A DNA stretch of 64,000 nt, taken from NCBI GenBank assembly GCA_964469295.1, contig CAYXYJ010000001.1:34334-98333 (forward strand), in the 5' to 3' direction. The notes beneath the pieces were generated by a model that made no database searches, was not told the DNA's origin, and worked only from the letters and a program-made list of their open reading frames with translations. The stretch comes from an uncultured Candidatus Saccharibacteria bacterium (GTDB taxonomy: Bacteria; Patescibacteriota; Minisyncoccia; Phycocordibacterales; UBA918). Of the stretch, positions 1 through 64,000 are shown one piece after another (the stretch's first letter is position 1; every line of letters begins with the position of its first letter). Both the position numbers and the translations under genes were made by a program.

Positions 1-637
1 GTATAATAGCAACGAGTACCGTACCAGTCACTACAGAACGAACCGATTTAGTGATTCGATCAAGAATAATCTGATCTTCGGTGTCTTTAAGAGGACTGAC
101 GGAAATCAGCCACGCAACTAAGCGATCACCATCACGAAATAGATAAAATGATCCAAACATCGCTATAAGAAACGTAAAAACAACAGAAATAGTGCCGGTA
201 AAGATGGTACCTAGACTACCAGCAAACCAAGACATACTTTGCCGAAGTTGTTCAGAAACATTTATATCAAAACCGGGGATGTAGGTTTGAATAGTCGTTT
301 CAATGCCTTGCAACAACGTATCAACTTCCAGTTGCCCAGAGTTATCAAACGATCGATAAAAAGAAACAATTTCGTGTACGAGCAACGATGACATTAGCGA
401 CACTGGGGTAACAATGGCCAGAAACACCACAATAGTGGCCAAGAATGCAGCCAAGCTTTTTTTGCCACGAGCAATATACTGCAATATAAACTTATACAAG
501 GGGTAACAAATAACGACAATAATTGCAGATAAGGACAGCGCGCTTACAAATGGCGCAAACATTTGCCATGTAAAAAAACTTACAGCACCAAGCGTAATAA
601 AGAAGAACAAATATTCAATGAACTGACTATTGACCAT
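1..637 (-). CDS. AI-2E family transporter (PerM/YhhT-like), N-terminal part; gene continues past the window start
   Basis: Minus-strand ORF from ATG (revcomp of 635-637) to the window edge. It translates MVNSQFIEYLFFFITLGAVSFFTWQMFAPFVSALSLSAIIVVICYPLY...LFRDGDRLVAWLISVSP. Several hydrophobic helices and the FRDGDRL-type motif are typical of the AI-2E/UPF0118 permease family. It is absent from the ORF track only because it is truncated. Confidence 0.55.
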   Translation of the reverse strand, partial: MVNSQFIEYLFFFITLGAVSFFTWQMFAPFVSALSLSAIIVVICYPLYKFILQYIARGKKSLAAFLATIVVFLAIVTPVSLMSSLLVHEIVSFYRSFDNSGQLEVDTLLQGIETTIQTYIPGFDINVSEQLRQSMSWFAGSLGTIFTGTISVVFTFLIAMFGSFYLFRDGDRLVAWLISVSPLKDTEDQIILDRITKSVRSVVTGTVLVAII

Positions 638-799
638 AGTTTCTATATGTATTACCACTATACCAATAAATAATATATGCGCCTAGTCAGTATTTGACCA
701 AAACACGGTATAAGTTAGTAAAATCAAATTGGGTGTGTTACCAGGACTTTGAAATTGGTTAACTGCACAAATAACATTCACAGGTTGCTTCAATGATCA

Positions 800-1351
800 T
801 TATTGCGCCGTCAGCAGTGACTCCACCAGGGTTTTCATAGCGTCTTTGGTAAGCGGTTGGCGTTCATGAGTGACGAGCGCCCCTTCGCTGTCATACACTA
901 GTGTTTCGGGCATGGCATAACCGCCAACTTGTCCATAAAAATTATCCGTCGTATCAATGACTATAGTGAGGTGTGGCAATGGTGGCATGGTACTGAGAAA
1001 TCGTTCCGCTACATCTTTGGTTTCCTTACGATTGAGTGCAATAAAGGTAATACCGCGATTTTGATATTCACCAGCGATTTCATTTAGAGCAATGAGTTCA
1101 TCTCGTGATAACGGGCTCCAACTAGCCCAAGAGTTAATGTAGAGAATTTGATTGGTGTACGATTCGAGCGACACTTCTTCGCCTTGCATACCAATATATC
1201 GAACCAGTTCAGGGTTGCCAAATAATGCATCTTCAAGTGCTGACGGGGGTTGGTTATTTGTATACACACGATATGTCGCATAGCCCACCGCGCCAGCAAC
1301 AATAAGAATGCCAGACAGAACCAGGATTGCCTGTTTGCGCTCACGTACCAT
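800..1351 (-). CDS. TlpA/ResA-like thioredoxin-fold protein lacking both active-site cysteines (WASWSPLS instead of WASWCGPC)
   Basis: 183 aa with an N-terminal TM/signal (ILVLSGILIVAGAVGYA). The redoxin-like core NSWASWSPLSRDELIALNEIAGEYQNRGITFIALN...MPETLVYDSEGALV aligns with the TlpA/ResA pattern. The CXXC motif is replaced by SPLS. Confidence 0.6.
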   Translation of the reverse strand: MVRERKQAILVLSGILIVAGAVGYATYRVYTNNQPPSALEDALFGNPELVRYIGMQGEEVSLESYTNQILYINSWASWSPLSRDELIALNEIAGEYQNRGITFIALNRKETKDVAERFLSTMPPLPHLTIVIDTTDNFYGQVGGYAMPETLVYDSEGALVTHERQPLTKDAMKTLVESLLTAQ

Positions 1352-1354
1352 ACA

Positions 1355-1840
1355 CTAGCCTTTTATATACAGCTCAAAGTCATCAGGAGTTTCTCCTGGC
1401 TCAGCCTCTATAAGATTAAGTTCTATTGGTTGTCCGTTAAAGGTAGCTTGTAGCGTGGCTTGATTGCTGGCAGTAGCAGATACCATAAACCGCTGTATGG
1501 TTACGACTTGGGCGCATGTATCGGCGTCATTTTTTACCCCAAAAGCAAACGTAACTTGTTCCGGGTGTGATTCCGCAACGCGAGAATCGTACGTCAACAA
1601 ATCACATGGCGTTGGCATTGGAACTTCACCAACGATGGTATGTACACCATCAATATAAAAGTGTTTGGCATCAATACGCGTAATACCATACGTATCAACA
1701 TTTTGTGTGTCAGTGTCTGCGGTGTCTTCAGGTGACGGCGCGGTCGCTTCTTTAGCTAAAAATGTATAGGTAAACATTCCAGCAACAATGGCTCCTAATA
1801 GAATAACGACGAGTATAATAGTACGTGATTGCATATACAT
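1355..1840 (-). CDS. small secreted/membrane-anchored hypothetical protein
   Basis: 161 aa with an N-terminal hydrophobic segment IILVVILLGAIVAGMFTYTFL. Its start is 3 nt from the preceding gene's stop. I recognise no motif. Confidence 0.4.
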   Translation of the reverse strand: MYMQSRTIILVVILLGAIVAGMFTYTFLAKEATAPSPEDTADTDTQNVDTYGITRIDAKHFYIDGVHTIVGEVPMPTPCDLLTYDSRVAESHPEQVTFAFGVKNDADTCAQVVTIQRFMVSATASNQATLQATFNGQPIELNLIEAEPGETPDDFELYIKG

Positions 1841-1873
1841 GATATTACTCGAATAAACTTCCTAATTATTATA

Positions 1874-3535
1874 TCACTGTTTTTCCACTGCGTCCCGACC
1901 AACGTATATAACAATGTCAATCGGGAGTGCAGTGTCCGATTCTACCGATGATAGCGGTGCGCCACTGAAAAATTTACTTAATTCTAGAGCAGTTGATAAT
2001 GCCGACGGTCGAAATACAATAACCGTTCGGTTTTCAACGGTAGATTCGTCTACTGTAAGTGATTCAATGGCATATCCTGCCTCAATTAACCGTAGCTTTT
2101 GTACTGCAGCAGTACCAGGTATACCGCTTCGATTAGTAATAGCAATAGTACTACTAGTGATATTTGACACAACTATGTTTTGATTGTTTTCTGCTAACTT
2201 TTCGAAATACACGTCTTCTGATGAGAGTGTCTTGGCCGATCCGTCATGCATGACACTCACTTCATACGATACCGTATCAATAGTCATGCGATGAATAATA
2301 ATTACTATCCCAACAATCACCCCAACAAGAATCAGACAGCCCATGAAAAACAATCTATAGGTGTAGAGCGAGCGCACCAGCGAACGTAACCGATGCGTAA
2401 AAATATCATGATTACGCCACGAATTTATCATGTCATCTACCCCAACCCGCACTGGAGCGGTGACGGTTTGGTAGCGACTGATGACGACGGTATTTTTCTG
2501 TGAACTGGCCACTCGTTTTGAGTAGTAATAATCACGATGGTCGCTAGATAACGCGATCATTCTTTTTACATAACGACGGACAAGGATAGACAAAATATAA
2601 AACGCTAACGCAAAACCAACAACAACAACCAGTATAACTTTATAGGGGAAAACCCAAAAATACGTTGTGCTCGTGGCAAACTGTTTTGATTCATCGCCAT
2701 AGCCAACCGTAGCCACTGCTTTATATCGACCTATATCAAATAATGAGGTATTACTCTGCCAATCAAACGAAAATTTTCTTACGCTATTAGGCAATACATT
2801 TCCAAAACGTGTCTGATAATTAATCGGAATTTCTCCCCGAAGATTACCCCACATGTTGTATACATTGATGTTGCCTTGTGGTCGTAAATGAACATTGCCT
2901 TTATTTTCAAAGCGCAAATCAAAAGTGGTACCAGCTTTTTCCATAATAGTATGGGAAGTGGTGAATTCTCGAATGTCACCAGATTCAATAACATCTCCGG
3001 CTACACGAATAAAAAATAACGACGTAACAAATTGTGCCGTCTGCACTGATGATTCGCCCTCCGGTTCGTTAGTTGTGGGTTTCGTTCCCACCAAAACCGC
3101 AGCGTAGTGTCCACCTGGGGTAGCGTCAGCCGGTACAGCGACAGAAATAGGAATGGTCACAGTTTGTTGTTTTGGAACAACAATAGCTTCAGAAGAAATT
3201 TTCATCCATTCACCGAGTGTTGTATTCTTGGTTTCATTTGTATTGATCGGCACAAAATCACCACGCCCGTCTTCTCCCTGCGGTTCAAAGTTGTAAATCT
3301 CGGGATAGACTGTTAAATCGTATAAATTTACATTAACGATTCGTAATTCACTTTGCCATACTTGTCCCGGATTAGCTTTTACTTCAAAAAGCGTCGGGGA
3401 AATACTTAAGGTCTGACTTTCTGGCGATTCTTGTGCGAGAACTAACAGTGGCGTACAACAAAGCACGACAAAAAGCAACAAGATTGTTGCCAGTGTACGT
3501 AGAGAAAAACTAGCGGTCTTTAAGGTTAACATCAT
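1874..3535 (-). CDS. B-family paralog B1: signal peptide + DUF916-like two-domain ectodomain + TM + cytoplasmic loop + TM + C-terminal LytR_C-like domain
   Basis: 553 aa. Signal peptide LLLFVVLCCTPLLVLAQESP. The ectodomain shares the B-family pattern (...NPGQVW...LGEWMKIS...VPADATPGGHYAAVLVG...). TM VILVVVVGFALAFYILSILV is followed by a basic stretch RRYVKR. A second TM is LFFMGCLILVGVIVGIVIII. The C-terminal ~150 aa (NIVVSNITSSTIAITNRSGIPGTAAVQKLRLIEAGYAIESL...IDIVIYVGRDA) resembles the LytR_C (LCP C-terminal) domain pattern. Confidence 0.55.
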   Translation of the reverse strand: MMLTLKTASFSLRTLATILLLFVVLCCTPLLVLAQESPESQTLSISPTLFEVKANPGQVWQSELRIVNVNLYDLTVYPEIYNFEPQGEDGRGDFVPINTNETKNTTLGEWMKISSEAIVVPKQQTVTIPISVAVPADATPGGHYAAVLVGTKPTTNEPEGESSVQTAQFVTSLFFIRVAGDVIESGDIREFTTSHTIMEKAGTTFDLRFENKGNVHLRPQGNINVYNMWGNLRGEIPINYQTRFGNVLPNSVRKFSFDWQSNTSLFDIGRYKAVATVGYGDESKQFATSTTYFWVFPYKVILVVVVGFALAFYILSILVRRYVKRMIALSSDHRDYYYSKRVASSQKNTVVISRYQTVTAPVRVGVDDMINSWRNHDIFTHRLRSLVRSLYTYRLFFMGCLILVGVIVGIVIIIHRMTIDTVSYEVSVMHDGSAKTLSSEDVYFEKLAENNQNIVVSNITSSTIAITNRSGIPGTAAVQKLRLIEAGYAIESLTVDESTVENRTVIVFRPSALSTALELSKFFSGAPLSSVESDTALPIDIVIYVGRDAVEKQ

Positions 3536-4586
3536 GATCGTGATGATTACTTTCTAAACCGGTTCTCACATATACTGGTACCGAATCATCATGATCGGTA
3601 TGATCAATATCGTGATGAGTGCGACGATAATATAACCACGTAAGGACGGCTGATATAAAAAGCAACGCACCAAGTAATGTCACTAAAAAGTATAATGGCA
3701 CAACAGTAAAAAAAGTAGTGTCATACAAAGAGGCTTTTTGCTTTTCACCGTAGGTTAAATTTAAGAAAGCTTTATGACGACCAAAATGATGGGTATTTGG
3801 TAGCGGTTCAGTAAAGGTTTTTTGTTCACTTGGAGCAAGACTTATTTGATCGCTATTGAGTGGTACGGCACCAACTTCTTTTCCACGTACGTCATATAAA
3901 ATTACTTCACCTGAAGGCACTAGAGGAATGTCACCGGTATTTTCAAGTTCATATGTCACACTAGCGTCATTGATATCAGTCACATAACGATCAACAGTAA
4001 AGCGGTGTAACCGCAAATATTCCGATGTTGTATCAGTCACATCGATACGAACAGTCACACCCGGAGCGACGCCAGAGGCAACAATACGTTCAGCTTCGTC
4101 ACGTTTATCACCCTCAGCAAAGCCGATAAACGCGTAATATTCACCCGGCTTCGCGTTTGGGTTGATGGTGACTGATAATGGAATGCGAATCGTTTCGCCG
4201 GGAGCTAATTCTATTCGAGCTCTGGAAATTGCCAACCAACTTGCCACATTAGTGGTTTGGTCGGTCATGACAGGTGCAATAAATTCTTCAATTTTTCCAT
4301 CGATACCGAGAGTAATCGCATTTACTGTTGGAAAAATTTTTACCGGTACTGACCCTTGATTGGTTAATTTAATTTCTTCAACAATAGAACCTCGTGGTTC
4401 AAGTTCGTGTTCGATTACTCGGGGAGTGATTGCGTAAGAACTAGCAAAAAGCAGGTGTGGCAAGAAAAGAAAACTACCTACTATGAAAAGTAGTCTAGTA
4501 GACAGGAAGGGCAATGTAAACAATTTCAGTTTCATAATCACCGGCCGGTTGAGCTGACCTAACCAATACTCGATATAGCATATCAT
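3510..4586 (-). CDS. B-family paralog B2 (DUF916-like surface protein with C-terminal TM anchor and His/Asp-rich tail)
   Basis: ORF of 358 aa. The likely true start is the internal Met at nt 4535 (MKLKLFTLPFLSTRLLFIVGSFLFLPHLLFASSYA is a signal peptide). Two beta-rich domains are followed by TM LYFLVTLLGALLFISAVLTWLYY and a tail RRTHHDIDHTDHDD. It overlaps the 3' end of the 2049-aa gene and overlaps B1 by 26 nt, which suggests translational coupling. Confidence 0.55.
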   Translation of the reverse strand: MICYIEYWLGQLNRPVIMKLKLFTLPFLSTRLLFIVGSFLFLPHLLFASSYAITPRVIEHELEPRGSIVEEIKLTNQGSVPVKIFPTVNAITLGIDGKIEEFIAPVMTDQTTNVASWLAISRARIELAPGETIRIPLSVTINPNAKPGEYYAFIGFAEGDKRDEAERIVASGVAPGVTVRIDVTDTTSEYLRLHRFTVDRYVTDINDASVTYELENTGDIPLVPSGEVILYDVRGKEVGAVPLNSDQISLAPSEQKTFTEPLPNTHHFGRHKAFLNLTYGEKQKASLYDTTFFTVVPLYFLVTLLGALLFISAVLTWLYYRRTHHDIDHTDHDDSVPVYVRTGLESNHHDHDVNLKDR

Positions 4587-7500
4587 GAGATTCGTTCCCC
4601 GGGATAGGGCTATACATAATTTCAGCTAGTGCAGTGTGTAACCCAGCATAACTATCAAGCGGAGAAAACCGGGTTGATCCGTTTAATAAGGTCGCGTCAG
4701 TACTGTGATAGCCGACACAACCCGTCGCACTCGCTGTACAGCCAGTACTCCACCCAACGGGTATTGCATTTGATCCCGTGACAGATGGAATTGATACACC
4801 ATACGAATTTATAAGTTGTTGTCTAGCATACGTATAAATGCGGTACCCATCAGTGGCGTTTGTCGTGATACCAATACGATGCGCGGCGTACACATTTGTA
4901 TTAGGAGCAATCGAACCAAAGGCAATAGCGGTCGGCGTCGTCGACACCGTTGTAGTAACTCCAGCGGTTGACGTACCACTCGGTAAACCACTGACGGTAA
5001 AAGACAACTTTGGAGTTTCTGCCACCAAACTTGGGTACACTTCCCCACTCGCTGCTGGCACAGGTAGGTTTTCATAGACATCGTATAAACGGAAATAGTA
5101 CACTGCACCAGCCCGAGCTGCTGCGTGCTTTAAATAAAAAGCATATTCAGCATTTGCGCCAGCATTGTGTGTATGACCAGCAGCATACACCGCCGAACGA
5201 TTATGTGTCCCACAACCAGAACCAACAGCACTCACACAAGTATCTGCGTCAGATAATACTTTTGTTGTAATGGTAGCATTTTCTTGACCGCCACCATCGG
5301 CATAACACCAGGTCGAAGTGGCCGTGCAGCTGGATGAAGCAACGAGTGTTGTTGGATGGGTAAAGTTAGGATCTTCGTCATATTGCAAACTAAATTTAGT
5401 ATCAATGCCACGAACATGTTTTTGTTCACCAACAGTTACTCGTAACGCAATCACATTTCCATTTTGTACTTCTGTTGGTGCCACTATTTCATTAGCCATA
5501 GCCGTTGCCGGAGTTTCGTTTTGCGCATCATCGTAAAATCGCCAATTTTTTGTTTGCGGGGTAAAACCAGCAGTGCGTATTTGTGGATAATTGAAATACC
5601 CATCAAGAGGCGTTCCATCAGCATGTACCATGCGGAAACAGTAAACACTTTTTTCAGCCGCGCCGTTTTGTTCAACAAACCACTCATATTCAACATCTTC
5701 GCCAGCGTCAACCGGATACGGGTTACTTGGTGACGTACCATCTTCAATCAAACTACCGACTCGATCGGATACCGAAATAAGTAGTTCACCGGGGTTGGGT
5801 GGATTGCTTCCAATTGATACGCCATCAGTCGTGCCGGTCGCCGCATAACCACGCCATAGTTCGCCACTTCCAGCATCACCCAAATTAGTCCACGAACCAA
5901 CCGTCGCACACGAAGTAGTTCGTAACCCGTATTGCAAACGGAAAACATACAGTCCGCTTGGTAAGGTGGCGTTGGCTACTCGCAATGTCATACGTAACCG
6001 TACGTGTTCATTTTCGCCAAGCGGACTGTCGGTAACAGTAATTGGACTATTTTCACCTAAATCGGTGACACCCGGTGGCCATGGATCAGTGGGGGTTACC
6101 GTATTGTTATCAGCATATAAACGATAGTAGTTTTGACGCACTGCTAATCCCGATGTTGGCCATTCGACAATTTCTGAACGAAATACCATGTCCGCCGAAG
6201 CTTCACTTCGCCAAACTTCGTATGTACTTGTTGAAGTGATTCGCGCCCCAGCAAATACCAAGGGGAAATTTGAATTAGCACCAACCACTCGTGAGGTAGC
6301 GAATATCGATGTGTTGTCCGTAGCAGACACTGGATCAATGATGCTTTGCGATAGGACATAGGGTTCACTATTGCTACTAGGGATAGTGAGCTTTTCACGT
6401 GACGTAACCATTGCACCAGCGCTTGTTTGCATGTTTTCAATTACCCAAGCTACAGACGTATGACCACTCGGTGTCGTAGCAGCGCTTTCCAACTGAAACG
6501 AAACAGCGCCAATGCTGGACAACCATACTTCATGACCAAAATTGTTAACGTTAGACAAATTACTTATTCGCTTTTGCGCGTGAATAAATGTCCGCTCAAG
6601 GCTATTGACGGGATTCATTGCTTCGGTTTCGGTAATGGTTGACGAGGCATAGGTGTGTTCAATTCGCTGCACATTCCAGTTAATTCCGCTGTATTCAACA
6701 ACAGCGTAACTTACATCGACAATTGCACCCGTAGAACCACGTAAAAATGTCGGGAGATTATTGTTTGCGTCCCAGTTGGTAGTCACTTGACTGGCATAAA
6801 AGAAATTTCGACCAGTATTGCGATTTTGTATACCGGTAATAAACACCACTACATCAGCATCATCAGTCACACCACTAACCGTTGTGCCCGTCGCGGATGT
6901 GCTGGCACTCGCTAAACTCATTGTGCCAGTACCCAACACTTTCATTTCGTTATCAGTACCGGGGTCGGCAATAAACTCCACAATTTCCCATGTAACACGG
7001 GTATTATTAATCGCCGTTGTCGGCCGAGAAATTGTAAAACTAGTCAATAAGTTGCTTTGACTGATATAGGCAGTAGTATCGTCAGCATTTTGCGCACCAC
7101 CACCAGCGGTTACTTTTCCGGCTCCAGTGAAGTGAGTGTCCGTGATCCGCACAAAGGCAGTTGACGTACTACTTGGTGCCACATAATCGACACCAGCCAC
7201 TAAGGTTGTGCTGGTGCCGGTGACCACGGCCACTCCTTGTTGTACTTTAAAATCTCGTTTTGGTGCCGTTCTTATTTCGGCGTAATTTGTATACTGCGGA
7301 AGCATTTCTCCTCCACCAGTTAACCGAAAACAATATGCCGAATCTACCAACGTTATATTAGTAGAAGTAATACTAAATTCAAATTCAGTGTATTCATTTG
7401 TTGCGAGCACTAGAGCAGTGGTAGTTGATGTGGTATCACGGACTCCGGCATTACTTACCAAAAAATTAACGTTTTCGTCAGTAATTCCCCCATTTCCGTT

Positions 7501-10500
7501 GGCAATATTTGTTGTATTGTTACCATTAGTAATATTTATTGAATCATACATATCCCAATCATCTGTAGCACTTCCTACTGGCGTCCATACAGCGACCATA
7601 TCGCACGTTGTTACTTTCGGTCCAAATTCTAATCGGTACGTTCGTGATACTGATGTGGCATAGCCTTCGTTACTAATACCAATACGTAAACGAATTGGAG
7701 TATTGGCAGAATGATTGGTTAGTGGAGTATTTTCCATACCAAGCGTAGCTGACGTCGCTCCAGTTTCATTCCCGTTATCGTTACGCCAGTGATAATTCGT
7801 CTGGGTAATGATTGAACCGGATAAAGTAGTTGTGCCTGTTAAGGTTATCGATTCTGACGGTGACACAGATCCACTTGATACCACCACATCATTGGTTGGT
7901 GACTGTATACCAATATGAATCGTTTCCCCATTGTGAGCACCGGCTTCCACATCAAAAACCGCATAAATACACATGGTGGTAGTGGTACTAATACCCACCG
8001 AACCCGAAAACGTCGACGTTCCATTGGGCCCAGAAAAACCATCAGCGTCGGTAGTGCCAAATTGTGACTCACTGCCACTATATGATTCACTGGTACAGTC
8101 GTATGGTGCAGTAGTGTCGAGGTCGTAGCGGAGTTTTATGTTCTTTAGGTTGGTGTTGGCGTTGATGGTACCATCTTCGGCGATGGTGATATTCGAAACG
8201 GTTCTTGTGCTTACATTTTCTTTTATGACAAATTTTCCACCAACATAGGCATTGGTTGTTGGAACAATGAGTGACGATACTTGTGTACCGGTAGCCGCCA
8301 CCGATACATCAGCCGCAATCGTCGCACTCGGGTACCGGTCATACACAGGCAATGCTTGACCATTGTCAGTCAAGCGAAAACAATATGTCGTTCCTTCGTG
8401 TGCACTCGTCGATGCAACAATAGAAAATTCTAATTCAACAAAATTTGTGCTGGTTAATGTTAATGATCCAGTTTCTGACGATGTGTCACGGATACCATCA
8501 TTTGGTGTTAAAAACGTAGTGTTTTCGTCAGTCACCCCCCCGTTCCCAACCGCAATATTGGTAGTGTTGTTGCCGTTGGTCACAAACGATGAATTATACA
8601 TATTCCATGCGTCATTGGTCGCATTCACATCAATCCAAGACGCCGCGGCTTCACAAGTTGGAGCGGCTGTAGCATATTCCAAACGAAAACGAGTTGTGGT
8701 GGCAGTAATCGAACCTTCATTTGAAACCTGTACACGTAGCCGTCGTGGCGAGTTTGCCAGTAATGTTGATAAATCAGTATCTTGTACCCCACCAGTGACA
8801 GAAGTCGCGCCGGTTTCATTCCCGTCATCATTTCGCCAATGATAATGAGTTTGTGTAAACTTACTGTTTTTAATTACAGTGCTTGAAGCTATTTGAACCG
8901 CCGTAATCGGCATGACGGTTTGTCCACCAGTCACCACTACATCGTTATTTGGTGATTCTATAGTAATAGACAGCGTATCGCCATCAACGGCTGTCTTTGA
9001 TACATCTACAACTGCATAGACACACATGCTTTGGGTTGGAGAAATACTTACTAATCCCGAAAACGTCGACGTTCCATTGGACCCAGAAAAACCATCAGCG
9101 TCGGTAGTGCCAAATTGTGACTCACTGCCACTATATGATTCACTGGTACAGTCGTATGGTGCAGTAGTGTCGAGGTCGTAGCGGAGTTTTATGTTCTTTA
9201 GGTTGGTGTTGGCGTTGACGGTGCCTCGTTCGGTAACGGTAATTGTTGTGACATTGCGACTCGCTTGACTTTCGCGTATCGCATATTGACCACCAACATA
9301 CACATTGGAAGAGCTTGCGATGACCGTGCTGGTGGCGGTGCCGTTAGCGTACACTTTTACGGCCGGAGCAATATCAGCAATCGTATCACCGAACATATCA
9401 TCCGGCGACGGGTCATACCATGAGATAAAAATACGTTCATCGCTCATGGTGTTCATATCTAATCCACGAAAGTCTCCCGCTGTACTATTTACTGGACCTT
9501 GAGCCGTTGACCATGACGACATTGCGGATGTCGATGTCGACCAGTAGACATTACCGGTAGTAGCAGTGGCAGGCGTAGTGCGAAGTACATAACCAACGTA
9601 AATATTGTTGGTATTCGTATCCATTGATACTGCCACCATCGTTAATCCTCTTGAAGCAATATTTGTAAAAACATCAGCAGTATTTGACCACGCGTTTGAA
9701 GAATATTTTGCTGTTCTAATGTCATGATCAAGAGTGGTGAATTGATCATTATCGGCAGCATATACCAAATACACATCACCAGAGACAGGATCAACCGTTG
9801 CCGCCATACCAGTGTCGTATGTCGCATTTTCTATAGCGTTGGCATCAAATGTTGTCCAAAGTCCAGACCAACTTGCACCGTTCCAAACCCGAGATCTCAT
9901 GTCATCAGCAGACGTATCTCGATTGATAATCATCACTTTACCACCAAGCAACGGTACGAGTAAATTCCAATCATTGGTCACATCCAAAAAGGCACTTCCC
10001 GCTTCAGTCCAATTTGCAGTATTGTTACAGGTTGTAGAACAATGAACCACAAACGCGTCAGATGCGTCAGCGGTGGCAATAAGTACATCACCGGTAGTAC
10101 TTTTCGTCATTGTGATGTTATTGGTTCCAACTGCCAACGTGGGCACTTGTCCAGAATTGGTCGTGGCATTTACTGGTGACGACCCCAACCATAAAGTATC
10201 GCTTGTTGTATCCAAACGATTGTAATACAAACTATCAGCTGCAGCTGACGTTTCCATAGTGGCAATATGGATATAGTTTCCGCTATCACCTGGCGTCCAC
10301 TGATCATACCAAACCACCATACTGCCACAGTCCGTACGAGCGTCCACAGTAACAGCGCTATTCCAACTTGTACCTCCGGTAGTAGTTTTACTATAAACAC
10401 ATGACCCGTTACTATCCCGATAGAATTTATACCCCACGGTATCAGAAACAAACACGGTTTGTGAACCACCAAAAAAATAGGAGTTGGCATCGGTGCTTGT

Positions 10501-10644
10501 TGTGGCATCTATGGTAACTTGCGCGGCTTCAACTATGACTGGACTAAATAAATATTGTAAAAAACCCCACTGCGATAAAAAAATTATCACAATCAAAAAG
10601 CCAGTTAATCCTTTACAGGCAAAAAGCGCTGGACACCTCCACAT
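4495..10644 (-). CDS. giant secreted surface protein (2049 aa): N-terminal BNR/Asp-box-like propeller region, two tandem ~351-aa modules, C-terminal A-type anchoring-like domain
   Basis: Signal peptide FLIVIIFLSQWGFLQYLF. The N-terminal region has Asp-box-like motifs (KTTTGGTSWNS, SNAWSNT, STSAMSSWST). A tandem duplicated module is present (NANTNLKNIKLRYDLDTTAPYDCTSESYSGSESQFGTTDADGFSG... then YHWRNDDGNETGATS...LRLRIGISNEG...YRLEFG...YCFRLT). The C-terminus ...SAQPAGDYETEIVYIALPVY matches the A1/A2 C-termini. Confidence 0.75.
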   Translation of the reverse strand: MWRCPALFACKGLTGFLIVIIFLSQWGFLQYLFSPVIVEAAQVTIDATTSTDANSYFFGGSQTVFVSDTVGYKFYRDSNGSCVYSKTTTGGTSWNSAVTVDARTDCGSMVVWYDQWTPGDSGNYIHIATMETSAAADSLYYNRLDTTSDTLWLGSSPVNATTNSGQVPTLAVGTNNITMTKSTTGDVLIATADASDAFVVHCSTTCNNTANWTEAGSAFLDVTNDWNLLVPLLGGKVMIINRDTSADDMRSRVWNGASWSGLWTTFDANAIENATYDTGMAATVDPVSGDVYLVYAADNDQFTTLDHDIRTAKYSSNAWSNTADVFTNIASRGLTMVAVSMDTNTNNIYVGYVLRTTPATATTGNVYWSTSTSAMSSWSTAQGPVNSTAGDFRGLDMNTMSDERIFISWYDPSPDDMFGDTIADIAPAVKVYANGTATSTVIASSSNVYVGGQYAIRESQASRNVTTITVTERGTVNANTNLKNIKLRYDLDTTAPYDCTSESYSGSESQFGTTDADGFSGSNGTSTFSGLVSISPTQSMCVYAVVDVSKTAVDGDTLSITIESPNNDVVVTGGQTVMPITAVQIASSTVIKNSKFTQTHYHWRNDDGNETGATSVTGGVQDTDLSTLLANSPRRLRVQVSNEGSITATTTRFRLEYATAAPTCEAAASWIDVNATNDAWNMYNSSFVTNGNNTTNIAVGNGGVTDENTTFLTPNDGIRDTSSETGSLTLTSTNFVELEFSIVASTSAHEGTTYCFRLTDNGQALPVYDRYPSATIAADVSVAATGTQVSSLIVPTTNAYVGGKFVIKENVSTRTVSNITIAEDGTINANTNLKNIKLRYDLDTTAPYDCTSESYSGSESQFGTTDADGFSGPNGTSTFSGSVGISTTTTMCIYAVFDVEAGAHNGETIHIGIQSPTNDVVVSSGSVSPSESITLTGTTTLSGSIITQTNYHWRNDNGNETGATSATLGMENTPLTNHSANTPIRLRIGISNEGYATSVSRTYRLEFGPKVTTCDMVAVWTPVGSATDDWDMYDSINITNGNNTTNIANGNGGITDENVNFLVSNAGVRDTTSTTTALVLATNEYTEFEFSITSTNITLVDSAYCFRLTGGGEMLPQYTNYAEIRTAPKRDFKVQQGVAVVTGTSTTLVAGVDYVAPSSTSTAFVRITDTHFTGAGKVTAGGGAQNADDTTAYISQSNLLTSFTISRPTTAINNTRVTWEIVEFIADPGTDNEMKVLGTGTMSLASASTSATGTTVSGVTDDADVVVFITGIQNRNTGRNFFYASQVTTNWDANNNLPTFLRGSTGAIVDVSYAVVEYSGINWNVQRIEHTYASSTITETEAMNPVNSLERTFIHAQKRISNLSNVNNFGHEVWLSSIGAVSFQLESAATTPSGHTSVAWVIENMQTSAGAMVTSREKLTIPSSNSEPYVLSQSIIDPVSATDNTSIFATSRVVGANSNFPLVFAGARITSTSTYEVWRSEASADMVFRSEIVEWPTSGLAVRQNYYRLYADNNTVTPTDPWPPGVTDLGENSPITVTDSPLGENEHVRLRMTLRVANATLPSGLYVFRLQYGLRTTSCATVGSWTNLGDAGSGELWRGYAATGTTDGVSIGSNPPNPGELLISVSDRVGSLIEDGTSPSNPYPVDAGEDVEYEWFVEQNGAAEKSVYCFRMVHADGTPLDGYFNYPQIRTAGFTPQTKNWRFYDDAQNETPATAMANEIVAPTEVQNGNVIALRVTVGEQKHVRGIDTKFSLQYDEDPNFTHPTTLVASSSCTATSTWCYADGGGQENATITTKVLSDADTCVSAVGSGCGTHNRSAVYAAGHTHNAGANAEYAFYLKHAAARAGAVYYFRLYDVYENLPVPAASGEVYPSLVAETPKLSFTVSGLPSGTSTAGVTTTVSTTPTAIAFGSIAPNTNVYAAHRIGITTNATDGYRIYTYARQQLINSYGVSIPSVTGSNAIPVGWSTGCTASATGCVGYHSTDATLLNGSTRFSPLDSYAGLHTALAEIMYSPIPGNESHDMLYRVLVRSAQPAGDYETEIVYIALPVY
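8003..8166. repeat. 164-bp near-identical direct repeat, copy 2 (inside the 2049-aa gene)
   Basis: Compared by eye with 9056..9219. It is identical except for one G/A difference (gggccc vs ggaccc, giving FSGPNG vs FSGSNG). The spacing is 1053 nt, equal to 351 codons. Confidence 0.8.
9056..9219. repeat. 164-bp near-identical direct repeat, copy 1 (inside the 2049-aa gene)
   Basis: Partner of 8003..8166. The flanking module homology is only ~60% at the amino-acid level, so this core looks recently homogenised. Confidence 0.8.
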
Positions 10645-10782
10645 GACAATATTTTGTCACAGAATGACTGATTTTCATATGTATAGACTGTAGATTTGCT
10701 GAATTAACAACCATCGTCACGCTAAACAAATTTAATCACATATCAAACCAGTAAATGATTAGATACTGAAAAATTAATTATA

Positions 10783-12411
10783 TTAAAAATCAGCCACATC
10801 AGCATTGATGACAAAATCATCAAAAGCTGGAACAAGGACATCCGGAATCGCCACCGATGTTGTCGCTATGGAAGTAGAGGTCGCTAAATCTCCCACTACT
10901 TCTAATATGGCCGGCGCCTGCATATCAATTGTCATTGTTGTGGTTCCGGTAACAATGGTTGGTGTAGCTCCAGCGTTAATGCCTAAATTATTTGTTGATG
11001 AAGCTACATCATCAAGGTTTTCGGTGGCATCATCACGGTTGGTGGGTTTTGGTTGTATCAAAGCTCTTGTTTCCCCGGTCGTATCTGGTTCTGGGATATC
11101 AGTGGGAAATGGCGCCGGTATTGACGCAAACGAGGTGATTTCACCAGTAATCAAATCGTATCCACGAGTAACCACATCACCATTATCCATGGCGGCATCA
11201 TAGACTAACACCATTCGTGGATTTGAAATTGCGCCACCGTTACTGTCAGATATAGTAGTGTATACGCCGGTCGCAATGTCATACACTTCAATTACCTTTT
11301 CTTCACCATTCATATGGTGCCACATCACGAGACCGTTTCGAATTACCGGTGCCAGATTGTGGGTACTTCCAGAAGTGAGTTCGAGTGTTTTTCCGTTATT
11401 ATATAACATAATTTGCCACGCATTATCTGCCCAATGTTGCCACACAATATCTATGCCAAAACGGTGGGGTTCCATATTGTTAGTAGTAGTATCAGTAATT
11501 TGAGTTTCAGTACGGGTATTTATATCGTACACCACGATTTGATATCTTTCGTCGACTAATCGATGCCACACAATTGAATTAGATATTTGATCGTAATATG
11601 GCGACGCGTCATCAACTGTATTAAAAGTAATTTGTGATAGCTGTCCGTCCTTTTGAATGTAAATTTCCAAATCACCATCAACATCCGGTAATGACAAAAT
11701 CGCATCCTCTTTTACCTGAGTTTTGTCTGATTTTTGACAATAATATGACCCATCTTCAACGGCGACACATTCGTCAGTTAAAAACGTTAATGCCCGATCA
11801 TTTTCTGCGATAACCGTGTTAGAAGACGAGGCAGATAAATCTCCCTCCAGATTTTCTGATGTTGTTGAGGTGCCCGTAGTGTCCACAACATTGTCAGCCA
11901 GTTCTGAGTCAACAGTTTCATCACTATTGGTATCTTGATTTTCCGATAGTGATTCAACATCAAAGACAGCACCACTAGTACCGGTGGCTGACTCGTCAGA
12001 TAGCACCTCTTCGGTTGTTATGGGTTCAGTGTCAGTAACTGGTTGATTCACTTCATCGACGACAATTGGTGAAGTTTCTTGAGCCAACACGTCTGTCGTC
12101 GACGGCGGTGTGTTTGTATCAGTATCTTCACCAGATTCGTTGGTGTTAATGGCTTCACCAGTAGCATTTGTCGATACACCATCATCGGCGCTAGAAACAT
12201 GGTTATGCTCCAGTGTATTATCAGTCACTACCGGTAATACTGGTGCTAAATTTTCAGTATCAACTATTTCATTAGCAAATACACGATCAACTGATTGTAA
12301 TGTAAAAGACACAAAAAGAGCCAGTACGATATACGCACTAAAGCGACTCGCATACACCCACCGATATAATGGTGATCCCCTCTCTGAATATTGCGTGATT
12401 TTCTTTTTCAT
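10783..12411 (-). CDS. membrane-anchored protein with acidic low-complexity region and C-terminal beta-propeller-like repeats
   Basis: 542 aa. N-terminal anchor FSAYIVLALFVSFTLQSV. It has a long D/E/T/S-rich stretch. The C-terminal half carries repeated Y-D-[IL]-x-T-G/IxxYD units (YDINTRTETQITD, YDIATGVYTTISD, GYDLITGEITSF) reminiscent of TolB/PD40-type propeller blades. Confidence 0.45.
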   Translation of the reverse strand: MKKKITQYSERGSPLYRWVYASRFSAYIVLALFVSFTLQSVDRVFANEIVDTENLAPVLPVVTDNTLEHNHVSSADDGVSTNATGEAINTNESGEDTDTNTPPSTTDVLAQETSPIVVDEVNQPVTDTEPITTEEVLSDESATGTSGAVFDVESLSENQDTNSDETVDSELADNVVDTTGTSTTSENLEGDLSASSSNTVIAENDRALTFLTDECVAVEDGSYYCQKSDKTQVKEDAILSLPDVDGDLEIYIQKDGQLSQITFNTVDDASPYYDQISNSIVWHRLVDERYQIVVYDINTRTETQITDTTTNNMEPHRFGIDIVWQHWADNAWQIMLYNNGKTLELTSGSTHNLAPVIRNGLVMWHHMNGEEKVIEVYDIATGVYTTISDSNGGAISNPRMVLVYDAAMDNGDVVTRGYDLITGEITSFASIPAPFPTDIPEPDTTGETRALIQPKPTNRDDATENLDDVASSTNNLGINAGATPTIVTGTTTMTIDMQAPAILEVVGDLATSTSIATTSVAIPDVLVPAFDDFVINADVADF

Positions 12412-12513
12412 ACTGTCAGTTTTTTACATCGCGACTTTAAAAAACCCCGCATTAGAATAATAATAGCAGTGTTCTGTCAATATTTTTTTACTGTTATCAA
12501 CACGTTTTTGCTT

Positions 12514-13251
12514 TTAATACGCTAGTTTTGTTAACAAAATCGAAAAATCTCTGAAATTCATGACTCCGTCATCATTAAAATCGTACACGGTTGAATGTTT
12601 TGTCCAAGCTGCCAAAAAAGCGCTCACATCAGCCAGTGAGACCTTGCCATCAGTAGTAATATCAAATTGGGTATTTACGGCCGTAATAATTGTATCGTTT
12701 TGATCATTGGTGTGTTTTACTTCAGCCGTTAAAAGACCAACATCTTTGTCAGCCAATTCTGTTCCTCGACCATCACCGGCTAATAATGATACCTTTTTAA
12801 TGGTAAAAACAGCTGAATCAAGTGAATCTGATACCACTTTCAGTGAAGCGATTTTATGCTTTCCGACAAATCCTTTACGGTACGTACCTCCTTCAAAATA
12901 AGCAACATGATCAGTCACAACTGGATCTTTTGTCCATAAGGTAATGACTGATTCACCTTTATCGATAGATTGTACGACTACCGAATTGGGGATGTTGATT
13001 TCTAAATTAACAGCATTTACCGGTTCTTTGGCGAATACATAAATATTCACCGTATATGACTGACCAACAAGTTGTTTGGTGCTGGGCACCTCAATAATAA
13101 CTCGAGTTTCAGCGTTACTTTGCAATACAGCTGCCAAACCTGAAGCAGCCAAAATGAAGAGAAGCCAAGAAAAGGTAAACCGTACGGTTGCTGTACGATT
13201 AGGATAAAAATTTTGAAAATACCGCTTTATCCAAGTGACCGCACGGTTCAT
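12514..13251 (-). CDS. cohesin-like domain protein with C-terminal dockerin
   Basis: 245 aa. After an N-terminal TM there is a cohesin-like beta domain (VIIEVPSTKQLVGQSYTVNIYVFAKEPVNAVNLEINIPNSVVVQSIDKGESVITLW...). The C-terminal part is a tandem EF-hand-like dockerin (DITTDGKVSLADVSAFLAAW...DFNDDGVMNFRDFSILLTKL). Confidence 0.6.
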   Translation of the reverse strand: MNRAVTWIKRYFQNFYPNRTATVRFTFSWLLFILAASGLAAVLQSNAETRVIIEVPSTKQLVGQSYTVNIYVFAKEPVNAVNLEINIPNSVVVQSIDKGESVITLWTKDPVVTDHVAYFEGGTYRKGFVGKHKIASLKVVSDSLDSAVFTIKKVSLLAGDGRGTELADKDVGLLTAEVKHTNDQNDTIITAVNTQFDITTDGKVSLADVSAFLAAWTKHSTVYDFNDDGVMNFRDFSILLTKLAY

Positions 13252-13934
13252 ATTGAAGTTAAATCTGCGCGTAAGTTTTCATTTTGCTTTGTCAAAAAGG
13301 TCATTTGATCACGAATATCCTGTACTTCAGTTAATGTAGCCTTGATTTCTGGTGACGTCGCCACTTTCCCTGACAGTAACGCTTCAATAATTCTGCCTTG
13401 ATGCAGAACGAGTGCATTGAAATGTTCTGCCAACAACATTTCATTATCAGCAATTTGCTGCCACTTTGTTACCTGCATTTCATGTTCAGTTTGACGTCCT
13501 GGAACAATACCTTCATAGAGAGCAACGTATTCTTGATACACCGACACTTCGCGCAACAACCGAGCGGCCATGACCGCTTTGCGGTCAGCGAAAAACCGAC
13601 CACATTTATAAAACAATGAATCAACCCGTTCTAAATCAGCTCTTGATAGACCATTAGATAATTGACCCAATAATTCATCGAATTGCTTTCGTTCTTCAAT
13701 AGCGCAATCGACAATGATTTTTTCAGTCACCGTATCAGCACCATTTTGTTTGGTTAAATCGGCCACTGTTGTAACCTCTCGTTCTTGATTAAGCAAGGCT
13801 AACTCTAGGGTGATTTGCGTTCTCTCAAGGGCTTCGGCCACTTCCCTGTCGGCATACCACATCATTAGAGCAAATACCATAATAACGGCTACGGCACCAA
13901 TAACATAATTTTTATGATTTTTGATTGTCTGCAT
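13248..13934 (-). CDS. membrane-anchored coiled-coil protein
   Basis: 228 aa. TM VIGAVAVIMVFALMMWYA is followed by a heptad-rich Q/E/L region. A 4-nt ATGA overlap with the downstream gene suggests translational coupling. Confidence 0.4.
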   Translation of the reverse strand: MQTIKNHKNYVIGAVAVIMVFALMMWYADREVAEALERTQITLELALLNQEREVTTVADLTKQNGADTVTEKIIVDCAIEERKQFDELLGQLSNGLSRADLERVDSLFYKCGRFFADRKAVMAARLLREVSVYQEYVALYEGIVPGRQTEHEMQVTKWQQIADNEMLLAEHFNALVLHQGRIIEALLSGKVATSPEIKATLTEVQDIRDQMTFLTKQNENLRADLTSI

Positions 13935-13935
13935 A

Positions 13936-15669
13936 TTATTCTACAAGATCAGTAACATCTTTCACTTCTTTATTTACACGTTGTTTTAGTGTGTTTAAAC
14001 CATCAGTCACTAATGTGATAATTTTTTCTTCACTGGTAGTTAATTTGTTAGTTTTTCTTGACTCAGATAATTCAACGACATACTCGTGTAAAGTTTTTTG
14101 TAATCTAGTAAATTCCGCACTAAGTACCGAAGACACTTCAACAGCTTCTTTATCAACATACTGACGCAAGCGTCGTACTCGATACCAGGTATACATGGTC
14201 ACGATAACCAACAATGCCAATAAGGCGATGAGTGGGATAAATACCGTTAAGAACGAAATAACATATGAACCAACTCGTAGTATACCACTTTGTTCGACTA
14301 ATAGTTTTACTGGCGCAGATACAACACTTTGTGCCCCATATTGATCTTTGGCTGAAACCGTAAGTGTATACACACCAGTAGCAAAAGCGTTATCAGGAAT
14401 AAATCTAAATTGACCGGATTCATCAGCAGTCACGGTATAGTTTTTTGGTTCAACACCAGTTTCAAAAACAGTAATAGTCACTTCAGCTCCACCGCGAGTT
14501 TTACCGGTTATGGCGGGAATAATACCGGGCGGAATACGGACGGGTACATCCAGTAGCACCGGAGCATCAAATGCCTCAATCGTAATTGACAGGTTGGCAA
14601 AAGCGCTATTGCCAGCTTCGTCAATCGCTTCAATTACAAGGTTATGGGCTCCTGGTGCCAGATCAGTTACCGTTAGAGAATTTTTGTTGTCGGGATTAGT
14701 AAACTCTTTTATTTCTCCACCATCAACTTGCACTTTGAATGTTTTAATTGGCGCACCATTATTGCTCGTCGTGGTTGCAATAATTGTTTGGCTTGGATTG
14801 GCTAAGTTATTGTCAGGAGCAAGACTAACCGAAAAATTTTCCGGCGCACTGCCATCCACGGCCAAACGATAATGCGTCACCTTACCCCAACCGTCAGCAT
14901 TTTTAAATTGAATATGAAGATACGAAATACCCTCATCCAAATCACGAAGTGTCAGTGATGAGATTGGCGTGTCGTATACTTTGGTGGGAATAGCGGTCGG
15001 GTTACTATCTAAACTGGTACGCACCGCCGTCACTCCGGCTGGTACTGTCCACGTTAACTCAGCGGTGGTACTTTTTGACCAACCATCAGCCGGATGAGTG
15101 ACTGAAGTAACTTTGGGAGCGGTCGGTGTATTCGCTGATGGCACAAATTCCACGACAACTTCTGGCGCGGGGGCCGAACTGGCAGCGGTGACGGTGTAGG
15201 TTCCGCTATTCATATTTGTTAGCACATTTGTACCACGACCATCAGCAGCAAGCACTGAACCACCTGACATCGTAATCCGCGCTGTTCCTGCTACTAACGT
15301 ACGGAACGTTACTGTCATAATGGTACCAGCGGCACCAGTATATCCGCTTGGCGAACCACCACTAAAAGTGATAGTGCCAGCACTATTAGAAAACGTGGGT
15401 TCAGTAGTCCATAGTGAAAAAATAGAACTCCCGCGAGAAACTGCTACAACCGATAATTGGGACGGATCAAATGATACGGTGCCGTCAGCAGCGTTAATTG
15501 ATTTTCCACTCGTATTAACTAAGACCGACACGGTAAATGTGTTACCAATCGTATAGACTCCGGTACTAGGTGACACCGACACTGACGCAGCGTTCACTGA
15601 TACACCAACCCCCAAACCAGCAAATATCACCACGAAAAATACTATTGTTTTATACAAAGAACGAATCAT
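13936..15669 (-). CDS. membrane-anchored cohesin-like scaffold protein with Ig/FN3-like domains
   Basis: 577 aa. The N-terminal domain AASVSVSPSTGVYTIGNTFTVSVLVNTSGKSINAADGTVSFDPSQLSVVAVSRGSSIFSLWTTEPTFSNSAGTITFSGGSP... matches the cohesin pattern. The C-terminus has a TM (FLTVFIPLIALLALLVIVTMYTWY) and a coiled-coil tail. It is a paralog of 50054..51616 (shared SLWTTEPTFSNSAGTITF). Confidence 0.6.
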   Translation of the reverse strand: MIRSLYKTIVFFVVIFAGLGVGVSVNAASVSVSPSTGVYTIGNTFTVSVLVNTSGKSINAADGTVSFDPSQLSVVAVSRGSSIFSLWTTEPTFSNSAGTITFSGGSPSGYTGAAGTIMTVTFRTLVAGTARITMSGGSVLAADGRGTNVLTNMNSGTYTVTAASSAPAPEVVVEFVPSANTPTAPKVTSVTHPADGWSKSTTAELTWTVPAGVTAVRTSLDSNPTAIPTKVYDTPISSLTLRDLDEGISYLHIQFKNADGWGKVTHYRLAVDGSAPENFSVSLAPDNNLANPSQTIIATTTSNNGAPIKTFKVQVDGGEIKEFTNPDNKNSLTVTDLAPGAHNLVIEAIDEAGNSAFANLSITIEAFDAPVLLDVPVRIPPGIIPAITGKTRGGAEVTITVFETGVEPKNYTVTADESGQFRFIPDNAFATGVYTLTVSAKDQYGAQSVVSAPVKLLVEQSGILRVGSYVISFLTVFIPLIALLALLVIVTMYTWYRVRRLRQYVDKEAVEVSSVLSAEFTRLQKTLHEYVVELSESRKTNKLTTSEEKIITLVTDGLNTLKQRVNKEVKDVTDLVE

Positions 15670-16694
15670 ATAATTTCATTTATCTCGTCGGTGATAGTTG
15701 TCGTCGCTTGTTTTTTCAATCTTCGACGTCGCCAGAAAATCACACTAATAATAATTAGAATAACAACAAACAAACCACCAGCTCCAATAATCAAAAAGTT
15801 GGTTGCGTTTTTATACCATGGCATAGAAAGGCCTTGTGGGGCTAACGTGGCCACATATTCATTTCCAGCTTTATCAATAGCTCGAACTCGAATGATACTT
15901 CGTAATGTCTGATCTTTAAGCACGTATGGACTACGCACTTCAGCCCATGGAGCAGTCGCCGCTCCAAATGAAAACCAATTAGCTTCTTCAGTGGATTCTT
16001 CTAGCACCTCGTAGTGACTAATGCCAGTTTGTTTGTCGGTAGTGTTAAAAACAATGAAATATTTATTATCAAACGCATAATTGTCTTGCTCAAGTGAAAT
16101 ATCAAATGGTTCTGGAGTGATGGTATCTTCGGCTACAGTATCGCGCCAACCATCAATAATATCCGAGCCAACGAAACTATTAAGTGTTAGCGTGGTGCCA
16201 AGTGTAGTCATAGTTGCCGCTGTACCAAAACCATCGTTTAAATATGCCGTTGTTTCTGGGGCAAAATTAACAGCAGCCATACCAGCCGATTCACCGCCGC
16301 CGATTTGCAATCCGGGTGAGCGAAATACGATTTCAGCCACCACATTAGTCAAACGAGGGTCACCTTCTATTCGTCTGCAATAACCATTGGGAATACCGCC
16401 AGCAAAAGTGATGGTACGATGTTCTTTATCAATCTTTGGATTTTCAACCCACACTGGGAAAATTGACCGACCAATTGACACATCAACGGGAACGATACTT
16501 GCATCATAGGTTACCACACCGTCAATCGCATTAATACATTCACCTTCAGCTTCATTAGTGTCCACTCGTAACGCTATCGTTACCGCATCACCACGATTTA
16601 ATGTGGCGGTTGGCGGATCCATATATAATGTCGCGGCCATTACTGGTGCACAAGACACAGACCAAAGAACTGCTCCAATTAAAAATTTCCACAT
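15666..16694 (-). CDS. cohesin-like domain protein with C-terminal TM anchor
   Basis: 342 aa. Signal peptide WSVSCAPVMAATLY. The domain ...DAVTIALRVDTNEAEGECINAIDGVVTYDASIVPVDVSIGRSIFPVWVENP...ITFAGGIPNGY fits the cohesin pattern. C-terminal TM LIIGAGGLFVVILIIISVIFW is followed by RRRRLKK. A 4-nt overlap with the upstream gene is present. Confidence 0.5.
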   Translation of the reverse strand: MWKFLIGAVLWSVSCAPVMAATLYMDPPTATLNRGDAVTIALRVDTNEAEGECINAIDGVVTYDASIVPVDVSIGRSIFPVWVENPKIDKEHRTITFAGGIPNGYCRRIEGDPRLTNVVAEIVFRSPGLQIGGGESAGMAAVNFAPETTAYLNDGFGTAATMTTLGTTLTLNSFVGSDIIDGWRDTVAEDTITPEPFDISLEQDNYAFDNKYFIVFNTTDKQTGISHYEVLEESTEEANWFSFGAATAPWAEVRSPYVLKDQTLRSIIRVRAIDKAGNEYVATLAPQGLSMPWYKNATNFLIIGAGGLFVVILIIISVIFWRRRRLKKQATTTITDEINEII

Positions 16695-16749
16695 ATCCGT
16701 TAATGTTAGTATACGTCATCATTTACCGCAAAAAGTGAATTTTACACAA

Positions 16750-16784
16750 AGCAAAAACCCTACTCGTGGTGGGAGATAGGGTTA
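16750..16784 (-). terminator. rho-independent terminator downstream of A1
   Basis: The minus-strand transcript reads AACCCTAtCTCccaccacGAGTAGGGTTTTTGCTTTG. That is an ~8-bp stem with one bulge and a 7-nt loop, followed by a U5 tract. Confidence 0.5.
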
Positions 16785-16818
16785 TTTGCATATTACTCCA
16801 AGCTTGGACCAATATTCT

Positions 16819-18024
16819 TTAGAACACTGGTGTTGCTACGTATGTCAGCGTAGCGGTATAGTCGTCTCCGGCTTCTTGTAGATCTGAGATTTCAACTTTG
16901 TATCCAACGCGCGTTCGACCGATATTTGCAGTCGTTCCGTCTGATGGACCATCATGTCTGAATACCTCAACCGGTGTAGTTGAAGCAGAAACAAATAATT
17001 GTCCTGTTCCTCCCACATCAAACGGATCATCAAGATTTTCCGTTAACGTCTCATCTTCAGTTGTCAGACCCCAATGTCCCCAAGTGTCTTCATCACTAAT
17101 AGATTCTGAAGGTTGTACCCACGTCACAGGTGTCGTGGTATATGCTCCATCAATAAATCCATCAATATCAGCACCCGTTGATGACAATAATTGTTGGTCT
17201 ACAGCCACCGTAACAACGAATCCATAGCTGGCGTTAGTTGCTACTGATAGCTGTTGAGCTGCGGTTGAAGCAGTCCCAGCTTCCAAGACTCCAAATGGAA
17301 TCGCCGTAGCGGTGGTATCGCCGGTGATTAATTCGCTATTTACATAGCCACCCGCGTTTACTCCATCAACGGTAAAAGTGAAACTGGTATCAACTGAAGC
17401 GGTGACAACGACTGGTGACACGATCGCGACTCGAGTAGCTCCAGTATCTGTTGCTCCGGCTTCAATGTTAATCTCATATGAACCAACCGTAGGATTAGTA
17501 ATCTGATTTACACCAGAAGCACCAAAAGTGGCATTTGTTCCAATTTCAATGGTTGTTGTCCCATTAACTGGCAGTGAGCCCCCATCACCAGGACAGAAGG
17601 TCAGAATGATTTCATCAGACAAAGCTGAAAAACCAACTTGTTCTGATCCGGTACAGTCAGCAGCCACATCAAGATCGGTAGCGTCATCAGCAATATCAAC
17701 ATCTTCATAGTCCACCGCACCAAGTACGAATGGTCCATCGGAAAAGTCGATAGTGATAGAATCCCCTTCTGCCACTCCTGTTGGAGTAACAAATGTGATC
17801 GTGTGATTGGCACCAACTGATGGTGCTGAATCTGATAATGTATCACTTACTAATTTGACATTTGCGGCTTCCGCAAAGCGAAATGTAGGCACTCCGAGTG
17901 TCCACATAAGGACAGTGAAAGTAACTACAAAAGCCACAGCTTGGAGTAGACCGAACGTGGTTTTCGTTCTACTCATGTAACTACTACGTTGTATTAGCCT
18001 GACACTGCCGTATCTGAAAAACAT
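16819..18024 (-). CDS. A-family secreted surface protein A1 (S-layer-like/WxL-like candidate) with conserved C-terminal motif ...AGDDYTATLTYVATPVF
   Basis: 401 aa with a signal anchor (LLQAVAFVVTFTVLMWTLGVPTF). It is acidic and T/G/A/V/S-rich. It shares long blocks with 56947..58074 (GTNATFG..G.N.ITNPT.GSYE, TSFTFTV, WGHWGLT, C-terminal LQEAGDDY..(L)TY(V/I)ATP.F). It has its own terminator and a 445-nt upstream leader. Confidence 0.7.
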   Translation of the reverse strand: MFFRYGSVRLIQRSSYMSRTKTTFGLLQAVAFVVTFTVLMWTLGVPTFRFAEAANVKLVSDTLSDSAPSVGANHTITFVTPTGVAEGDSITIDFSDGPFVLGAVDYEDVDIADDATDLDVAADCTGSEQVGFSALSDEIILTFCPGDGGSLPVNGTTTIEIGTNATFGASGVNQITNPTVGSYEINIEAGATDTGATRVAIVSPVVVTASVDTSFTFTVDGVNAGGYVNSELITGDTTATAIPFGVLEAGTASTAAQQLSVATNASYGFVVTVAVDQQLLSSTGADIDGFIDGAYTTTPVTWVQPSESISDEDTWGHWGLTTEDETLTENLDDPFDVGGTGQLFVSASTTPVEVFRHDGPSDGTTANIGRTRVGYKVEISDLQEAGDDYTATLTYVATPVF

Positions 18025-18296
18025 TTACAGCAACGCACAGCGCGACCCTGCATCGTTCGTGAGTGTGGTCTCCACCCCACTTCCCAACTATTGAATGAAA
18101 GGCATATCAAGTCTGTAACACCGGCTGAGTGCCCTCTTACGCGACGAGAGCAGCGTCACTAAAATTTGACACCTCCAAACTTGATACAAATTTATTGTAC
18201 ATGGTAATGATTGCTAAGTCTGTCGGTTATACACAAAAGATTGCAGCCATTATCACTCGCTCACAGAAAAATAATATTCTGTTGATATGTTGGCAC

Positions 18297-18364
18297 CTAT
18301 CCCTTCACTACATATTCGTAATGTAGTCGCTTGGCAGGGAATGGAGAATATGTAGTGAAGGGAT
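18297..18364. promoter_or_regulatory. 22-bp perfect inverted repeat (cctatcccttcactacatattc / gaatatgtagtgaagggatagg) with a 24-nt loop in the long A1 upstream region
   Basis: Seen directly in the sequence. No U-tract follows on either strand, so it is unlikely to be a simple intrinsic terminator. It may be a leader-RNA structure or a protein-binding palindrome. Confidence 0.45.
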
Positions 18365-18468
18365 AGGAACCGATATGGTACATCAATCAAAGTGAAAATA
18401 AATATATCCTGCAATGAAGATATTCAACTTAGAATACTGAATCAATCGACGATAAATAATAGTAAAAT

Positions 18469-19593
18469 TTATCCAGTCCAGTTAAAAAGCAAAATTGAAA
18501 AATCTTCCAACCCAACTTTTCCATTACCATTTATATCTGCCGGCGGATTAGAATCCCCACCATTTGTTTGCCACCAAAATATTAAAATTGAAAAGTCGGT
18601 CAGGTTAATTTTTCCGTCACGACTTAAATCGCTTGGAGTAGCCGGCGCTCCATCCACACCGACAAACAGTTGCACAATCGAACTATACCCACTTTGCGTT
18701 AACAACGGCGCCGTTCCGGTCACTGATCGAGCTTTTAACGCATACTGGGCGTTAGCTAATCCTGTTGTATTAAGGGTGTAAGAAAATTTTCCACTCGCGT
18801 CACTGGTTGCTCGTTCTATCCTCGCACTACTACCAATTTGTAATTCAATTTGTGCATTCGGGATACCTTGACCGGCGATAGTCACCGGGCTTCCCGCTGC
18901 AATTTTTGCTGGTGTTACTGCTATCGTCGGCGGCAAAATCAGGCCAGACAAATTTGTGATGGCCCCTTGTGTAACGTCAAACGTATTATTTAAGGTAATT
19001 GATCGACGCCCCGCTGAATCGTTTGCCCACACTCCTAATGTTGCCGTTCCCGGCGAAACTTCCGTGGCAAATTCAAAACGACCGTTACTTCCCGCCCGGA
19101 CAGAGCCGACTGAACGCGAATCGATTAGAAAGTTAATTTGTTGACCAGGGTATCCCAATCCAGTTACACTAACTGATGTATCACCTAAATCTTTAGTGCT
19201 TCCACCGCGCCCACCACTTCCACCGCCACTACTTCCACCACCACCAGAACCAGCTGGTTCGACAGTACAGGTGGCCGAACAAAAGTCACCACTATCATTA
19301 TTAGTATCATCGCACTCTTCTCCATAAAGAGTTTGCAAAATACCATCTCCGCAATAGGGTCCAAAATCGCAGGTAGCTGTACATTGTCGGCCAGCAATGG
19401 TTGTACTGTAGAGACCCGTTTCTCCTAATACATCACATTCTTCGCCAGCATCAACCAATTCATTACCACAAATACTTAAATTAATGACCGTATCAATATT
19501 CTGAGTTGATGTGGCAATCAATTGAGCATTCACGGTTGTAGCTGACAAAGCGAGCGCGAGTAATGCACTTATGGTCAGCAAATACACACGCAT
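18469..19593 (-). CDS. secreted protein with Myxococcus-type cysteine-rich repeats, Gly/Ser linker, Ig-like region and C-terminal dockerin
   Basis: 374 aa with a signal peptide. The Cys-rich repeats are CGNELVDAGEECD... and CGDGILQTLYGEECDDTNNDSGDFCSATC. A linker GSGGGGSSGGGSGGRGGS follows. The C-terminal dockerin is SDLSRDGKINLTDFSILIFWW...DINGNGKVGLEDFSILLFNWTG. Confidence 0.6.
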   Translation of the reverse strand: MRVYLLTISALLALALSATTVNAQLIATSTQNIDTVINLSICGNELVDAGEECDVLGETGLYSTTIAGRQCTATCDFGPYCGDGILQTLYGEECDDTNNDSGDFCSATCTVEPAGSGGGGSSGGGSGGRGGSTKDLGDTSVSVTGLGYPGQQINFLIDSRSVGSVRAGSNGRFEFATEVSPGTATLGVWANDSAGRRSITLNNTFDVTQGAITNLSGLILPPTIAVTPAKIAAGSPVTIAGQGIPNAQIELQIGSSARIERATSDASGKFSYTLNTTGLANAQYALKARSVTGTAPLLTQSGYSSIVQLFVGVDGAPATPSDLSRDGKINLTDFSILIFWWQTNGGDSNPPADINGNGKVGLEDFSILLFNWTG

Positions 19594-19594
19594 A

Positions 19595-20551
19595 TTATTT
19601 TTGTCTTGACCGTCGAGAACGACGATTATGAATAATAAAGAGCGTTGTTACGATTAATGCAAACACTGGCAGTGTTACAGAAATTTTATGGGCCAAAGAT
19701 AAACCAATAAACCCAAAACCAGCCGTTTGTAATGTGCCATACGGCAAGATACTAAGATTTAATTCACCTTCTTGTTTTACATCTTCACCATTATAGATTA
19801 CATAGCGAGCAATATAGCTACCGCTAGGTAAATTAGTAGGAATTTCCGCTACCACTTCTTCAGTTGCATATGGAGCAATCTTTTTGATACGGCCGAGGTG
19901 ACTGGTATCTTGTAACAAAACAGCACCAGAACGGTCATAAATTTTAAACTGTACGCGTGAAGGCGCAATATCAACGTTACCAGTATTTTCTAATAACATT
20001 GAGAACTGAATTTTTCCTGGGAAGTATAGCCAACCAAATTTATGCCCTTCATTTAAATCACTTACTGTAATTTTACGAACACGAAAATCCTCAATCACTT
20101 TATCAATAACAGACAAATCAATATCAACTTGTGCTCCTAAAGAAATACTAACCACACCTTCAGACACCTGATCGTTTGCCGGCATAGTTCTGATACGAAT
20201 TTTGCCACTGTAATCACCGAATTCAGCGTCACTCGGCACTTTTACTCGTACCGTCATTGGCACCTTCTGTTCACCACGTGGCATTGGAATAGATGTTCCT
20301 TCCACAATTTCAATCCAATCCAAAATCTCAGGAGCATCAACTACCACTTCAGCAGCCAATGCTTCATTTGGGTCACCACGTACTAAAAGAATTTGCTGTT
20401 CGTAAACACTGTTACGAGTCAAACTCGTATTACGCACATACGGCGGTGTAATACCAAAACTAGCAAATGACGTAGCGGGAAAAAGTATTAGTGTAACAAG
20501 CACCAAAAAAAACAATGAACGTATATAACGGGCTCTAAAACGTATCAACAT
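19595..20551 (-). CDS. B-family paralog B3 (DUF916-like surface protein with C-terminal TM anchor)
   Basis: 318 aa. Signal peptide LFFLVLVTLILFPATSFASFG. Two beta domains are followed by C-terminal TM TLPVFALIVTTLFIIH and tail NRRSRRSRQK. Its stop is 2 nt from the next gene's start. Confidence 0.55.
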   Translation of the reverse strand: MLIRFRARYIRSLFFLVLVTLILFPATSFASFGITPPYVRNTSLTRNSVYEQQILLVRGDPNEALAAEVVVDAPEILDWIEIVEGTSIPMPRGEQKVPMTVRVKVPSDAEFGDYSGKIRIRTMPANDQVSEGVVSISLGAQVDIDLSVIDKVIEDFRVRKITVSDLNEGHKFGWLYFPGKIQFSMLLENTGNVDIAPSRVQFKIYDRSGAVLLQDTSHLGRIKKIAPYATEEVVAEIPTNLPSGSYIARYVIYNGEDVKQEGELNLSILPYGTLQTAGFGFIGLSLAHKISVTLPVFALIVTTLFIIHNRRSRRSRQK

Positions 20552-20580
20552 GCGTTCCCACTATTATCGAAAATAAATGT

Positions 20581-20620
20581 CTAAAAAGCAATAACCACTG
20601 TTAGGATAACAGTGGTTAAC
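20581..20620 (-). terminator. rho-independent terminator downstream of the 624-aa gene
   Basis: Minus-strand RNA reads UUAACCACUGUUA-ucc-UAACAGUGGUUA followed by UUGCUUUUU. That is a 12-bp perfect stem (20592..20603 / 20607..20618) plus a U-tract. Confidence 0.6.
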
Positions 20621-20690
20621 TTGCTTTTCAATTTAATTTTATTCTACCTGTACCCTCATTAAATCATGCAGTATCTTTATGAAGTTTGAT

Positions 20691-22565
20691 TTACCAGTTG
20701 GCAGGTGCAGAAATCGCTCCCGTGAAGGTGTTGCGTCCAGTATATGAACCAGCAAGGCTAATGGTTCCTGGAACAGCAATACCCCAATATGTTACACCCG
20801 ATGTTGGTGTGGTTGTACTTGTTGGTTTAAGAATGCGAATGTCCAAAGTTGCTGGTGTTGAGGTAGGCTGTAATTGTGTCCCCGAAGCAAAGGCTACTGC
20901 TGATGTAGCATATCGCTGTTGATCTTGTGGAATAGTTGATGAAGCAGAAACTGGACATGGATTAAGTGGCGAGTATGTTGTACACATTGAGTCGCCTCCC
21001 AGTAATTGATTAAGCCCAGTGTTACCAACAGCGCGCATGGTTGTGGTTGCGGTTAGGTTGTTCATTTGGTTACCCGGCTCAAGTTGGTCGTACGCAATTA
21101 ACTGAGTCACTAAATCAATTGCTACTAATGACAATAGTTCGACAGGACTGGTAGAAGTTGACATCGAACCAGTAGCGTTATTATTATCAACTCCAGCAAT
21201 ACCAGCTACCCAATGTTGCGCACTAAACGGTGTACCCGAAACTGTTGGATCAGCGATAAACCATAATGGGAAAGTACAGTTATAAATGATTGTGTCATCA
21301 GTAGCACCAGTACAAGACGTTGTTGACGCCGTACATGAAAGGTTCCAGTTAGAAGCTCCAACACCGCTTGGGTAACAGTTGTTGGCGTTATAACTACCAG
21401 CAGTACCATTACATGTTGAGGTACCAATATTACTTCGAAATACTGAAGCAACGTACCCAGTGATTTCATCAGCCGCTCCTCCACCAACCGCATCACAACT
21501 GTTAGCATCAGCAACAGTAAACTGCAATGAGAAACCGGTTGTTTGTCCGGCAGGGGTAGTTAAAATAATATCATTACCACCGTTAAGACTAATGGTACCT
21601 CCAGCCACTGTTGGCGCTACATTACTAACAGTAAACGTAACATTTCCACCTTGCGCACCACCAGTTGCTTCATGACCATGTTGGTCGTATAAATACGCAT
21701 AGGCATTATAAGTGGTGTCTTGCACAATTGCCGGTAACGTATAGGTAGCCGAAGCATTAGCGAGCACACCAATAGTCGTGGTAGCCAAAACATCAAGTGG
21801 GTTACAAGTATTGGTGGTTGTACTGTATGTAGGGTTACTACAGACGACTAAGAAAATATTGTCTTCAGCATCAACAACGTCAGGGTCAGTAGAGGTTGAT
21901 CCAAAGACCAGGATACCTCCTGGATTTACTGGACCATTGTTGCCAAACGTTGTAAATACTGGTCGACGGTTAACGTTAAATGGTGACGTGTTAGTTGCTG
22001 CTGTTCCTTGTGAATAAGACGTACTGCAGCGTGGGTTTACTGGATCATCGTCACACACCCAAGCATACCAAGCATTTGATTCGGCAAATGGAGCTACTTC
22101 AGTCGTGGTGGTCGCCGCTCTTGCTTGTGTACCACTGATGGTACTGGTTGACACGGCATACCGTGTACCAGCACTACAGATTGGCGCTGCCGTTCCAAGC
22201 GTTGAAGTGGACATTTGCGCCGTTGGTGTCGCTGAAGTGCTGCAGATAATAAGAAAGTAAGGCGCGCCGTTAGCATCAGTGGCGGTTCCTACCCAAGAAA
22301 TCGTATCACCAGAATTTGTCGGTGTGGACGTTGACGATTCATATTGTTCACGCCCCTCTTGACCGACCACCCATACTGGCGGGGTGTTCAATACTGTCAA
22401 TGTGGTGGTAGCAGTACTGGTCGCTTCGGCTTTTTGCAATTCAGTTTTACCGATGTTAAAGATAAAGATAAAGGCAAAAATTAATACCCCTGTTAAAGCT
22501 GTTAATATGGTAATTTTTCCCGCTTGTTTCATGTAGTGCGGGGCTACGTATTTGTTGTACAACAT
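20691..22565 (-). CDS. Thr/Ser/Cys-rich membrane-anchored surface protein
   Basis: 624 aa. N-terminal anchor ITILTALTGVLIFAFIFIF. The rest is very T/S/A/N-rich with many Cys and no recognisable catalytic motif. It is not a type IV pilin (no G-FTLIE). Confidence 0.45.
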   Translation of the reverse strand: MLYNKYVAPHYMKQAGKITILTALTGVLIFAFIFIFNIGKTELQKAEATSTATTTLTVLNTPPVWVVGQEGREQYESSTSTPTNSGDTISWVGTATDANGAPYFLIICSTSATPTAQMSTSTLGTAAPICSAGTRYAVSTSTISGTQARAATTTTEVAPFAESNAWYAWVCDDDPVNPRCSTSYSQGTAATNTSPFNVNRRPVFTTFGNNGPVNPGGILVFGSTSTDPDVVDAEDNIFLVVCSNPTYSTTTNTCNPLDVLATTTIGVLANASATYTLPAIVQDTTYNAYAYLYDQHGHEATGGAQGGNVTFTVSNVAPTVAGGTISLNGGNDIILTTPAGQTTGFSLQFTVADANSCDAVGGGAADEITGYVASVFRSNIGTSTCNGTAGSYNANNCYPSGVGASNWNLSCTASTTSCTGATDDTIIYNCTFPLWFIADPTVSGTPFSAQHWVAGIAGVDNNNATGSMSTSTSPVELLSLVAIDLVTQLIAYDQLEPGNQMNNLTATTTMRAVGNTGLNQLLGGDSMCTTYSPLNPCPVSASSTIPQDQQRYATSAVAFASGTQLQPTSTPATLDIRILKPTSTTTPTSGVTYWGIAVPGTISLAGSYTGRNTFTGAISAPANW

Positions 22566-22575
22566 AACTACTTAC

Positions 22576-22621
22576 TTGTATATTGTATCGGAATATACAC
22601 CAGTTATGCACCAGTTATGCA
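22576..22621 (-). promoter_or_regulatory. operator-like inverted repeat TGTATATT-N7-AATATACA plus tandem 11-mer (ccagttatgca x2) just upstream of the 624-aa gene start
   Basis: Seen directly in the sequence: inverted repeat at 22576..22598 and tandem repeat at 22599..22620. It lies 10-55 nt upstream of the start codon at 22565. Confidence 0.35.
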
Positions 22622-22641
22622 CAACTTTTATTCTTTCATTA

Positions 22642-23856
22642 TTATTCGTAGCGAATGGCGTCAAGTGGATTTAGTGATGACGCTCGACGCGCTGGAAAAA
22701 TACCTGTGAGATAGCCAACCGCGGCCGAAAACACCGCAATAAAAACCAAAAAACCAACCGGAAAAGAAAACAATTGTACTGCCTGTCCACCAAACTGCCC
22801 AGCTACAATATTTAGAAAAATATTAACGGTGAGTCCTAATCCGACACCCATTACAATACCGCTAATACCACCCAAAAACCCTACCACGACCGATTCAGAC
22901 ACGAATAAATATTTTACATCGTTTGGTGACGCGCCAATAGTACGCATGATGCCGATTTCTTTGGTGCGTTCAAGGAGTGTCACTGTCATAGTGTTAAACA
23001 TGCCAATAGCTGATACCACGAGTGCAATCCCACCAAACGTCGCGAGGACAATTTGAATACCTTGAAAGATTTTAGAAGCTTGTTCAACTGTTTTTGACAA
23101 AGCAGTCACACGATACCCTTCTTCAATAAGTTGCTTTTCGACGATTGGTAGATTTTCATTTGTATCAACCCGCACCTGAATACGTTCATATTCGTCAATG
23201 CCAACGTAGTTACGTAACTCCGGCAACATCATCATTGCATTAAGTAACCCCTCTTCTTTGGTAATCCCTCGTACCGTGTATTCTTTGTCAATAACGATTT
23301 CTGTATTGGCAGCAGTACCGTCATTGGCGGGAATCAGGATACGAAACGTGACTTTTTGTCCAACAAATTCTTTTGGATCATCTACACCGAATAATTTAAG
23401 TACCGCCGGCGATAACATCACACTGCTGGTATCTCCAGCATCTTCGTCATCAAACACTTCGCCAGCATTGGCAGATACTCCAGCATATCGCAAATACGGT
23501 GGTTCTACTCCTTGAATAAACACGTTCCCGGTGAGACCTTTATAGGTAACCAGCGCCGGGAACCGAGCCAGTGGTGCAGCATCAAGCACTTCAGGTAGCT
23601 CTTCAAAATTCGCTACAGTGTCATTTGTTAATTTGAGATTTTGTGCGCCCGTGGCTGACACACCAAGGGATAAAAGGGTTTCTCCAAATACAATCTGTTC
23701 AAGAATAATTTGTTGTAAACCAAACCCTAGCCCCACCAATACCACGACCGCTCCAGTACCGACACCCATACCTAAAATGGTCAACCACGTTCGCAAAGGA
23801 TTGGTTTTGAACATACGTGTCGAGAGTTGGGCAAGATCTTGAAGCCGCATAGACAA
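22642..23856 (-). CDS. ABC transporter permease, FtsX/MacB-LolCE family
   Basis: 404 aa. N-terminal TM (TWLTILGMGVGTGAVVVLVGLGFG), a large extracytoplasmic domain, and three C-terminal TMs with a conserved FtsX-type tail (LERTKEIGIMRTIGASPNDV...GIFPARRASSLNPLDAIRYE). Confidence 0.8.
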   Translation of the reverse strand: MSMRLQDLAQLSTRMFKTNPLRTWLTILGMGVGTGAVVVLVGLGFGLQQIILEQIVFGETLLSLGVSATGAQNLKLTNDTVANFEELPEVLDAAPLARFPALVTYKGLTGNVFIQGVEPPYLRYAGVSANAGEVFDDEDAGDTSSVMLSPAVLKLFGVDDPKEFVGQKVTFRILIPANDGTAANTEIVIDKEYTVRGITKEEGLLNAMMMLPELRNYVGIDEYERIQVRVDTNENLPIVEKQLIEEGYRVTALSKTVEQASKIFQGIQIVLATFGGIALVVSAIGMFNTMTVTLLERTKEIGIMRTIGASPNDVKYLFVSESVVVGFLGGISGIVMGVGLGLTVNIFLNIVAGQFGGQAVQLFSFPVGFLVFIAVFSAAVGYLTGIFPARRASSLNPLDAIRYE

Positions 23857-23882
23857 TTACATTATGACACACTGGTTGCGCA

Positions 23883-25205
23883 TTAATTTTTGTAACTCAC
23901 ATCTACTCCTTGGGCAATGAGTTTTTCAAAGTACCGAGTAATATCGTCAGCTTCTTTTTCAGACAAGGCTAATCCATGAGTCCGCACCCCTTGCATAAGT
24001 CGAGCATTAAAATCAACTTCTTCAGCCACACCAGTCACTCGGTCAGCAATCAATTCAACCAAATTTGCATTTTGGTCTTTTGATAATTTCATATTCCACG
24101 TATGGAGCAAATGGTCACGCAATCGTTCAGCAAGTGTATGCTGACTGAAAAATACCCCGGCGTTGTCTTTTTTTGCTCGAAACCGCCGAATATCATCAGC
24201 TTGGTGAATCATCTTTTCACTACGTTTCGCCATTTCTTTGGCAACTTTCTCTTCTATTTGTACTCCCCCTCTCTCTAGTGGCAACACGAGTGATTTGATA
24301 AAAGCATCCCGATCAATTTTTCCTTTTATAAAAAAGCCAATGGCACGCTCGAGGCGTTGTAATTGATCAAACGTGTAATCTTGAGTTAAATAGTTGACCA
24401 TGCTTTTGATACGTAACGTATCAACCGAATCATAGGGAAATAAACGAGCTAATTGTTCTAACTCAGTCACAATTGTTTCACCTTCACGCACTGGTTTGAT
24501 TTGTTTTCGTTGTGGATTAACGACTTCACGGACAATAAAGCCATCCTTGAGGTAATACACTCGGTGAGCGTACGACAAGTGAGCCGCGTTGTGCGATACC
24601 ATAATAATGGTCCGTCGATCAAACGTATTAATTTCGTCAATTTTGTCCATTACTTGTTGTGTCGAAATAGAATCAAGGTTACCGGTTGGTTCATCCGCAA
24701 GTAAAATTTTTGGATCATTCACCATACTTCTTGCTACCGATACACGCTGCTGTTGACCGCCAGACAACATTGAAGGAATTTTATGTGACACATGCCCTAC
24801 CCCAAATCGATCAAGCAGTGACTGGGCGCGACGATTACGGGCTTGTTTGTCAGCGTTACAAAAAATCATTGGGAGTGCTACATTATCAAGCACCGAAAGA
24901 GACCCAATGAGGTTAAAGGATTGAAAAATAATCCCCATTACATACCGCTGAAAATATACTCGTTCTGATGGCGGATACGAATAAATATCGTCACCGCGAA
25001 TGAGGAGGGTTCCATCGCCAGGAGGTAACGAACCTTGAATGGAATACATGAGGGTTGATTTACCCGAACCAGAAGCACCGAACAAAATAATATATTCGCC
25101 TTCGTAAATGTCGGTATTTACATTTTGGAGCGCTCGAAACTCGTTGCTTTTACCTTTGTTATATATTATCGAAAGATCCCGACAAACGATGAGCGGTTTT
25201 GCCAT
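23883..25205 (-). CDS. ABC transporter ATP-binding protein (MacB/LolD-type NBD) with ~210-aa C-terminal extension of unknown function
   Basis: Walker A GASGSGKST, signature LSGGQQQRVSVARS, Walker B ILLADEPTGNLD and H-loop MVSHN. An additional 210 aa follow the NBD, which is unusual. Confidence 0.8.
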   Translation of the reverse strand: MAKPLIVCRDLSIIYNKGKSNEFRALQNVNTDIYEGEYIILFGASGSGKSTLMYSIQGSLPPGDGTLLIRGDDIYSYPPSERVYFQRYVMGIIFQSFNLIGSLSVLDNVALPMIFCNADKQARNRRAQSLLDRFGVGHVSHKIPSMLSGGQQQRVSVARSMVNDPKILLADEPTGNLDSISTQQVMDKIDEINTFDRRTIIMVSHNAAHLSYAHRVYYLKDGFIVREVVNPQRKQIKPVREGETIVTELEQLARLFPYDSVDTLRIKSMVNYLTQDYTFDQLQRLERAIGFFIKGKIDRDAFIKSLVLPLERGGVQIEEKVAKEMAKRSEKMIHQADDIRRFRAKKDNAGVFFSQHTLAERLRDHLLHTWNMKLSKDQNANLVELIADRVTGVAEEVDFNARLMQGVRTHGLALSEKEADDITRYFEKLIAQGVDVSYKN

Positions 25206-25268
25206 ACGTGTGTATTATGACATACGGTAAGTAACATAAAGGTCTTTTGTATCCCCATTTATCAAGTT

Positions 25269-26750
25269 CTAGTTAGTTATATTCTTAACCCAACCAAAAG
25301 TCGACTCGAAGTTTTCGAGAATCAAATCAATAATATTTTTCTCTTGTATGGGCGTAAACAAGACAAAATTTTCTGATTGAATAGCATTTCCAGCCTCATC
25401 AGTGCAATTTAACCAAAATTGGTACACTGTCGCCGGGGCAAAATCAACGATTACTTCGACGTGATTGGTTTTATATTCAGTCACTTCTTTTTCCAATACC
25501 ACCGGATCAACGCCCGCAGCCACTCCTTCACGATACGTCATAATGCACGAAGCCGGTTCATCGGTATTCCACTCCACGATCGTTTGAATTCTGGATTCAC
25601 CGCCTGGGAAAATTGTTGATTCGTTTGTAACATTTGAAATAATTGGCGCGGCGGTGTCACGGACAGTAATAAATTGAATTGGTTGACTGCGAACCCGATC
25701 ACCACCAGAATTTTCGGCAATCACAAACGCTACATAGCGAGTACCAAGCGTGAGATCAGACAAACGCATTTGGTGTGTCGTGGCTAATGTTGGTCGCCCA
25801 ACGGAATTTTGGGTACCGGTCGTCAGATCTTGAAACTCAATCAGAGCCTTGGCCGGAACAGTAGTTTCCCAGGCCAAAGTAGCCGCATTCTCTTCTACTT
25901 TTACAATACGTAAGTTACGAATATCTGGTAGTGCCGCTTTGGTCTTAAAGGTATAGGTACGACTCTCGCCAGTGATTTGGTATTCATCAGTGGAACGAAC
26001 TTGAAAACTATAGTCAGTATATGGTTCGAGTCCAATCAAGCGCACTTCATGATCGGTCGTTGCACCATTGGTTGACGCCTGAGAAAATTCAAATGTTGAT
26101 CCGTCAAAACCATTGGTTTTAGCAAAGCGCACTTCAGAATCCGCCGAACGATCAGTTACCCAGGTGACGAGGGCCGTTGTAGTTTCAGGTACAACCGTCG
26201 GTGGTCCAATGATGGTTAAATCTTCGGTAATACCTTGAATGGCCTTAACAACTTCATTGAGAATTTCTTGTAATTGTTGTGGGTCTTGGATTTCTTGAAT
26301 TTGTTCAATAATTTCCTCAGGGGTTTTGGGCACTTCGCCTGGACCGACACCGGTACCATCATCAGCCGAATCACTTTCCGTTTCAATGCGATAATCAGCG
26401 GAAATCCCTTGGTTCCCTTCTTCATCAGCAGAAATCACTCGAAAATAATAGGTTTTCCCTGGCTCCAAATTATCCAGTGTGACTGAATGAGTGGTCCGGT
26501 CAGCCACCGGTACTCGCACCATACCGTAATTTGGCTGCAAACTATAATTTACGGCTGAATCAGCTTTTTCGTTGGTCTGCCACGTGATAGTAGTCGAGGT
26601 ATCAGTGGAAGAAGCGATTTGCACATTGCTAATCTCTGGCGCCGTCGTGTCGTCTGATTGCGCGAGCACCAAGAAATGACTTGGATACACCATTGTAACC
26701 ATTAGCATCACACCGATAAACCTCTTTAACATACTTGATACAGTATACAT
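25269..26750 (-). CDS. secreted protein with three fibronectin-III-like domains
   Basis: 493 aa with a signal peptide. FN3 patterns are present (TAPEISNVQIASSTDTSTTITWQTNEKADSAVNYSL...GKTYYFRVISADEEGNQG; ...YSFQVRSTDEY; ...RYVAFVIAENSGGD). It ends 5 nt after the giant gene's stop. Confidence 0.6.
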   Translation of the reverse strand: MYTVSSMLKRFIGVMLMVTMVYPSHFLVLAQSDDTTAPEISNVQIASSTDTSTTITWQTNEKADSAVNYSLQPNYGMVRVPVADRTTHSVTLDNLEPGKTYYFRVISADEEGNQGISADYRIETESDSADDGTGVGPGEVPKTPEEIIEQIQEIQDPQQLQEILNEVVKAIQGITEDLTIIGPPTVVPETTTALVTWVTDRSADSEVRFAKTNGFDGSTFEFSQASTNGATTDHEVRLIGLEPYTDYSFQVRSTDEYQITGESRTYTFKTKAALPDIRNLRIVKVEENAATLAWETTVPAKALIEFQDLTTGTQNSVGRPTLATTHQMRLSDLTLGTRYVAFVIAENSGGDRVRSQPIQFITVRDTAAPIISNVTNESTIFPGGESRIQTIVEWNTDEPASCIMTYREGVAAGVDPVVLEKEVTEYKTNHVEVIVDFAPATVYQFWLNCTDEAGNAIQSENFVLFTPIQEKNIIDLILENFESTFGWVKNITN

Positions 26751-26755
26751 GACAG

Positions 26756-29700
26756 TTATGGTGAAACTGGAGTAAAAACGTTGATACCTTGGTGTGGCGC
26801 ACTATTAACACCAAGAGGTACCGAGATTCCCCAATACAATTGTGTCGAGACGAGAGGGCTTTCAGTTACTGGTTTGTCCAGATTAACTGCCAATTCAACG
26901 GGTGTCGTACTTGACAGAAGTGAACAGGTAGCACAAGCACTATATGAGAACGTTGAAGTTGCCAGTTTTTGTTGTGAGGCTGGAATCACTGATGAATGTC
27001 CGTCAGAGAGATCGGTTCCGAGAATTTCGAGATCAAAGGCAACATTACCAGTATTTGAGACTGTCGTAGTTGGATTATAGGTTCCAGTGTTATCATCAGG
27101 CGCTAATGACCCATAATTAATCGCACTATCAACAGTTAGAGCACGCAACGTGAGCAACTCGACACCGAGCGCTGAGGCAAAATCATACCCACCACCCGTA
27201 TCATTGACTTCCATATAGGCCATCCATTCTTCCCCTTCATATGCACCGGCATCAGTTGGATCGGCATGGAAGTAAATATCAGATGAACACACCAATGAAC
27301 AAGTGTTACCGCTACATGCCGTTAAGTGACAACTATTATTGGTGGTTGAAATGTAACAATTGTTTGTGTTTGCCGAACAAGCCGCACCGGCACCACTGCG
27401 ATACATGGTTGAGGTACCACTGACAATATCAGCGTACCCATTAAAGTCAGTAACTGTACTTGAAGCAACGATCGTTGTGGTTGCGTTTGGTGTCAGCACA
27501 ATCGGCTGTCCATTATTTAGCGTCACTGGACCAAATACCGGATCGAATTGCAACCCTAATTCAGGAACCGCTTCATAATAGTCTAATGGAGTACCATTAT
27601 TGGTCACACGGAAACAATAGCTATCGGACGCCGCTACAGTCGGAGTGATGACATACTCTAGTTCAGTATATGTATGTTGAGGAACATCCATTGCGCTGGT
27701 ACTCGTGGCTGGACTTTCCACGATTCGACCAGTGGTATAGCCGCCACTCATATTTGCCAGTAAGTCAGTAGTATTGTCGTCACCAGTAATATATGACGAT
27801 GATTGCATACATACGGGTGAAGATCCGCATGAAGCCTGGTTTGGTACTGGCGCAAACGAACCTTGAGCCACTGACTCGCAACTTGGAGCCGACGCTTTCG
27901 CTGCGTAATCTAGGCGGAATTGTTGACTGGTAATATCAAGACCAGTGTTTTCAATACCAATACGTAAGCGACGAGTTTCACCCGGAATGGCTCCACCCAT
28001 AGCATTTTGAGCCGCTGCCCACGTAGAGCCACCAGCCGTTTGCTTGGCTCCAAAGTACACTGTTGGTCGCCGTGGACTAAGACCGCGGACAGTGTAACTA
28101 TCCCAAGAACCGTTTTGGAACCAGAAAGTAAAGCCCATACCGCCAGAAGTGTAACTACTGTTAATAACAGTCGTACTCGCCACCAATGATCCGGCGGTGT
28201 TATACAAGTAGGCACTGATGCGGTTGTTGGTAAACCAATCGACTTCAACTTCGTACCAACCCGTAGCGTACGTGACGGTGGTCGATGCCAAAATAGTTCC
28301 AGACACATCGTTATCATCAACGTCTTTTGATATCACCATACGATCTGTACCGAATTGTTCCAAACAAATTGCGTAATTATTATTTGCATTTTGTACAGCA
28401 AACAATGTACACGCTTCATCACCGGAACCAGCACTAATATCAATATATTGCATCCAACGGATTGTTTGATCTTGCGCTGTTTGCGAACCAGTGCGGTAAA
28501 TACCATCAGTGGTACGGCCACTCTTATTTGATGCTTCAAGCGCATAGGTACCACCGTATACTGGAGCAGTATCCGTTTGGAAGAGACTGGTGTCACCACT
28601 ATATTCAGTAATATTGTTGTCTTCAAACGTATCGACAAAGGTAAAGGTATTACCTGCATTACTGGTTGATGAAGCCGTTCCATTACCATAATACATAAAT
28701 ACAGTCGCTGCACCGGTGGCTGGAACACTTGGTACTTGCACCCACACTACGGCTTCGGTACTCGCCACATAGCGTTCGATCCAATACGGTAACGATGTCA
28801 ACCCATTATTACCAGTGAATCGTAGATCATCGAAGTCCGATTGCATACTGTTATCGTACGTCACTAACAACTTTACAGAGGTTGTCGCATACGAGTTGCC
28901 AGTAGCATTATGTACGCGAACACGTTGACGATAATCCCAGTCTCCGTCAAACCATTCGCTATCTGGGGCTCCTTCTCCACCGTTGTCCATACGCCACCGA
29001 GCATCAGATTGGGTGGTCAACAGACAAGCACTGTCATTAAATCGAATTGATCCACAAGCATCAAGACCGTCAATGTCAAATCCTTCAGTTCCAAGTGAGC
29101 CGTAGGCATCAGTAAACCGCCACGCGTTTGTTGTCGTACCAACCAACTCCACACCGTATCCAGATACGGCACCCGCATGCATTCCAATCGCGTTATAAAT
29201 TTCCGATGCGTTGGCGTCTACCACACTACTGGTGACAGTAATCAAAGATCCAGTATCAACCACTAATCGTAAATTATTATTACTGAATTGTGATAGATTG
29301 ACATTTCCTGATAACGCAATACCTTCTGACCACATATCAGTCACTGAGGCATACCGCATTGACAATGAACCACCCATAGCGCTAAAAGCATAGGTGCCAC
29401 CATTAAGCGCTGCTATCGATGTGGTTGCGCCAACGCCACCAATAATATCCAGGGTACCAGACATCAATGTACTTGAAGCTGACGGGGCAAAACGTACCGT
29501 TACCGAACGTTGGGCTGGACCAGTGAGTGTTGTTCCATCAAAATCAATTGAATAACTCCAATATTCAGACGTCGTAGCAATGGTAAAGTCACCATAAATA
29601 TTAAGTACCCCATCAACCGCTCCGTGATCTTGTGAATACAACGAAGCAGTCAATCCAGTCGTAGTCGTGGCAGCTGAACTGTTCCACATACGAACGTGCG

Positions 29701-32700
29701 CCGAATTAATGGTTACTGTTGCATACACATCGCCACCAGCAGTCTTGGTATTAATGGTAAATGGATTAGTTCCAGTGAGTTGCAACGTACTATTTGTCCA
29801 ATTTGTCGCACTACCACCAACAAGGTTAGTAAAGACTCCACCAACAACGAGGACGGTACTCGAGGCTTTCGTGAACGATGACGCTGACGAGAGCGTAACA
29901 TTATTAGTAGCGGTCGCATTTCCAAGCCAGGTCCAACCACCAGACGCACTACCAAAATTAACATTGTACAGTGTACTGCTACCAACAGCGATGGTTTTAC
30001 CTGTCGTCACCGCATTAAATAACACGGTGCCTGATGAATGAGTAAAGTTGGTACCGGTTATACTCATTGATCCACCAATCGACAACGTTCCAGTCGCTGC
30101 AACTAACGTACCAGAGGCAACGACCAAATCATCACGAAGAGTTAGTGAATTATCCAACATGGTGAGGGTACCGTTACCGGTCTTGCGGAGGGCAAATAAA
30201 TCGGAATTATTCGCTCGCAACACTAACGATCCTGAACCGGTCATAATGATATCTGAGGTGTTATGAGTGACGGTCCCGCTTGCCACTTCAAATGAACCGC
30301 CAACGGTCAAAGAACCGCTTGGAAGCGTTACCGCCCCACCAGCGATATATACCGAACCAGTGGTTGTGGCGTTAGTATCAGTCATTGACCACGATCCTCC
30401 ATTTCCGGTGAATCGGACTGGTGGCACGACACCGTCATCAAAGCGTACAACATTACCCGTTGAAGTGCTGGTAAAGATTAAAGCGGTGCTTGGCATAGTA
30501 AAGCTGCCGCCAGTCGCATTAAACGAAGCGCCTATTGTTGTAGTGCCGCTACCAAAAGTAACTGAACCAGCAGACTGTGAGTATGATCGTTGTGTAGTAA
30601 AAGTGTTATCTGTTACGGTATACGATCCCGAACCAGTAAATCCAACGTTGTAGAAATGATTACTGTTCACATCAATCGTGCGACCAGATACCGACGACGT
30701 AAAGGTGGTTGTCGATTGCCCCGCTTCAAAGACGGCTCCCGTTCCAAATAGGAAGTCCCCGGCCACGCTATGAGTTTCACCGTTTGCGGCTCTGAATCGT
30801 GCATTCGTAAGCGCTTCCATGGTGCCATCGACAGCATCACCAGCGCCACCACCGGCGAGCGTGACATTACCATTTGGGGCAAAGGTTTTACCGCTCCAAA
30901 TAATGAGTTTGCGATTAGCTCCAATATCGAGCGTATCATTTCCGGAATCAACCGCCGTAAATGGAATATCGGCATCATCAGAGCTATCCCATACGGCCAT
31001 ATCAGCAATTGTTATCGGATCAGTATTTTCGTGACGAACGATAATTCGGTTTTCATACAAATGCATGTTGCTAATTGATGAAATTGGCGATTTAGTAACA
31101 TGGGCGGCTTTTTGGGTTTTGCCATCAATGTACACAATCAAACTATCGAGAGTGTTAAAGGCCACATTACTGATACTATATGCACCAGTAGATGCATTAC
31201 AGGTAGTACTGTAACTTGTAAGACCAGCCACTCGTAATGTTACGGCATTGGTTACCCCGTCACAGACCATTGATACCGTACTCCCTTCGTCACTATACAC
31301 ATTACCAGACACAGTAATGAGTGCTTGCGAATCATCCCACACCAAGTATCCTGGGTCACCGGTTGGATCCACGTCATAATTTTCACCAGCAATATTTCCG
31401 ACGTGGTTAGTAAAGCGCCAAGAAGTTACCGCCGTACCCGTAGCCGTAACGTTACTCGCGCCAGTAACACCAATATCCGCCGCAAATACATTATTTGTAA
31501 AGTTTCTAGCTTCGTTCGCATTGAGGACTGTACCACCAACAGTAATACCAGTACCACCGTTGACTTGTACCAGGTGATCGGTTCGTGAAAAATCAACGAC
31601 TGTCGGGGTACCAGAAAATTCAAGTCCACTACTCTTTAGATTGCGTAACACCACGCGATTCCAACTCGTTGACGCCGTACCACCAATCATCAAGTTATAT
31701 GAACCACTACCTTGATTTTGAATCGTCGTCGATGCACTCGTGCTACCAATGACAGACAACGATCCACCAGTCCACGTACCACGAGCATTATCAGCAAAAG
31801 CTACCGTTACCGCCCGACCATTTCCACCCAAAAGAGGTGTCCCATCAAAGTCCGTGGCGTAACTCCAATAATCATTAGCAGTTGTTTCGTTGAAATTACC
31901 ATAAATGTGCAACAATCCATTGGTGCTATTGTGATCCTGTGAATACAATCCACCGTCAATAATATAACTCGAGGCATCAGAGTTCCACATTCGTACACGA
32001 GTGCTCGATGCAACTGATAACGTTCCGTAACTATCGGCGGTTGTTGACGCGTTGATGCTCATACTGCCACCACCAAACAAATGGAGTCGGGAGCCAGTCC
32101 AAGTCGTTGATGTTCCACCGATACTGTTAATGAAAGAACCTCCAATCGCCAACGACTGACTCGATGCAACAGTGAAATTGGTATGATTAGAGAGAAGCCA
32201 TGAAGCGGTCGCAGTGGCATGTTCGGTCACAGTAAAGTTACCAGTACCGTTGATTGTCACCGAACTAAATGGTGAAGCTCCGGCAGCGATAGTTTCCGTA
32301 CCACTACCAGTGAAAGCGACCGTACCACTATTCCCCACAAAATTTCCGTTATTATCGTAACTACCAACAATAGTGAGGGTGGAGCTATTACTGGCTAACA
32401 CTGTTCCGCCGGTATTAATCAACAAATCGTTTCCAACCGTCACCGCCGGATCGTTGGTGTTGAGGTTGAAGGTAGTACTCGCTGTGCCACCAATTACCAA
32501 ATTATTAAGTGTAGCGAGACCACTGCCAATTGCCGTCATCGTTGAACTACCAGCGGCCGCATTTATTACCAAATCATAATACGTGGTACCGAGTACCGTT
32601 GCCGAGTTACCACTGTAACGCACTCGACTGGTTCCTTCTATAAAAGTACCAGTTTCAGTAAAGACCGTACCAGTGCCTGCCAAATCCCACGTCGATGACC

Positions 32701-35700
32701 CCGCCGCAAAGAAATGAGAAGATTGGATGAAGAGTAGCCCTAATACGGTAGTAGTCGTGGCGGTTGCTGGTGTGGTTGTACCCACTATTGATCCGTTTCC
32801 TAAGGTGAGATTGTTGACCGTCCACGCAGTATTACCACCAAAGGTATTTGATTGTTGTAATGTCAGCGTGCCACCACCCAATGACAACACACCGTTACCA
32901 GTAATTGAACCATTGGTTAAAGTGATATTACTCGTACCGGTAACAGTTCCCGCATTAACATTCATTGCGCCATTAACAACGAGCGGTGCCGTAATATTCC
33001 ACGCCCCACCCGCACCAACAAATTGCAGGTTATTGAACGTAACGGTATTTGGAGCAGTAATGCTCTTACCGGTGGTAGTGGCTGTAAAGACAAACGTTGA
33101 TGAAGCCGGGGTAAGGATCGACGTTGTGGCCATCACCAATCGGCCGGCCAATGAATGAGTTTCTGTACTAGTTGCCAAGAACGTGGCGTCAGCACCAATT
33201 TGTAGGGTCCCTTCAGCACTTGAGGTTCCGGCGTTACCAAGCAATGATACATTGCCACCCGGCGCGAAAGTCGATGAAGCAAACACCGACAACCCTGACC
33301 CTGACAACACTGACAGCGAAGACGTCGTCGCGATGAAGCGAATATCCGTATCATTATCGTAGTCATACAATACCAAATCAGCAATCGTTAACGGTGCGAC
33401 ATCTTGGTGTCTTGTCGTCAAATAATTTGCATAAATATTCATATTGGTGATATTGGCAGTCGGCGTTTTGGTCACACTCACCCCTTGCGCACCACCGTTG
33501 GTATTGAGGTACACCGTAATCTTTGGATCGCCAATGTATGTCACATTACTAAATGTGTACGCACCAGTGGCCGCATTACAACTCGTTGACGCCGTGTATG
33601 AACCGCTATTTACCACTAATCGAACATTTGGTGTGGAACCGTTACAGGTTGGAGCACCGATTGGTGAACTACCGTTAGCACCATAGACAAAGCCAGACAC
33701 GGTGATGGTATTCGAACTGTCGTCAAAACGAATTGACCCCGGATTACCATCATTAGTATCAAACGATTCGCCGTATAAATTCCCCACCCCGTCACGGAAC
33801 CAAATAAATGATGAGGTAGTGCCAACCAGCGTAACGTTTGACGCTAGACCGGTTGAGGTGGCAAAACCGATACGGTATAACTGGGCTGACGCATTTTTTG
33901 TCACGGTGCTACTACTAACAGTGATAGCAGTTGAACCAGACGCGACGGTAAAGAATCCATCTCTAAAGATACTGAGAGTCGATGACGCATATAAACCAAG
34001 TCCAGCGTTGTTCGTACCAGACACCCTAAATTGTTCGGCGGTAACAGTTGTATTTGAAGCATTTAATGTATAAGTACCTGCCAATGCATCAATAGTAGAC
34101 GATGCCCCAGCCACACCAACAAAATTGAGTGATGAGTTTACAAATCCAATATAGCCACTCGTTGCTACTCGTATATCCACTTGTCGAGCACTACTCGTGC
34201 CCAATGCTGTGCCGTCAAAGTCCGTGGCGTAACTCCAATATTCAGTACCAGTTGAACGAATATAATTACCATAAATATTCAAATCACCATCAACGCCGGC
34301 ATGATCTTGTGAATAAATTGAACTGGTATCAAGTGTACTGTACGTAGAGGCACTACTATTCCACATAGCCACATCGGTATCACCAACCACTTGTAACGTG
34401 CCGTACACATCACCACCATGAGATTTATTATTCATTGTATGGTCCGTACCAGACAACCGCAAAATCGAACCCGTCCAGGTTGTCGCTGTTCCCGAAGCGG
34501 CGTTGGTAAACGTCCCGGTTGATTCAAGAATGCGACCATTCTGTAGCGTAAACTGCGACGCTGCTGACAACAAGATAGCCGTCGTGGCGGTGGCGTTTTC
34601 GGTTACGGTGAAGTCACCTGATGCACTATTAAATTCCAATGTCGCAAAGGTGGAACTACCCGCGGCAATTGTTTCAGCTCCCGCAGTTGAATTAAAGCGA
34701 ACCGTTCCCCCGTTAGCAATAAATTTGGCGTTATTATCAAATGAGCCACCAACGCTCAGGATTCCCGTTGGGAAAGTAGCATCACCAGAAGTATCCAGGA
34801 TAAAGTTGCCGAGGATTGATACATTTGTATCTGTGAAAATTCTTGATCGCACCAATTCTACGCCGCCAATTGTATAAAAATTAGTGGTAGTACTGGTATT
34901 TTTGTATTCAGCATCCTGCCAAGCCGTACTACGAATAACGTTTGAAATACGAATTTCATCAAGCCGGCCATCAAATTCAATATTACGGTTATCACGCAGG
35001 TCTCCAATTGTTGAGTAAGAGTTCCAGGTGGCTGCACCATCGTTGCTAAATGAAAGCACAGGATTAGCGTTGACTCGTACTGTTGAGGCACCACCGTCAA
35101 TGGCCGTCGCTGACACGAAATTCCATTGTCCGGTCGAAATACCCGCGCCTGATGTTGTGTTACAAGTTGAATTTGATGTAAAAGCACAGAATTTCAATTC
35201 CGAGGTAGCTCCCGTCCCTCCAGCCGTTAACCAGGTGTAATTCGTATCGTGGGCTGAGAAAATGGTAAACCCATACGTTGCCGTGTCGCCAGAACCAGTT
35301 AAATCATCCGGATTAAACCAAGCAGATATAGTGATATTTGCCGAGCCGTAACCAACATTTGGAATAGTAATATCGTCACCGCTGTAATCTTGGGCATTAT
35401 ATATTTTGCCGGTTGTAACGACTTGTGGGTTATTTGCGCTATCTTTTGTTCCATCTCGTGATGTCGTTGCACTGTTTTTGATGCTACTGGTAGTAAGGTC
35501 ATTCATGTGCGCTACAATAACGTACCCATTATTCCACACTGCTAATGAGCCATACGTCGCATTGTTGGCATAACCACTCGCCGCAGCGTTGCCGTAATAT
35601 ATATAGAATGTTGCATCAGTAGTAGAAGAAAGTGCGTTAGCTCTAAAATATAATTCTCCGACTTGCGTACCAGTGTTGATTGACACCAATTCAATTGGTA

Positions 35701-38700
35701 CTTCGGTCATACCATCACTTTGAGTAACGCGAATATCACCACCATCAGCTTTAGTATTACTAAAGAAACTACTTGGCAAATCATGCAAATCAACATAAAC
35801 AGGGAAATTCGTAAGACCAGCACTGATTTGATTGGCTTTGACGACAATTGGTAAACGATAATTCCAACTATCGTTATACCAAGAACCCGCTACGCCACCA
35901 CGAGTACGCACATGATTAAAGGCTGAACCATTGGCACGAACCGTATTCGCATCCTGTACCAGAAATACTACCTCACCATTATTGTGAGCAAAGGCGCCGG
36001 TACCACTTACATTAAAATCACCGCCGACTGTTAGGGTACCTGTCGGCATCGTCACCGTACCTGATTGGATGCGGAAATGTCTTGTGGTAGTAGCAGCTGA
36101 TTCACTAAAGCTCCAGGCGCCACTACCAGCAAATACCACGTCATAAAATGTATTGAGGAACGCCGTTGCCCGTTGTGTGATTGTTCGTCCACCGGATGTA
36201 CTGGTAAATCGTACTTCACCATTATTGTGAGCAAACGTACCACCAGTATTCAAGAATGAACCAGCGATGGTTGTTGTGCCTGTCGGTAAGGTGACGGTTC
36301 CGGTAGCAATCGTCAAATTGCCGGTTAACGCTAGTGTCGATGTTGAAAATGACCAATTGCCCCCCACGCCAGTAAAAGCGAGGTTATTAAATGATGAAGC
36401 ACCTCGGTAAATAACCCCGGTTGATGTTCCCACAAAAGTAACGGTACCGGTTTGAGGAATAAACGAATTGTTATTCACCCATGCTTTATAAACATTGATA
36501 TTATACCCACTACCAGAGCTATTTAGGGTATCGTCAGCACCAATCGTAACGGTATCAGCACCAACGTTACCAGACAGCGTAATAGTTTTAGCGGTGCCAT
36601 CAACCACCACATACCCGGCGTTAGTACTTGTAGTAGCAGACTTAGCATCACCCCAGGTATGAGCACCACTTCCAGTAAATGACGTTGTAGCCAGACCGGT
36701 CATTGTACCACTACTTCCCAAACTCAGATTACCCATAATGGCTATAGTTTGAGTATTTCGCGCCAATGTTCCGTAATTAATTGCCAATGATCCCTTCACT
36801 GATAATGGCTTGCTGAGTGTCCAAATTGCTGCCCCAGACGTTTCACCAAAGGTAACGTTAGCAAACTCAATACTCGTCGTTGCTGATTCAATTTGTGGAC
36901 TGGTACTCGTTGCAGTGAAAATAATAGTTGATGCATCAGTAGTAAAGGTGCCGAGCTGCTTCCAGTCACCACGGACACGCAATGTGTTCATGGTTGGCAA
37001 AAATGTTCCGTTATTTTGGAAATGAATGACCGAACCATTAGCCCCAGGCTGGTAGGTACTACCAGAAAGTACACGCAAACCAGCATCACCACAAGTGGAT
37101 TCATTACATAGATTTAATATGTTGCCGCCAGCTACATCGTAAAAGATGTCTTCATTATCAGAGTTTTTGTAGACTTCCAAATCATTATTCGCAATAATTG
37201 GAGCATCATCAGAGCCAATCGTTACATGTCGGGACGACAATTGCATACCGGTAATATCACCGTTACCGTCATATTTTGTTACGGCGACCGCTTCGAGCGA
37301 TCCGTCAACACTTTGTCTAAAAATTGTCACTACATCACCGACGGCAACGTTTACGTTTGGAATATTCCACACTCCCGGCGTTGTTGATCCTACCCAACTA
37401 ATAACTACTCGTCCGTTACCACCAGCAGTACCCGCACTTCCTGCAGCGCCTCCAGCGCCACCGTTACCAGCGCCGCCAGCATAATCAGCATCACCAATAT
37501 TGGCTGCTCCAGCGCCACTACCAGCAATCGTACTGGTGGCAGTAGCACTGGCATATATATATGACGAACCACCAGCGCCGCCAGCACCAGAATGTAACGC
37601 ATTCATACCGCGCGCACCGCCACCGCCGCCAAAATATCCAGCGCCACCGCCACCGCCGCCAGCTTCGGCCGTAGCACTATTTCCAGTTCCGCCAGCGCCG
37701 CCACCAAATACTTCGGCAGTACCACCGGCACCACCACTGACTCCGCTGTCACCAGCGCCACCTAATAGGGACGCGCCGGATGTAGCGGCACCACCGGCAG
37801 TACCACCGGCACTTTGTGTACCACCAGTACTGGCCAATAGTGGAATGCGATATCGAGCAATAACCAATCCTGATCCGCCGCCACCGCCATATTGAGTCGC
37901 CGATGTACCGCCAGCGCCGCCGCCGCCGCCGCCAGTGTTAGCCGTAGCCGTTACTCCATTATTATTACCAACGCCACCATTACCGCCACCGTGACTAGCT
38001 GTTCCGGCAGTTTCTGCATTTCTTTTTCCACCACCACCACCGCCGCCAAACCAACCACTCACACCCACACTGGTTCCCCACCAAGCACTGAGATCACGAC
38101 CAACGCCACCATTACCGCCTGAGGTATTAGAACCAGCACTCCCAGCACTTCCAGCGCCACCACCACCACCGCCAGACTGGTCATTCGTCGCATTCGCCGA
38201 GCCACCCGCCCCTCCATCATTACCAAATCCCGCCGTACTCGTACCACCAGCATGCGATACTGCATTAACATTAGTGCTACCACCACCACCACCTGAGGCA
38301 CCAAAGAAACCAGTTGATCCATCATTTGGTCGATCTCCACGTAAACCACCACCACCACCAATAGCTGTATTAGCAGCGAACGACGTCGTACCACCAGTCT
38401 GGCCATTTCCATTGGCGGTATCAGTGTTATCGCCACCAGTTCCGCCCGCGCCAATCGTTACTGCATAAGAACTGGTTCCGAGGACTTGGTTTTCCAATAT
38501 TTTTATCGCGCCAGCGCCGCCACCACCACCGCCGTACCGATAGCCACCACCACCACCACCACCACCCACAAGGAGTAAATCAACAGATCGGGTGCCGCTC
38601 GTCACCTGGAAAGTGTCACTACTCGTAAATACATGGTGTCTAAAGCCGAACATATCAGTTGTCGCACCACCAGTAACACTAAAGACAGTATCGTTAGCGC

Positions 38701-41700
38701 CACCATTGCCACCAACTAATCCACCACCAGCACCGCCAGCGCCAGCACTTGCTAATTGAGTCGCTGTTTCTGGACGCAGATTAAAATTAAATGATCGTCC
38801 GGCGAATGCCGCTGATTGTGTCATACTTGGCACCCCAAGAGAACCGGCACTATTTGTCGGGGTATCATCAAAACATAAAAAGATAGAGTTATCGTTACCG
38901 TTCGTGTTTGTCGAATAAAACGCTGTATTAACGCCACTCGGCATACCACAAGAACCACCTGATGGTCCCCAATCACGGTCATCAAGCGAACCACCAACAA
39001 ACACCAACATTGAATTAGCTACCGTGCTGGAAAGATTTGGACCAGTGTACGTTGTCGCCGCGGTTTGGCTATTGTTTGCACTCACTTGGTCAAATGGATT
39101 ACCTGTTCGCGCTACCCCACGGAAAGCCCAAATACGACCAATGTAACTATCCGTTGCCGGTCCGCCAAATGTTGGCATCAAAGGAGTGGTCGTACCTTGT
39201 CGTAAATACCACACTGACAATTGTCCATTGCCACTTGTCTGTGAAGAAAATTCAGTCCATCCACTACAGTTTGTTACACACGTGTGCGCTGTGGCCGTAC
39301 GTGAATGCAACACCGCAATCAGTACGTCATGTTCAGCAGTTCCTTGTGGAATATTTGGTGAACAATTGGTTGCGCTTACGGCACATTCAATTCCCACTCC
39401 AACATACCCGATACCGCCGCCGCCGGCACCACCACCACCGCCGGCACCCGCAATCACAAGAGGTGTCGAACTACGGTATATCCCAGCGTAACCGCCGCCA
39501 GCGCCAGCGCCAGCAGGTGAAGCAAACAATCCGCCGCCGCCGCCGCCGCCAACTCGAACTGACAAGTTCTCTGCCGGTGTGACTGGTAATGTTGCCTGCA
39601 CAAATCCGCCGCCGCCGCCAAAGGCCCCAGCATTACTCACACCACCACCACCGCCGCCGCCGCCGCCACCCCAGGCTTTCACCGTCACGGCAGTTACACT
39701 CGCTGGCACCGTAAAGGTGGAAGTACCGGTGCTTGAGAAGATAGCTTTTTGTGTTCCTGTCGCTGCGGATATATTGGCAGTTTTACCAGATTGCAATACA
39801 CCATTAATCGCAACTGCAATAGTGCCTTCGGTTAATGGAGTAGATTGATCATACGCAAAGGCTATTCCTGAAATGGAAATACCTTCAGACCATTCCACAT
39901 ACCAATCAAGTAATGCCGGGCAGTCACCACTATCACATATCAGTTCAGCTTCTAATTGTAATTTTTTATATATGACGGGTTCGAGATCAGTGATATCAAC
40001 TGGACCACTCGTAATCCCGGCAGCATTACCAGCAATTTCACTATCTGGTACCAATGCATATGTTCCAGTAGACACTTCGTAATAGACCCGATATTTAATC
40101 AAACTAGCCCCCGGAGTAGTGTCGTTCCAGCCAATTGATTCCCAACGCGGACTACCGCCATCGCTAAAATTAATTGGAGTTGATCGTATGGTACCGTCAA
40201 CGAAATTAGGGGAAATTTGTGCGGCCATGGCAATAGAATCATGGAATGGCGTACCATTAACAGACGGTAGACTGCTTATTACCTCTTGTCCCGTCCACGC
40301 TGTTCCATCCCAGTAGGTAAATAAATATTGGTCAGCCGGGGCAATACTGTCATCTTTCAAAAACATCGCTAAAATCAAACCATTTGCCGTACGAATCGTT
40401 TGTGTTGTCCAGGCTCCGACGTTGAGATTAAGACCGGTGATATTTTGTTCACCAGAATATGATGACGTGGCGTAATATTGGTAACGAGCATTTACGGTGT
40501 CAGAATAAGGAATCATTACATACCCATCACGACTTGGGGTGGTTTCAAATTCACAACTTACTGGTCGACCTGCTTGACTATTACCAGCGGTATCAAGGGT
40601 GGTGTACGTATCCCACGCGGCACCGTCCCATAACGTTGTACTAATTTGTCCATCAATGTCAATGGCACAGAACGCTAATCGGTCAGTACCAACGTCTCTT
40701 TTAATAACGCCATGTTCAAAATCATCTTGCAACGTTTGAGCAAGAGTCCCAGACCAATTTGAACCATCCCAAGTGTTGTAAAGAAAACCGGCATTATTAC
40801 CATTACTTACGACTATTATTGCTTGATTACCTGAAGCTTCGTAGTCAACGGCAATACCTTCGTTAGCCGCCCGGCTCATATCGCCGAAGGTTAAACTATG
40901 TCCCCAACTTGAACCGTTCCACACCAACGCTTCATAATCTGGTGAACCGGTAATTTCGTGCTTAAATACGGCAATAATTTCATCTGAGGTCGGATCAGAC
41001 GCGGTTTGAATAAACTGACAGTTTGTTCCTTTTGTAAGAGAAATCGAAGAAGTGGCGCTCCAACTTGAACCATTCCAAACACTATAAACAGCATTAGTAC
41101 CCTCACAAGCAATCGCGAGTAAATCGCCGGAATTAGTTTCGTAAGCGATACTTTCCCCGCGATATCCGGTATTGGCAATACTCGTCACTAATTCGTTCAT
41201 ATCACCCCATGTCCCCGTCAATCCGTCGTAGATTTGCACATTGACATCCCCGTCGGTACCTAACGTTGCCAGAGCGTATTCATTACGTTTTGGTGCTGCT
41301 TTGAGGTCAGACCATTCAATCAGAGCACCCACTTCAAGGGCTGTTTGTGGATCACTCCAGGCGGCACCGTCCCAAATGCGGTATCGTGGCAAAAATGATG
41401 TGGATTCACCATACGCTACCATCGCTTCGGTAATGGTTGTCGTGATTTGTGCTTGTGTTTCAGTTTTTTCAATATTGCGATTATCATTGGTTAAAAATTG
41501 ATCACCAGTAGTTTGAAACCACGTTGACACACCTAATCCGACACTGACGGTAAAGCTATTTGGAGCACTCCAATCTGAATACGCGTTTTCGTCGTTAATA
41601 TCACGGGCCCGCACTCGCCACCAATAGGTGGTGTTGTTACTAAGAGGAGATTGGAACGTATACGAAATAACTTCATTGGAATTAAATGGTGTGGTGTCTG

Positions 41701-44700
41701 CTGGAGTAATCTCATTAGCAAAACCACTAACGACTCCAGACACATACGTTGTAGAAGAGACAAAATTTGCGGTCGTAGAAATCTGTACCTCATATTCCAT
41801 ACTATCTCCCTGAGGATCAGCAGTTTGGAAACGCAAAATCGGTGTTGCAGAATTTACTTTAGCGTTATCAAACGGGGTAATATGATTTGGCATTGTGATA
41901 CGCTCGCCCCACAATAATGACCAGCTTTCCAGTCGTGGTAAGCTATCATTCCCCGTCATAATCGCCCTAATGCGAATAGTGTGATACACCGTAGTACTGA
42001 GACTAGCGAGACTCACACCAGACGTATCAAACCCAGCCGCATTACCAGGCAAATCAGCATCCGGTATCAATTCCCATTCGTTTCCGGACACCAGATATTC
42101 AATCGAATATTTTATATCTCCTGATGATTCATTGTCGGTAAATTGTAGTAAGCCCCACGCATTGCCGGTATCAACATCAGAAAAATGAATAGCCGTACTT
42201 GTTGTTGTGGCCACCGTAAAGCCAGTAGCAATACGAATATCGTCAGCAACATTAATAGCGGCATCGATTAAATCATCGGTGTCAAATTGTTCTTTGGTAG
42301 TTTGGAACCACGTCGTAATAGCAGTGGCAGTATTGATGGTGACACTTTTTGCCGTTGACCATTCACCATAGGCTCCAGAGCCTTCATCATCACGGGCTCG
42401 CACTCGCCACCAATAGGTGGTGTTGTTACTAAGAGCAGTTTCCGGAATAAAACGGATGATTTGGCCAGGTGTATACAATCCACGTTCAGACGGACTTGAT
42501 AAATTGGTGAATTGAGAGAAATTAGCTCCCGATTCACTGACAACATCTGGCGAACCAAACGTGTAGTCAGTATCCACTTCAATTTCGTACGACAACATAT
42601 CATCCAAAGCGTCAGTAGTAGCAAATTCAAACCACGGTGTTGTTGATGCTGTTTGTTCGTTATCAAATGGCGCAAACAAATCTGTCGATAGAGGCGGTGC
42701 ATTAGTGATCAGTCGAGGGTATCGATTATATACACTTAACAACGCATCATTCTCATACACTAAACGGAAACAATAATTAGTATTAGCAACAGCATTGTTA
42801 TTTTGAAGGACAAAATCCCATTCAGCACTACTTCCGACCACAATTTGGTGTTGATTTTCACGAGTAGGATTTTCCTCTTCATACGTTTCGGCATAGGTTG
42901 AAGACGCAAGTAATGTACTTGGTAAATTGCGACCGTCACTAATCAATTGTTCTTCAGAAATATCGTAAAATCCAGTTGGATTACCTTGGTTAAAATACTC
43001 CGTTCTTAACCAACCATTGGTACGACGAACATTTGAAAAACGTAATTCATCGATATCTCCTTCAAAGCCTTGTGATGGATCACCGCCAAAATTGTGCCAA
43101 TTTGAATTACCGTTTTGAGCCACATCTCCAAATAAACGGGTGGTTGAACCATTAAAATGGACGTCAACTTTGTTGCTACTGTCTCGTGTAACGACAACAT
43201 ATGTCCACGTACCATCTGCCGGGTGATTAATTGCCGTGTCACTGGAACCTCCTGGCAACACCCGCACAAAGGCTCGTCCGTTACTTGGTGTATTCCAAGC
43301 ACCAATTTTTTCATTTGAACCGCCATCAGCACTCGCCAATGCAAAACCATTACCATCAACAATATTTTGGGTTCGCCACCACAAAGAGACGGTGAAGGTT
43401 CCTGAAAAAGTAAGTACATTTTCAAAGAATGCCCCATCGTTTCCATCGTGATTTATAGCTTGACCAACCTTACCACCAACCACATCTCCAGCAGTCATAC
43501 CAGCAGTACCTCGCACCACCGCATCATTACTATACGACGTACTGTCTTTTATTTGTGGACTGGACGCAGCCGGATTATCGTCCATAGCATACCGCAATCG
43601 ATATCCATTAGACCACACATTTTCCGAGCCGTATGTTCCATTTGCAGCATACCCCGAAGCACCGGGATTGTTGTAGTAAATATAAAATTCGCTATCAGTA
43701 GTTGAAGATACCGACGCTTTAAAATGTAGCTCTCCCGTTTTGCTAATCGTATTAATGGCTACTAAATCTCGCGGTACTTCAGTCAAGCCATCAGCAGTCG
43801 TAACGCGAATATCATCACCATCACTTTGAACACTCGCAAAGAAACCGTCAGGTAGATCTGCTAAATCTACATATACCGGGAAATCCGTGAGGTCTTCGCT
43901 TACTAATGTATGATCAACGGTAATTTTTAATCGGCGAGCCCAACCAGAGGCATACCAATCATCACCAACCACCGCATTAGCATAACCACGCCACAACGCA
44001 GTCGTACTGCCGATTTCTCCTACATCTTGCCAATTTAGCGAAGGTGAACACGTCAAACCAGGAGCATATTGCAACTTTAATGTGACGGTGCTGGTTGGTG
44101 TATTAATATTCAATCCCCGCAATGATGTCCGTAAACGAATTGTCTCATTAACACTAATAGCATCTCCCGCACCAAACGATGTATTGATGGGAGTATCAAT
44201 GATACCAACCGGCCACGGATCAGTCGGCGTCAAGAAACTACCATTTACAAACCACTGATATTCATTTTGAATTAACTTTGGTTGACGTACCCAAGTAATA
44301 TTCCAATCATTGAGAGAGGCCGATACTTCAGCGGCGGTCGTAATTGCTGCTTCAAGACAAATTTGTGAATAGGTAGTGGTACTAAGACCAGAAAGATCAA
44401 TCGGAGCAGAGGCCGCTGAAAAACCTGTATCATTTCCGGTGAGTACACCATCAGGAATATAGGCATCACATGTTCCCACGTTTGAATATTTGACTCGCAC
44501 CTTTATCGTAGCGCCAATTGGCTCAGTTGTCGAAAACGACAAGTCGCCCCATTTTGACTGACCAGCAACACTAGAGAAAGCGACTGGGCGCGTAGTCATC
44601 GTACCAGCCGAATAACTAAATCGCCGTGTAGCAATTGAAAATGATTCACTACGCGGATCAGCGTTCGTTTCCGCCGGATTAGCTTGAATCAGTGTATTTG

Positions 44701-47700
44701 GGGACCAATTTGTACCATTAAACGTACTCGCGCGTAATGGATCAACGCCTTGATTTTCCATTCCGACTGCCAATATTGTACCGTCCCCAGTTCGCGCTGT
44801 TTGTAGGTACCAAAATTCCTCCATATCCGACATATCGAGCGGACCCGACCAACTGGTATTAAGATACTGATATTCATCAGTATTGGCATCAGAATAAGCC
44901 ACGATAAAATTACCGTCCCGGCCAGGTATCGTTTCAAATTCACAATCAAATGGACGACTTTGAGTAGATTCTGTTGTGCTTTCAAGTTGGACCTCAGTAC
45001 CCCACACTTCACCATCCCAAATAATTGCGTTGATATCAGAGGCGTCGTCCACCATACAAAAACCAATTCGGTCAGTACCTTGGTCACGCACCAGCTGTCC
45101 ATTTTCAAAATCATTAGTATTCCCAGATACCTGCACCGTAAAGACCGCTGACCAATCAGCTCCATTCCAGGTAGCGTATCGGAACTCATTATCGTTACCA
45201 TCAGATGATACGACCATGGCCTGATCACCAGATTCTTCATAGACCACACTCATACCCTCAGTGGCAACGTTGGTCCCGGCTACCCGTCCAAGAGCAATAC
45301 TATCAATCCACGCAGTACCGTCCCAAACATGGGCTTCGTAATTATCAGCCGCATTTTTTGTCACCAGAATCAATTCATCGGACGTCGGATCAGCGGCAAT
45401 CGTGAGCCAATTACAGTTATTGGTTGATGCGACATCAACCGAGCTTGTTGCCGACCAAGTACTGCCATTCCAAATAGTGTACACCGGATCTGCTCCAACA
45501 CTACACGCCACCACCATTGCATCTCCAGATGTGGTCTCGTGGGCAACAGCTAGTCCACGTCTTGCTGGGGTATTTAAATCTGTTACAAACTCGTTTTGAT
45601 GTCCCCACGATGATGTACTGGCACTGTACACAAGAGCATTCACATCACCGTCAGCAGTAATAAACGATGCCACGTATTCATCACGAATATTGCCAGCAGA
45701 TGATTCGGCCCAATAAATTTCCGCTCCAAGATTAGGTCCGTTGGTTTGTGCTCCCCAGGCTGTCCCATCCCATAATCGGTACATCATGACGGTTTCAGTT
45801 TTTTCACCGTATACCAGCATCGCTTCCGTGTTATCGATAACATCAACCACAGCACCACCAGATCCATTACCAACGACACCAACTAAGTTATTACTTAAAA
45901 ATTGCGCGTCGACAGTTTGATACCAATCAGGCAATGTCATCAATGTATTGACAGTAAGACTCTGTGTCGTCGACCAATCGCCAAATTCATTTGAACCAGA
46001 CACGTCCTTAGCCCGTACGCGCCAATAATAAGTGTTGCCACTTACCAAAGCATCAGCCCCTTGTAATTGATACCGAATTTTTTGTCCTTCAATAAATGGA
46101 CTGGTATCGCTTGTTGAAGCAGTATTAGTAAAACCACTGTCAATATTAGAAAATCGCTCTATCGCTCCAACGAAATCACTCGACGTTGAAATTGAAAATT
46201 CGTACACCAAATCAGAACTGCCATCAGGATCGGTTGTACTAAAATCAAAATATGGCGTTGTCGACGCAAAGCGAACATTATCAAATGGAGCATTGTAATA
46301 GGTAGCAGCACCTGGTCGAAAATTGAGCTCCTTCTTTTTCCATAGCATTAACAATGCGTCAGTACGATCATTTACGACAGTAGTATTGGCATCCCGTAAT
46401 GCCTGCACACTCACGATGGTTCCCGGCGTTAAACCAGCTAAATTATAAACCAGTGAACCAGAAGAATCTTGGTGGCCGGAGCTGTTTGTTACATAGTGAG
46501 ATTTCGTTTGAGCGCCCGGCACTGCCACTCCATTTACAAACACACTAATTATAACGTTATTGGTTCCTCCTGCAGTGTAGAGCGCATCGTTATACGTCAA
46601 GAGATAGTCTCCACTTTCGTTAATTGTCACATCACCAGTGTTGGAAGATGTAGAATGAGTAAAGGTGATGTTATCGTACGCTATTTGTGTATCCCATAGT
46701 ATCTTTTGAGCAGGACTTGGGTTCCAGTTAGTACCACCAGAAAGATCACGTCCTCGTAAAGCAATAACGTCATCAGTCGGGAGTTTTTGAATAAAAACTG
46801 ATCCAGTAAATCCATTCGGCACGGTTGTGGTACCCGCCGACGCTTCTTGTTCCATCGTGATAGTCAATATTTGGTTGGTAGTGGTAGCCACAACAATACC
46901 CGACCAGTGGTTTGTGGAATAATAGTCAGCATTGGCCGTAACTATTTGTAATCCCTGAGAAAAAACTCCTCCAGGCACTTGTGCTCCATCAAGAAATACT
47001 CTTCCGAGCACGTTACGGTAGGCAGTCGCTCGTGAATCGAATGGCATATTAACATACACTAAATACATACCGGGGTCTGAAATAGTGATATTCTCAGGAT
47101 TTATGGTGTCAGAGTGAACATAGCCAGAATCTTGGCGGGTTTCTGTCCACAATAACGCCGATGTCGCCGTGTTAAGACTCGTTGATGCTACCGTTCTGGT
47201 CGCTGTGGCCGCAAACACATCAGCGGTTGTCGGCATATGCTCGACATAGAGACTGGCCTGACCGCTAATAGTAATCGGTTGCGCCACATAACTAGTAAGT
47301 GCTTGTGCATATACTTCAATATAATCACCAACATGGAGATTCGTAAGTAAAAAACTACCATGATCAGATGATTCATTTTGCCGATCAGTGGAACTAGCGT
47401 TATAAATTAAACCACTTCGACCAATAGCGTGTGGCACCACGACACCATTCACTCGCACTTCAAATCCAACACGGGCCCATTGGTTATTAATTGTGTCATT
47501 ACGTTCCAGCGGTATAGTGACAGATACTTGATAATCACCATTTTTCTGAACATACAATCGCTGTGGCGATGAACTCGTCGAGTGCGCAAAATAAAATGAA
47601 TCAACGGTACTTGTACTCCATAATAATGCACTTGGTGACACTTCATTAAGATTGGTTCCCAACTGTGAACGAGTGCCAGTTAACCACGCTACCGAAGAAA

Positions 47701-50005
47701 TCGCATCAGAAGCAATTTGCCATTGACGCAACTCCTTAAATCCATCCATGTCAAGTGGCCCAAGCAAATACAAATATGGACTAATATCCGGAGCATCAAA
47801 GACATACGTTAGTTGCTTGGTTTCACCAACTTCCATCGTCACATCTTTCCACGTAATAAGCGTCGCCTCTTCCAGTGTTGTCACTTCTCCACCACTGGTG
47901 TCAGCAAAAACAAATCCCCGAGGAACACGTTCGACAATATCGCCGGTAAATGATCGATTCGCTTTAATATCGAGTGTCACTGTATATGGTGCAGGCGGAT
48001 AAATACGCGTTGGTGCCGTGCGCGTAATATCGTACGGAATGTAGTCACTCACCGTAAACGAATCAGAAATTTTATGAACAACTTCCCCTTCCAGATTTCG
48101 ATTTTCTAGTTGGATGGTATAGACACCCCATTCGTCAGTATCAGTAAAGGTGGCAATATAATCCGGTTCTTCGGTCACATTATTTGGTCCACAGGCACCA
48201 GTTTGTGTCACAGGCACTTCAAAAATTTCATTTTTGGGATCAATAATTTTAAGTGACAAATCTGCATTACAAATTGTGTCACCCTTGGCTGTCAAAGCCG
48301 CAATATCCAGCTCTACAGTTTCGTTCGGAGAATATTGACTTTTGTGTGTGTTAATAGCAAGCACTCCCCAATAAAATTCAAAACTATCAGAATATTCCGT
48401 TTCGTTTTCATTAACAGTAACTCGCAACCGATAAACGCCAGGTACAAATTTTTGTGGTTGACGCATGACTTTTATTGTCCAGGTTGTTTCGTCTTGGTAT
48501 ACAATTGAAAATGGCACGTCAAGAACGTCACCGTTCTTGTCGACTAATTCGATTTTATCTACAGCGTATAAATTTTCTCCAAAAAGATTATTAAAAATCC
48601 GCTTTATAAACGCTTGTTGTGGGTCATAACTCATCGTAAACGATGGCAAATTATTCACCGTCATGTCCGTCCCTTCAATGGAAAGTTCATGAAACTTCGG
48701 TTTCTCCAAATCGCGTTCATAATCAAGACGATCGGTTAAAGCCGGGTCAGCTGGATTTTCATAAAATTGACCGGACGTTACTTCCAACCATACGCCATCA
48801 ACATACACAGCATCGAGATCTGACTTAATACCTTCATACGTCACTTTTACTGCCAATGCCGATAAATCTTTGGTGTACGATGGCACTTCTAGTGAAACAA
48901 GAAAATGATCACCATTGATACTGTTGGAAATTTCTTCGTTAATATCAATAACGGTTCCAGTTTTCCACGCCACTCCATCAAGCGCATATGATACGACGAT
49001 TCTTTGCACCTCACTTGATACTTTGGCACGCGCTGCCAAAGACAATCGTAACTGTACAGTATCAAGAACGGTACCAGGCAAAAATTCTGGCAAAGCAAAA
49101 CCTTTGAAAGTAAGTGTATCTGATTCACATTTAATGATTTCACTACAAGGAGTCACTCCAAATACTTCAGGTAGTTGCGAATTTTGGTCTGTTGTTGACG
49201 AGTTAGTCGACTCATCTATTGGTATTGGTGAGGATTCAGCAATAGAAGAATCTTCAGTGGTAGTTGACGATACAGCAGCGTCAACTGATTCAGTTTCGGT
49301 AGTATCAATTGTCTCAATAACTGCGACAGTTTCTTCTTCGGTAGTAGTAACATCATCAGACGTCATTTCATCTTCAACGGATACCTCATTGTCATATTGC
49401 GCCCAAGGAAAACGATCGGTGGTGGTAGTGTACGTCGGAATACTCAATGGCACAACTACCGATACTGATTCATTAGTGGCTTCTGAATTATTATTTGTTT
49501 CAACTTCAGTAATCGGCTCATTATCGTCTGTTGGAACTACTGTAGTTTCTTCGGCTCCAGCATCGGGCACTGCGCCATCAACACCAGAATCAGTATCTTC
49601 ACTACCGTTGTTGGTTGATTCGTTTGTTTCATCAATAATTGGTTCTTCGACACTATTTACATTCTCACCAGTATCAATAGTATCGTCAACAATATATGTT
49701 ATGTAAGCCGAATTTTCTTTTGAAAAGGATTGGTATAGCCCATCACCAGACACATCTTCAATTAATACCGAACCGAGGCCCTGCCAGGTATCTGAGGTTA
49801 CTTCACTAGGAACTATAATCAATTGTTCAGTGGTATACACCGTTCTATCAATCGTGGCCGCAAACGCCAAAAAGCCACTGATAAAAACAATTACCAGTAG
49901 GACCCTCCAAGTCACACGGTTTAAAAATGGAATGTGGTGTAACACAACTCTAACGTCCAACTCATTGCAGAGATTGGACTGCATATAGTATAACGCGCCG
50001 GTCAC
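26756..50005 (-). CDS. giant (7749-aa) multidomain secreted surface/adhesin-like protein
   Basis: A single uninterrupted 23.25-kb ORF. It has an N-terminal signal/TM (VTWRVLLVIVFISGFLAFAA). It carries three FN3-like modules (..TYYWRVRAKD, ..TTYWWRVRARDDEG, ..TTYWWRVRARDINDEN). Two ~450-aa propeller-like duplications have W[DN]G..W blades. A ~760-aa Gly-rich region is present. Long G/T/S/N-rich beta-helix-like repeats occur (..GTFAHNNGEVRF..). Three DUF2341-like + LamG-like modules are present (DWYASGWARRLKITVDH..., SWNYRLPIVVKANQISAGLTNFPVYVDL..., DWDYRQRVRVHNATG..., each followed by ..GDIDELRFSNVRRT-type jelly-roll). A Cys-rich C-terminus closes the protein. The annotated first codon is GTG; an ATG lies 7 codons downstream (49984). 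Confidence 0.85.
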   Translation of the reverse strand: MTGALYYMQSNLCNELDVRVVLHHIPFLNRVTWRVLLVIVFISGFLAFAATIDRTVYTTEQLIIVPSEVTSDTWQGLGSVLIEDVSGDGLYQSFSKENSAYITYIVDDTIDTGENVNSVEEPIIDETNESTNNGSEDTDSGVDGAVPDAGAEETTVVPTDDNEPITEVETNNNSEATNESVSVVVPLSIPTYTTTTDRFPWAQYDNEVSVEDEMTSDDVTTTEEETVAVIETIDTTETESVDAAVSSTTTEDSSIAESSPIPIDESTNSSTTDQNSQLPEVFGVTPCSEIIKCESDTLTFKGFALPEFLPGTVLDTVQLRLSLAARAKVSSEVQRIVVSYALDGVAWKTGTVIDINEEISNSINGDHFLVSLEVPSYTKDLSALAVKVTYEGIKSDLDAVYVDGVWLEVTSGQFYENPADPALTDRLDYERDLEKPKFHELSIEGTDMTVNNLPSFTMSYDPQQAFIKRIFNNLFGENLYAVDKIELVDKNGDVLDVPFSIVYQDETTWTIKVMRQPQKFVPGVYRLRVTVNENETEYSDSFEFYWGVLAINTHKSQYSPNETVELDIAALTAKGDTICNADLSLKIIDPKNEIFEVPVTQTGACGPNNVTEEPDYIATFTDTDEWGVYTIQLENRNLEGEVVHKISDSFTVSDYIPYDITRTAPTRIYPPAPYTVTLDIKANRSFTGDIVERVPRGFVFADTSGGEVTTLEEATLITWKDVTMEVGETKQLTYVFDAPDISPYLYLLGPLDMDGFKELRQWQIASDAISSVAWLTGTRSQLGTNLNEVSPSALLWSTSTVDSFYFAHSTSSSPQRLYVQKNGDYQVSVTIPLERNDTINNQWARVGFEVRVNGVVVPHAIGRSGLIYNASSTDRQNESSDHGSFLLTNLHVGDYIEVYAQALTSYVAQPITISGQASLYVEHMPTTADVFAATATRTVASTSLNTATSALLWTETRQDSGYVHSDTINPENITISDPGMYLVYVNMPFDSRATAYRNVLGRVFLDGAQVPGGVFSQGLQIVTANADYYSTNHWSGIVVATTTNQILTITMEQEASAGTTTVPNGFTGSVFIQKLPTDDVIALRGRDLSGGTNWNPSPAQKILWDTQIAYDNITFTHSTSSNTGDVTINESGDYLLTYNDALYTAGGTNNVIISVFVNGVAVPGAQTKSHYVTNSSGHQDSSGSLVYNLAGLTPGTIVSVQALRDANTTVVNDRTDALLMLWKKKELNFRPGAATYYNAPFDNVRFASTTPYFDFSTTDPDGSSDLVYEFSISTSSDFVGAIERFSNIDSGFTNTASTSDTSPFIEGQKIRYQLQGADALVSGNTYYWRVRAKDVSGSNEFGDWSTTQSLTVNTLMTLPDWYQTVDAQFLSNNLVGVVGNGSGGAVVDVIDNTEAMLVYGEKTETVMMYRLWDGTAWGAQTNGPNLGAEIYWAESSAGNIRDEYVASFITADGDVNALVYSASTSSWGHQNEFVTDLNTPARRGLAVAHETTSGDAMVVACSVGADPVYTIWNGSTWSATSSVDVASTNNCNWLTIAADPTSDELILVTKNAADNYEAHVWDGTAWIDSIALGRVAGTNVATEGMSVVYEESGDQAMVVSSDGNDNEFRYATWNGADWSAVFTVQVSGNTNDFENGQLVRDQGTDRIGFCMVDDASDINAIIWDGEVWGTEVQLESTTESTQSRPFDCEFETIPGRDGNFIVAYSDANTDEYQYLNTSWSGPLDMSDMEEFWYLQTARTGDGTILAVGMENQGVDPLRASTFNGTNWSPNTLIQANPAETNADPRSESFSIATRRFSYSAGTMTTRPVAFSSVAGQSKWGDLSFSTTEPIGATIKVRVKYSNVGTCDAYIPDGVLTGNDTGFSAASAPIDLSGLSTTTYSQICLEAAITTAAEVSASLNDWNITWVRQPKLIQNEYQWFVNGSFLTPTDPWPVGIIDTPINTSFGAGDAISVNETIRLRTSLRGLNINTPTSTVTLKLQYAPGLTCSPSLNWQDVGEIGSTTALWRGYANAVVGDDWYASGWARRLKITVDHTLVSEDLTDFPVYVDLADLPDGFFASVQSDGDDIRVTTADGLTEVPRDLVAINTISKTGELHFKASVSSTTDSEFYIYYNNPGASGYAANGTYGSENVWSNGYRLRYAMDDNPAASSPQIKDSTSYSNDAVVRGTAGMTAGDVVGGKVGQAINHDGNDGAFFENVLTFSGTFTVSLWWRTQNIVDGNGFALASADGGSNEKIGAWNTPSNGRAFVRVLPGGSSDTAINHPADGTWTYVVVTRDSSNKVDVHFNGSTTRLFGDVAQNGNSNWHNFGGDPSQGFEGDIDELRFSNVRRTNGWLRTEYFNQGNPTGFYDISEEQLISDGRNLPSTLLASSTYAETYEEENPTRENQHQIVVGSSAEWDFVLQNNNAVANTNYCFRLVYENDALLSVYNRYPRLITNAPPLSTDLFAPFDNEQTASTTPWFEFATTDALDDMLSYEIEVDTDYTFGSPDVVSESGANFSQFTNLSSPSERGLYTPGQIIRFIPETALSNNTTYWWRVRARDDEGSGAYGEWSTAKSVTINTATAITTWFQTTKEQFDTDDLIDAAINVADDIRIATGFTVATTTSTAIHFSDVDTGNAWGLLQFTDNESSGDIKYSIEYLVSGNEWELIPDADLPGNAAGFDTSGVSLASLSTTVYHTIRIRAIMTGNDSLPRLESWSLLWGERITMPNHITPFDNAKVNSATPILRFQTADPQGDSMEYEVQISTTANFVSSTTYVSGVVSGFANEITPADTTPFNSNEVISYTFQSPLSNNTTYWWRVRARDINDENAYSDWSAPNSFTVSVGLGVSTWFQTTGDQFLTNDNRNIEKTETQAQITTTITEAMVAYGESTSFLPRYRIWDGAAWSDPQTALEVGALIEWSDLKAAPKRNEYALATLGTDGDVNVQIYDGLTGTWGDMNELVTSIANTGYRGESIAYETNSGDLLAIACEGTNAVYSVWNGSSWSATSSISLTKGTNCQFIQTASDPTSDEIIAVFKHEITGSPDYEALVWNGSSWGHSLTFGDMSRAANEGIAVDYEASGNQAIIVVSNGNNAGFLYNTWDGSNWSGTLAQTLQDDFEHGVIKRDVGTDRLAFCAIDIDGQISTTLWDGAAWDTYTTLDTAGNSQAGRPVSCEFETTPSRDGYVMIPYSDTVNARYQYYATSSYSGEQNITGLNLNVGAWTTQTIRTANGLILAMFLKDDSIAPADQYLFTYWDGTAWTGQEVISSLPSVNGTPFHDSIAMAAQISPNFVDGTIRSTPINFSDGGSPRWESIGWNDTTPGASLIKYRVYYEVSTGTYALVPDSEIAGNAAGITSGPVDITDLEPVIYKKLQLEAELICDSGDCPALLDWYVEWSEGISISGIAFAYDQSTPLTEGTIAVAINGVLQSGKTANISAATGTQKAIFSSTGTSTFTVPASVTAVTVKAWGGGGGGGGGGVSNAGAFGGGGGFVQATLPVTPAENLSVRVGGGGGGGLFASPAGAGAGGGYAGIYRSSTPLVIAGAGGGGGAGGGGIGYVGVGIECAVSATNCSPNIPQGTAEHDVLIAVLHSRTATAHTCVTNCSGWTEFSSQTSGNGQLSVWYLRQGTTTPLMPTFGGPATDSYIGRIWAFRGVARTGNPFDQVSANNSQTAATTYTGPNLSSTVANSMLVFVGGSLDDRDWGPSGGSCGMPSGVNTAFYSTNTNGNDNSIFLCFDDTPTNSAGSLGVPSMTQSAAFAGRSFNFNLRPETATQLASAGAGGAGGGLVGGNGGANDTVFSVTGGATTDMFGFRHHVFTSSDTFQVTSGTRSVDLLLVGGGGGGGGYRYGGGGGGAGAIKILENQVLGTSSYAVTIGAGGTGGDNTDTANGNGQTGGTTSFAANTAIGGGGGLRGDRPNDGSTGFFGASGGGGGSTNVNAVSHAGGTSTAGFGNDGGAGGSANATNDQSGGGGGGAGSAGSAGSNTSGGNGGVGRDLSAWWGTSVGVSGWFGGGGGGGKRNAETAGTASHGGGNGGVGNNNGVTATANTGGGGGGAGGTSATQYGGGGGSGLVIARYRIPLLASTGGTQSAGGTAGGAATSGASLLGGAGDSGVSGGAGGTAEVFGGGAGGTGNSATAEAGGGGGGAGYFGGGGGARGMNALHSGAGGAGGSSYIYASATATSTIAGSGAGAANIGDADYAGGAGNGGAGGAAGSAGTAGGNGRVVISWVGSTTPGVWNIPNVNVAVGDVVTIFRQSVDGSLEAVAVTKYDGNGDITGMQLSSRHVTIGSDDAPIIANNDLEVYKNSDNEDIFYDVAGGNILNLCNESTCGDAGLRVLSGSTYQPGANGSVIHFQNNGTFLPTMNTLRVRGDWKQLGTFTTDASTIIFTATSTSPQIESATTSIEFANVTFGETSGAAIWTLSKPLSVKGSLAINYGTLARNTQTIAIMGNLSLGSSGTMTGLATTSFTGSGAHTWGDAKSATTSTNAGYVVVDGTAKTITLSGNVGADTVTIGADDTLNSSGSGYNINVYKAWVNNNSFIPQTGTVTFVGTSTGVIYRGASSFNNLAFTGVGGNWSFSTSTLALTGNLTIATGTVTLPTGTTTIAGSFLNTGGTFAHNNGEVRFTSTSGGRTITQRATAFLNTFYDVVFAGSGAWSFSESAATTTRHFRIQSGTVTMPTGTLTVGGDFNVSGTGAFAHNNGEVVFLVQDANTVRANGSAFNHVRTRGGVAGSWYNDSWNYRLPIVVKANQISAGLTNFPVYVDLHDLPSSFFSNTKADGGDIRVTQSDGMTEVPIELVSINTGTQVGELYFRANALSSTTDATFYIYYGNAAASGYANNATYGSLAVWNNGYVIVAHMNDLTTSSIKNSATTSRDGTKDSANNPQVVTTGKIYNAQDYSGDDITIPNVGYGSANITISAWFNPDDLTGSGDTATYGFTIFSAHDTNYTWLTAGGTGATSELKFCAFTSNSTCNTTSGAGISTGQWNFVSATAIDGGASTVRVNANPVLSFSNDGAATWNSYSTIGDLRDNRNIEFDGRLDEIRISNVIRSTAWQDAEYKNTSTTTNFYTIGGVELVRSRIFTDTNVSILGNFILDTSGDATFPTGILSVGGSFDNNAKFIANGGTVRFNSTAGAETIAAGSSTFATLEFNSASGDFTVTENATATTAILLSAASQFTLQNGRILESTGTFTNAASGTATTWTGSILRLSGTDHTMNNKSHGGDVYGTLQVVGDTDVAMWNSSASTYSTLDTSSIYSQDHAGVDGDLNIYGNYIRSTGTEYWSYATDFDGTALGTSSARQVDIRVATSGYIGFVNSSLNFVGVAGASSTIDALAGTYTLNASNTTVTAEQFRVSGTNNAGLGLYASSTLSIFRDGFFTVASGSTAITVSSSTVTKNASAQLYRIGFATSTGLASNVTLVGTTSSFIWFRDGVGNLYGESFDTNDGNPGSIRFDDSSNTITVSGFVYGANGSSPIGAPTCNGSTPNVRLVVNSGSYTASTSCNAATGAYTFSNVTYIGDPKITVYLNTNGGAQGVSVTKTPTANITNMNIYANYLTTRHQDVAPLTIADLVLYDYDNDTDIRFIATTSSLSVLSGSGLSVFASSTFAPGGNVSLLGNAGTSSAEGTLQIGADATFLATSTETHSLAGRLVMATTSILTPASSTFVFTATTTGKSITAPNTVTFNNLQFVGAGGAWNITAPLVVNGAMNVNAGTVTGTSNITLTNGSITGNGVLSLGGGTLTLQQSNTFGGNTAWTVNNLTLGNGSIVGTTTPATATTTTVLGLLFIQSSHFFAAGSSTWDLAGTGTVFTETGTFIEGTSRVRYSGNSATVLGTTYYDLVINAAAGSSTMTAIGSGLATLNNLVIGGTASTTFNLNTNDPAVTVGNDLLINTGGTVLASNSSTLTIVGSYDNNGNFVGNSGTVAFTGSGTETIAAGASPFSSVTINGTGNFTVTEHATATASWLLSNHTNFTVASSQSLAIGGSFINSIGGTSTTWTGSRLHLFGGGSMSINASTTADSYGTLSVASSTRVRMWNSDASSYIIDGGLYSQDHNSTNGLLHIYGNFNETTANDYWSYATDFDGTPLLGGNGRAVTVAFADNARGTWTGGSLSVIGSTSASTTIQNQGSGSYNLMIGGTASTSWNRVVLRNLKSSGLEFSGTPTVVDFSRTDHLVQVNGGTGITVGGTVLNANEARNFTNNVFAADIGVTGASNVTATGTAVTSWRFTNHVGNIAGENYDVDPTGDPGYLVWDDSQALITVSGNVYSDEGSTVSMVCDGVTNAVTLRVAGLTSYSTTCNASTGAYSISNVAFNTLDSLIVYIDGKTQKAAHVTKSPISSISNMHLYENRIIVRHENTDPITIADMAVWDSSDDADIPFTAVDSGNDTLDIGANRKLIIWSGKTFAPNGNVTLAGGGAGDAVDGTMEALTNARFRAANGETHSVAGDFLFGTGAVFEAGQSTTTFTSSVSGRTIDVNSNHFYNVGFTGSGSYTVTDNTFTTQRSYSQSAGSVTFGSGTTTIGASFNATGGSFTMPSTALIFTSTSTGNVVRFDDGVVPPVRFTGNGGSWSMTDTNATTTGSVYIAGGAVTLPSGSLTVGGSFEVASGTVTHNTSDIIMTGSGSLVLRANNSDLFALRKTGNGTLTMLDNSLTLRDDLVVASGTLVAATGTLSIGGSMSITGTNFTHSSGTVLFNAVTTGKTIAVGSSTLYNVNFGSASGGWTWLGNATATNNVTLSSASSFTKASSTVLVVGGVFTNLVGGSATNWTNSTLQLTGTNPFTINTKTAGGDVYATVTINSAHVRMWNSSAATTTTGLTASLYSQDHGAVDGVLNIYGDFTIATTSEYWSYSIDFDGTTLTGPAQRSVTVRFAPSASSTLMSGTLDIIGGVGATTSIAALNGGTYAFSAMGGSLSMRYASVTDMWSEGIALSGNVNLSQFSNNNLRLVVDTGSLITVTSSVVDANASEIYNAIGMHAGAVSGYGVELVGTTTNAWRFTDAYGSLGTEGFDIDGLDACGSIRFNDSACLLTTQSDARWRMDNGGEGAPDSEWFDGDWDYRQRVRVHNATGNSYATTSVKLLVTYDNSMQSDFDDLRFTGNNGLTSLPYWIERYVASTEAVVWVQVPSVPATGAATVFMYYGNGTASSTSNAGNTFTFVDTFEDNNITEYSGDTSLFQTDTAPVYGGTYALEASNKSGRTTDGIYRTGSQTAQDQTIRWMQYIDISAGSGDEACTLFAVQNANNNYAICLEQFGTDRMVISKDVDDNDVSGTILASTTVTYATGWYEVEVDWFTNNRISAYLYNTAGSLVASTTVINSSYTSGGMGFTFWFQNGSWDSYTVRGLSPRRPTVYFGAKQTAGGSTWAAAQNAMGGAIPGETRRLRIGIENTGLDITSQQFRLDYAAKASAPSCESVAQGSFAPVPNQASCGSSPVCMQSSSYITGDDNTTDLLANMSGGYTTGRIVESPATSTSAMDVPQHTYTELEYVITPTVAASDSYCFRVTNNGTPLDYYEAVPELGLQFDPVFGPVTLNNGQPIVLTPNATTTIVASSTVTDFNGYADIVSGTSTMYRSGAGAACSANTNNCYISTTNNSCHLTACSGNTCSLVCSSDIYFHADPTDAGAYEGEEWMAYMEVNDTGGGYDFASALGVELLTLRALTVDSAINYGSLAPDDNTGTYNPTTTVSNTGNVAFDLEILGTDLSDGHSSVIPASQQKLATSTFSYSACATCSLLSSTTPVELAVNLDKPVTESPLVSTQLYWGISVPLGVNSAPHQGINVFTPVSP
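37414..39685 (-). repeat. Gly-rich low-complexity coding region of the giant gene containing in-frame (GCC)n/(CCA)n trinucleotide tracts
   Basis: Protein aa ~3440-4200 is ~45% Gly (GGGGGGGGGVSNAGAFGGGGGF..., GGTGGDNTD-type GGXGXD units). The DNA shows (ccg)7 at ~39530..39549, (gcc)6 at ~37912..37933 and (cca)4(ccg)6 at ~39641..39672. Antisense Pro-rich ORFs (37500..37895, 39579..39848) are shadows of this region. Confidence 0.7.
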
Positions 50006-50018
50006 TCATGACCGGCGC
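49995..50018. promoter_or_regulatory. GC-rich perfect hairpin (gcgccggtca-ctca-tgaccggcgc) overlapping the annotated GTG start of the giant gene
   Basis: A 10-bp perfect stem with a 4-nt loop, seen directly in the sequence. It lies between the upstream cohesin gene stop (50054) and the first ATG of the giant ORF (49984). Confidence 0.5.
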
Positions 50019-50053
50019 GTTTACCCCGTTAATATGTGGATTCCGAAGTCAAA

Positions 50054-51616
50054 CTACTTCAAAATTGATTTTACGTCATTGATTTCTTTTTCAATCAAGG
50101 TCTCAGATACTTCGAGTGCTTGATTTAATCCTTCGACGGCTTCCTTTTCTTTTTTCGATAATCGCGGTCGTTTGGTAATCAAATTAATTTGGTCATAAAT
50201 TTCATCCCGTAAAGCCGAGAATATTTTTTCCATCTGATCTTGAATTTCTCGAGTTTCGCGGCGCAATTTATCTTCTCGTAATTTATTTTGTTTGCGATCA
50301 TACCAAAGGAAAATGAATTGCAATAAAATGATGGTCAACAATAACGTCGTGACAATATTTCGAGTAGTAAAGTAATCCCAGATGGTTGTTTCTACTACTA
50401 CTTCTACCGGCTTAATCCACCCGGCGGTAATTTGCACAGCCACACTCGCTTCACGCACGTTACCAGCTTTATCATACGCTACTACTTTAACAGTGTACGT
50501 ACCATCTTCTAACTCCTTTAGGAGATATCCGACTTTAGCTTCGTCAGGAGTTACTTTTATTGGCTCATTGTCAGCAATGGTCATTTCGTAGTAATCAATG
50601 CCAGAGGTGACATCCACCGCTTCAAAATTAAGTTGCGGGAATCCAGTTGGTGAATTTGACACCCGAACATCAATGGCAAACTCTTCTGGTGGTGTCGTGT
50701 CAATCATGATTTTTCGATTTAACACAGTCCCCCAACCAACTTGATTTTTAAATTTGATGCTTAGGTATTGTACCCCATCAACGACAGTATCTTTGTTGAT
50801 GGCAAACTCTTCGATTGGTGGGTCATACACTGCATCTTCTGTTTTTTCCGGTTGATTATCAGACGATGTCGCAATCATCACCGCAACCACATTCACGTCA
50901 AATGGCAGCTCCCAAGTAAATAATCCATCGGTAATGTTGTACCACAATTCAGCATCAAGGAAGGCTTGTGATCCGACTTCTGGCGCCCGTGGCGGATCGC
51001 CAAATATAATCGCCTCTCGGTCATCTGTTGGTTCTGATTCCGTTGGAGTTGGCGTTTCTGGTTGTGGCGTTGATGTCGGAGTTGGTGTCGTTGCTGCAGC
51101 TACGGTGAAAGAACCATTGGTGCTCTTTTGATAGACATCCGTTCCCCGACCATCGGCTGCCAGCACCGATGCATTAGCCACCGACACCGCACCAGTTCCC
51201 GCTGCTACCGTACGAAATGTCACACTAACCAAGTTTGATTGCGCGGTAAATGGTGAAGGGCTACCACCGCCAAACGTAATTGTTCCGGCACTATTGGAAA
51301 ATGTTGGTTCGGTTGTCCAGAGAGAAAATACCGATCCAGTTTTACTGACACTAACTACTGACAATACCGCCGGATCAAATTTTAATGATGCTTCCACCGC
51401 GTTAACGCTGGTGCCACCTGGGTTAACGCGCACGTTAACGGTAAATGTTTGCCCAGGAGTGTAGTTACCAGTGGCTGGCGCCACCAAAAGATCCGCCGCT
51501 GATGCGATGGTCACCCCACAAAATAACAAACCTACAATACACAACGGTACGACTATTCGATAAATGTTATGAAGGATGTCGTGAACAAAATTGAAGAGCA
51601 TAGGAACTAACTGCAT
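50054..51616 (-). CDS. membrane-anchored cohesin-like scaffold protein (paralog of 13936..15669)
   Basis: 520 aa. N-terminal anchor, then ADLLVAPATGNYTPGQTFTVNVRVNPGGTSVNAVEASLKFDPAVLSVVSVSKTGSVFSLWTTEPTFSNSAGTITFGGGSP... A Pro/Thr linker and Ig-like domains follow. A TM (LLLTIILLQFIFLWY) and a coiled-coil charged tail close the protein. Confidence 0.6.
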   Translation of the reverse strand: MQLVPMLFNFVHDILHNIYRIVVPLCIVGLLFCGVTIASAADLLVAPATGNYTPGQTFTVNVRVNPGGTSVNAVEASLKFDPAVLSVVSVSKTGSVFSLWTTEPTFSNSAGTITFGGGSPSPFTAQSNLVSVTFRTVAAGTGAVSVANASVLAADGRGTDVYQKSTNGSFTVAAATTPTPTSTPQPETPTPTESEPTDDREAIIFGDPPRAPEVGSQAFLDAELWYNITDGLFTWELPFDVNVVAVMIATSSDNQPEKTEDAVYDPPIEEFAINKDTVVDGVQYLSIKFKNQVGWGTVLNRKIMIDTTPPEEFAIDVRVSNSPTGFPQLNFEAVDVTSGIDYYEMTIADNEPIKVTPDEAKVGYLLKELEDGTYTVKVVAYDKAGNVREASVAVQITAGWIKPVEVVVETTIWDYFTTRNIVTTLLLTIILLQFIFLWYDRKQNKLREDKLRRETREIQDQMEKIFSALRDEIYDQINLITKRPRLSKKEKEAVEGLNQALEVSETLIEKEINDVKSILK

Positions 51617-51628
51617 ATTATGAATAAA

Positions 51629-52108
51629 TTATTTTACTGGTCGTCGTCTGTCCGGAGTAATTTTTAATCTGACCTTTTCTTTTTCTTCCGGTTTTAATAA
51701 TGGCAATATCAATATCAAAACGCCATTTTTAATTTTGGCTTCAGCTTTTTCAATTTCAACACTTTCAGGCAAAATAATCCGGCGATAAAAATCTCCCCAC
51801 ACGCACTCTTCAGTAAAAAATGCACCCCGTGGCTTTGTTTTTGGAAACACCAAAAATTCTGGACGCACTCGTCGTCCTTCAATTAAAACAATATCAGCAT
51901 CGCCCTCAATAGAGACGTGTACATCGCTCATATCCGCGCCTGCAGCTTGCGCATAAATAACAATTGTTCGTTCAGTTTGAAAAACGTCAACATCAAGCTG
52001 AGCAATTTTATCAACCGCAGTTTCCTCCTCACTTGATTGAAGGGTTTGGTCCGATCGAACACCCTTTCCTTTTAGTCGTTGTAAAAAAGACATATGTACA
52101 CTATTCAT
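51629..52108 (-). CDS. Hsp20/alpha-crystallin family small heat-shock protein
   Basis: 159 aa. The alpha-crystallin domain pattern is ...ERTIVIYAQAAGADMSDVHVSIEGD...ILPESVEIEKAEAKIKNGVLILILPLLKPEE. Confidence 0.7.
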   Translation of the reverse strand: MNSVHMSFLQRLKGKGVRSDQTLQSSEEETAVDKIAQLDVDVFQTERTIVIYAQAAGADMSDVHVSIEGDADIVLIEGRRVRPEFLVFPKTKPRGAFFTEECVWGDFYRRIILPESVEIEKAEAKIKNGVLILILPLLKPEEKEKVRLKITPDRRRPVK

Positions 52109-52272
52109 TTACTATTATATAAGTCGATTTCTGCAAAAATGCATACTTACCCACATTAACCGCTGACAATACCGAAAATGAATGATCCCTATTTTTTCGA
52201 CATACTTCTCTACTTCCTACCAAGCAACGGTATCACGACGCTAATTATGATAGGATAGAACTTTGTTGACAC

Positions 52273-54201
52273 TTACCCTGTCCAGTTAAATAACAAAATC
52301 GAAAAGTCAGTCAGATTAACTTTTCCGTCTCGACTAATGTCAGCTGGAGGTTCTGAGTTACCGCCGGCGGTATTCCACCAATACAACAAAATCGAAAAGT
52401 CAGTCAGATTAACTTTTCCGTCTCGACTCAAATCAGAGGCGCCACCAGCACTGACCGCAGCTTGCCCCACACCATAGAGTGTATACGTTGAAAACGCACT
52501 CGTGCTGCCACCATCAACCACACCTTTGGCACGCACTTTATACGTACCATTTGAAAAGCCACCAGTATCAACCGACACAGACCACGCTCCGTTACTGCCC
52601 GCGGTGGCTGTCAAAACTTTGCGACTGGCAGTGTTTTTATCTTTTTCATTTTCGAGAGTGATGATCGCATTAGGAAACGAGTACCCCGAAATGGTTAATG
52701 GAGCACCAACATCAACCGGATCAGGGGTAACTTTAATCGATGGCGCCAAATTAATATTTGACAATGCAGACGTTCGAGCACCTGCCACACTAAATGAGGT
52801 GCTAAAGGTAGAGGTTTTGACAGCAGCCGCGTCAGTGGCGTAGATACCAAAAGTATATGCTCCGCGCGCGATTTTATCGACGGTAATTTCATAGCCGCCA
52901 TCAACACCGGCGGTTCCTGATTCAGCAATTTTTCCATCTACCAAAACAGTTACTTTGGCGCGCGGGAAAGTCCTACCGGTAATGACCACTTGTCCATCAC
53001 CACTACGATATGGTCCGTCGGTACTTTCAAAACCGCCTCCGCCACCACTGCTGGATCCACCACCGCCTCCACCACCGCCTCCGCCGCCAGACCCACCTGA
53101 GTTATTTGAAGATGATTCATTAGAACTTCCTGATCCACTACTATTACTGCCTCCAGTATTATTACCCGTACCACTACCGGAATTACCAGTGCCTGACCCA
53201 TCGCCGTTATCACTTCCTTCAGAATTCGTTTCTCCAGTTGGACGCGCGTTCACACTAAAGGTAATTAAATAATCGTCAGTGTTAATGTTAAATTCATCGT
53301 CCATACATCGGACGTACACATTGTTTACTGATTCGGGCACCACTGACATAATGGTTGTATGCACGACTAAGCCTGTATTATCGAATCGGTGTGGCATATC
53401 ATTATACAAAACATCCGGCACAAGACTGTACCGACAGATTGAAAACTCGTTGGTTTCTACTGACACCTCGACATTTACGGTTGTCCCGCTCAACTGTCCA
53501 CTCGGTTGACCATTAAACCGATCTGGAGGGATATCTTCTCGCGTATCTGCTGGACCGACGCCAACCTGTTCGATCATAAACACCACAAATCCAGCATCGG
53601 CTATTTCTGTATGAGCCGCATCATATGCCCGGACCATAATGCTGTGACTGCCAACAGTATCACTATTTTGAATCGGCTTAATATCACCAGGTTCAGTGGT
53701 CGTACCCGTTGAGGTACTGTATACATCGTACGGGACCTGAGTTAAATCAGTATGGTTACCAATTTTAAATTCCAATCGACTGCCAGTCGAAATACCAGCC
53801 GATTGATTTAATTGGTAGCGAATCACTCCATCAGGACCTGGTGTGACGGTAACCAAATCGTCGGATAGAGATAACACGGCTCCCACTTCACGCCGCACAC
53901 CATCAACCGACAATTGCACATTTCTCAGACCAGAAAAAAGACTGCTCGTTGAAATACTAAAATCTGCTGGAAAATCTATATCAATGTAGCCCTCGGCAGG
54001 AATATCAGTATTAATAACAAACGATAACGTGTGGTTGGCGTATAAAGACGGGGCTGACGTAGAAACCACATCACGATACTCGGCAATATTCCGAGCGCTA
54101 CTATGGTGAATAAAAAAACCACCAACAACGATAATCGTTGTTACAGCCAACAACAACGCAAACCTCATTGGTGCCATTTTTTTACTCATCATCCGGTACA
54201 T
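52273..54201 (-). CDS. secreted multi-domain protein with long Gly/Ser/Asn linker and C-terminal dockerin
   Basis: 642 aa with a signal peptide. Ig-like domains are followed by the linker NSGSGTGNNTGGSNSSGSGSSNESSSNNSGGSGGGGGGGGGGGSSSGGGGG. The C-terminal dockerin is SDLSRDGKVNLTDFSILLYWW...DISRDGKVNLTDFSILLFNWTG. Confidence 0.6.
   Translation of the reverse strand: MYRMMSKKMAPMRFALLLAVTTIIVVGGFFIHHSSARNIAEYRDVVSTSAPSLYANHTLSFVINTDIPAEGYIDIDFPADFSISTSSLFSGLRNVQLSVDGVRREVGAVLSLSDDLVTVTPGPDGVIRYQLNQSAGISTGSRLEFKIGNHTDLTQVPYDVYSTSTGTTTEPGDIKPIQNSDTVGSHSIMVRAYDAAHTEIADAGFVVFMIEQVGVGPADTREDIPPDRFNGQPSGQLSGTTVNVEVSVETNEFSICRYSLVPDVLYNDMPHRFDNTGLVVHTTIMSVVPESVNNVYVRCMDDEFNINTDDYLITFSVNARPTGETNSEGSDNGDGSGTGNSGSGTGNNTGGSNSSGSGSSNESSSNNSGGSGGGGGGGGGGGSSSGGGGGFESTDGPYRSGDGQVVITGRTFPRAKVTVLVDGKIAESGTAGVDGGYEITVDKIARGAYTFGIYATDAAAVKTSTFSTSFSVAGARTSALSNINLAPSIKVTPDPVDVGAPLTISGYSFPNAIITLENEKDKNTASRKVLTATAGSNGAWSVSVDTGGFSNGTYKVRAKGVVDGGSTSAFSTYTLYGVGQAAVSAGGASDLSRDGKVNLTDFSILLYWWNTAGGNSEPPADISRDGKVNLTDFSILLFNWTG
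52292..52428. repeat. two perfect 44-nt direct repeats (52292..52335 and 52385..52428) encoding the two Ca-binding halves of the dockerin
   Basis: aacaaaatcgaaaagtcagtcagattaacttttccgtctcgact occurs twice with 93-nt spacing, i.e. the two dockerin segments are identical at the DNA level. Confidence 0.75.
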
Positions 54202-54275
54202 ATATATGTATACCTATTGTACCGTGTCATTTACCAAAAATGCACGGTCACCCACAGGCTCATTTTTCGTTTACA

Positions 54276-55268
54276 TTACAGAAAAAGTGCCACAATATAG
54301 AAATACAGCACGAGCGTCAGCACATCTCGTACCACGGTAGCAACCGGACCACTCGTCAGTGCTGGATCGTACCGCAATCTCGTGGCCACAAACGGGATAA
54401 AAAGAGCCACCAACATTGCCGCTACCAAGGTGACGATAATCGCAGTAAAAATAACCGGCACTAGTTCCGGTGTCTGAAACCACCACGTGGTTACCACACT
54501 CATACACAATCCTAATAGCAACGCCAACGAAACAGAAACCACACACTCACGAGCCAGATATGCTTTAAATCGACCAACCGAGCGCAGACTAGGATCAAGC
54601 GCCAACGCCCGAACAAAAATAATTTCCGTTTGCGACCCCACCGCATCCGCCAAATACACCACCAAAGGAATAAAGGCAATGATAAGCACGTGCGCTGCCA
54701 AGGCGGTTTCAAAGCTTTGTACGATTAATGCCGCCACAAACCCACCTAATAATCCTAATAATAACCACGGTAATCTTTTACGGATGTGTAGGAACGGTGA
54801 CCCAGACAATAACGATGATTTTGGATCATCAAATGGTCCAGCTCCCGATAACTGTAAAAGATCATGAATTCGACCATAATGTAAGACATCACGGATGGTT
54901 TCAGACGTCACCACGCCAAGTAAACGATTTGATACTTTATCAATGACAGGCACTGCTTTTAGATTATGGTCGATAGCGGTCAAAGCGACTCGTTCCATCG
55001 ACACGTCTCCTGACACTGACACCAAGGATTTTTTGGCGGCAACGGCGATAATCGTTTGCGCTGAATAGACAAAAATGTCACGAATAGATACCACTCCTAC
55101 TAACGTACGATTACCATCAACGAGATAGACATACGATATACTCGCAAAATCACGCGCATGCTGATGTAATAATGCCAAAACATCTGCCACCGTCGTCTTG
55201 GACGAAACTGCAGGCACATTCTCTACCATACAATCAATGGCTGTTTTTTGTTGGTACCGGGAAGACAT
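54276..55268 (-). CDS. mgtE: MgtE-type magnesium transporter (CBS pair + MgtE TM domain; N-terminal MgtE_N domain absent)
   Basis: 330 aa. A CBS-like pair (AIDCMVENVPAVSSKTTVADVL...; VALTAIDHNLKAVPVIDKVSNRLLGVVTSETI) is followed by five hydrophobic helices with the conserved DAVG/acidic positions of MgtE (AFIPLVVYLADAVGSQTEII). Confidence 0.65.
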   Translation of the reverse strand: MSSRYQQKTAIDCMVENVPAVSSKTTVADVLALLHQHARDFASISYVYLVDGNRTLVGVVSIRDIFVYSAQTIIAVAAKKSLVSVSGDVSMERVALTAIDHNLKAVPVIDKVSNRLLGVVTSETIRDVLHYGRIHDLLQLSGAGPFDDPKSSLLSGSPFLHIRKRLPWLLLGLLGGFVAALIVQSFETALAAHVLIIAFIPLVVYLADAVGSQTEIIFVRALALDPSLRSVGRFKAYLARECVVSVSLALLLGLCMSVVTTWWFQTPELVPVIFTAIIVTLVAAMLVALFIPFVATRLRYDPALTSGPVATVVRDVLTLVLYFYIVALFL

Positions 55269-55323
55269 AGGAACGTATAATTTTTAGTGACAATAATTTC
55301 CAGACTAATAATCAGTATTACTT

Positions 55324-55734
55324 TTACTTTGTAGCAAAACGCTGTTCCCGCGCCCGGAGGTAATCAAGAAAATAATTTAATATAATTAAAATGAGAATAA
55401 TAAATAATAGTGTGGCAATCACAAAAGTTGAACGGTTGACACCGACAGATTCACCACTCGAGAGACCAATTTCTATTTCTCGATCTCTGATTTTTGATTC
55501 TCGTTGCTGTAATTGTTGCTCGTACTCCGTCAAAGCGCTGGTGAGTTGATTCAACTCAGTCGGCGCCACTCCAACGCTCACTCCCACCGAATTAGCAACA
55601 TAATATCCCGCCCGCGATGACAAATCACTGGTCATGGAATTAAGCAATCCACTATCCATCAATAACACAAACGCCAACACTGCTCCGCTAATGCGTAGCA
55701 AGCTATGATAGGTAGTGTTCGAGAGCGATGACAT
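55324..55734 (-). CDS. small membrane protein with coiled-coil segment
   Basis: 136 aa. N-terminal TM AVLAFVLLMDSGLL, a Q/E-rich coiled coil, and a C-terminal TM IATLLFIILILIILNYFL. Confidence 0.4.
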   Translation of the reverse strand: MSSLSNTTYHSLLRISGAVLAFVLLMDSGLLNSMTSDLSSRAGYYVANSVGVSVGVAPTELNQLTSALTEYEQQLQQRESKIRDREIEIGLSSGESVGVNRSTFVIATLLFIILILIILNYFLDYLRAREQRFATK

Positions 55735-55744
55735 GGTGACAAAT

Positions 55745-56836
55745 CTACGAAAATAGCACCAATAATATGAGGAAGAATACAGCAGTGACTGTCATCATAA
55801 CTAAGAACATCATCAAGAAAGGATTCCCGGAATTTTTGCCGCGACGGACAACGCGACGACCAGCCGTCGCTTGGTAATACGCCAACTGGCGTCGCACGTA
55901 CATTTTTGTGGCCACATAGATGATAAGGAACAATACCGCCAAGACACCCAAGGCTGGACCAATAATATTCATCGGCAAAATCCAAAACGTTACGGTACTT
56001 GTCATGGTTTGTTTAGATCCTTCTTCACCATAGACCGCACTCAACACTGCTTCATATCGACCAAATCGTGTATCACTTCCCACCCACTCCAACACGAATT
56101 CTCGTGATGTTCCCGGAAAAACTCCGGCAGCGTCAGTGTTAAATAAGACCGTTCCAACCTTTTGACCAAACATGTTATTTATTTCCAACGGTCCAGTTGG
56201 GCGAATCAACGTACTTCCATTATTTTGAATATGGACGTTAAATTCAACATTTTGTGAACTATAGATATAATTATTGGTTGATAGTTGTCGAATTTCTGCT
56301 TTTTCAATAACGTCACCAGCAACACGCATCACAACAATGTGGGCGACCTCATAACCAACCGCTGCTCCACTTTCGCGAATTTCCGGCGCGTCCACTGACA
56401 CAAAAATTCCGGCAAAGTGACTTCCTGGCGTAGCGTTTGCTGGAGCATTCACCGTATATTGGATAGGCACTTCTTGACCAGCCGGCACAAAAATTGAATC
56501 CGTTGCAATTGTAATCCACTGACTTAATTCAAAACCGGTTGTTTCAATATTCTCGACAGCAAAAATTGGTACATTACCATCACGAACACCGGTAATATCA
56601 CGTTTACTTAAATAAAACGTTTGATCAATATTGCTTTCGTTCCGAACGGTGACAGTATGCGTTTGACTCGTTCCTAATTCAATTGCCTCATCAAGTGTCG
56701 CTGGCTTTAAGGTAATGCCGGCCCCTCCTTGTGCCATAACTATCGTAGCCGGAGACAATAACAATAAAGAAACAAACATTCCCAGGATAACAAGCAACGA
56801 ACGCATAACAAAAGATACATTAATGGTAAACAACAA
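55745..56836 (-). CDS. B-family paralog B4 (DUF916-like surface protein with C-terminal TM anchor)
   Basis: 363 aa. Signal peptide LLVILGMFVSLLLLSPATIVMAQG. The pattern ...LSQWITIATDSIFVPAGQEVPIQYTVNAPANATPGSHFAGIFVSV... is shared with B1-B3. C-terminal TM ALGVLAVLFLIIYVATKMYV is followed by RRQLAYY, then a second hydrophobic segment. Confidence 0.55.
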   Translation of the reverse strand: MLFTINVSFVMRSLLVILGMFVSLLLLSPATIVMAQGGAGITLKPATLDEAIELGTSQTHTVTVRNESNIDQTFYLSKRDITGVRDGNVPIFAVENIETTGFELSQWITIATDSIFVPAGQEVPIQYTVNAPANATPGSHFAGIFVSVDAPEIRESGAAVGYEVAHIVVMRVAGDVIEKAEIRQLSTNNYIYSSQNVEFNVHIQNNGSTLIRPTGPLEINNMFGQKVGTVLFNTDAAGVFPGTSREFVLEWVGSDTRFGRYEAVLSAVYGEEGSKQTMTSTVTFWILPMNIIGPALGVLAVLFLIIYVATKMYVRRQLAYYQATAGRRVVRRGKNSGNPFLMMFLVMMTVTAVFFLILLVLFS

Positions 56837-56879
56837 CAGTATATCACTTGTCTGTCATCATAGATTACTCCTATAAACA

Positions 56880-56916
56880 GGTACACAAAAAGCCCCTAAA
56901 GGGCTTTTTGTGTACC
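56880..56916 (-). terminator. strong rho-independent (bidirectional-type) terminator downstream of A2
   Basis: A perfect 16-bp inverted repeat ggtacacaaaaagccc / gggctttttgtgtacc with a 5-nt loop (ctaaa). A U-run follows the stem on the minus transcript. Confidence 0.7.
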
Positions 56917-56946
56917 TCTAATATTCAATTTTAGAACAGTGAATCT

Positions 56947-58074
56947 TTAGAAGGTTGGTGTTGCGATGTAGGTCAAAATCGTATTGTAGTCATCACCCGC
57001 TTCCTGGAGTGGCGTGATTTGAATTTGATATGCTACATCAGTTTCACCAATATCAACGGTAGTTCCATCTGATGGTCCGGTATGTGAGAACACTTGACGA
57101 GGTGTGGTACTAGCAGCTACGAAGAGTGCTGAACCAAACTCATCACCATTAAGGTTTGAGTCTTCTGAAGTAAGACCCCAGTGACCCCAAGTGTTTTCGT
57201 TAGCAATGTTATTGGTTGGTGTTACCCACGCGGTTGGCGTGTTGGTGTAAGCACCATCAATAAATCCATCAATATCAGCTCCTGTTGATGACTGTAGGTT
57301 TTGATCCTGTTCAACCGTTACTACGAATCCGTTACGAGCGTTCGTGGTGACGTTAAGTCGTTGACCAAGGGTCTTGATTTCACCAGCAGTTAACACACCG
57401 AATGGGATTGCGGTTGGAGTAGTTGAACCAGTGGTACTCGTACCGTTAACCGCTGTTGATGTTGCCAATCCACTTACAGTGAAAGTGAAACTGGTGTTAA
57501 CAATAGCGGTAACATCTACGTTGTCGAGAATTGCCACACGTGTGCGACCGGTATCAACAGTCCCCGCTGTCACGTAGAATTCGTATGAACCCGCAGTTGG
57601 GTTAGTGACACGGTTAGTACCCGTTGTACCGAAAGTAGCATTCGTACCGACTTCGATGACCACTGTTTGTCCAGCAGTTACCACACCTGTACCTGAAGTA
57701 AGCGTGAGCACTTGTCCTGAAACAGCTGCTCCCCAAGTGGCACCAGACTGTGTTGCTGCCAAAGTTTGGTCAACGCCGTTGATACTGAAGTCAACGTCTC
57801 CGAACGCAACTGATCCCAGGTTGAATCCAGCTGGAAATGTGACAGCAATAGTTTGTCCAGCGCTCACACCACCTGACGATGTCGCCATGGTAAAACGAAT
57901 CGTATGATTCGAAAGAGCTGATACATCAGAGTCTGATAATGTGTTGCTTAACACGGTAAGGTTAGCAGCATTAGCGATATTGTAGAATCCAATGGAAGCT
58001 ACCATAACGGCTGCAGCAACGAGCATCGCGACTACTCGGTGCAAAGCTTCAACAGATGTTGAAATTTTTTGCAT
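56947..58074 (-). CDS. A-family secreted surface protein A2 (paralog of A1; C-terminus ...LQEAGDDYNTILTYIATPTF)
   Basis: 375 aa with a signal anchor (VAMLVAAAVMVASIGF). It shares blocks with A1. It has its own terminator and a ~300-nt upstream region. Confidence 0.7.
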   Translation of the reverse strand: MQKISTSVEALHRVVAMLVAAAVMVASIGFYNIANAANLTVLSNTLSDSDVSALSNHTIRFTMATSSGGVSAGQTIAVTFPAGFNLGSVAFGDVDFSINGVDQTLAATQSGATWGAAVSGQVLTLTSGTGVVTAGQTVVIEVGTNATFGTTGTNRVTNPTAGSYEFYVTAGTVDTGRTRVAILDNVDVTAIVNTSFTFTVSGLATSTAVNGTSTTGSTTPTAIPFGVLTAGEIKTLGQRLNVTTNARNGFVVTVEQDQNLQSSTGADIDGFIDGAYTNTPTAWVTPTNNIANENTWGHWGLTSEDSNLNGDEFGSALFVAASTTPRQVFSHTGPSDGTTVDIGETDVAYQIQITPLQEAGDDYNTILTYIATPTF

Positions 58075-58372
58075 GAATATATTATTTTAAATAACTAATT
58101 ATGTAGTCGCAGGCGACTCTGCGGTACAAGCTCGGTTGTGATTATTGTGGAGAGGTATCTATCCATTTTTGTGAAAAACTCAGCCAATGGACATCTACCT
58201 TCACAACCGATCTACCCCTAGTATAAAAAAGTTTCATTCTTCTGTCTCTCACATTCTGTTGATAACTTTATGAGTGACAGCGATTGTACGATACAATGCG
58301 GTTTATTTTCCTCATTTTTTGATTGTAGCAATGACGTTTATACCAAAATCATTTCAAGAACAACTGTCGTTA

Positions 58373-59641
58373 TTACGGTATTGCGGACACTACGGCAATA
58401 TCAGACCACCGTGTCGTGTATGATGGCGACAAAGCGTCTTTTTTGTTTTCCCACAGAGGCTGTTTGGCAAAGGCGCCAATCCGAATCACATCGGTGTGGT
58501 GTTTATCATTAATTTTTTGCAATACCTGATCAATGGCAAAACGCCTTGTAATTGTTGTGTCTCCATAATCATTTTCCCATAAAGCCGGTGTTACATAGTG
58601 CCGCGGAATCAATCCGCCAACTACACACCCAACTTTGCTATAGACAACTCCTGGTTGGTACATAGTATCGATCATCCGCATCGCTAACTTCATTCCCGTC
58701 ATGACATCTCCTAATGGCGTTGTGGGTATTTCGACCATTGCCGTTCCTTGGCGAGCAAAATCACCGTGGCGACTCGTCAATAGTAAAATTCTTATCATAC
58801 CGACCAATAATGATTGCTGTTGTAAATCATTAAAGACATTACGGACATGATGAGCGAGAGCGTCCTTTATGACCGATAAGTCTGTCGTCTTGGTACCAAA
58901 AGATCTCGTTGACATGATACTTTGTGGTAGGACGGATGTTATTGCTATGTCATACATGGAAATTCCTTGCAATTCATATTGCAAGCGGACGCCCACCACT
59001 CCAAACAACGTCTCCACTCGACGCGGTGGTGTATCAACCAAATCACGAACTGTCGTGATACCTGCTCTATGGTACCGTTCTCTTAATTCACGACCGACAC
59101 CCCAAACATCACCAATCGGCGTACTACCATACGTTGCCACAAAATCACCAAGACATATACCAATACCGCCCGTACGCTTGGCTTGGGCATTCACTAATTT
59201 TGCCAGGGTTTTTGTTTGAGCAGCTGCTACTGACACCGGAATACCAACTCGTTGCTCGACGGCATTTTTAATCCGAGATAATTCCGATTGAATAGTGGCG
59301 ACGTCAGTTCCTGTCACTCTAAAAAACGCCTCATCAATTGAATACTGTTCAACGGTCGCACAGAGCGATCGTAATACCGTAAATACCCGGGCTGAGATAT
59401 CCCGGTACAGCGCGAAATTTGAAGAAAAGCAGGTAACACCGTTGTCTTTTATGATGTCCTTTATTTGAAAGTAAGGGACACCCATGGAAATACCCATGTC
59501 CTTTACTTCTTGTGACCGAGCGACCACACACCCATCGTTACTTGACAGAACCAAGACCGGCCGATTCCGCAAATCTGGTCGAAACAGTCGCTCGCATGAC
59601 ACGAAAAAATTATTACAATCGATCAAGCCAACAAGTTCCAT
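58373..59641 (-). CDS. umuC: Y-family translesion DNA polymerase (UmuC/DinB-like)
   Basis: 422 aa. The N-terminus is MELVGLIDCNNFFVSCERLFRPDLRNRPVLVLSSNDGCVVARSQEVK, which is the classic UmuC/ImpB start. The palm motif is ...YSIDEAFF.... Confidence 0.8.
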   Translation of the reverse strand: MELVGLIDCNNFFVSCERLFRPDLRNRPVLVLSSNDGCVVARSQEVKDMGISMGVPYFQIKDIIKDNGVTCFSSNFALYRDISARVFTVLRSLCATVEQYSIDEAFFRVTGTDVATIQSELSRIKNAVEQRVGIPVSVAAAQTKTLAKLVNAQAKRTGGIGICLGDFVATYGSTPIGDVWGVGRELRERYHRAGITTVRDLVDTPPRRVETLFGVVGVRLQYELQGISMYDIAITSVLPQSIMSTRSFGTKTTDLSVIKDALAHHVRNVFNDLQQQSLLVGMIRILLLTSRHGDFARQGTAMVEIPTTPLGDVMTGMKLAMRMIDTMYQPGVVYSKVGCVVGGLIPRHYVTPALWENDYGDTTITRRFAIDQVLQKINDKHHTDVIRIGAFAKQPLWENKKDALSPSYTTRWSDIAVVSAIP

Positions 59642-59650
59642 ATTTCTTTG

Positions 59651-59659
59651 AGTATAACA
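59651..59659 (-). promoter_or_regulatory. candidate extended -10 (TGTTATACT) for umuC
   Basis: The revcomp of 59651..59659 is TGTTATACT. It lies ~20 nt upstream of the umuC start codon inside the 170-nt gap after the NUDIX gene. Confidence 0.3.
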
Positions 59660-59811
59660 GAATGATTTATAGTATCCTCATTATTGCCTGTTTGTAGTAT
59701 CGAAATATCAACTAATCTTTCATCAATACAGATGATGACAAAAAGCGAAACGAACACATGTAAAGACACCGCCCCGTCGAATGTGGAGCGGTGTCAGAAG
59801 TCACCTAAAAG

Positions 59812-60393
59812 TTACTGGTCACCCTTTGATAGCAGTTCGCGCTCAGCATACTGCAACAGTATCCTGTTGTTTTCTGCCTTAAAACCTGGCATGCGCGCGA
59901 GCGCATGATCAATTGGCAAAAATTCAACCACATCGAATTCCTTGTCCGGCGCTTCTGACAGGTCAATGACAACCGTTGGCTTAAGGCGCAGATACCACCA
60001 CTGATGTATCTGACCTTGATAGTATTCCTTCCCCGCTTTCCCCAAGTCTCGAGACTTGGTCGTTTCAAATGTGTAGCAGGTGAGGGCCGGGTATTGGCCG
60101 ATGATATGATAATCAATCGGTCGCAATCCCGTTTCTTCCTGTAGCTCGCGTTTCATTCCCGCCAATGGTATTTCCGGTGTTCTTTTGACCAACCGACCCC
60201 GATCCCGAGTTTCTTGGCAATCAAGTCCACCTTGCTGCAATTGCCAGATGGACGTACCGTCCCGCCGAAAGACAGCTACCTCGTTGCTGTCAGCAGCAAA
60301 AATCACCGTTCCAACACCCATTCGCATTGAAACGATATGAGATGCGGTGGGTTCTTTCTTTTTTTTCATAGCGTTATCCTCTTTACCATTCAT
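59812..60393 (-). CDS. NUDIX hydrolase
   Basis: 193 aa. The Nudix box reads GGLDCQETRDRGRLVKRTPEIPLAGMKRELQEETGL (E-x7-REUxEExGU present). The likely start is the internal MKKKKEPT. Confidence 0.65.
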   Translation of the reverse strand: MNGKEDNAMKKKKEPTASHIVSMRMGVGTVIFAADSNEVAVFRRDGTSIWQLQQGGLDCQETRDRGRLVKRTPEIPLAGMKRELQEETGLRPIDYHIIGQYPALTCYTFETTKSRDLGKAGKEYYQGQIHQWWYLRLKPTVVIDLSEAPDKEFDVVEFLPIDHALARMPGFKAENNRILLQYAERELLSKGDQ

Positions 60394-60442
60394 CTAGACT
60401 GTACAGTACAGGCAAAACACTATTACTGTCAAACGATATATT

Positions 60443-61654
60443 TTATAAATTATTCCACAAGTCCATGTCTTCTTCTCCATCAATCTTAAATAACGCAATC
60501 CCGCGGACTCCGTACTTTTTGACCAAATCCATTTTATCTTCAATCGCCGCCGCGTCACTGTAGGTAATAAATCGCACTGAGACTGTTTGTCCGGTTTTAT
60601 TGGCATACGCCAGGGCTTTCGCTGCTGCTTCCATACCTTTTGGTGTTCCTTTTGGTGTTTTGGTTTTGGCTAGATGCGCATACAATCCATCCGTTGGGAA
60701 ATAACTCATCACCGCTTCCCCGCCAGCACTCCGACCAATTGGTGTCTTGTAGATTTTTTTTGACAGTTCTTTAATGCGTGGAGGATTTAAAGTCGCCACT
60801 CGCGTATACGCTTGGTACCAGTCTGGCGACACCGTTACGTCCCACGCGCGACCATACGTGGCTGTGCCAATCATCACTTTTTCTTTCGAAAAATCTTCGA
60901 GAGCAAGTTTAACCACTTTTTCCACCCATTCGTTATCAGCGACTGGTGCGTATGGCACTCCGGAACGCTTTTTATTCAACGTCAAATCAGCGCGTTGTTG
61001 GTCGTACGTCATCAACTCGATTCGATCGCAATATTCACCAATCGCCTGATAATCGTTCGCATAGCGCAATGGATTGGGAATAGTGGTGTATAAATCTTTC
61101 GCTGGGGTCCGGGCTTCAATGGCACAGGTCAATACTTTGTCACCAAGAGCCTTATTTAAATCACGTAAAAAAATGGAGAAAAAATCCTTTGTCTCGGCAT
61201 TTTTATCTTCGTAATCAATATTCACGCCATCAAATTTTCCGTTTTTTACTAATTTTACAATCGAGGCAATTTGTTCATTTCTTAACTTTTCATTACTAAG
61301 AACCGGATGAATCTGGTCGCCATCAAACCATGCAATCGTGGGAATAATTTCCACTTTGTTCTTGCGGGCGGTTTTAAAGAACGTCTGCCACTGTTTTTCT
61401 GACAAATTAGCTTTGTCAATGATGCTCCCCGCAGCATCCACTTCGTACACAAATGGATAGACCGTATCAAGTTTTTTAATATTTTTGGTAGCACTTTTGA
61501 GGCCCGCGGTATCACTCCACCACGGTATCCATCCGGCGACTTCACCTTCGTACGCAGCCAACGCAGGCGTTGGCGCCAGTATACCAAGCGTGATACCACA
61601 TACCATCATTCCAGCGGTAATAAACTTTTTGGTTGTCTGTGTGTGTGTAATCAT
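60443..61654 (-). CDS. secreted glycoside hydrolase family 18 (chitinase/SleL-like) protein
   Basis: 403 aa with a signal peptide. The GH18 core contains [10 protein letters not shown], a DxxDxDxE motif with Asn at the second Asp position. Upstream GH18-like strands are [12 protein letters not shown]. Confidence 0.6.
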
Positions 61655-61752
61655 ATTCGTAGAGACGAAGCTACCGGGAAATTCTTACGCGCAATATATA
61701 ATATATGTACTGTATCGTACGTGTTTGTTGCTGAAAAGAGGAAATACTTTTA

Positions 61753-62184
61753 TTAAAACTGTCGCACACTGCCAGTAACCGCTCCCCAAATAAAACACTC
61801 TCGGGTATCTGCAACAAAAATCGGCGCATATCCATCTTGTTCCGAACACAACCACATACCAACATGATCAATGCGTAATCGTTTTACTACCAATCCGCCA
61901 TCTACCGCCGCCACGACAATCATACCGGAACGTGGTTCAATACTGCGATCAATCACGAGCACATCACCAGAAAATATCCCAGCACCTTCCATGGAATCCC
62001 CTTCAACTCGAACAAAGAACGTGCTTTCGGGATGCTTGACGAGTAAATCATGAACATTCAGTGACATTTCTACCATATCGTCGCCCGGAGCCGGAAAGCC
62101 CGCTTGGGGAGCGCTTTGATATAACGGTACACTACCAACAACACTTGACCCGGCAGAAGTCCACTTTTTAGTCACTTGAAGCAT
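61753..62184 (-). CDS. umuD: UmuD-like S24 self-cleaving peptidase (LexA C-terminal domain homolog without DNA-binding domain)
   Basis: 143 aa. ...QAGFPAPGDDMVEMSLNVHDLLVKHPESTFFVRVEGDSMEGAGI...GGLVVKRL. It has the Ala-Gly cleavage site, the Ser nucleophile (GDSM) and the Lys base (VVKRL). It aligns with the E. coli UmuD [36 protein letters not shown] region. Confidence 0.75.
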   Translation of the reverse strand: MLQVTKKWTSAGSSVVGSVPLYQSAPQAGFPAPGDDMVEMSLNVHDLLVKHPESTFFVRVEGDSMEGAGIFSGDVLVIDRSIEPRSGMIVVAAVDGGLVVKRLRIDHVGMWLCSEQDGYAPIFVADTRECFIWGAVTGSVRQF

Positions 62185-62197
62185 AGAAGATTACTTT

Positions 62198-63412
62198 TTA
62201 TAAGATAGTGGCGCCACTGGTAACAACCGTATGGATGTAAAAGAGTATCGACATTCCCAACAATAACGCTACTCCATACCACACATGTCGCATCCGTTGT
62301 TCGCGCCACTCAATAAAAATCGAAGTGAGCAATAAACCGACCACGATACTCCCGATACTCACGTATAACCACCACATAAGTTGCTGTGATGAAGTGAGGA
62401 GACCAACAAGACCCGGATTATCTCGAGGGGCGGCTGTCGCCGCCACTGGTATCGGAGCCAAACCACTAGTGGTGGCAATTGTATCGCTTACAATAGCAAT
62501 ACCCTCATCGGTGACCACTGTATCTGCCACCACCAAGCGTTCGGGCACAATCGGATCCAAAGATTCGGACACTAATGTCGTTGAATCCGTCTCATTATGA
62601 GCCACAGCGGGAGTAGCGGTAGCGACTGTTTCTGTTGACGCAACATCTCCTACATCATTGGCCAACTCTATTTCCGCTCCAGCAATTTCTTCTGCCGGTT
62701 CTGACGAAGAAACATCGGTGGTCATGGCAATAGTTTCAGCATTTTTAGGAGCACTATTGGTCGCAACCACAACATCAGTGGCACTCGTTGACTCTAATCC
62801 ATTAGTCAGACGATTAGGTACCAATCCAGTAGCGACTGGTGAGACGTTCCCGGCCGCTGGGGTACCAAATAATTGCACCACAAACACCGTATCATAGCCC
62901 TCGTAGCGACCGCGGGCGGTACCGACGCCAATTTCAGTAAAATTAGCGTTCACAATATTGGCGCGGTGGGTTGGTGATTTCATCCACGCAGTCACCACTT
63001 CATGTGAATCGGAAAAATGCACTGCCAGATTTTCACCAGCATTAGCAAAAACATATCCCGCTTCCTCAAACCAATACCACGGTGACACTCCCGTTGGGCT
63101 GTAATGAGCAAAGTAACTGTTTTGGGCCATATCCTCAGCCTTTAACCGCGCCGCCACATCCAACACCTCATTACGACGTAACTCTGGAAGTGCTTCATCG
63201 GCGCGTTCTTCGTTCGTAAGCGTTACCACGACCGCCGGTAACACGGCACCAACCAACCAATTAGATGATTGCCATAAAATGGCTTGAAGGTTGGCCGCGA
63301 GAAAAGTGAGCAAAATAAGACTGGCCATTCCCATCAGGGCCGCCCGCTGCAATAAGTGCGGCGTGTAGTCATTATCCTGACTCGGAATAAAGGCGTCTTT
63401 TGTCAATTTCAT
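62198..63412 (-). CDS. membrane-anchored CAP/SCP (PR-1-like, YkwD-type) domain protein
   Basis: 404 aa. N-terminal TM and a CAP domain (LTNEERADEALPELRRNEVLDVAARLKAEDMAQNSYFAHYSP...AGENLAVHF...TAWMKSPTHRANIVNANFTEIGVG). A T/A-rich linker and two C-terminal TM helices follow. Its stop is 13 nt before the umuD start. Confidence 0.65.
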   Translation of the reverse strand: MKLTKDAFIPSQDNDYTPHLLQRAALMGMASLILLTFLAANLQAILWQSSNWLVGAVLPAVVVTLTNEERADEALPELRRNEVLDVAARLKAEDMAQNSYFAHYSPTGVSPWYWFEEAGYVFANAGENLAVHFSDSHEVVTAWMKSPTHRANIVNANFTEIGVGTARGRYEGYDTVFVVQLFGTPAAGNVSPVATGLVPNRLTNGLESTSATDVVVATNSAPKNAETIAMTTDVSSSEPAEEIAGAEIELANDVGDVASTETVATATPAVAHNETDSTTLVSESLDPIVPERLVVADTVVTDEGIAIVSDTIATTSGLAPIPVAATAAPRDNPGLVGLLTSSQQLMWWLYVSIGSIVVGLLLTSIFIEWREQRMRHVWYGVALLLGMSILFYIHTVVTSGATIL

Positions 63413-63523
63413 ACGTTATATGTCTACTAGTATAGCATTTTTACGCTCGGACAAATACTAATACGTTCAATAATCGGCAATCAGACCCGCACGTCAATCA
63501 CTATCATGATATACTCCCCTCAT

Positions 63524-64000
63524 ATGAAACGATTTTTATTGTTGGGTAGTATACTATTCGGATTAATAACGAACGCTTCGCTAGTATCGGCCAACACCTT
63601 GCTTGCCAGTCAGGTAATTCCCTTGAGTGACCAACACACTCTCTATGTGTTAACCTTTACCATACACGAAGAAAAATCTCCCTTGATCATTCCGAGTACT
63701 ATTACGCGCCAGAGCGGAACGGCCAGTACCACCGGTGACATTCTCTACAGCCTACGTACACCCGAAGGTCTCCGAGTGAAAAGCGGACTCACCGCCGCTA
63801 TGATTATTCAAGATGCCACAGCCAGCACCAGTGTCACAGGCTTTACTGTCGCTAACCACCCCACTACGTTCAGTTTACTCGTGCTTCACCAACAGCCAGG
63901 ATCAACTTCACGAGCCAATACACTACAAGTGGACCAACTACCGTTTTACTTGACCTCCCCGAACGGATTGCAACGTTTAGAATTCACTCCTCAAGAATTA
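63524..64000 (+). CDS. secreted hypothetical protein, 5' part (continues beyond the window end)
   Basis: ATG at 63524. It translates MKRFLLLGSILFGLITNASLVSANTLLASQVIPLSDQHTLYVLTFTIHEEKSPLIIPSTITRQSGTASTTGDILYSL..., which looks like a signal peptide. No stop occurs before 64000. It is the only plus-strand gene, so the 111-nt gap 63413..63523 is a divergent promoter region. Confidence 0.5.
   Translation, partial: MKRFLLLGSILFGLITNASLVSANTLLASQVIPLSDQHTLYVLTFTIHEEKSPLIIPSTITRQSGTASTTGDILYSLRTPEGLRVKSGLTAAMIIQDATASTSVTGFTVANHPTTFSLLVLHQQPGSTSRANTLQVDQLPFYLTSPNGLQRLEFTPQEL

What the first reader, a model, noticed from the sequence alone, without database searches (positions are those of the whole stretch)
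1874..10644. 2049-aa giant protein ends in the same C-terminal domain as the small A proteins and is followed by overlapping B2 and B1 genes
C-termini aligned by eye are as follows. A1 is VGYKVEISDLQEAGDDYTATLTYVATPVF. A2 is VAYQIQITPLQEAGDDYNTILTYIATPTF. The 2049-aa protein is MLYRVLVRSAQPAGD-YETEIVYIALPVY. The giant therefore appears to be an A-type anchoring domain fused to ~1900 aa of propeller and tandem modules. The B2 start overlaps its stop region and B1 overlaps B2 by 26 nt. This suggests that the B proteins are co-translated partners for whatever carries the A-type C-terminal domain. It is a modular 'cargo + shared anchor domain + membrane receptor' logic.
Basis: seen in the sequence. 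Interest (0 to 1): 0.7.

Follow-up and report, generated by a model that had tools for sequence, protein, structure and literature searches.

The report
Giant tip adhesin of CPR pilus
A 2049-residue surface protein of an ultra-small (CPR/Patescibacteria) bacterium ends in the same ~175-residue domain as two small pilin-like proteins. It is followed by two membrane-anchored chaperone-like genes, which fits a distant relative of the newly described Pam pilus and makes the giant protein a candidate for the subunit that grips the host cell.

Summary
The giant (4495..10644, minus strand) shares about 175 C-terminal residues with A1 and A2, not just 15 (HHalign probability 99.5%, E 7e-23). A profile built without A1 or A2 finds them at E 1e-25 and 1e-27.

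This C-terminal domain (CTD) gives full-length but sub-threshold matches to NCBIfam CPR_Pam_pilin_C. It defines about 1,400 protein clusters, and it sits at the extreme C-terminus in 149 of the best 150. It is carried by proteins of 165 to 2469 residues.

B1 and B2, plus two further paralogs in the window, have a signal peptide, two PapD-like beta-sandwiches and a transmembrane helix. Their best structural and sequence matches are the Enterococcus WxL-interacting protein (WxLIP) and fimbrial chaperones.

Across 61 related loci, almost all labelled CPR, one operon recurs: CTD protein of 439 to 2139 residues, then B, B, an A-type protein of about 385 residues, then B. Many loci add an A-type N-terminal domain fused to a dockerin.

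My reading is a Pam-like pilus assembled by donor-strand exchange without an usher. A-type pilins would form the shaft, B proteins would act as membrane chaperones, and the giant would be a lineage-specific tip adhesin. The filament itself and the tip position are inferred, not shown. This is a new variant of a kind first described in 2026.

The parts
4495..10644 (-). Giant 2049-aa secreted protein, a C-type subunit with a ~1650-aa N-terminal extension and the candidate tip adhesin. It has an N-terminal hydrophobic signal sequence (residues ~15-33, VEA|A) and 22 Cys.
   Evidence: ORF. Hydrophobic N-terminus and Cys count. Collinear orthologs of 2053 and 2054 aa occupy the same operon position in two Paceibacteria genomes. 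No Pfam or NCBIfam hit for the whole protein at E<=0.01.
4498..5016 (-). Shared C-terminal domain (CTD) of the giant, residues 1877-2049. It is a Pam-pilin-C-like domain ending ...AGDYETEIVYIALPVY.
   Evidence: HHalign against the A family: probability 99.5%, E 6.9e-23, 174 columns. NCBIfam NF058581 covers model positions 3-148 of 148 at giant residues 1904-2049, E 1.8e-4, 21.6 bits, below the 55-bit cutoff.
5017..5577 (-). 'NWRFYDD' beta-rich module, residues ~1690-1876. Together with the CTD it corresponds to the whole mature ~440-aa C-type protein of other CPR.
   Evidence: Alignment with P0174, P0187 and P0182 (40%, 38% and 40% identity). L004 and L005 C-type proteins match A4 profile positions 90-498.
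7282..9378 (-). Tandem duplication inside the giant: residues 423-772 and 774-1121, each an Ig-like part plus a 'HYHWRNDDGNET' module.
   Evidence: Off-diagonal BLASTP gives 50-66% identity, E down to 6e-61. Both copies also match the NWRxYDD part of profile A4 at E ~1e-6.
9385..10527 (-). N-terminal region of the giant, residues ~40-420. It may be a beta-propeller, but this is unverified. It is the least conserved part between orthologs.
   Evidence: Five degenerate xxSW[STN] motifs at residues 87, 205, 255, 315 and 371. Identity to the L003 ortholog is 38-43% here against 55-59% at the C-terminus.
3510..4535 (-). B2, 341 aa: signal peptide, two PapD-like beta-sandwich domains (34-166 and 174-278), TM helix 281-310, and a conserved cytoplasmic tail (..YVRxG..DHDxNLK). 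Candidate membrane-anchored chaperone. Its start overlaps the giant's last 13 codons and stop (41 nt).
1874..3535 (-). B1, 553 aa: a B2 paralog (26.5% identity) with a second TM helix and an extracellular LytR_C domain (463-548). It overlaps B2 by 26 nt.
   Evidence: BLASTP E 3e-21 to B2. Pfam LytR_C 2.3e-5 and WxLIP_PGBD 8.2e-5. TM segments. The B2/B1 pair is conserved in L001, L003, L004 and most other loci.
1355..1840 (-). 161-aa N-terminally anchored small protein, conserved downstream of B1 in close relatives. Role unknown.
   Evidence: Homologous position and size (157 and 159 aa) in L001 and L003. One N-terminal TM segment and 2 Cys.
800..1351 (-). Membrane-anchored thiol-disulfide oxidoreductase (ResA/DsbE-like), conserved at the end of the operon. 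It probably forms disulfides in the Cys-containing secreted subunits.
   Evidence: Pfam AhpC-TSA and Redoxin; NCBIfam ResA 1.6e-14. Same position in L001 and L003, with an added DsbA in L003.
16819..17976 (-). A1, 385 aa from MSRTK: an A-type pilin-like protein with a signal peptide, an N-terminal beta-sandwich (~40-187), a conserved linker (VAIxxPVxVTAxV) and the CTD (196-385).
   Evidence: More than 2000 homologs, the top 120 at 64-100% identity and ~385 aa. AF2 gives the N-terminal domain pLDDT 80-91 and the CTD 30-60. NF058581 is hit by 32 of 33 family members. Conservation is highest in the linker and the C-terminal strand.
56947..58074 (-). A2, 375 aa: the second A-type pilin-like protein, 52% identical to A1. 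It sits in the canonical A-B-small-protein arrangement.
   Evidence: BLASTP. Followed by B4 and p136, as in L004 and L005.
55745..56836 (-). B4: a B-family paralog immediately downstream of A2. The likely start is the Met at codon 11 (56806).
   Evidence: Pfam WxLIP_PGBD 2.8e-5. Three hydrophobic segments (residues 9-27, 291-309 and 344-362), read as a signal peptide plus two TM helices. It also matches the B-family HMM at 6e-80, but it was a member of that alignment, so that score is not independent.
55324..55734 (-). p136: a small membrane protein with a coiled-coil-like segment and an LNYFLDY motif at its C-terminal hydrophobic segment. It is conserved after the A-B pair.
   Evidence: The same motif and position are seen in L004 (85 aa) and L005 (127 aa). 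Two hydrophobic segments, residues 12-30 and 105-123.
52273..54201 (-). p642: A-type N-terminal domain plus linker, then Gly/Ser spacer, Big_6 and dockerin, with no CTD. Candidate pilus terminator/anchor subunit.
   Evidence: The A3 HMM matches residues 19-157 at E 1.1e-9. Pfam Dockerin_1 33.1 bits and Big_6. Alignment with L004 and L005 equivalents. 22 loci carry such an ORF, 18 of them with dockerin-like motifs.
13936..16694 (-). p577 and p342: membrane-anchored proteins with a C-terminal TM segment. p577 carries a cohesin domain, and p342 is homologous to the cohesin-region protein L004_286. A third such protein, p520, lies at 50054..51616. These are candidate docking sites for the dockerin-bearing subunit.
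   Evidence: Pfam Cohesin 33 bits in p577 and 38 bits in p520. TM segments. Homology to L004_286.
19595..20551 (-). B3c: the fourth and most divergent B paralog. It lies downstream of p624, which shares a different C-terminal domain with the 7749-aa protein.
   Evidence: BLASTP to B1 and B2 at E 1e-4 to 4e-5. TM segment 290-308. It also matches the B-family HMM at 2.4e-54, but it was a member of that alignment, so that score is not independent.

Best explanation
The region encodes part of a Pam-like surface filament system of a Paceibacteria (CPR/Patescibacteria) cell, assembled by donor-strand exchange without an usher.

All components are exported by Sec. The B proteins (B2, B1, B4) are membrane-tethered PapD/WxLIP-like chaperones. 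They bind the incomplete C-terminal Ig-like domain (CTD) of newly exported subunits and hand it on.

A-type proteins (A1, A2) have an N-terminal domain, a conserved linker strand and a CTD, and polymerise as the shaft. Each CTD is completed by a strand from the next subunit.

The first gene of the operon is the C-type subunit. It carries the same acceptor CTD but a different, highly variable N-terminal part, and it sits at the distal end. In this lineage that part has grown to about 1650 residues (a propeller-like region, duplicated Ig-like/NWRxYDD modules and further beta-rich sequence). The 2049-aa protein would therefore be the tip adhesin that contacts the host cell.

A subunit with the A-type N-terminal domain and linker but a dockerin in place of the CTD (p642) would stop growth. 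It would tie the filament base to membrane cohesin proteins (p342, p577, p520).

What is shown: the domain homologies, the fold of B2, the operon conservation, the C-terminal position of the CTD, and the variability of the N-terminal cargo. What is inferred: filament formation, donor-strand exchange, the tip position of the giant, and the dockerin-cohesin anchoring.
For: 1. The CTD is shared by the giant, A1 and A2 over ~175 aa.

2. The CTD matches NCBIfam CPR_Pam_pilin_C over the whole model, ending at the protein's C-terminus. This holds in 32 of 33 A-family members, 36 of 42 C-family members and 6 of 10 diverse locus proteins. Four C-family members also hit the PamT (tip pilin) model at 2.9e-7.

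3. The Pam pilus was solved by cryo-EM. It has N-terminal-domain/linker/truncated-Ig pilins and PapD-like chaperones (PamC, PamD) that carry a C-terminal TM helix (bioRxiv 10.64898/2026.03.03.709456). B2 has exactly that architecture at pLDDT 88.9. Its best matches are WxLIP and the fimbrial chaperones CfaA, EcpB, FimC and CsuC.

4. The operon C-B-B-A-B recurs in 61 related loci, almost all labelled CPR. A B gene follows 65 of 82 CTD genes.

5. The first-gene product ranges from 439 to 2139 aa while its last ~400 aa stay homologous. That is the pattern expected of a receptor-binding tip subunit.

6. Among 114 diverse A-type proteins, the linker and C-terminal strand are the most conserved parts and the N-terminal domain the least. 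The Pam paper reports the same for its pilins.

7. The AF2 model of A1 has a confident N-terminal domain but a low-confidence CTD. This fits a fold that needs a donated strand, though a shallow alignment could also explain it.

8. ORFs with the A-type N-terminal domain and linker but no CTD, mostly carrying dockerin-like motifs, occur in 22 loci. Cohesin-plus-TM proteins are encoded alongside.

9. A thiol-disulfide oxidoreductase is conserved in the operon of this lineage. [quoted passage not shown]
Against: - All NF058581 matches are below NCBI's curated cutoff (17-33 bits against 55), so these are not members by that rule.
- No confident structure of the CTD was obtained, and its fold search returned only generic Ig-like adhesins and pilins.
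- No filament has been seen for this lineage.
- No PamR-like anchor was identified.
- B2 has a conserved cytoplasmic tail that a passive chaperone would not need.
- The C-type family also has a conserved segment (YPSL...) at the position of the A-type linker. The giant could therefore be inserted within a filament, or not polymerise at all.
- A1 has no adjacent B gene.
Confidence: 0.55

Rival explanations
1. A WxL-type surface display without a filament. The CTD would be a non-covalent cell-envelope anchoring domain, analogous to the WxL domain of Firmicutes. The B proteins would be WxLIP-like holders that bind and stabilise CTD proteins one-to-one at the surface. A1 and A2 would be small 'domain-only' partners, and the giant would be a large adhesin displayed directly on the cell. 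This is essentially the first reader's 'cargo + anchor + receptor' idea.
Against: None of 32 CTD-bearing sequences hits any Pfam WxL model, even at E<=10, and CTD profiles hit no PDB chain, including the long WxL chain of 9i25. The CTD does match the Pam pilin C model, which comes from a solved filament. A-type proteins are not domain-only: they have a separate N-terminal domain and a highly conserved linker. N-terminal-domain-plus-linker proteins lacking the CTD exist, which is hard to explain without subunit-to-subunit contacts. The two readings may not be exclusive if WxL clusters themselves work by strand complementation.
Confidence: 0.27
2. The CTD is a C-terminal sorting or processing signal, like LPXTG, PEP-CTERM or the T9SS CTD. 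It would be recognised and removed, or covalently attached, by an envelope machine of which the B proteins are part.
For: The domain is always at the extreme C-terminus (149 of 150). It has a very conserved last strand ending in an aromatic residue. It is attached to unrelated cargos.
Against: At ~175 residues it is far larger than tripartite sorting signals, and it has no C-terminal hydrophobic helix or charged tail. No sortase, exosortase or protease domain was found in the B proteins or the conserved neighbours. The B fold is PapD-like, not enzymatic.
Confidence: 0.08
3. Chance resemblance or a low-complexity artefact: T/S/A-rich secreted proteins happen to end alike.
For: The proteins are rich in Thr, Ser and Ala.
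Against: An independent profile gives E 1e-25 to 1e-27 and HHalign gives E 6.9e-23. There are 1387 family clusters with the domain in a fixed position, and synteny is conserved.
Confidence: 0.01

Closest known systems
Pam pilus of Candidatus Mycosynbacter amalyticus (Saccharimonadia): PamA/B/E/T pilins, PamC/D chaperones, PamR (Troman et al., bioRxiv 10.64898/2026.03.03.709456; NCBIfam NF058581, NF058579)
   Same: - It is a CPR organism.
- Sec-exported two-domain subunits end in a C-terminal domain that matches the Pam pilin C model end to end.
- Several pilin paralogs share only that domain.
- PapD-like chaperones with a C-terminal TM helix are interleaved with pilin genes in one operon.
- There is no usher.
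- The linker and CTD are the most conserved parts.
- A Mg2+ transporter gene lies nearby: MgtE/CBS here, CorB there.
   Different: - Matches are below the curated cutoff (17-33 bits against 55), so this is a distant sister family, found here mainly in Paceibacteria and relatives. The preprint's text does not mention that class.
- The first subunit is not a single-domain PamT. It is a 440-aa protein that in this lineage has become a 2049-aa giant.
- No RbmA-like PamR was found. Instead there is an N-terminal-domain/linker/dockerin protein plus membrane cohesin proteins.
- One chaperone (B1) carries a LytR_C domain.
- Filament formation has not been observed here.
WxL gene clusters of Firmicutes: small WxL, large WxL and WxLIP (DUF916-DUF3324-TM) (Hassan, Chaudhuri & Williamson 2023, PMC10599100; PDB 9i1y, 9i25)
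   Same: The logic is identical: a small and a large secreted protein share a C-terminal domain and are encoded next to a protein with a signal peptide, two Ig-like domains and a TM helix. WxLIP is the best structural and sequence match of B2. AF2 predicts strand insertion from WxLIP into WxL.
   Different: The cargo's C-terminal domain is not detectably a WxL domain (no Pfam hit, no W-x-L pair). Only the first B domain gives weak WxLIP_PGBD matches. The host phylum is CPR rather than Firmicutes. A-type proteins have an extra N-terminal domain and linker. WxL proteins are described as peptidoglycan-bound, not filament-forming.
Classical, alternate and archaic chaperone-usher pili with two-domain tip adhesins (FimH/FimC, PapG/PapD, CfaE/CfaA, CsuE/CsuC)
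   Different: There is no outer membrane and no usher. The chaperone is membrane-tethered. The adhesin's extension is about 10 times larger than in FimH or PapG. The subunits have two domains. No sequence similarity to CU pilins was detected.

Membership tests
Pam pilus system (CPR) | Subunit C-terminal domain scores above the curated cutoff of NCBIfam NF058581 CPR_Pam_pilin_C (55 bits) | tested here: not met
   The giant scores 21.6 bits (E 1.8e-4, model positions 3-148 of 148) and A1 scores 27 bits. 32 of 33 A-family and 36 of 42 C-family members match (best E 1.6e-7 and 1.5e-9), and locus proteins score 17-33 bits. All are sub-threshold but span the full model and end at the C-terminus.
Pam pilus system (CPR) | [quoted passage not shown] | tested here: inconclusive
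   In the A1 AF2 model the N-terminal domain (40-187) is a beta-sandwich with pLDDT 80-91, while the CTD (188-385) scores only 30-60. The linker VAIxxPVxVTAxV is highly conserved. The Foldseek search of the model gives only generic Ig adhesins and pilins.
Pam pilus system (CPR) | PapD/FimC-like chaperones with a C-terminal transmembrane helix, encoded in the pilin operon | tested here: met
Pam pilus system (CPR) | Restricted to CPR/Patescibacteria | tested here: met
   The named homologs, and nearly all of the 56 genome loci, are CPR (Paceibacterota, Parcubacteria, Kaiser-, Nomura-, Azam-, Lloyd- and Uhrbacteria, Minisyncoccia). The five contigs labelled Gammaproteobacteria or Methylomirabilota are short MAG contigs (6-24 kb); L019, L023, L025 and L027 carry a CTD gene followed by a B gene, and L038 has B genes on both sides of its CTD gene.
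Pam pilus system (CPR) | Subunits polymerise into a helical filament by donor-strand exchange | not testable with these tools
   This needs multimer structure prediction or cryo-EM.
Pam pilus system (CPR) | RbmA-like, TM-anchored terminator (PamR) | tested here: inconclusive
   No separate RbmA-like ORF was recognised. RbmA appears only among the generic hits of B2 itself. A different candidate terminator exists: an A-type N-terminal domain plus linker plus dockerin.
WxL cluster (Firmicutes) | WxLIP architecture: signal peptide, DUF916-like and DUF3324-like Ig domains, C-terminal TM helix | tested here: met
WxL cluster (Firmicutes) | WxLIP domains reach Pfam gathering scores (PF06030 WxLIP_PGBD, PF11797 WxLIP_HBD) | tested here: not met
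   PF06030 gives 23.1 bits for B1 and 24.6 bits for B4 against a cutoff of 27.3, and 26 of 43 members match at E<=0.1 (best 8.1e-6). No WxLIP_HBD model appears among the listed matches (top 25 of 36 families).
WxL cluster (Firmicutes) | Cargo proteins carry a C-terminal WxL domain (Pfam WxL, dual Trp-x-Leu motifs) | tested here: not met
   None of 32 CTD-bearing sequences hits any Pfam WxL model at E<=10. CTD profiles find no PDB chain. The last strand reads Y-x-x-x-L-T-Y-x-A-x-P, which resembles the distal WxL motif only as I remember it; this was not tested.
Chaperone-usher pili | Outer-membrane usher encoded with the chaperone and subunits | tested here: not met
   No usher-like family appears among the 29 window ORFs scanned with Pfam. 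The conserved operons contain only CTD, B and small proteins.
Sortase/LPXTG-type C-terminal sorting signals | Short motif followed by a hydrophobic helix and a charged tail at the C-terminus | tested here: not met
   The proteins end ...IALPVY...ATPVF and ...ATPTF, with no C-terminal hydrophobic segment.

The most novel reading that the evidence does not exclude
Pam-type pili of CPR bacteria and the WxL/WxLIP clusters of Firmicutes may be two branches of one ancient monoderm system. In that system, usher-less, membrane-tethered chaperones would assemble or display surface subunits by strand complementation. In Paceibacteria the system would build a filament with three features: its tip subunit has been expanded into interchangeable giant adhesins of up to more than 2000 aa, those adhesins set host specificity, and the filament base is fixed to the cell by a dockerin-cohesin pair instead of a TM anchor.
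Probability: 0.3. Interest if true: 0.75.

Novelty: new variant of a known kind. Interest (0 to 1): 0.58.

Why it matters
CPR/Patescibacteria make up a large share of bacterial diversity and live attached to other cells, yet the molecules that recognise the host are almost unknown. The Pam pilus was described only in 2026, in one Saccharimonadia species, and no adhesin has been assigned to it.

This locus shows that a distant sister system is widespread in Paceibacteria and related classes (about 1,400 clusters at 50% identity). It also shows that the first subunit of that system is a hot spot for N-terminal expansion and cargo swapping. That yields concrete, testable candidates for host-binding proteins.

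The analysis also ties the Pam-type chaperone-like proteins to the WxLIP proteins of Enterococcus, Listeria and Lactobacillus, whose mechanism is still debated. Finally, it suggests a use for the many cohesin and dockerin proteins of CPR genomes: anchoring filaments to the cell.

Tried and rejected
- Pfam and NCBIfam on the whole giant gave no hit at E<=0.01.
- phmmer and profile searches of A1, the A family and the giant C-terminal family against PDB sequences found nothing meaningful. The hits were a PCNA repeat and uL11 at chance level.
- I tested whether the CTD is a WxL domain by running Pfam at E<=10 on 32 sequences. There was no WxL hit.
- A Foldseek search with the A1 model returned only generic Ig-fold adhesins and pilins, with BslA for the N-terminal domain. 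The CTD part of the model is too uncertain to use.
- NCBIfam on the B family, looking for Pam chaperone models, found none. There were only faint 'fimbrial chaperone' matches in 3 of 43 members at E 0.04.
- I tested whether the p624/7749-aa C-terminal domain belongs to the same family as the A/giant CTD. HHalign gave probability 1.5%, so it is treated as a separate family.
- I tested whether the gene upstream of the C-type gene in other CPR (795 aa in L004, 877 aa in L005) is the source of the giant's N-terminal extension. BLASTP found no similarity.
- An exact look-up of the source contig through B2 (P0201) found nothing on record, and cluster membership gave no name. The organism is therefore assigned only through named relatives.
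- A plain self-BLAST of the giant showed only the diagonal. A windowed search with the self region masked was needed to see the repeats.
- I considered an outer-membrane beta-barrel C-terminal signature, because of the terminal aromatic residue. I rejected it because the domain is soluble and Ig-like by homology, and because CPR cells are generally described as lacking an outer membrane (background knowledge, not tested here).

Full report
**1. What is in the window**

All large ORFs lie on the minus strand. The region of the finding holds five genes in transcription order:
- a 2049-aa ORF (4495..10644);
- B2 (ORF 3510..4586);
- B1 (1874..3535);
- a 161-aa ORF (1355..1840);
- a membrane-anchored ResA/DsbE-like thiol-disulfide oxidoreductase (800..1351).

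The true start is probably MSRTK at 17976, giving 385 aa like its homologs. A2 is 56947..58074. Named relatives of A1, B2 and the giant's C-terminal part come from Candidatus Paceibacteria, Parcubacteria or 'Patescibacteria group' MAGs. The organism is therefore a CPR bacterium. Proteins 100% identical to the window's A1 and B2 come from an NCBI contig of 149.5 kb.

**2. Checking the observation**

The three quoted C-termini are present exactly as written.

The similarity extends far beyond them:
- BLASTP aligns the last ~185 aa of A1 and A2 with giant residues 1879-2049 at 28-31% identity.
- HHalign of an A-family alignment against an alignment of the giant's C-terminal relatives gives probability 99.5%, E 6.9e-23, over 174 columns.
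- An HMM of the latter family, which contains neither A1 nor A2, finds them at E 5.6e-25 and 1.1e-27.

The 26-nt B2/B1 overlap is correct. For giant/B2 the likely B2 start is ATG 4535 (MKLKLF..., 341 aa, the length of the identical NCBI protein), which overlaps the giant's last 13 codons and stop by 41 nt. In two related genomes these two genes are 12-24 nt apart, while B2/B1 overlap by 26-53 nt.

The giant contains a clear tandem duplication: residues 423-772 and 774-1121, at 50-66% identity. It also contains further copies of an 'NWRxYDD' module. The N-terminal 'propeller' rests only on five degenerate Asp-box-like motifs.

**3. What the shared domain is**

Pfam finds nothing in it.

NCBIfam's CPR_Pam_pilin_C (NF058581) matches giant residues 1904-2049 across the whole model (positions 3-148 of 148, E 1.8e-4). 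It also matches:
- 32 of 33 A-family members;
- 36 of 42 members of the giant's C-terminal family;
- 6 of 10 diverse proteins from other loci.

In every locus protein that matches, the match spans the whole model and ends at the last residue, and all scores are below the 55-bit cutoff. Four members also hit the PamT model.

The Pam pilus was described in a 2026 preprint. Cryo-EM of Ca. [quoted passage not shown] The operon also encodes PapD/FimC-like chaperones with a C-terminal TM helix (PamC, PamD), a single-domain tip pilin (PamT) and a TM-anchored terminator (PamR).

A CTD-only profile made from the three window sequences was searched against 1.84 billion representatives. It finds 1387 clusters at E<=1e-3 and 263 at E<=1e-30. 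In 149 of the best 150 the match ends at the protein's last residue. Most proteins are 340-400 aa, but some are 457-673, 1022, 1819, 2047 and 2469 aa.

**4. What the B proteins are**

B1 and B2 are paralogs (26.5% identity, E 3e-21). The window holds two more:
- B4 (55745..56836), directly downstream of A2;
- B3c (19595..20551), downstream of p624.

AF2 models B2 with pLDDT 88.9 as a signal peptide, two beta-sandwich domains, a TM helix (281-310) and a disordered tail.

Its best matches are:
- Foldseek: Enterococcus faecium WxLIP (9i25_C and 9i1y, E 1.5e-11), followed by RbmA and the CfaA, CsuC and DraB chaperones.
- B-family profile against all PDB sequences: top hit EfmWxLIP1 (E 0.0024).
- Pfam: 26 of 43 family members give sub-threshold WxLIP_PGBD matches.

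B1 adds a second TM helix and an extracellular LytR_C domain.

WxLIP is the TM-anchored partner in Firmicutes WxL clusters. [quoted passage not shown] AF2 predicts a WxLIP strand inserting into WxL (PMC10599100). That is the same layout as here, although the CTD itself is not detectably a WxL domain.

**5. Context in other genomes**

The giant's last 449 aa retrieve 80 homologs. Many are complete ~440-aa secreted proteins, for example from Harrisonbacteria and Jorgensenbacteria, that align with the giant's last ~355 aa. I call these C-type.

I scanned 61 related loci with local HMMs of the CTD and of the B family. One operon recurs: C-type (439-2139 aa), B, B, A-type (~385 aa, sometimes two in tandem), B. 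Of 82 CTD ORFs with at least 1.2 kb of downstream sequence, 65 have a B ORF within 3 kb on the same strand.

Two further components are conserved:
- After the A-B pair comes a small membrane protein with an LNFYLDY motif, the homolog of window p136.
- Then comes an ORF with the A-type N-terminal domain and linker but no CTD. It occurs in 22 loci, 18 of them with dockerin-like motifs. Window p642 is of this kind, with Pfam Dockerin_1 at 33 bits.

Cohesin-plus-TM proteins are encoded alongside: p577, p520 and the related p342.

In this window the ancestral operon is split into two parts: giant-B2-B1 at 1874..10644, and A2-B4-p136-(MgtE)-p642 at 52273..58074.

Close relatives (L001, L003) have collinear 2053- and 2054-aa orthologs of the giant. 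More distant giants (L016, L044) share only the last 400-550 aa, and other CTD proteins carry an SBBP beta-propeller. The N-terminal part of the first subunit is therefore a swappable cargo.

**6. Mechanism proposed**

- Shown: the CTD homology, its terminal position, its attachment to varied cargos, the PapD/WxLIP-like TM-anchored architecture of B, and the CTD-B gene linkage.
- Also shown: among 114 diverse A-type proteins the linker (V.I...V.VTA.V) and the last strand (LQEA.DY...LTY.ATP.F) are the most conserved parts and the N-terminal domain the least. The Pam pilins behave the same way.
- Inferred: B proteins bind and stabilise the incomplete CTD after Sec export. A-type subunits polymerise by strand donation. 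The C-type subunit (the giant here) sits at the distal tip, because it carries the acceptor domain, lacks the A-type N-terminal domain and its SDTLSDS motif, is encoded first, and has the variable N-terminal part expected of a receptor-binding subunit.
- Also inferred: the N-terminal-domain/linker/dockerin protein caps growth and docks onto membrane cohesins, playing the role given to PamR in M. amalyticus. The conserved oxidoreductase would form disulfides in the secreted subunits (the giant has 22 Cys).

The low AF2 confidence of the A1 CTD (30-60) next to a confident N-terminal domain (80-91) fits a fold that needs a partner strand. It could also reflect the shallow alignment.

**7. Rivals**

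- A non-filamentous WxL-like display (CTD as envelope anchor, B as holder) is the main alternative. It is supported by the WxLIP matches. It is weakened by the Pam-pilin-C matches, by the two-domain A-type architecture and by the CTD-less N-terminal-domain/linker proteins.
- A cleavable sorting-signal role is unlikely. The domain is large, it has no terminal hydrophobic helix, and no enzyme is linked to it.
- Chance is excluded.

**8. Novelty and score**

The kind of system is known: the Pam pilus (2026 preprint, NCBIfam models) and WxL/WxLIP clusters (2023).

What is new here:
- a sub-threshold sister family that is widespread in Paceibacteria and related CPR classes, which the preprint's text does not mention;
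- expansion of the first subunit into giant, interchangeable adhesin-like proteins;
- a dockerin-cohesin candidate anchor;
- the link between Pam-type chaperone-like proteins and WxLIP.

I rate it a new variant of a known kind, interest 0.58.

Noticed in passing
window 20691..22565 (p624), 26756..50005 (7749-aa ORF), 19595..20551 (B3c): This is a second 'small + giant share a C-terminal domain, followed by a B gene' set. The last ~290 aa of the 624-aa protein and of the 7749-aa protein are 32% identical (E 4e-18), and p624 is followed by the B paralog B3c. This C-terminal domain (..YWGI.VP....F..P) is not detectably related to the A/giant CTD (HHalign probability 1.5%).
   Followed up: partly
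window 52273..54201 (p642); L004:14370-15215; 22 loci in all: These proteins have the A-type N-terminal domain and conserved linker but a dockerin (often after Big_6) in place of the CTD. They are encoded near cohesin-plus-TM proteins (p577, p520, and the related p342). This suggests that CPR cohesin-dockerin pairs anchor pilus-like filaments to the cell.
   Followed up: partly
window 3510..3600 (B2 C-terminal tail): The cytoplasmic tail of B2-type proteins is conserved across homologs of 35-64% identity: R324, H334, D335 and L338 in the motif YVRxG...DHDINLK. That is unexpected for a passive extracytoplasmic chaperone and hints at a cytoplasmic partner. The B1 start codon lies inside this motif's coding sequence.
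   Followed up: no
window 26756..50005: The 7749-aa ORF has long Gly-rich tracts and repeated modules. It shares several modules with the 2049-aa giant (for example 38% identity over 99 aa, giant 1504-1601 against 1913-2009). It is followed by an fn3-rich protein and a MacB-type ABC transporter (22642..25205).
   Followed up: no
window 54276..55268: A divalent-cation transporter gene with MgtE and CBS domains sits between p136 and p642, inside the split operon. The Pam preprint reports a CorB-like Mg2+ transporter conserved next to the pam operon of M. amalyticus.
   Followed up: no
A-type proteins, mature N-terminus (A1 residues 41-60 of the 385-aa form): A motif SDTLSDS..(x)..NHT lies right after the signal-peptide cleavage site. 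It is conserved in A-type pilins and in the CTD-less dockerin proteins, but absent from C-type proteins. It could be an N-terminal donor strand, as in classical chaperone-usher pilins, instead of or in addition to the linker.
   Followed up: partly
P0160 (homolog list); window 58373..59641 and 61753..62184: One database homolog of the giant's C-terminal part is annotated with an N-terminal Peptidase_S24 (UmuD/LexA-like) domain, which is probably a chimeric gene call. The window itself carries umuD-like (S24) and umuC-like (IMS) genes near A2.
   Followed up: no
L036:1347-10552; L055:4947-7079: L036 carries three tandem ~1010-aa CTD proteins. The one scanned against NCBIfam has an SBBP beta-propeller, and no B gene lies within 10 kb. 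L055 carries a 711-aa ORF that matches the B HMM, the PamT model and the Pam pilin C model at once. That ORF may be a chaperone-subunit fusion or an assembly artefact.
   Followed up: no
L019, L023, L025, L027, L038: Five short MAG contigs labelled Gammaproteobacteria or Methylomirabilota carry CTD and B genes like those of the CPR-type operon. They are most likely mis-binned CPR contigs.
   Followed up: no

Follow-up and report, generated by a model that had tools for sequence, protein, structure and literature searches.

Background

Gene conversion within genes and between ectopic copies, a source of concerted evolution, has been reported from surface and silk proteins that contain repeats, and from paralogs in bacteria. 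The locus that we describe here resembles these cases in that a sharp tract of near-identity, synonymous sites included, overlies old and diverged tandem paralogs, and the homogenisation likewise appears to be non-reciprocal, to preserve frame and length, and to be sporadic across lineages. It differs from them in having two repeats only, with 53% DNA identity, and in its setting, an unannotated protein family of an uncultured Patescibacteria host. A literature search on gene conversion within the genes of bacterial surface proteins brought up no work on this family in particular.

Two other systems invite comparison. The Periscope proteins are bacterial surface stalk proteins of variable length, in which whole repeat units are highly identical and differ in number between strains, and the DNA identity between repeats has been proposed as the substrate for intragenic recombination (PMC8201768). 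The protein studied here is similar to them as a large secreted or anchored protein of tandem beta-sandwich domains (in our case modelled with AF2), but its near-identity extends over no more than 163 of 1053 nt, and the module number is two in all orthologs examined. The template and variable repeats of diversity-generating retroelements (DGRs), whose differences are usually many and confined to template adenines, also come as two near-identical copies of 100-200 nt, as here in a surface protein of a CPR bacterium; unlike DGR repeats, however, the two copies show no adenine-biased mismatch spectrum, and each encodes, in frame, a part of one of two homologous domains. For domain D1 alone, the cohesin modules of cellulosome-type scaffoldins are a further point of comparison in fold.

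A surface protein with two diverged tandem modules

The window, by which we mean the whole 64-kb stretch of DNA that was analysed, encodes a protein of 2049 aa whose layout is given in Table 1. Searches of this protein against Pfam and NCBIfam gave no match, nor did a comparison of PDB sequences with a profile built from 33 of its orthologs. A length of about 2050 aa is kept across the Patescibacteria orthologs (MAGs of Paceibacteria, Nomurabacteria and Kaiserbacteria). The AF2 model of residues 428-1136 (pLDDT 92.4) predicts four beta-sandwich domains, two in each module, and its Foldseek matches are the Ig-like domains of PrgB and the legs of integrins. As a separate observation, the gene order around this surface protein is conserved, and the protein is widespread without carrying any annotation.

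Table 1. Features of the gene for the 2049-aa protein, in window coordinates
Feature	Position	Strand	Remark
Gene for 2049-aa protein	4495..10644	-	N-terminal signal/anchor (hydrophobic)
Module A, aa 432-782	8299..9351	-	D1A + D2A
D1A, beta-sandwich domain, aa 432-595	8860-9351	-	
D2A, beta-sandwich domain, aa 596-782	8299-8859	-	
Module B, aa 783-1133	7246..8298	-	D1B + D2B
D1B, beta-sandwich domain, aa 783-945	7810-8298	-	
D2B, beta-sandwich domain, aa 946-1133	7246-7809	-	
Homogenised tract, module A copy, aa 476-530	9056..9218	-	probable recipient
Homogenised tract, module B copy, aa 827-881	8003..8165	-	probable donor
Sole difference between tract copies	8028 G vs 9081 A (plus strand)	-	CCC Pro874 vs TCC Ser523

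A first, sequence-only reading of this DNA had described a tandem arrangement of modules of about 351 aa spaced by 1053 nt, and this arrangement is real, with the boundaries listed in Table 1. The amino acid identity of about 60% that it gave for the two modules was slightly too high: BLASTP yields 55-56% with the tract included, and without it the two share 47% of their amino acids and 53% of their bases. Tandem Repeats Finder reported no repeat between window positions 5000 and 13000, because modules A and B are too diverged.

A near-identical tract within the modules

At an offset of 1053 nt, or 351 codons, the segments 8003-8165 and 9056-9218 share 162 of their 163 bases. The single G/A difference had been noted correctly before, but the end of the tract had been set one base too far, at 8166, which is a mismatched position; the true end is 8165. 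Mismatches at 8002 and 8166 bound the tract, and the identity of the flanks falls to 50-65%. The one internal difference, at 8028/9081, is a nonsynonymous C/T difference on the coding strand that lies 25 nt from the tract border, and the longest exact run within the tract extends over 137 nt (8029-8165). No longer high-identity repeat exists in the 64-kb window, and a 72-nt piece of the tract occurs at two places only in the window, where none is expected (100 shuffles). At the protein level, the motif most conserved in the first beta-sandwich domain, NIKLRYDLDTTAPYDC.SESY.G.E.QFG.TD.DGFSG.NGTSTFSG, lies within the tract.

Aligning the two modules codon by codon, as the sequence-only reading had suggested, separates the tract from the remainder of the modules. 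Where both modules encode the same amino acid, the codons are identical in 52 of 52 cases within the tract, compared to 60 of 133 (45%) outside (P ~5e-19), and the identity at third positions is 1.00 in the tract and 0.2-0.5 elsewhere. Since synonymous sites are homogenised only inside the tract, selection at the level of the protein cannot explain it.

The identity of synonymous sites, together with a single mismatch that reads G/A on the plus strand, would also be compatible with a constraint acting on the nucleotides themselves, with the identity of the two stretches maintained by an RNA or DNA element embedded in them or by their being the template and variable repeats of a DGR. We consider this extremely unlikely, as the window contains no Rfam family, the predicted folding of the tract RNA is no more stable than that of shuffled sequence (z = +0.98), and the tract is not conserved across lineages, being only about 62% identical to the homologous tract of the TARA ocean lineage described below (the typical DNA identity between A and B cores is ~0.61-0.65). 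A DGR pair in particular does not agree with the presence of one mismatch only, with both copies being coding, or with the position of the copies, neither of which falls within a C-terminal variable region. On the minus strand, which bears the gene, every ORF of 120 aa or more was scanned and none contained a reverse transcriptase domain, which, along with the single mismatch, upholds the initial judgement that the repeat is not DGR-like.

An ancient duplication with a recent overlay

Both modules are present in more than 100 Patescibacteria orthologs, and each module resembles the corresponding module of other genomes (about 65% identity) more than its sister module (about 47-50%). For module A of the query, the identity is 57-67% with the A modules of the orthologs and 45-50% with their B modules, and the converse holds for module B. 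The same pattern is found in the flanks of the tract when compared with close orthologs (A-to-A 0.60 and 0.55; A-to-B 0.45 and 0.43), but it is lost in the tract itself (A-to-A 0.66 versus A-to-B 0.70). Because the modules are closer to their cross-genome counterparts than to the sister module, the duplication has to be ancient and the tract a recent overlay; as judged from these comparisons of orthologs, the module duplication is older than the divergence of many Patescibacteria species. The closest relatives available for the comparison reach 66% amino acid identity in the protein database, 66% in genome contigs and 57% in metagenome contigs, with none above 66%, and an exact look-up of the protein turned up no recorded contig.

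One could suppose that the whole module was duplicated recently and that the core is simply the part that has not yet diverged, the rest having changed rapidly under diversifying selection, and fast evolution is indeed possible in surface proteins. The orthology pattern refutes this scenario, to which we assign a negligible probability: more than 100 other species have orthologs of module A and of module B, so the duplication predates those speciations (overall protein divergence 35-50%).

The reading that we favour, with a probability of roughly 0.8, is that the 163-nt patch represents a recent, short and non-reciprocal intragenic gene conversion between the two modules, themselves ancient and arranged in tandem. 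The sequence-only reading had likewise proposed a recent event of conversion or recombination between the diverged modules, and the data bear it out: synonymous sites are homogenised in the tract only, the flanks keep their A and B orthology, and a distant lineage has an independent tract at the same position.

Recurrence of homogenised tracts in other lineages

The distant lineage is a TARA ocean lineage (L001) whose protein is 52% identical to the query in amino acids. At the homologous site its two modules share an exact tract of 199 nt, and the tracts of both lineages finish at the homologous Gly codon of ..STFSG. The 199-nt tract is present on scaffolds from three separately assembled samples, among them a strain variant that differs at 20 of 6141 nt. 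Another lineage (L035) carries an exact A/B tract of 69 nt at a second conserved motif, YHWRNDDGNE, and the modules of two more (L067 and L106) are 86-90% identical over 170 nt, with the tract of L106 located in the core of domain 1. Such tracts are rare: a run of eight or more codons identical between the modules is missing from 76 of 79 loci, and the longest exact A/B match is typically 14 nt, falling at one of the two conserved motifs in 41 of the 79 loci. Family-wide, the A-B identity within a genome is slightly above that between genomes, with the excess peaking at these two motifs (+3.1% and +3.3%). As far as these loci indicate, homogenisation is sporadic, appearing to have arisen independently in L001 and L035 and to be absent from most lineages.

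The tract of the window itself is known from a single MAG contig, from the one assembly of this organism, and an assembler that collapsed variants through bubble popping, or that threaded the repeat incorrectly, might have created or exaggerated the identity. The sole mismatch lies near the tract border, where a de Bruijn bubble could not have closed, which would fit differences popped from the interior. However, a bubble can be popped only if long k-mers are shared on either side of it, which requires copies that were nearly identical from the start. Each copy is also flanked on both sides by the A or B sequence that orthology predicts, and the length of the gene is that of its orthologs. The repeated recovery of the TARA tract from separate assemblies, a strain variant among them, also argues against an artefact, and we consider this explanation very unlikely. 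A few real differences in a tract that was already near-identical may nevertheless have been lost during metagenome assembly.

The recurrence of tracts at one site raises the question of function. Conversions may happen at random, with those that cover this segment persisting because the two modules have to offer one and the same surface, such as a cohesin-like face for docking a common partner. The homogenisation of the same segment, independently and with the same terminal Gly codon, in two lineages of such low identity speaks for this idea, as do the similar modules of L067 and L106, the latter in the same core of domain 1. In most orthologs, however, about 40% of residues are different between the two cores (median identity 0.60), which shows that they need not be identical, and the common border coincides with the end of the conserved motif, where any tract would seem to stop. 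The resemblance to cohesins is also not significant by profile: domain D1 has no match to the Pfam cohesin family (PF00963) at E<=0.01, and hhalign assigns a probability of 0.5% (E 0.13) to a match between the D1 family and the cohesins encoded in the window. Functionally driven homogenisation thus appears unlikely to us. Its more specific form, in which the D1 core would be a putative and possibly cohesin-like docking surface for dockerin-bearing proteins encoded nearby, at window 12514-13251, 18469-19593 and 52273-54201, with selection repeatedly favouring conversions that make both sites identical, we regard as distinctly unlikely. If true, it would explain why independent lineages share the same segment and the same 3' border, and the 2050-aa protein would serve a surface assembly of Patescibacteria as a scaffold with two sites.

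Constancy of module number

The sequence-only reading had also suggested that the locus may be a hotspot for module-number variation. This does not agree with the orthologs, as every one examined has two modules: all of the approximately 100 aligned orthologs of 2025-2064 aa contain exactly two, the sampled orthologs of 2441-2477 aa owe their added length to an N-terminal duplication and likewise have two, and so do the further loci examined. Within the marine L001 cluster, which bears the 199-nt exact repeat, every full-length member is 2046 aa long, strain variants included. Insertions at three loci were considered as third modules and rejected; the one in L128 is instead an unrelated domain (DUF2341/LamG-like by eye), and those in L123 and L126 are both located inside D2. 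Rare variants of module number may occur in populations.

Probable direction and proposed mechanism of the conversion

Two residues within the tract are diagnostic of module type among the 37 closest orthologs. At position 517, module A has N in 36 of 37 and module B has D in 25 of 37; at position 523, module A has D in 24 of 37 and module B has N in 35 of 37. The module A copy of the tract carries the B-type residues D517 and N523, and both copies are thus B-type at the two diagnostic positions. These residues suggest that the conversion probably proceeded from B to A, while log-odds of A-type against B-type summed over all 98 orthologs did not resolve the donor. The donor may also have been a third paralogous copy elsewhere in the genome.

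The gene conversion that we favour could have proceeded as follows. Purifying selection would hold the modules most alike in DNA at the D1 core motif, and the longest exact matches tend to fall there. With the longest DNA matches located at the conserved motif, strand invasion can start there, and invasion followed by repair of the heteroduplex may occasionally take place, either inside one chromosome or between it and its sister. The window does not encode the recombination machinery (RecA and others). One copy, with module B as the probable donor, would then be overwritten by the other, leaving frame, length and module number unchanged. As the modules are very diverged, the tract is short and confined to the most conserved motif.

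Conclusions

The process invoked here is already known and implies no new mechanism, and the locus provides no evidence for phase or length variation. What the tract would offer is a clean natural example of how short conversion tracts can be, and where they are placed, when the repeats are very diverged: this one is located at the site where the longest nucleotide matches have survived under purifying selection. The D1 core motif is thereby flagged as the most constrained part of the ~2050-aa surface protein. If the tract is indeed the product of gene conversion, then homologous recombination would act within the genes of uncultured, reduced-genome Patescibacteria.

A near-identical tract within two diverged modules

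The protein studied here contains two tandem 351-aa modules, A and B, which are 55-56% identical in BLASTP with the tract included and, outside it, share 47% of residues and 53% of bases. When the sequence is compared with itself at a distance of 1053 nt, 162 of 163 positions agree between 8003-8165 (module B) and 9056-9218 (module A), with an exact run of up to 137 nt and a sole mismatch, 8028 G versus 9081 A (CCC, Pro874, versus TCC, Ser523, on the coding strand). The sequence-only reading had described a 164-bp core; its near-identity and single G/A difference hold, but its end at 8166 is one base too far, since mismatches at 8002 and 8166 bound the tract. The window contains one 72-nt segment of the tract at just these two sites, where none would be expected in shuffled sequence, and its other repeats all fall well short of the tract.

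To assess synonymous sites, we considered those positions in a codon alignment of A and B at which both modules have the same degenerate amino acid. The same codon is used at 52 of 52 such positions inside the tract but at only 60 of 133 (45%) outside it, and the probability of the tract's codon identity under the outside rate is ~5e-19. At third codon positions, identity is 1.00 within the tract against 0.2-0.5 elsewhere, and the alignment maps the borders, as the sequence-only reading had suggested it could, to a sharp change within a few codons at each end. The identity of the tract is not accounted for by selection at the protein level. An RNA or DNA element that holds the copies identical is also unlikely, given that there is no Rfam match, that shuffled versions of the tract fold just as well (z = +0.98), and that the tract sequence is not conserved between lineages. 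A DGR is excluded, in agreement with the sequence-only reading: on the minus strand, which bears the gene, a scan of all ORFs of 120 aa or longer revealed no reverse transcriptase domain, and the lone mismatch shows no adenine pattern.

The protein and its neighborhood

The 2049-aa protein has a hydrophobic signal/anchor at its N-terminus, no Pfam or NCBIfam match, and no sequence relative in the PDB. For aa 428-1136, AlphaFold2 with 60 orthologs gives a confident model (pLDDT 92.4). It has four all-beta domains arranged as D1A-D2A-D1B-D2B, that is, first and second beta-sandwich domains of each module, and its Foldseek matches are strings of Ig-like domains (PrgB, integrin alpha legs). In the D1 model, the tract corresponds to a helical turn followed by the strand NIKLRYDLD, a long loop that contains Cys, a short strand, another loop and the beginning of the strand after it. 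At its 3' end, the ORF shares 92 nt (4495-4586) with the downstream ORF 3510-4586 in its longest reading; the real start of the latter is probably further inside.

The neighborhood is a cell-surface island of cohesin, dockerin, Ig-like, WxL-interacting and LytR_C proteins, with a MacB/FtsX ABC transporter and a giant ORF, and up to LytR_C it follows the gene order of the related loci L001 and L002 (cohesin-like, ~626 aa, ~2050 aa, ~330 aa, LytR_C, DUF3179). Dockerin-type segments of 50-63 nt are repeated between genes (12533-12582, 18477-18632, 52281-52436). The giant ORF has internal repeats spaced 2307 and 2370 nt, and a 53-nt island of 94% identity within it (41600-41652 versus 42389-42441, spacing 789) may reflect a similar local homogenisation. 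The Y-family polymerase and the S24 peptidase, ~2 kb apart with NUDIX and GH18 genes between them, together look like a umuDC-like pair.

Coordinates of features in the window and of exact tracts in two related loci (own numbering)
Feature	Coordinates	Strand	Remarks
2049-aa ORF	4495-10644	minus	contains both modules and both tract copies
Module A	aa 432-782	minus
Module B	aa 783-1133	minus
Cohesin- and dockerin-domain proteins	12514-13251, 13936-15669, 18469-19593, 50054-51616, 52273-54201	minus (all)
Giant 7749-aa ORF	26756-50005	minus	DUF2341, Gly_rich_2, Ig_Rha78A_N domains
Y-family DNA polymerase	58373-59641	minus	IMS, IMS_C, DUF4113
S24 LexA/UmuD-like peptidase	61753-62184	minus
L001 199-nt exact tract	4388-4586 vs 5438-5636		modules A/B
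L035 69-nt exact tract	8761-8829 vs 9811-9879		modules A/B, D2 motif; different species

Age of the duplication and probable direction of transfer

A database search returned 368 homologs, the best 120 of which come from uncultured Patescibacteria (under the labels Nomurabacteria, Kaiserbacteria, Paceibacteria or Parcubacteria) and are nearly full length, mostly 2025-2064 aa. Module A of the query is 57-67% identical to the first module of these proteins and 45-50% to the second, and module B exhibits the opposite pattern, being nearer to their second module. Because each module is closest to its own counterpart, the duplication is older than the divergence of all these species; a recent duplication of the whole module is excluded by this pattern. 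The flanks of the tract keep their orthology, A being nearer to A (0.60 and 0.55) than to B (0.45 and 0.43), whereas the tract itself loses it (A to A 0.66, A to B 0.70). By these comparisons, the module duplication is ancient and the tract recent.

In a comparison of the 37 closest orthologs, the module type can be read from two tract positions: 517 (module A, N in 36 of 37; module B, D in 25) and 523 (module A, D in 24; module B, N in 35). Both window copies bear the B-type residue at these positions, while at position 531, just beyond the tract, each has its own module type. Module B is therefore the probable donor and module A the recipient, with moderate support from the two sites.

Recurrence in other lineages

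In an alignment of 100 orthologs, conservation common to both modules is highest over the tract region (median A-B identity 0.60 in this core versus 0.42 in the flanks), and near-identical cores occur only in the window protein and in P0108, a homolog with 52% aa identity to the query. Its DNA (L001, a TARA ocean scaffold) has an exact tract of 199 nt, or 65 identical codons, at the homologous site. The two tracts are only ~62% identical in sequence, indicating that the events were independent. The 90% cluster of P0108 comprises six members on 21 contigs, and its full-length members are all 2046 aa long and all have both identical cores. Scaffolds from two further samples (L162, L163) carry the same 199-nt tract in both copies in a strain variant with 20 differences over the 6141 nt of the gene; thus, the tract in the TARA lineage is no assembly accident and predates the strain divergence. 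In the window's single contig, an assembly artefact may lie behind the exact level of identity, but even then the copies must have been nearly identical, and the independent TARA case demonstrates a biological phenomenon. The two D1 domains may be selected for identical surfaces: both independent tracts stop at the homologous Gly codon of ..STFSG. However, this codon also closes a conserved motif, where any tract would seem to end, and a difference of ~40% in the core is tolerated by most orthologs.

In a systematic scan of 79 loci (the window, one additional locus and 77 genomes that each represent a species), runs of at least eight identical codons between modules are found in three (L001, the window and L035) and in none of the other 76. 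The window's run is 45 codons, broken by the one mismatch; that of L035 is 22 codons (69 nt exact) and falls on the second domain's YHWRNDDGNE motif, where it marks a further place of local homogenisation. Weaker tracts, with 86-92% identity over 78-170 nt, occur in L067, L106, L120 and others. Downstream of the ortholog, L067 also has a direct repeat (16630-17237 versus 18032-18642, 612 nt at 93%), as does L025 (14077-14180 versus 18609-18712, 104 nt at 99%). The longest exact A-B match in a typical genome measures 14 nt (interquartile range 11-16), and in 41 of the 79 loci the longest match sits at one of two conserved motifs. A-B identity is slightly higher within than between genomes, with peaks of +3.1% and +3.3% at the same two motifs and an excess of +1.2% for the module outside the core. 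Taken together, the results point to rare conversion events, seeded at sites where purifying selection kept the best nucleotide matches.

Module number

The suggestion that the tract marks a hotspot for module-number variation found no counterpart in the data, with two modules in every ortholog examined. All ~100 aligned orthologs of ~2050 aa have exactly two, as do the sampled orthologs of 2441-2477 aa, whose extra ~390 aa are a duplicated N-terminal region. Some members of this longer class (P0040-P0074, e.g. L014) have a precomputed BNR/sialidase-like PF13088 match. Distant metagenomic relatives with longer matches (L123, L125, L126, L128, L132) have unrelated insertions but no third module: L128 has a 366-aa insertion between modules (4021-5118) without similarity to D1 or D2, DUF2341/LamG-like as judged by eye only, and the others have ~250-aa insertions inside D2 of module A, in L123 (3511-4314), L126 (2182-2925) and, judging by domain spacing, L125 and L132. 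If the 137-nt exact repeats recombined unequally, exactly 351 codons would be lost or gained in frame, and module-number variants may exist at low frequency.

Recent gene conversion between modules A and B, as originally proposed, is well supported by codon homogenisation inside the tract only, by flanks that keep their orthology, and by independent recurrence in the TARA lineage. The process is well known, and we see here a fresh example of it in an unannotated but widespread surface protein of Patescibacteria.

Follow-up and report, generated by a model that had tools for sequence, protein, structure and literature searches.

Cohesin and dockerin genes in the window

The stretch of DNA analysed here (64,000 nucleotides, hereafter the window) belongs to an uncultured ultra-small CPR/Paceibacteria bacterium. 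It contains exactly four cohesin-like domains and exactly three dockerins, neither type being orphaned, and family HMMs run over all six frames found no further domain of either kind at E ≤ 1. The four cohesin-like genes all lie on the minus strand, at the coordinates that a preliminary description of this DNA had given. The genes carrying these modules, together with p228, are:

12514..13251, minus strand: p245 (245 aa), TM anchor, cohesin-like beta-sandwich, C-terminal dockerin
13248..13934, minus strand: p228 (228 aa), N-terminal TM segment, all-helical or coiled-coil region
13936..15669, minus strand: p577 (577 aa), signal peptide, cohesin, Ig-like Big_13, TM segment, cytoplasmic coiled-coil tail
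15666..16694, minus strand: p342 (342 aa), signal peptide, divergent cohesin-like domain, one Ig-like domain, TM segment, RRRR tail
18469..19593, minus strand: p374, signal peptide, Cys-rich repeats, Gly-rich linker, two Big_6 Ig domains, C-terminal dockerin
50054..51616, minus strand: p520 (520 aa), p577 paralogue with cohesin, Ig domain, TM segment and cytoplasmic coiled coil
52273..54201, minus strand: p642, p401-like N-terminal half, Gly/Ser linker, p374-like Ig domains, dockerin

These modules are genuine but divergent cohesin and dockerin homologues. Signal peptides or TM anchors place every one of them outside the membrane, each cohesin protein combines one cohesin with a TM anchor, and each dockerin (p245, p374, p642) has two 12-residue Ca loops. 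The Pfam gathering score for Cohesin (PF00963, 24.1 bits) is passed only by p577 (33.0 bits) and p520 (38.2 bits), and that for Dockerin_1 (PF00404, 22.9 bits) by p374 (24.1 bits) and p642 (33.1 bits), the two further dockerin proteins that the preliminary description had recognised. Its proposed check with these two profiles thus succeeds for two cohesins and two dockerins and fails for p245 and p342 taken alone: the dockerin of p245 remains below threshold at 18.5 bits, and neither single sequence has a Pfam Cohesin match. The cohesin identity of p245 and p342 is rescued by profile-profile matches with hhalign (p245 family against p577 family, probability 99.6, E 1e-23; p342 family against p577 family, probability 99.9, E 9e-36) and by AF2 models (pLDDT about 84.5), whose best Foldseek matches in the PDB are nearly all cohesins. 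The top matches are 2xdh and 2vo8 for p245, and 2vn6_A, 4dh2 and 5nrm for p342; scaffoldin structures (3ul4, 4dh2, 5lxv) are also among the best fold matches of these models.

In p245, an N-terminal cytoplasmic helix is followed by a TM segment (residues about 24-43), the cohesin-like beta-sandwich (about 46-182) and the dockerin (195-245), as the preliminary description had proposed for the two modules. The F-hand loops are DITTDGKVSLAD and DFNDDGVMNFRD. In the AF2 model, beta-strands between 49 and 181 precede helices at 206-218 and 233-244, one after each Ca loop, which indicates F-hand geometry and not a four-helix EF-hand pair. This dockerin matches that of p374 (hhalign probability 97.2, E 4e-11). 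A point against is that in a PDB sequence profile search EF-hand proteins (E 2e-5) rank above a dockerin (E 3e-3). The family has 362 matches, all about 250 aa long; among 55 members, Pfam finds Dockerin_1 in 45 and Cohesin in 21. With this layout, p245 is a candidate membrane-bound adaptor.

The cohesin of p577 occupies residues 40-160 and is followed by Big_13 (E 3.7e-11), a TM segment at about 462-490 and a conserved coiled-coil tail with near-invariant K567, E568 and D571. Cohesin is found in 51 and Big_13 in 62 of its 63 orthologues. Its short paralogue p342 has a cohesin-like domain at about 18-176, with invariant Cys53 and Cys106, and a TM segment at about 296-320, so that both proteins have the cohesin-like domain and anchor first attributed to them. 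For the p342 family there are 1184 matches (53-70% identity), with Pfam Cohesin in just 4 of 55 members and no Pfam domain in p342 itself; this very divergent cohesin could have lost dockerin binding. Over 389 aa, the fourth paralogue, p520, shows 37.5% identity with p577, and it shares SLWTTEPTFSNSAGTITF with it, as had been noticed; its gene lies directly upstream of that for a 7749-aa giant protein.

Two 4-nt overlaps had been reported between these genes. Both are real, each being ATGA on the coding strand. The one at 15666/15669 joins p342 and p577, a junction at which start/stop overlaps are frequent across loci, but the one at 13248/13251 joins p245 to p228, a gene that had been skipped, and not two cohesin genes. 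p228 starts 1 nt past the p577 stop, is kept between p577 and p245 orthologues in closer relatives (L001-L035), and has no family match in Pfam, NCBIfam or the PDB.

The Cys-rich repeats of p374 match DUF4215 / myxo_disulf_rpt, and its dockerin loops are DLSRDGKINLTD and DINGNGKVGLED. Dockerin_1 is found in 60 of 63 orthologues, and in about 60 of them D322, D333, S335, D364, S366, I367 and W372 are invariant or near-invariant. p642 shows 40% identity with p374 across 246 aa and has two near-identical F-hands. Its residues 5-246 match the p401 family (hhalign probability 90, E 1.6e-6), whereas a pilin-like domain is absent from p374, the universal dockerin protein. p642 is a candidate fibre-terminating anchor subunit.

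A conserved Paceibacteria operon

The genes upstream of p374 complete an operon that is kept across Paceibacteria and encodes an FN3 protein, a MacB-type ABC transporter, p624, p318, the dockerin protein, p342 and p577:

19595..20551, minus strand: p318, signal peptide, A6-family region, C-terminal TM segment, basic tail
20691..22565, minus strand: p624, TM-anchored, Thr/Ser/Cys-rich, a core operon member by synteny
22642..23856, minus strand: MacB/LolC-type permease, core operon member
23883..25205, minus strand: ABC ATPase, core operon member, C-terminal extension of about 200 aa
25269..26750, minus strand: fn3_493, three FN3 / purple-acid-phosphatase-N-like domains, first gene of the operon

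In 52 of the 54 loci with room, both cohesin genes have the dockerin gene directly upstream, on the same strand as p342, and among related loci with sufficient flanks 47 of 51 have the dockerin-cohesin-cohesin triad. A p577-like gene follows downstream in 70 of 73 loci. Where a locus extends 8.5 kb or more upstream, permease and ATPase genes are both present in 34 of 42 cases; in the window this pair matches MacB_PCD, FtsX and ABC_tran in Pfam and lolCE and MacB in NCBIfam. The synteny can be followed from Kaiserbacteria as far as Falkowbacteria and Minisyncoccia, at identities as low as about 30%; p374 and p342 themselves show 60-72% identity. That this conserved unit takes in the dockerin gene at 18469..19593 as well as the cohesin genes had escaped the preliminary description.

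In p318, roughly 250 aa match the A6 family profile, with weak Ig-like/WxLIP Pfam matches, and we assume a two-domain beta-sandwich fold. Within the window, p318 is paralogous to p363, to a358 and to the N-terminus of a553. The C-terminal 300 aa of p624 are homologous to the C-terminus of the 7749-aa giant (32% identity, E 2e-20, BLASTP).

Pilin-like and giant neighbours

Near the cohesins and dockerins lie pilin-like and giant-adhesin genes, a link that the preliminary description had also missed, and a p318 paralogue:

4495..10644, minus strand: a2049, giant secreted protein, C-terminal part homologous to the p401 C-terminal domain
16819..18024, minus strand: p401, secreted two-domain beta protein, very highly conserved
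55745..56836, minus strand: p363, p318 paralogue, in a second partial module (55745..58074)
56947..58074, minus strand: p375, p401 paralogue (53% identical), in the same partial module

The true start of p401 is probably Met17, giving 385 aa. Its family (more than 2016 matches) shows 64-78% identity across the group, which is what a polymer subunit would predict, with a mean column identity of 73% and an invariant stretch TRVAI..PVVVTA.VDT. The NCBIfam model CPR_Pam_pilin_C (NF058581) matches 39 of 42 family members, all at about 27 bits against a curated cutoff of 55, and the last 146 aa of a2049 end to end (E 1.4e-4, 22 bits), so that all these matches are far below threshold; p375 shows no match at all to this model. 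The a2049 C-terminus aligns with the p401 C-terminal domain (hhalign probability 96.7, E 3.5e-10). p401 is a candidate fibre subunit or pilin with a remote resemblance to Pam pilins, and the layout of a2049 is tip-adhesin-like.

Relation to known systems

Non-cellulosomal cohesins are known from Archaeoglobus fulgidus (2xdh) and Clostridium perfringens (2vo8, 2jh2, 2w1n). The parent protein of 2xdh also has a dockerin. As in such proteins, single cohesin or dockerin modules occur here on non-catalytic surface or secreted proteins, and p245 matches the case of both modules in one small protein. Unlike them, the window cohesins are anchored through TM helices, form three paralogous families in one operon, and throughout the class stay linked to a fixed dockerin gene as partner, to a MacB-type ABC transporter and to pilin-like genes. 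According to Peer, Smith, Bayer, Lamed & Borovok (2009, as cited in PMC13487519), cohesin and dockerin proteins outside cellulosomes are for the most part non-catalytic.

Anchoring scaffoldins such as OlpA/OlpC of C. thermocellum (3ul4, 4dh2) likewise use a cell-bound single cohesin to capture a dockerin-bearing partner, a role proposed here, and adaptor scaffoldins such as the single-cohesin ScaC of R. flavefaciens (5lxv) share the cohesin-plus-dockerin layout of p245. Here, however, a TM helix replaces SLH domains or sortase anchoring, the cargo would be Ig-repeat, Cys-rich or pilin-like proteins instead of enzymes, and both a CBM and a multi-cohesin scaffoldin are absent.

The CPR-specific Pam pilus has membrane-anchored chaperones and a membrane-anchored terminator, and its pilins are reported chiefly from Saccharimonadia and Microgenomatia (Troman et al. 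2026, bioRxiv 10.64898/2026.03.03.709456); the same paper makes no mention of cohesin or dockerin. Both systems encode secreted two-domain beta pilins, here putative ones, next to proteins that combine a signal peptide with a C-terminal TM segment, a layout that p318 shares with the Pam chaperones; p401 and the C-terminus of a2049 match the Pam model below threshold only. Both also have a gene for a CBS-domain Mg2+ transporter in the vicinity (MgtE here, CorB in Pam), and a membrane-anchored terminator tethers the Pam fibre, as we propose here. The present genes differ in belonging to Paceibacteria, and the Pam system is without cohesin, dockerin or ABC transporter, its anchor being the FnIII protein PamR and not a cohesin-dockerin pair.

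The WxL / Csc clusters of Firmicutes comprise WxL proteins and DUF916/DUF3324 WxL-interacting proteins. Cohesin and dockerin modules are not known to be part of them, and a WxL domain was not detected here. Common to both are membrane-anchored proteins with weak WxLIP-type similarity, encoded beside secreted surface proteins; all matches here (WxLIP_PGBD in p363 and a553, WxLIP_HBD in 2 of 51 p318-family members) are under the gathering score.

Proposed role and alternatives

We lean, if only slightly, towards a reading in which these cohesins and dockerins form the membrane-attachment part of the Paceibacteria envelope operon, tethering dockerin-ended proteins or Pam-like fibres. The single-pass membrane proteins p342, p577 and p520, with one cohesin each, would be sockets on the outer face of the cytoplasmic membrane, and the secreted Ig-repeat proteins p374 and p642 would be plugs whose terminal calcium-type dockerins fit them; a dockerin held in a cohesin would tether the secreted protein and its attached cargo to the cell. 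p245, membrane-anchored and carrying both modules, may be an adaptor or cross-linker, probably gained in a Kaiserbacteria/Nomurabacteria-like lineage. The cargo would most likely be a Pam-like surface fibre, with p401 and p375 as putative shaft subunits and the 2049-aa protein, which shares the p401 C-terminal pilin-like domain, as putative tip adhesin. p642, having only the N-terminal pilin-like half and a dockerin, would end the fibre and fasten it to a cohesin. The analysis shows the identity of the domains, features of membrane topology, conservation of the operon and adjacency of the genes; cohesin-dockerin binding, the pairing of partners and the fibre-anchoring role are what we infer from these; the pilin-like half of p642 and the Pam-like neighbours, weak and sub-threshold as their similarity is, make membrane cohesins acting as sockets the best model. 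If so, cells of this CPR/Paceibacteria group would plug secreted proteins and pilus-like fibres into their membrane instead of building a cellulose-degrading machine.

In distant lineages the triad is present but no p401-like gene is adjacent, so the fibre link may be lineage-specific or wrong. The membrane cohesins might simply hold dockerin-tagged Ig-repeat or Cys-rich adhesins (p374, p642) on the cell surface, where these would form an adhesive layer that makes contact with the host, and the giant and pilin-like genes would be mere neighbours; this reading comes close to the adhesion network of the preliminary description. The universal core of one dockerin protein and two cohesin proteins, the lack of a pilin-like domain in p374 and the mostly non-catalytic nature reported for non-cellulosomal relatives (Peer et al. 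2009, via PMC13487519) agree with such a display. We nevertheless judge it rather unlikely, given the p401-like half fused to the dockerin module in p642, the identity of p374 and p342, which is unusually high for host-contact adhesins, and an operon in which p318-like proteins laid out like Pam chaperones are encoded together with a MacB-type ABC transporter.

Less probable still is that the folds do not interact, the cohesin-like sandwiches being stalk or ligand-binding domains, the dockerins Ca2+-stabilised EF-hand-like caps, and adjacency reflecting a shared envelope machine and not a direct pair. The p342 family barely matches Pfam Cohesin, the p245 C-terminus scores equally on EF-hand models and Dockerin_1, and cohesin folds that do not bind dockerin exist, such as the CLIPPER domain 9ifr, which is among the Foldseek matches. 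Against this stand the gene adjacency and the triad in nearly all suitable loci (52/54 and 47/51), the dockerin residues conserved in about 60 orthologues, and the presence in the window of four cohesin-like domains with three dockerins.

The best reading of the role is a non-cellulosomal surface assembly, as first suggested, although the genes belong to a dedicated, deeply conserved Paceibacteria operon and not to a general-purpose network. A minimal cellulosome-like polysaccharide-degrading complex, for which the cohesin and dockerin modules and a GH18 gene in the window might speak, is highly improbable and already contradicted by the domain architectures: no dockerin is on an enzyme, none of the three being joined to a glycoside hydrolase, other catalytic module or CBM, in line with the lack of a cellulosome context seen in the preliminary description; the cohesin proteins are each single-cohesin and TM-anchored; and the sole glycoside hydrolase of the window, the GH18 protein, which lacks a dockerin and an F-hand pair, is encoded 44 kb away at 60443..61654.

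Gene layout and predicted topology

The minus strand is the coding strand throughout the 64-kb window, whose GC content is about 44%. ORF calling reproduced, with the same coordinates, the six genes that the preliminary description had assigned to cohesin and dockerin proteins. These are listed here together with p228, each protein being named by its length in amino acids.

12514..13251, minus strand: p245, cohesin and dockerin protein (ORF call)
13248..13934, minus strand: p228, TM segment and helical region, without family match
13936..15669, minus strand: p577, cohesin protein (ORF call)
15666..16694, minus strand: p342, cohesin protein (ORF call)
18469..19593, minus strand: p374, dockerin protein (ORF call)
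50054..51616, minus strand: p520, cohesin protein (ORF call)
52273..54201, minus strand: p642, dockerin protein (ORF call)

The two 4-nt overlaps reported in this region are indeed both ATGA start/stop overlaps, but the one at 13248/13251 joins p245 to p228, a gene absent from the preliminary description, so that the tight unit is p342-p577-p228-p245. The motif SLWTTEPTFSNSAGTITF, said to be common to p577 and p520, was confirmed. A scan for promoters and terminators in 12300..18700 gave results no better than shuffled controls (17 vs 15.9; 6 vs 6.2), and gene spacing and synteny are therefore the basis on which the operon was delimited.

p342, p577, and p520 each have a signal peptide, one cohesin, one or more Ig-like domains, and one TM helix, in agreement with the TM anchors proposed earlier for p577 and p342. 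The tail is short and basic in p342, and it is a conserved coiled coil of about 85 aa in p577 and p520. These coiled-coil tails (residues 490-577 of p577 and 440-520 of p520) are cytoplasmic and show a weak, non-significant similarity (E 0.003-0.005) to the archaellum scaffold ArlX/FlaX. p245 is type-II anchored and combines a cohesin with a dockerin. p374 is secreted and comprises Cys-rich repeats, a Gly-rich linker, two Ig domains, and a dockerin; its Ig and dockerin module recurs at the C-terminus of p642 (40% identity over 246 aa). Given these signal peptides and anchors, all of the cohesins and dockerins are predicted to be on the outer face of the membrane.

Cohesin and dockerin domains

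The gathering score of the Pfam Cohesin profile (PF00963, 24.1 bits) is passed by p577 (33.0) and p520 (38.2), as expected from the preliminary description, but p245 and p342 give no match as single sequences, so that by this profile the claim stood for two of the four proteins. At the family level, Pfam Cohesin is matched at E<=0.01 by 21 of 55 members of the p245 family (362 hits, proteins of about 250 aa), by 4/55 for p342, and by 51 of the 63 p577 orthologues. Profile-profile alignment with hhalign relates the p342 family to the p577 family over the cohesin and the next Ig-like domain (probability 99.9%, E 9e-36), and the p245 family to the p577 family (99.6%, E 1e-23).

The cohesin fold is a nine-stranded beta-sandwich of about 140-150 residues, which binds dockerin via its 8-3-6-5 sheet face. 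The AlphaFold2 models of p245 and p342 (pLDDT 84.6 and 84.5) superpose on solved cohesins, and cohesins make up nearly all of their best Foldseek matches in the PDB (E down to about 1e-8; probability 1.00; target-normalised TM-scores of 0.67-0.80). The top matches of p245 (TM-score 0.75-0.80) are 2xdh, a non-cellulosomal cohesin of A. fulgidus, and 2vo8, a cohesin of C. perfringens, and those of p342 are 2vn6, 4dh2, and 5nrm. PDB sequence searches with the p245 and p342 family profiles returned no cohesin; fold comparison alone did.

For the dockerins, the gathering score of Dockerin_1 (PF00404, 22.9 bits) is passed by p374 (24.1) and p642 (33.1), whereas the dockerin of p245 is sub-threshold at 18.5 bits, leaving the claim for this third protein short of the profile. 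Nevertheless, Dockerin_1 is matched at E<=0.01 in 45 of 55 p245-family members (60 of 63 for p374 orthologues), and hhalign aligns the p245 dockerin with that of p374 (probability 97.2%). A type I dockerin is a tandem F-hand of about 60-70 residues, with two 12-residue Ca2+ loops and a helix after each. Two canonical 12-residue loops, D-x-[DNST]-x-[DNS]-G...[DE], separated by 27-31 residues, are found only at the C-termini of p245, p374, and p642. In the p245 model, no helix precedes the first loop, and each of the two loops leads into a single helix (206-218 and 233-244), which is F-hand geometry; the tandem F-hand is thus seen as a loop pair in all three proteins and as helix placement in this model.

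Six-frame searches of the window with the family HMMs yielded four cohesin-like domains, three dockerin domains, and no others, bearing out the suggestion that p520 is a fourth cohesin paralogue and that p374 and p642 are two more dockerin proteins. Family conservation and fold rule out chance motif matches as the source of these calls.

A conserved operon in Paceibacteria

CPR bacteria (Patescibacteria) represent a large share of bacterial diversity and lead a life attached to host cells.

The p342 family is unannotated, large, and strongly conserved; it gave 1184 hits (>1,100 protein clusters) with 53-70% identity. We retrieved 80 related loci, whose MAGs bear the labels Parcubacteria, Paceibacteria, Kaiserbacteria, Nomurabacteria, Azambacteria, Falkowbacteria, Nealsonbacteria, Portnoybacteria, and Minisyncoccia. 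It is by such relatives that the source organism itself is assigned to Paceibacteria. The gene order is fixed: FN3 protein, ABC ATPase, MacB/FtsX permease, p624, p318, p374 (dockerin), [p401], p342, p577, followed in closer relatives by p228, p245, a542, and a2049. This suggests that a single envelope operon is apparently common to the whole class Paceibacteria/Minisyncoccia.

Conservation of operon features in related loci (loci with the feature / loci with room for it in the flanking sequence)
Dockerin gene upstream of p342, same strand: 52/54
p577-like gene directly downstream of p342: 70/73
Complete dockerin-cohesin-cohesin triad: 47/51
ABC + FtsX: 34/42
p245-like gene: 35/66

In distant lineages, the dockerin gene and p342 are separated by a few to tens of bases, and p342 and p577 often overlap. 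Even where identity falls to about 30%, one dockerin gene adjoins two cohesin genes, which is the strongest indirect sign here of joint function. p374 and p342, being adjacent and the most conserved pair, hint at a partnership with each other. We found no paper tying cohesin or dockerin to CPR surface systems.

Four loci (L043, L044, L047, and L051) have a Paceibacteria-type operon under the titles Aminicenantia, Gammaproteobacteria, or Humimicrobiaceae. Many other operon-bearing loci are titled 'uncultured Candidatus Saccharibacteria'. All of these titles are probably binning or naming errors rather than a true spread beyond Paceibacteria.

Close relatives keep an orthologue of a542 (10783..12411) between those of p245 and a2049; this protein combines a TM anchor with a long, acidic stretch of low complexity and with beta-propeller repeats (weak TolB / beta_prop_Msarc matches). 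The co-operonic ABC ATPase (23883..25205) ends in an additional helical extension of about 200 aa.

Pilin-like and giant proteins

CPR-specific pili assembled from two-domain beta pilins by donor-strand exchange were recently described (Troman et al. 2026, 10.64898/2026.03.03.709456), and the NCBIfam model NF058581 (CPR_Pam_pilin_C) derives from that preprint. The Pam system includes membrane-anchored PapD-like chaperones and a membrane-anchored terminator, PamR, and the gene of a CBS-type Mg2+ transporter, CorB, is conserved beside the pam operon; cohesin, dockerin, ABC transporters, and Paceibacteria are not mentioned (10.64898/2026.03.03.709456).

Against the NF058581 cutoff of 55 bits, p401 (16819..18024) is sub-threshold at 26.8 bits (E 4.5e-6, model positions 2-40), and 39 of 42 members of its family match, all far below the cutoff. 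The last 146 aa of a2049 (4495..10644) align with the model end to end (positions 3-148), also sub-threshold at 22 bits, and p375 (56947..58074), a paralogue of p401, gives no match. As all of these scores are sub-threshold, they suggest remote homology only between the Pam pilin and p401 or the a2049 C-terminus. The C-terminal part of a2049 is homologous to the C-terminal domain of p401 (probability 96.7%), and a2049 has a tip-adhesin-like architecture, with a huge N-terminal region and a pilin-like C-terminus. The N-terminal half of p642 resembles that of p401 (probability 90%); p642 lacks the C-terminal domain and ends in the dockerin instead.

The p401 family gave >2000 hits with 64-78% identity and a mean column identity of 73%, a conservation that is exceptional for a secreted CPR protein. 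Both the central strand, TRVAI..PVVVTA.VDT, and the C-terminus, DYTATLTYVATPVF, are invariant among its members. Homologues begin at MSRT, which probably places the true p401 start 16 codons downstream of the annotated one. p401 is preceded by a non-coding gap (18025..18468, about 445 bp; about 900 bp in the related locus L001). Neither a conserved small ORF nor promoter or terminator signals in excess of chance were found in this gap, which may serve as the leader of a structural gene with high expression.

The p318 family has four paralogues in the window: a553 (1874..3535), a358 (3510..4586), p318 (19595..20551), and p363 (55745..56836). All share a signal peptide, a common region of about 250 aa, and a C-terminal TM segment, and a553 additionally has a LytR_C domain. 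This layout may be likened to that of the membrane-anchored Pam chaperones. Among the WxL-interacting protein families (PF06030 / PF11797), weak matches under the PF06030 gathering score of 27.3 bits were obtained for p363 (24.6) and a553 (23.1); p318 itself matched neither profile, and WxLIP_HBD was matched by 2 of 51 family members. PDB sequence searches with p401 and p318 gave no match.

The C-terminal 300 aa of p624 (20691..22565) and the C-terminus of a 7749-aa giant protein (26756..50005) share 32% identity (E 2e-20) and the motif YWGI(A/S)VP. This is a second class of C-terminal module common to a small operon protein and a giant; a p624-like match also precedes the FN3 gene in many related loci. 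Giant proteins with dockerins were looked for in the window by loop-motif and six-frame HMM searches, and none was found.

A possible role in anchoring surface structures

To our knowledge, how most CPR bacteria build and anchor surface structures is unknown in the field. The domain identities, the topology features, and the conservation of the operon constitute the established part of the mechanism considered here. The membrane cohesins would be the sockets into which p374 and p642 plug with their C-terminal dockerins, and p245 would be a membrane adaptor, both binding and bound. In this lineage, the tethered structure would be a Pam-like fibre with a shaft of p401 and p375 and a2049 as tip adhesin. 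p642 could then be a terminator that donates a strand and is unable to accept one, its dockerin fixing the fibre to a cohesin.

For Paceibacteria, a possible, if somewhat unlikely, reading is that a cohesin-dockerin plug-and-socket is the membrane anchor and terminator of a donor-strand-type (Pam-like) surface fibre with giant tip adhesins. The cap at the fibre base would be either the dockerin-ended half-pilin p642 or the Ig-repeat protein p374, docked into the TM-anchored cohesins p520, p577, and p342. More speculatively, the cytoplasmic coiled-coil tails of the cohesins and the MacB-type ABC transporter may couple the machine, and with it assembly or retraction, to the cytoplasm. If true, this would be a pilus-anchoring principle undescribed in any bacterium and the first physiological role assigned to CPR cohesin-dockerin pairs.

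A plain display of adhesins, with no fibre, is plausible too: p401 is missing from the universal operon core, and no pilin-like domain occurs in p374. The fibre reading draws on the pilin-like half of p642 and on the pilin-like end of a2049. It could also be that the cohesin and dockerin folds are retained without the interaction, given the strong divergence of p342 and the equally good scores of the p245 C-terminus on EF-hand models; set beside this are the F-hand geometry of the p245 model and the persistent adjacency of dockerin and cohesin genes. A cellulosome is contradicted by the domain architectures and was rejected, there being no CAZyme dockerins: each of the four cohesin proteins has exactly one cohesin-like domain, and the dockerins are on proteins with Ig-like domains, Cys-rich repeats, a cohesin, or a pilin-like domain. 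None of the dockerins in the window is borne by an enzyme, the GH18 protein (60443..61654) included, in keeping with the lack of a glycoside-hydrolase cellulosome context noted in the preliminary description.

Cohesin and dockerin modules outside cellulosomes form a known class, whose parent proteins are mostly non-catalytic according to Peer et al. (2009), as cited in PMC13487519. Examples of this class from A. fulgidus and C. perfringens gave the best fold matches in this analysis. New here are the anchoring of cohesins by TM helices, the presence of three paralogous cohesin families beside a constant dockerin partner in an operon preserved throughout the class, and the tie of this operon to a MacB-type ABC transporter, Pam-like pilin modules, and giant adhesins. 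In the literature, we found no description of a TM-anchored cohesin/dockerin operon with an ABC transporter and Pam-like modules.

Returning to the plug-and-socket model, the operon suggests that the cellulosome's cohesin-dockerin pair has been re-used for membrane attachment, with adhesins or Pam-like fibres as the likely cargo. The model yields testable pairs (4 cohesins x 3 dockerins), gives a candidate role to unnamed protein families, and would extend the Pam pilus idea to a lineage where Pam was unreported. The pairs are also candidates for naturally orthogonal cohesin-dockerin pairs in protein engineering.

Other genes of the window

The second module contains a CBS-domain MgtE Mg2+ transporter (54276..55268) between p642 and the p363/p375 pair, which recalls the CorB neighbour of Pam. 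p642 and p520 are separated by an Hsp20 gene (51629..52108). CAP/SCP-domain and GH18 chitinase-like proteins, both without dockerin, are encoded at the 3' end of the window (60443..63412), and a small protein at 1355..1840 shows weak similarity to the isopeptide pilin Spy0128.
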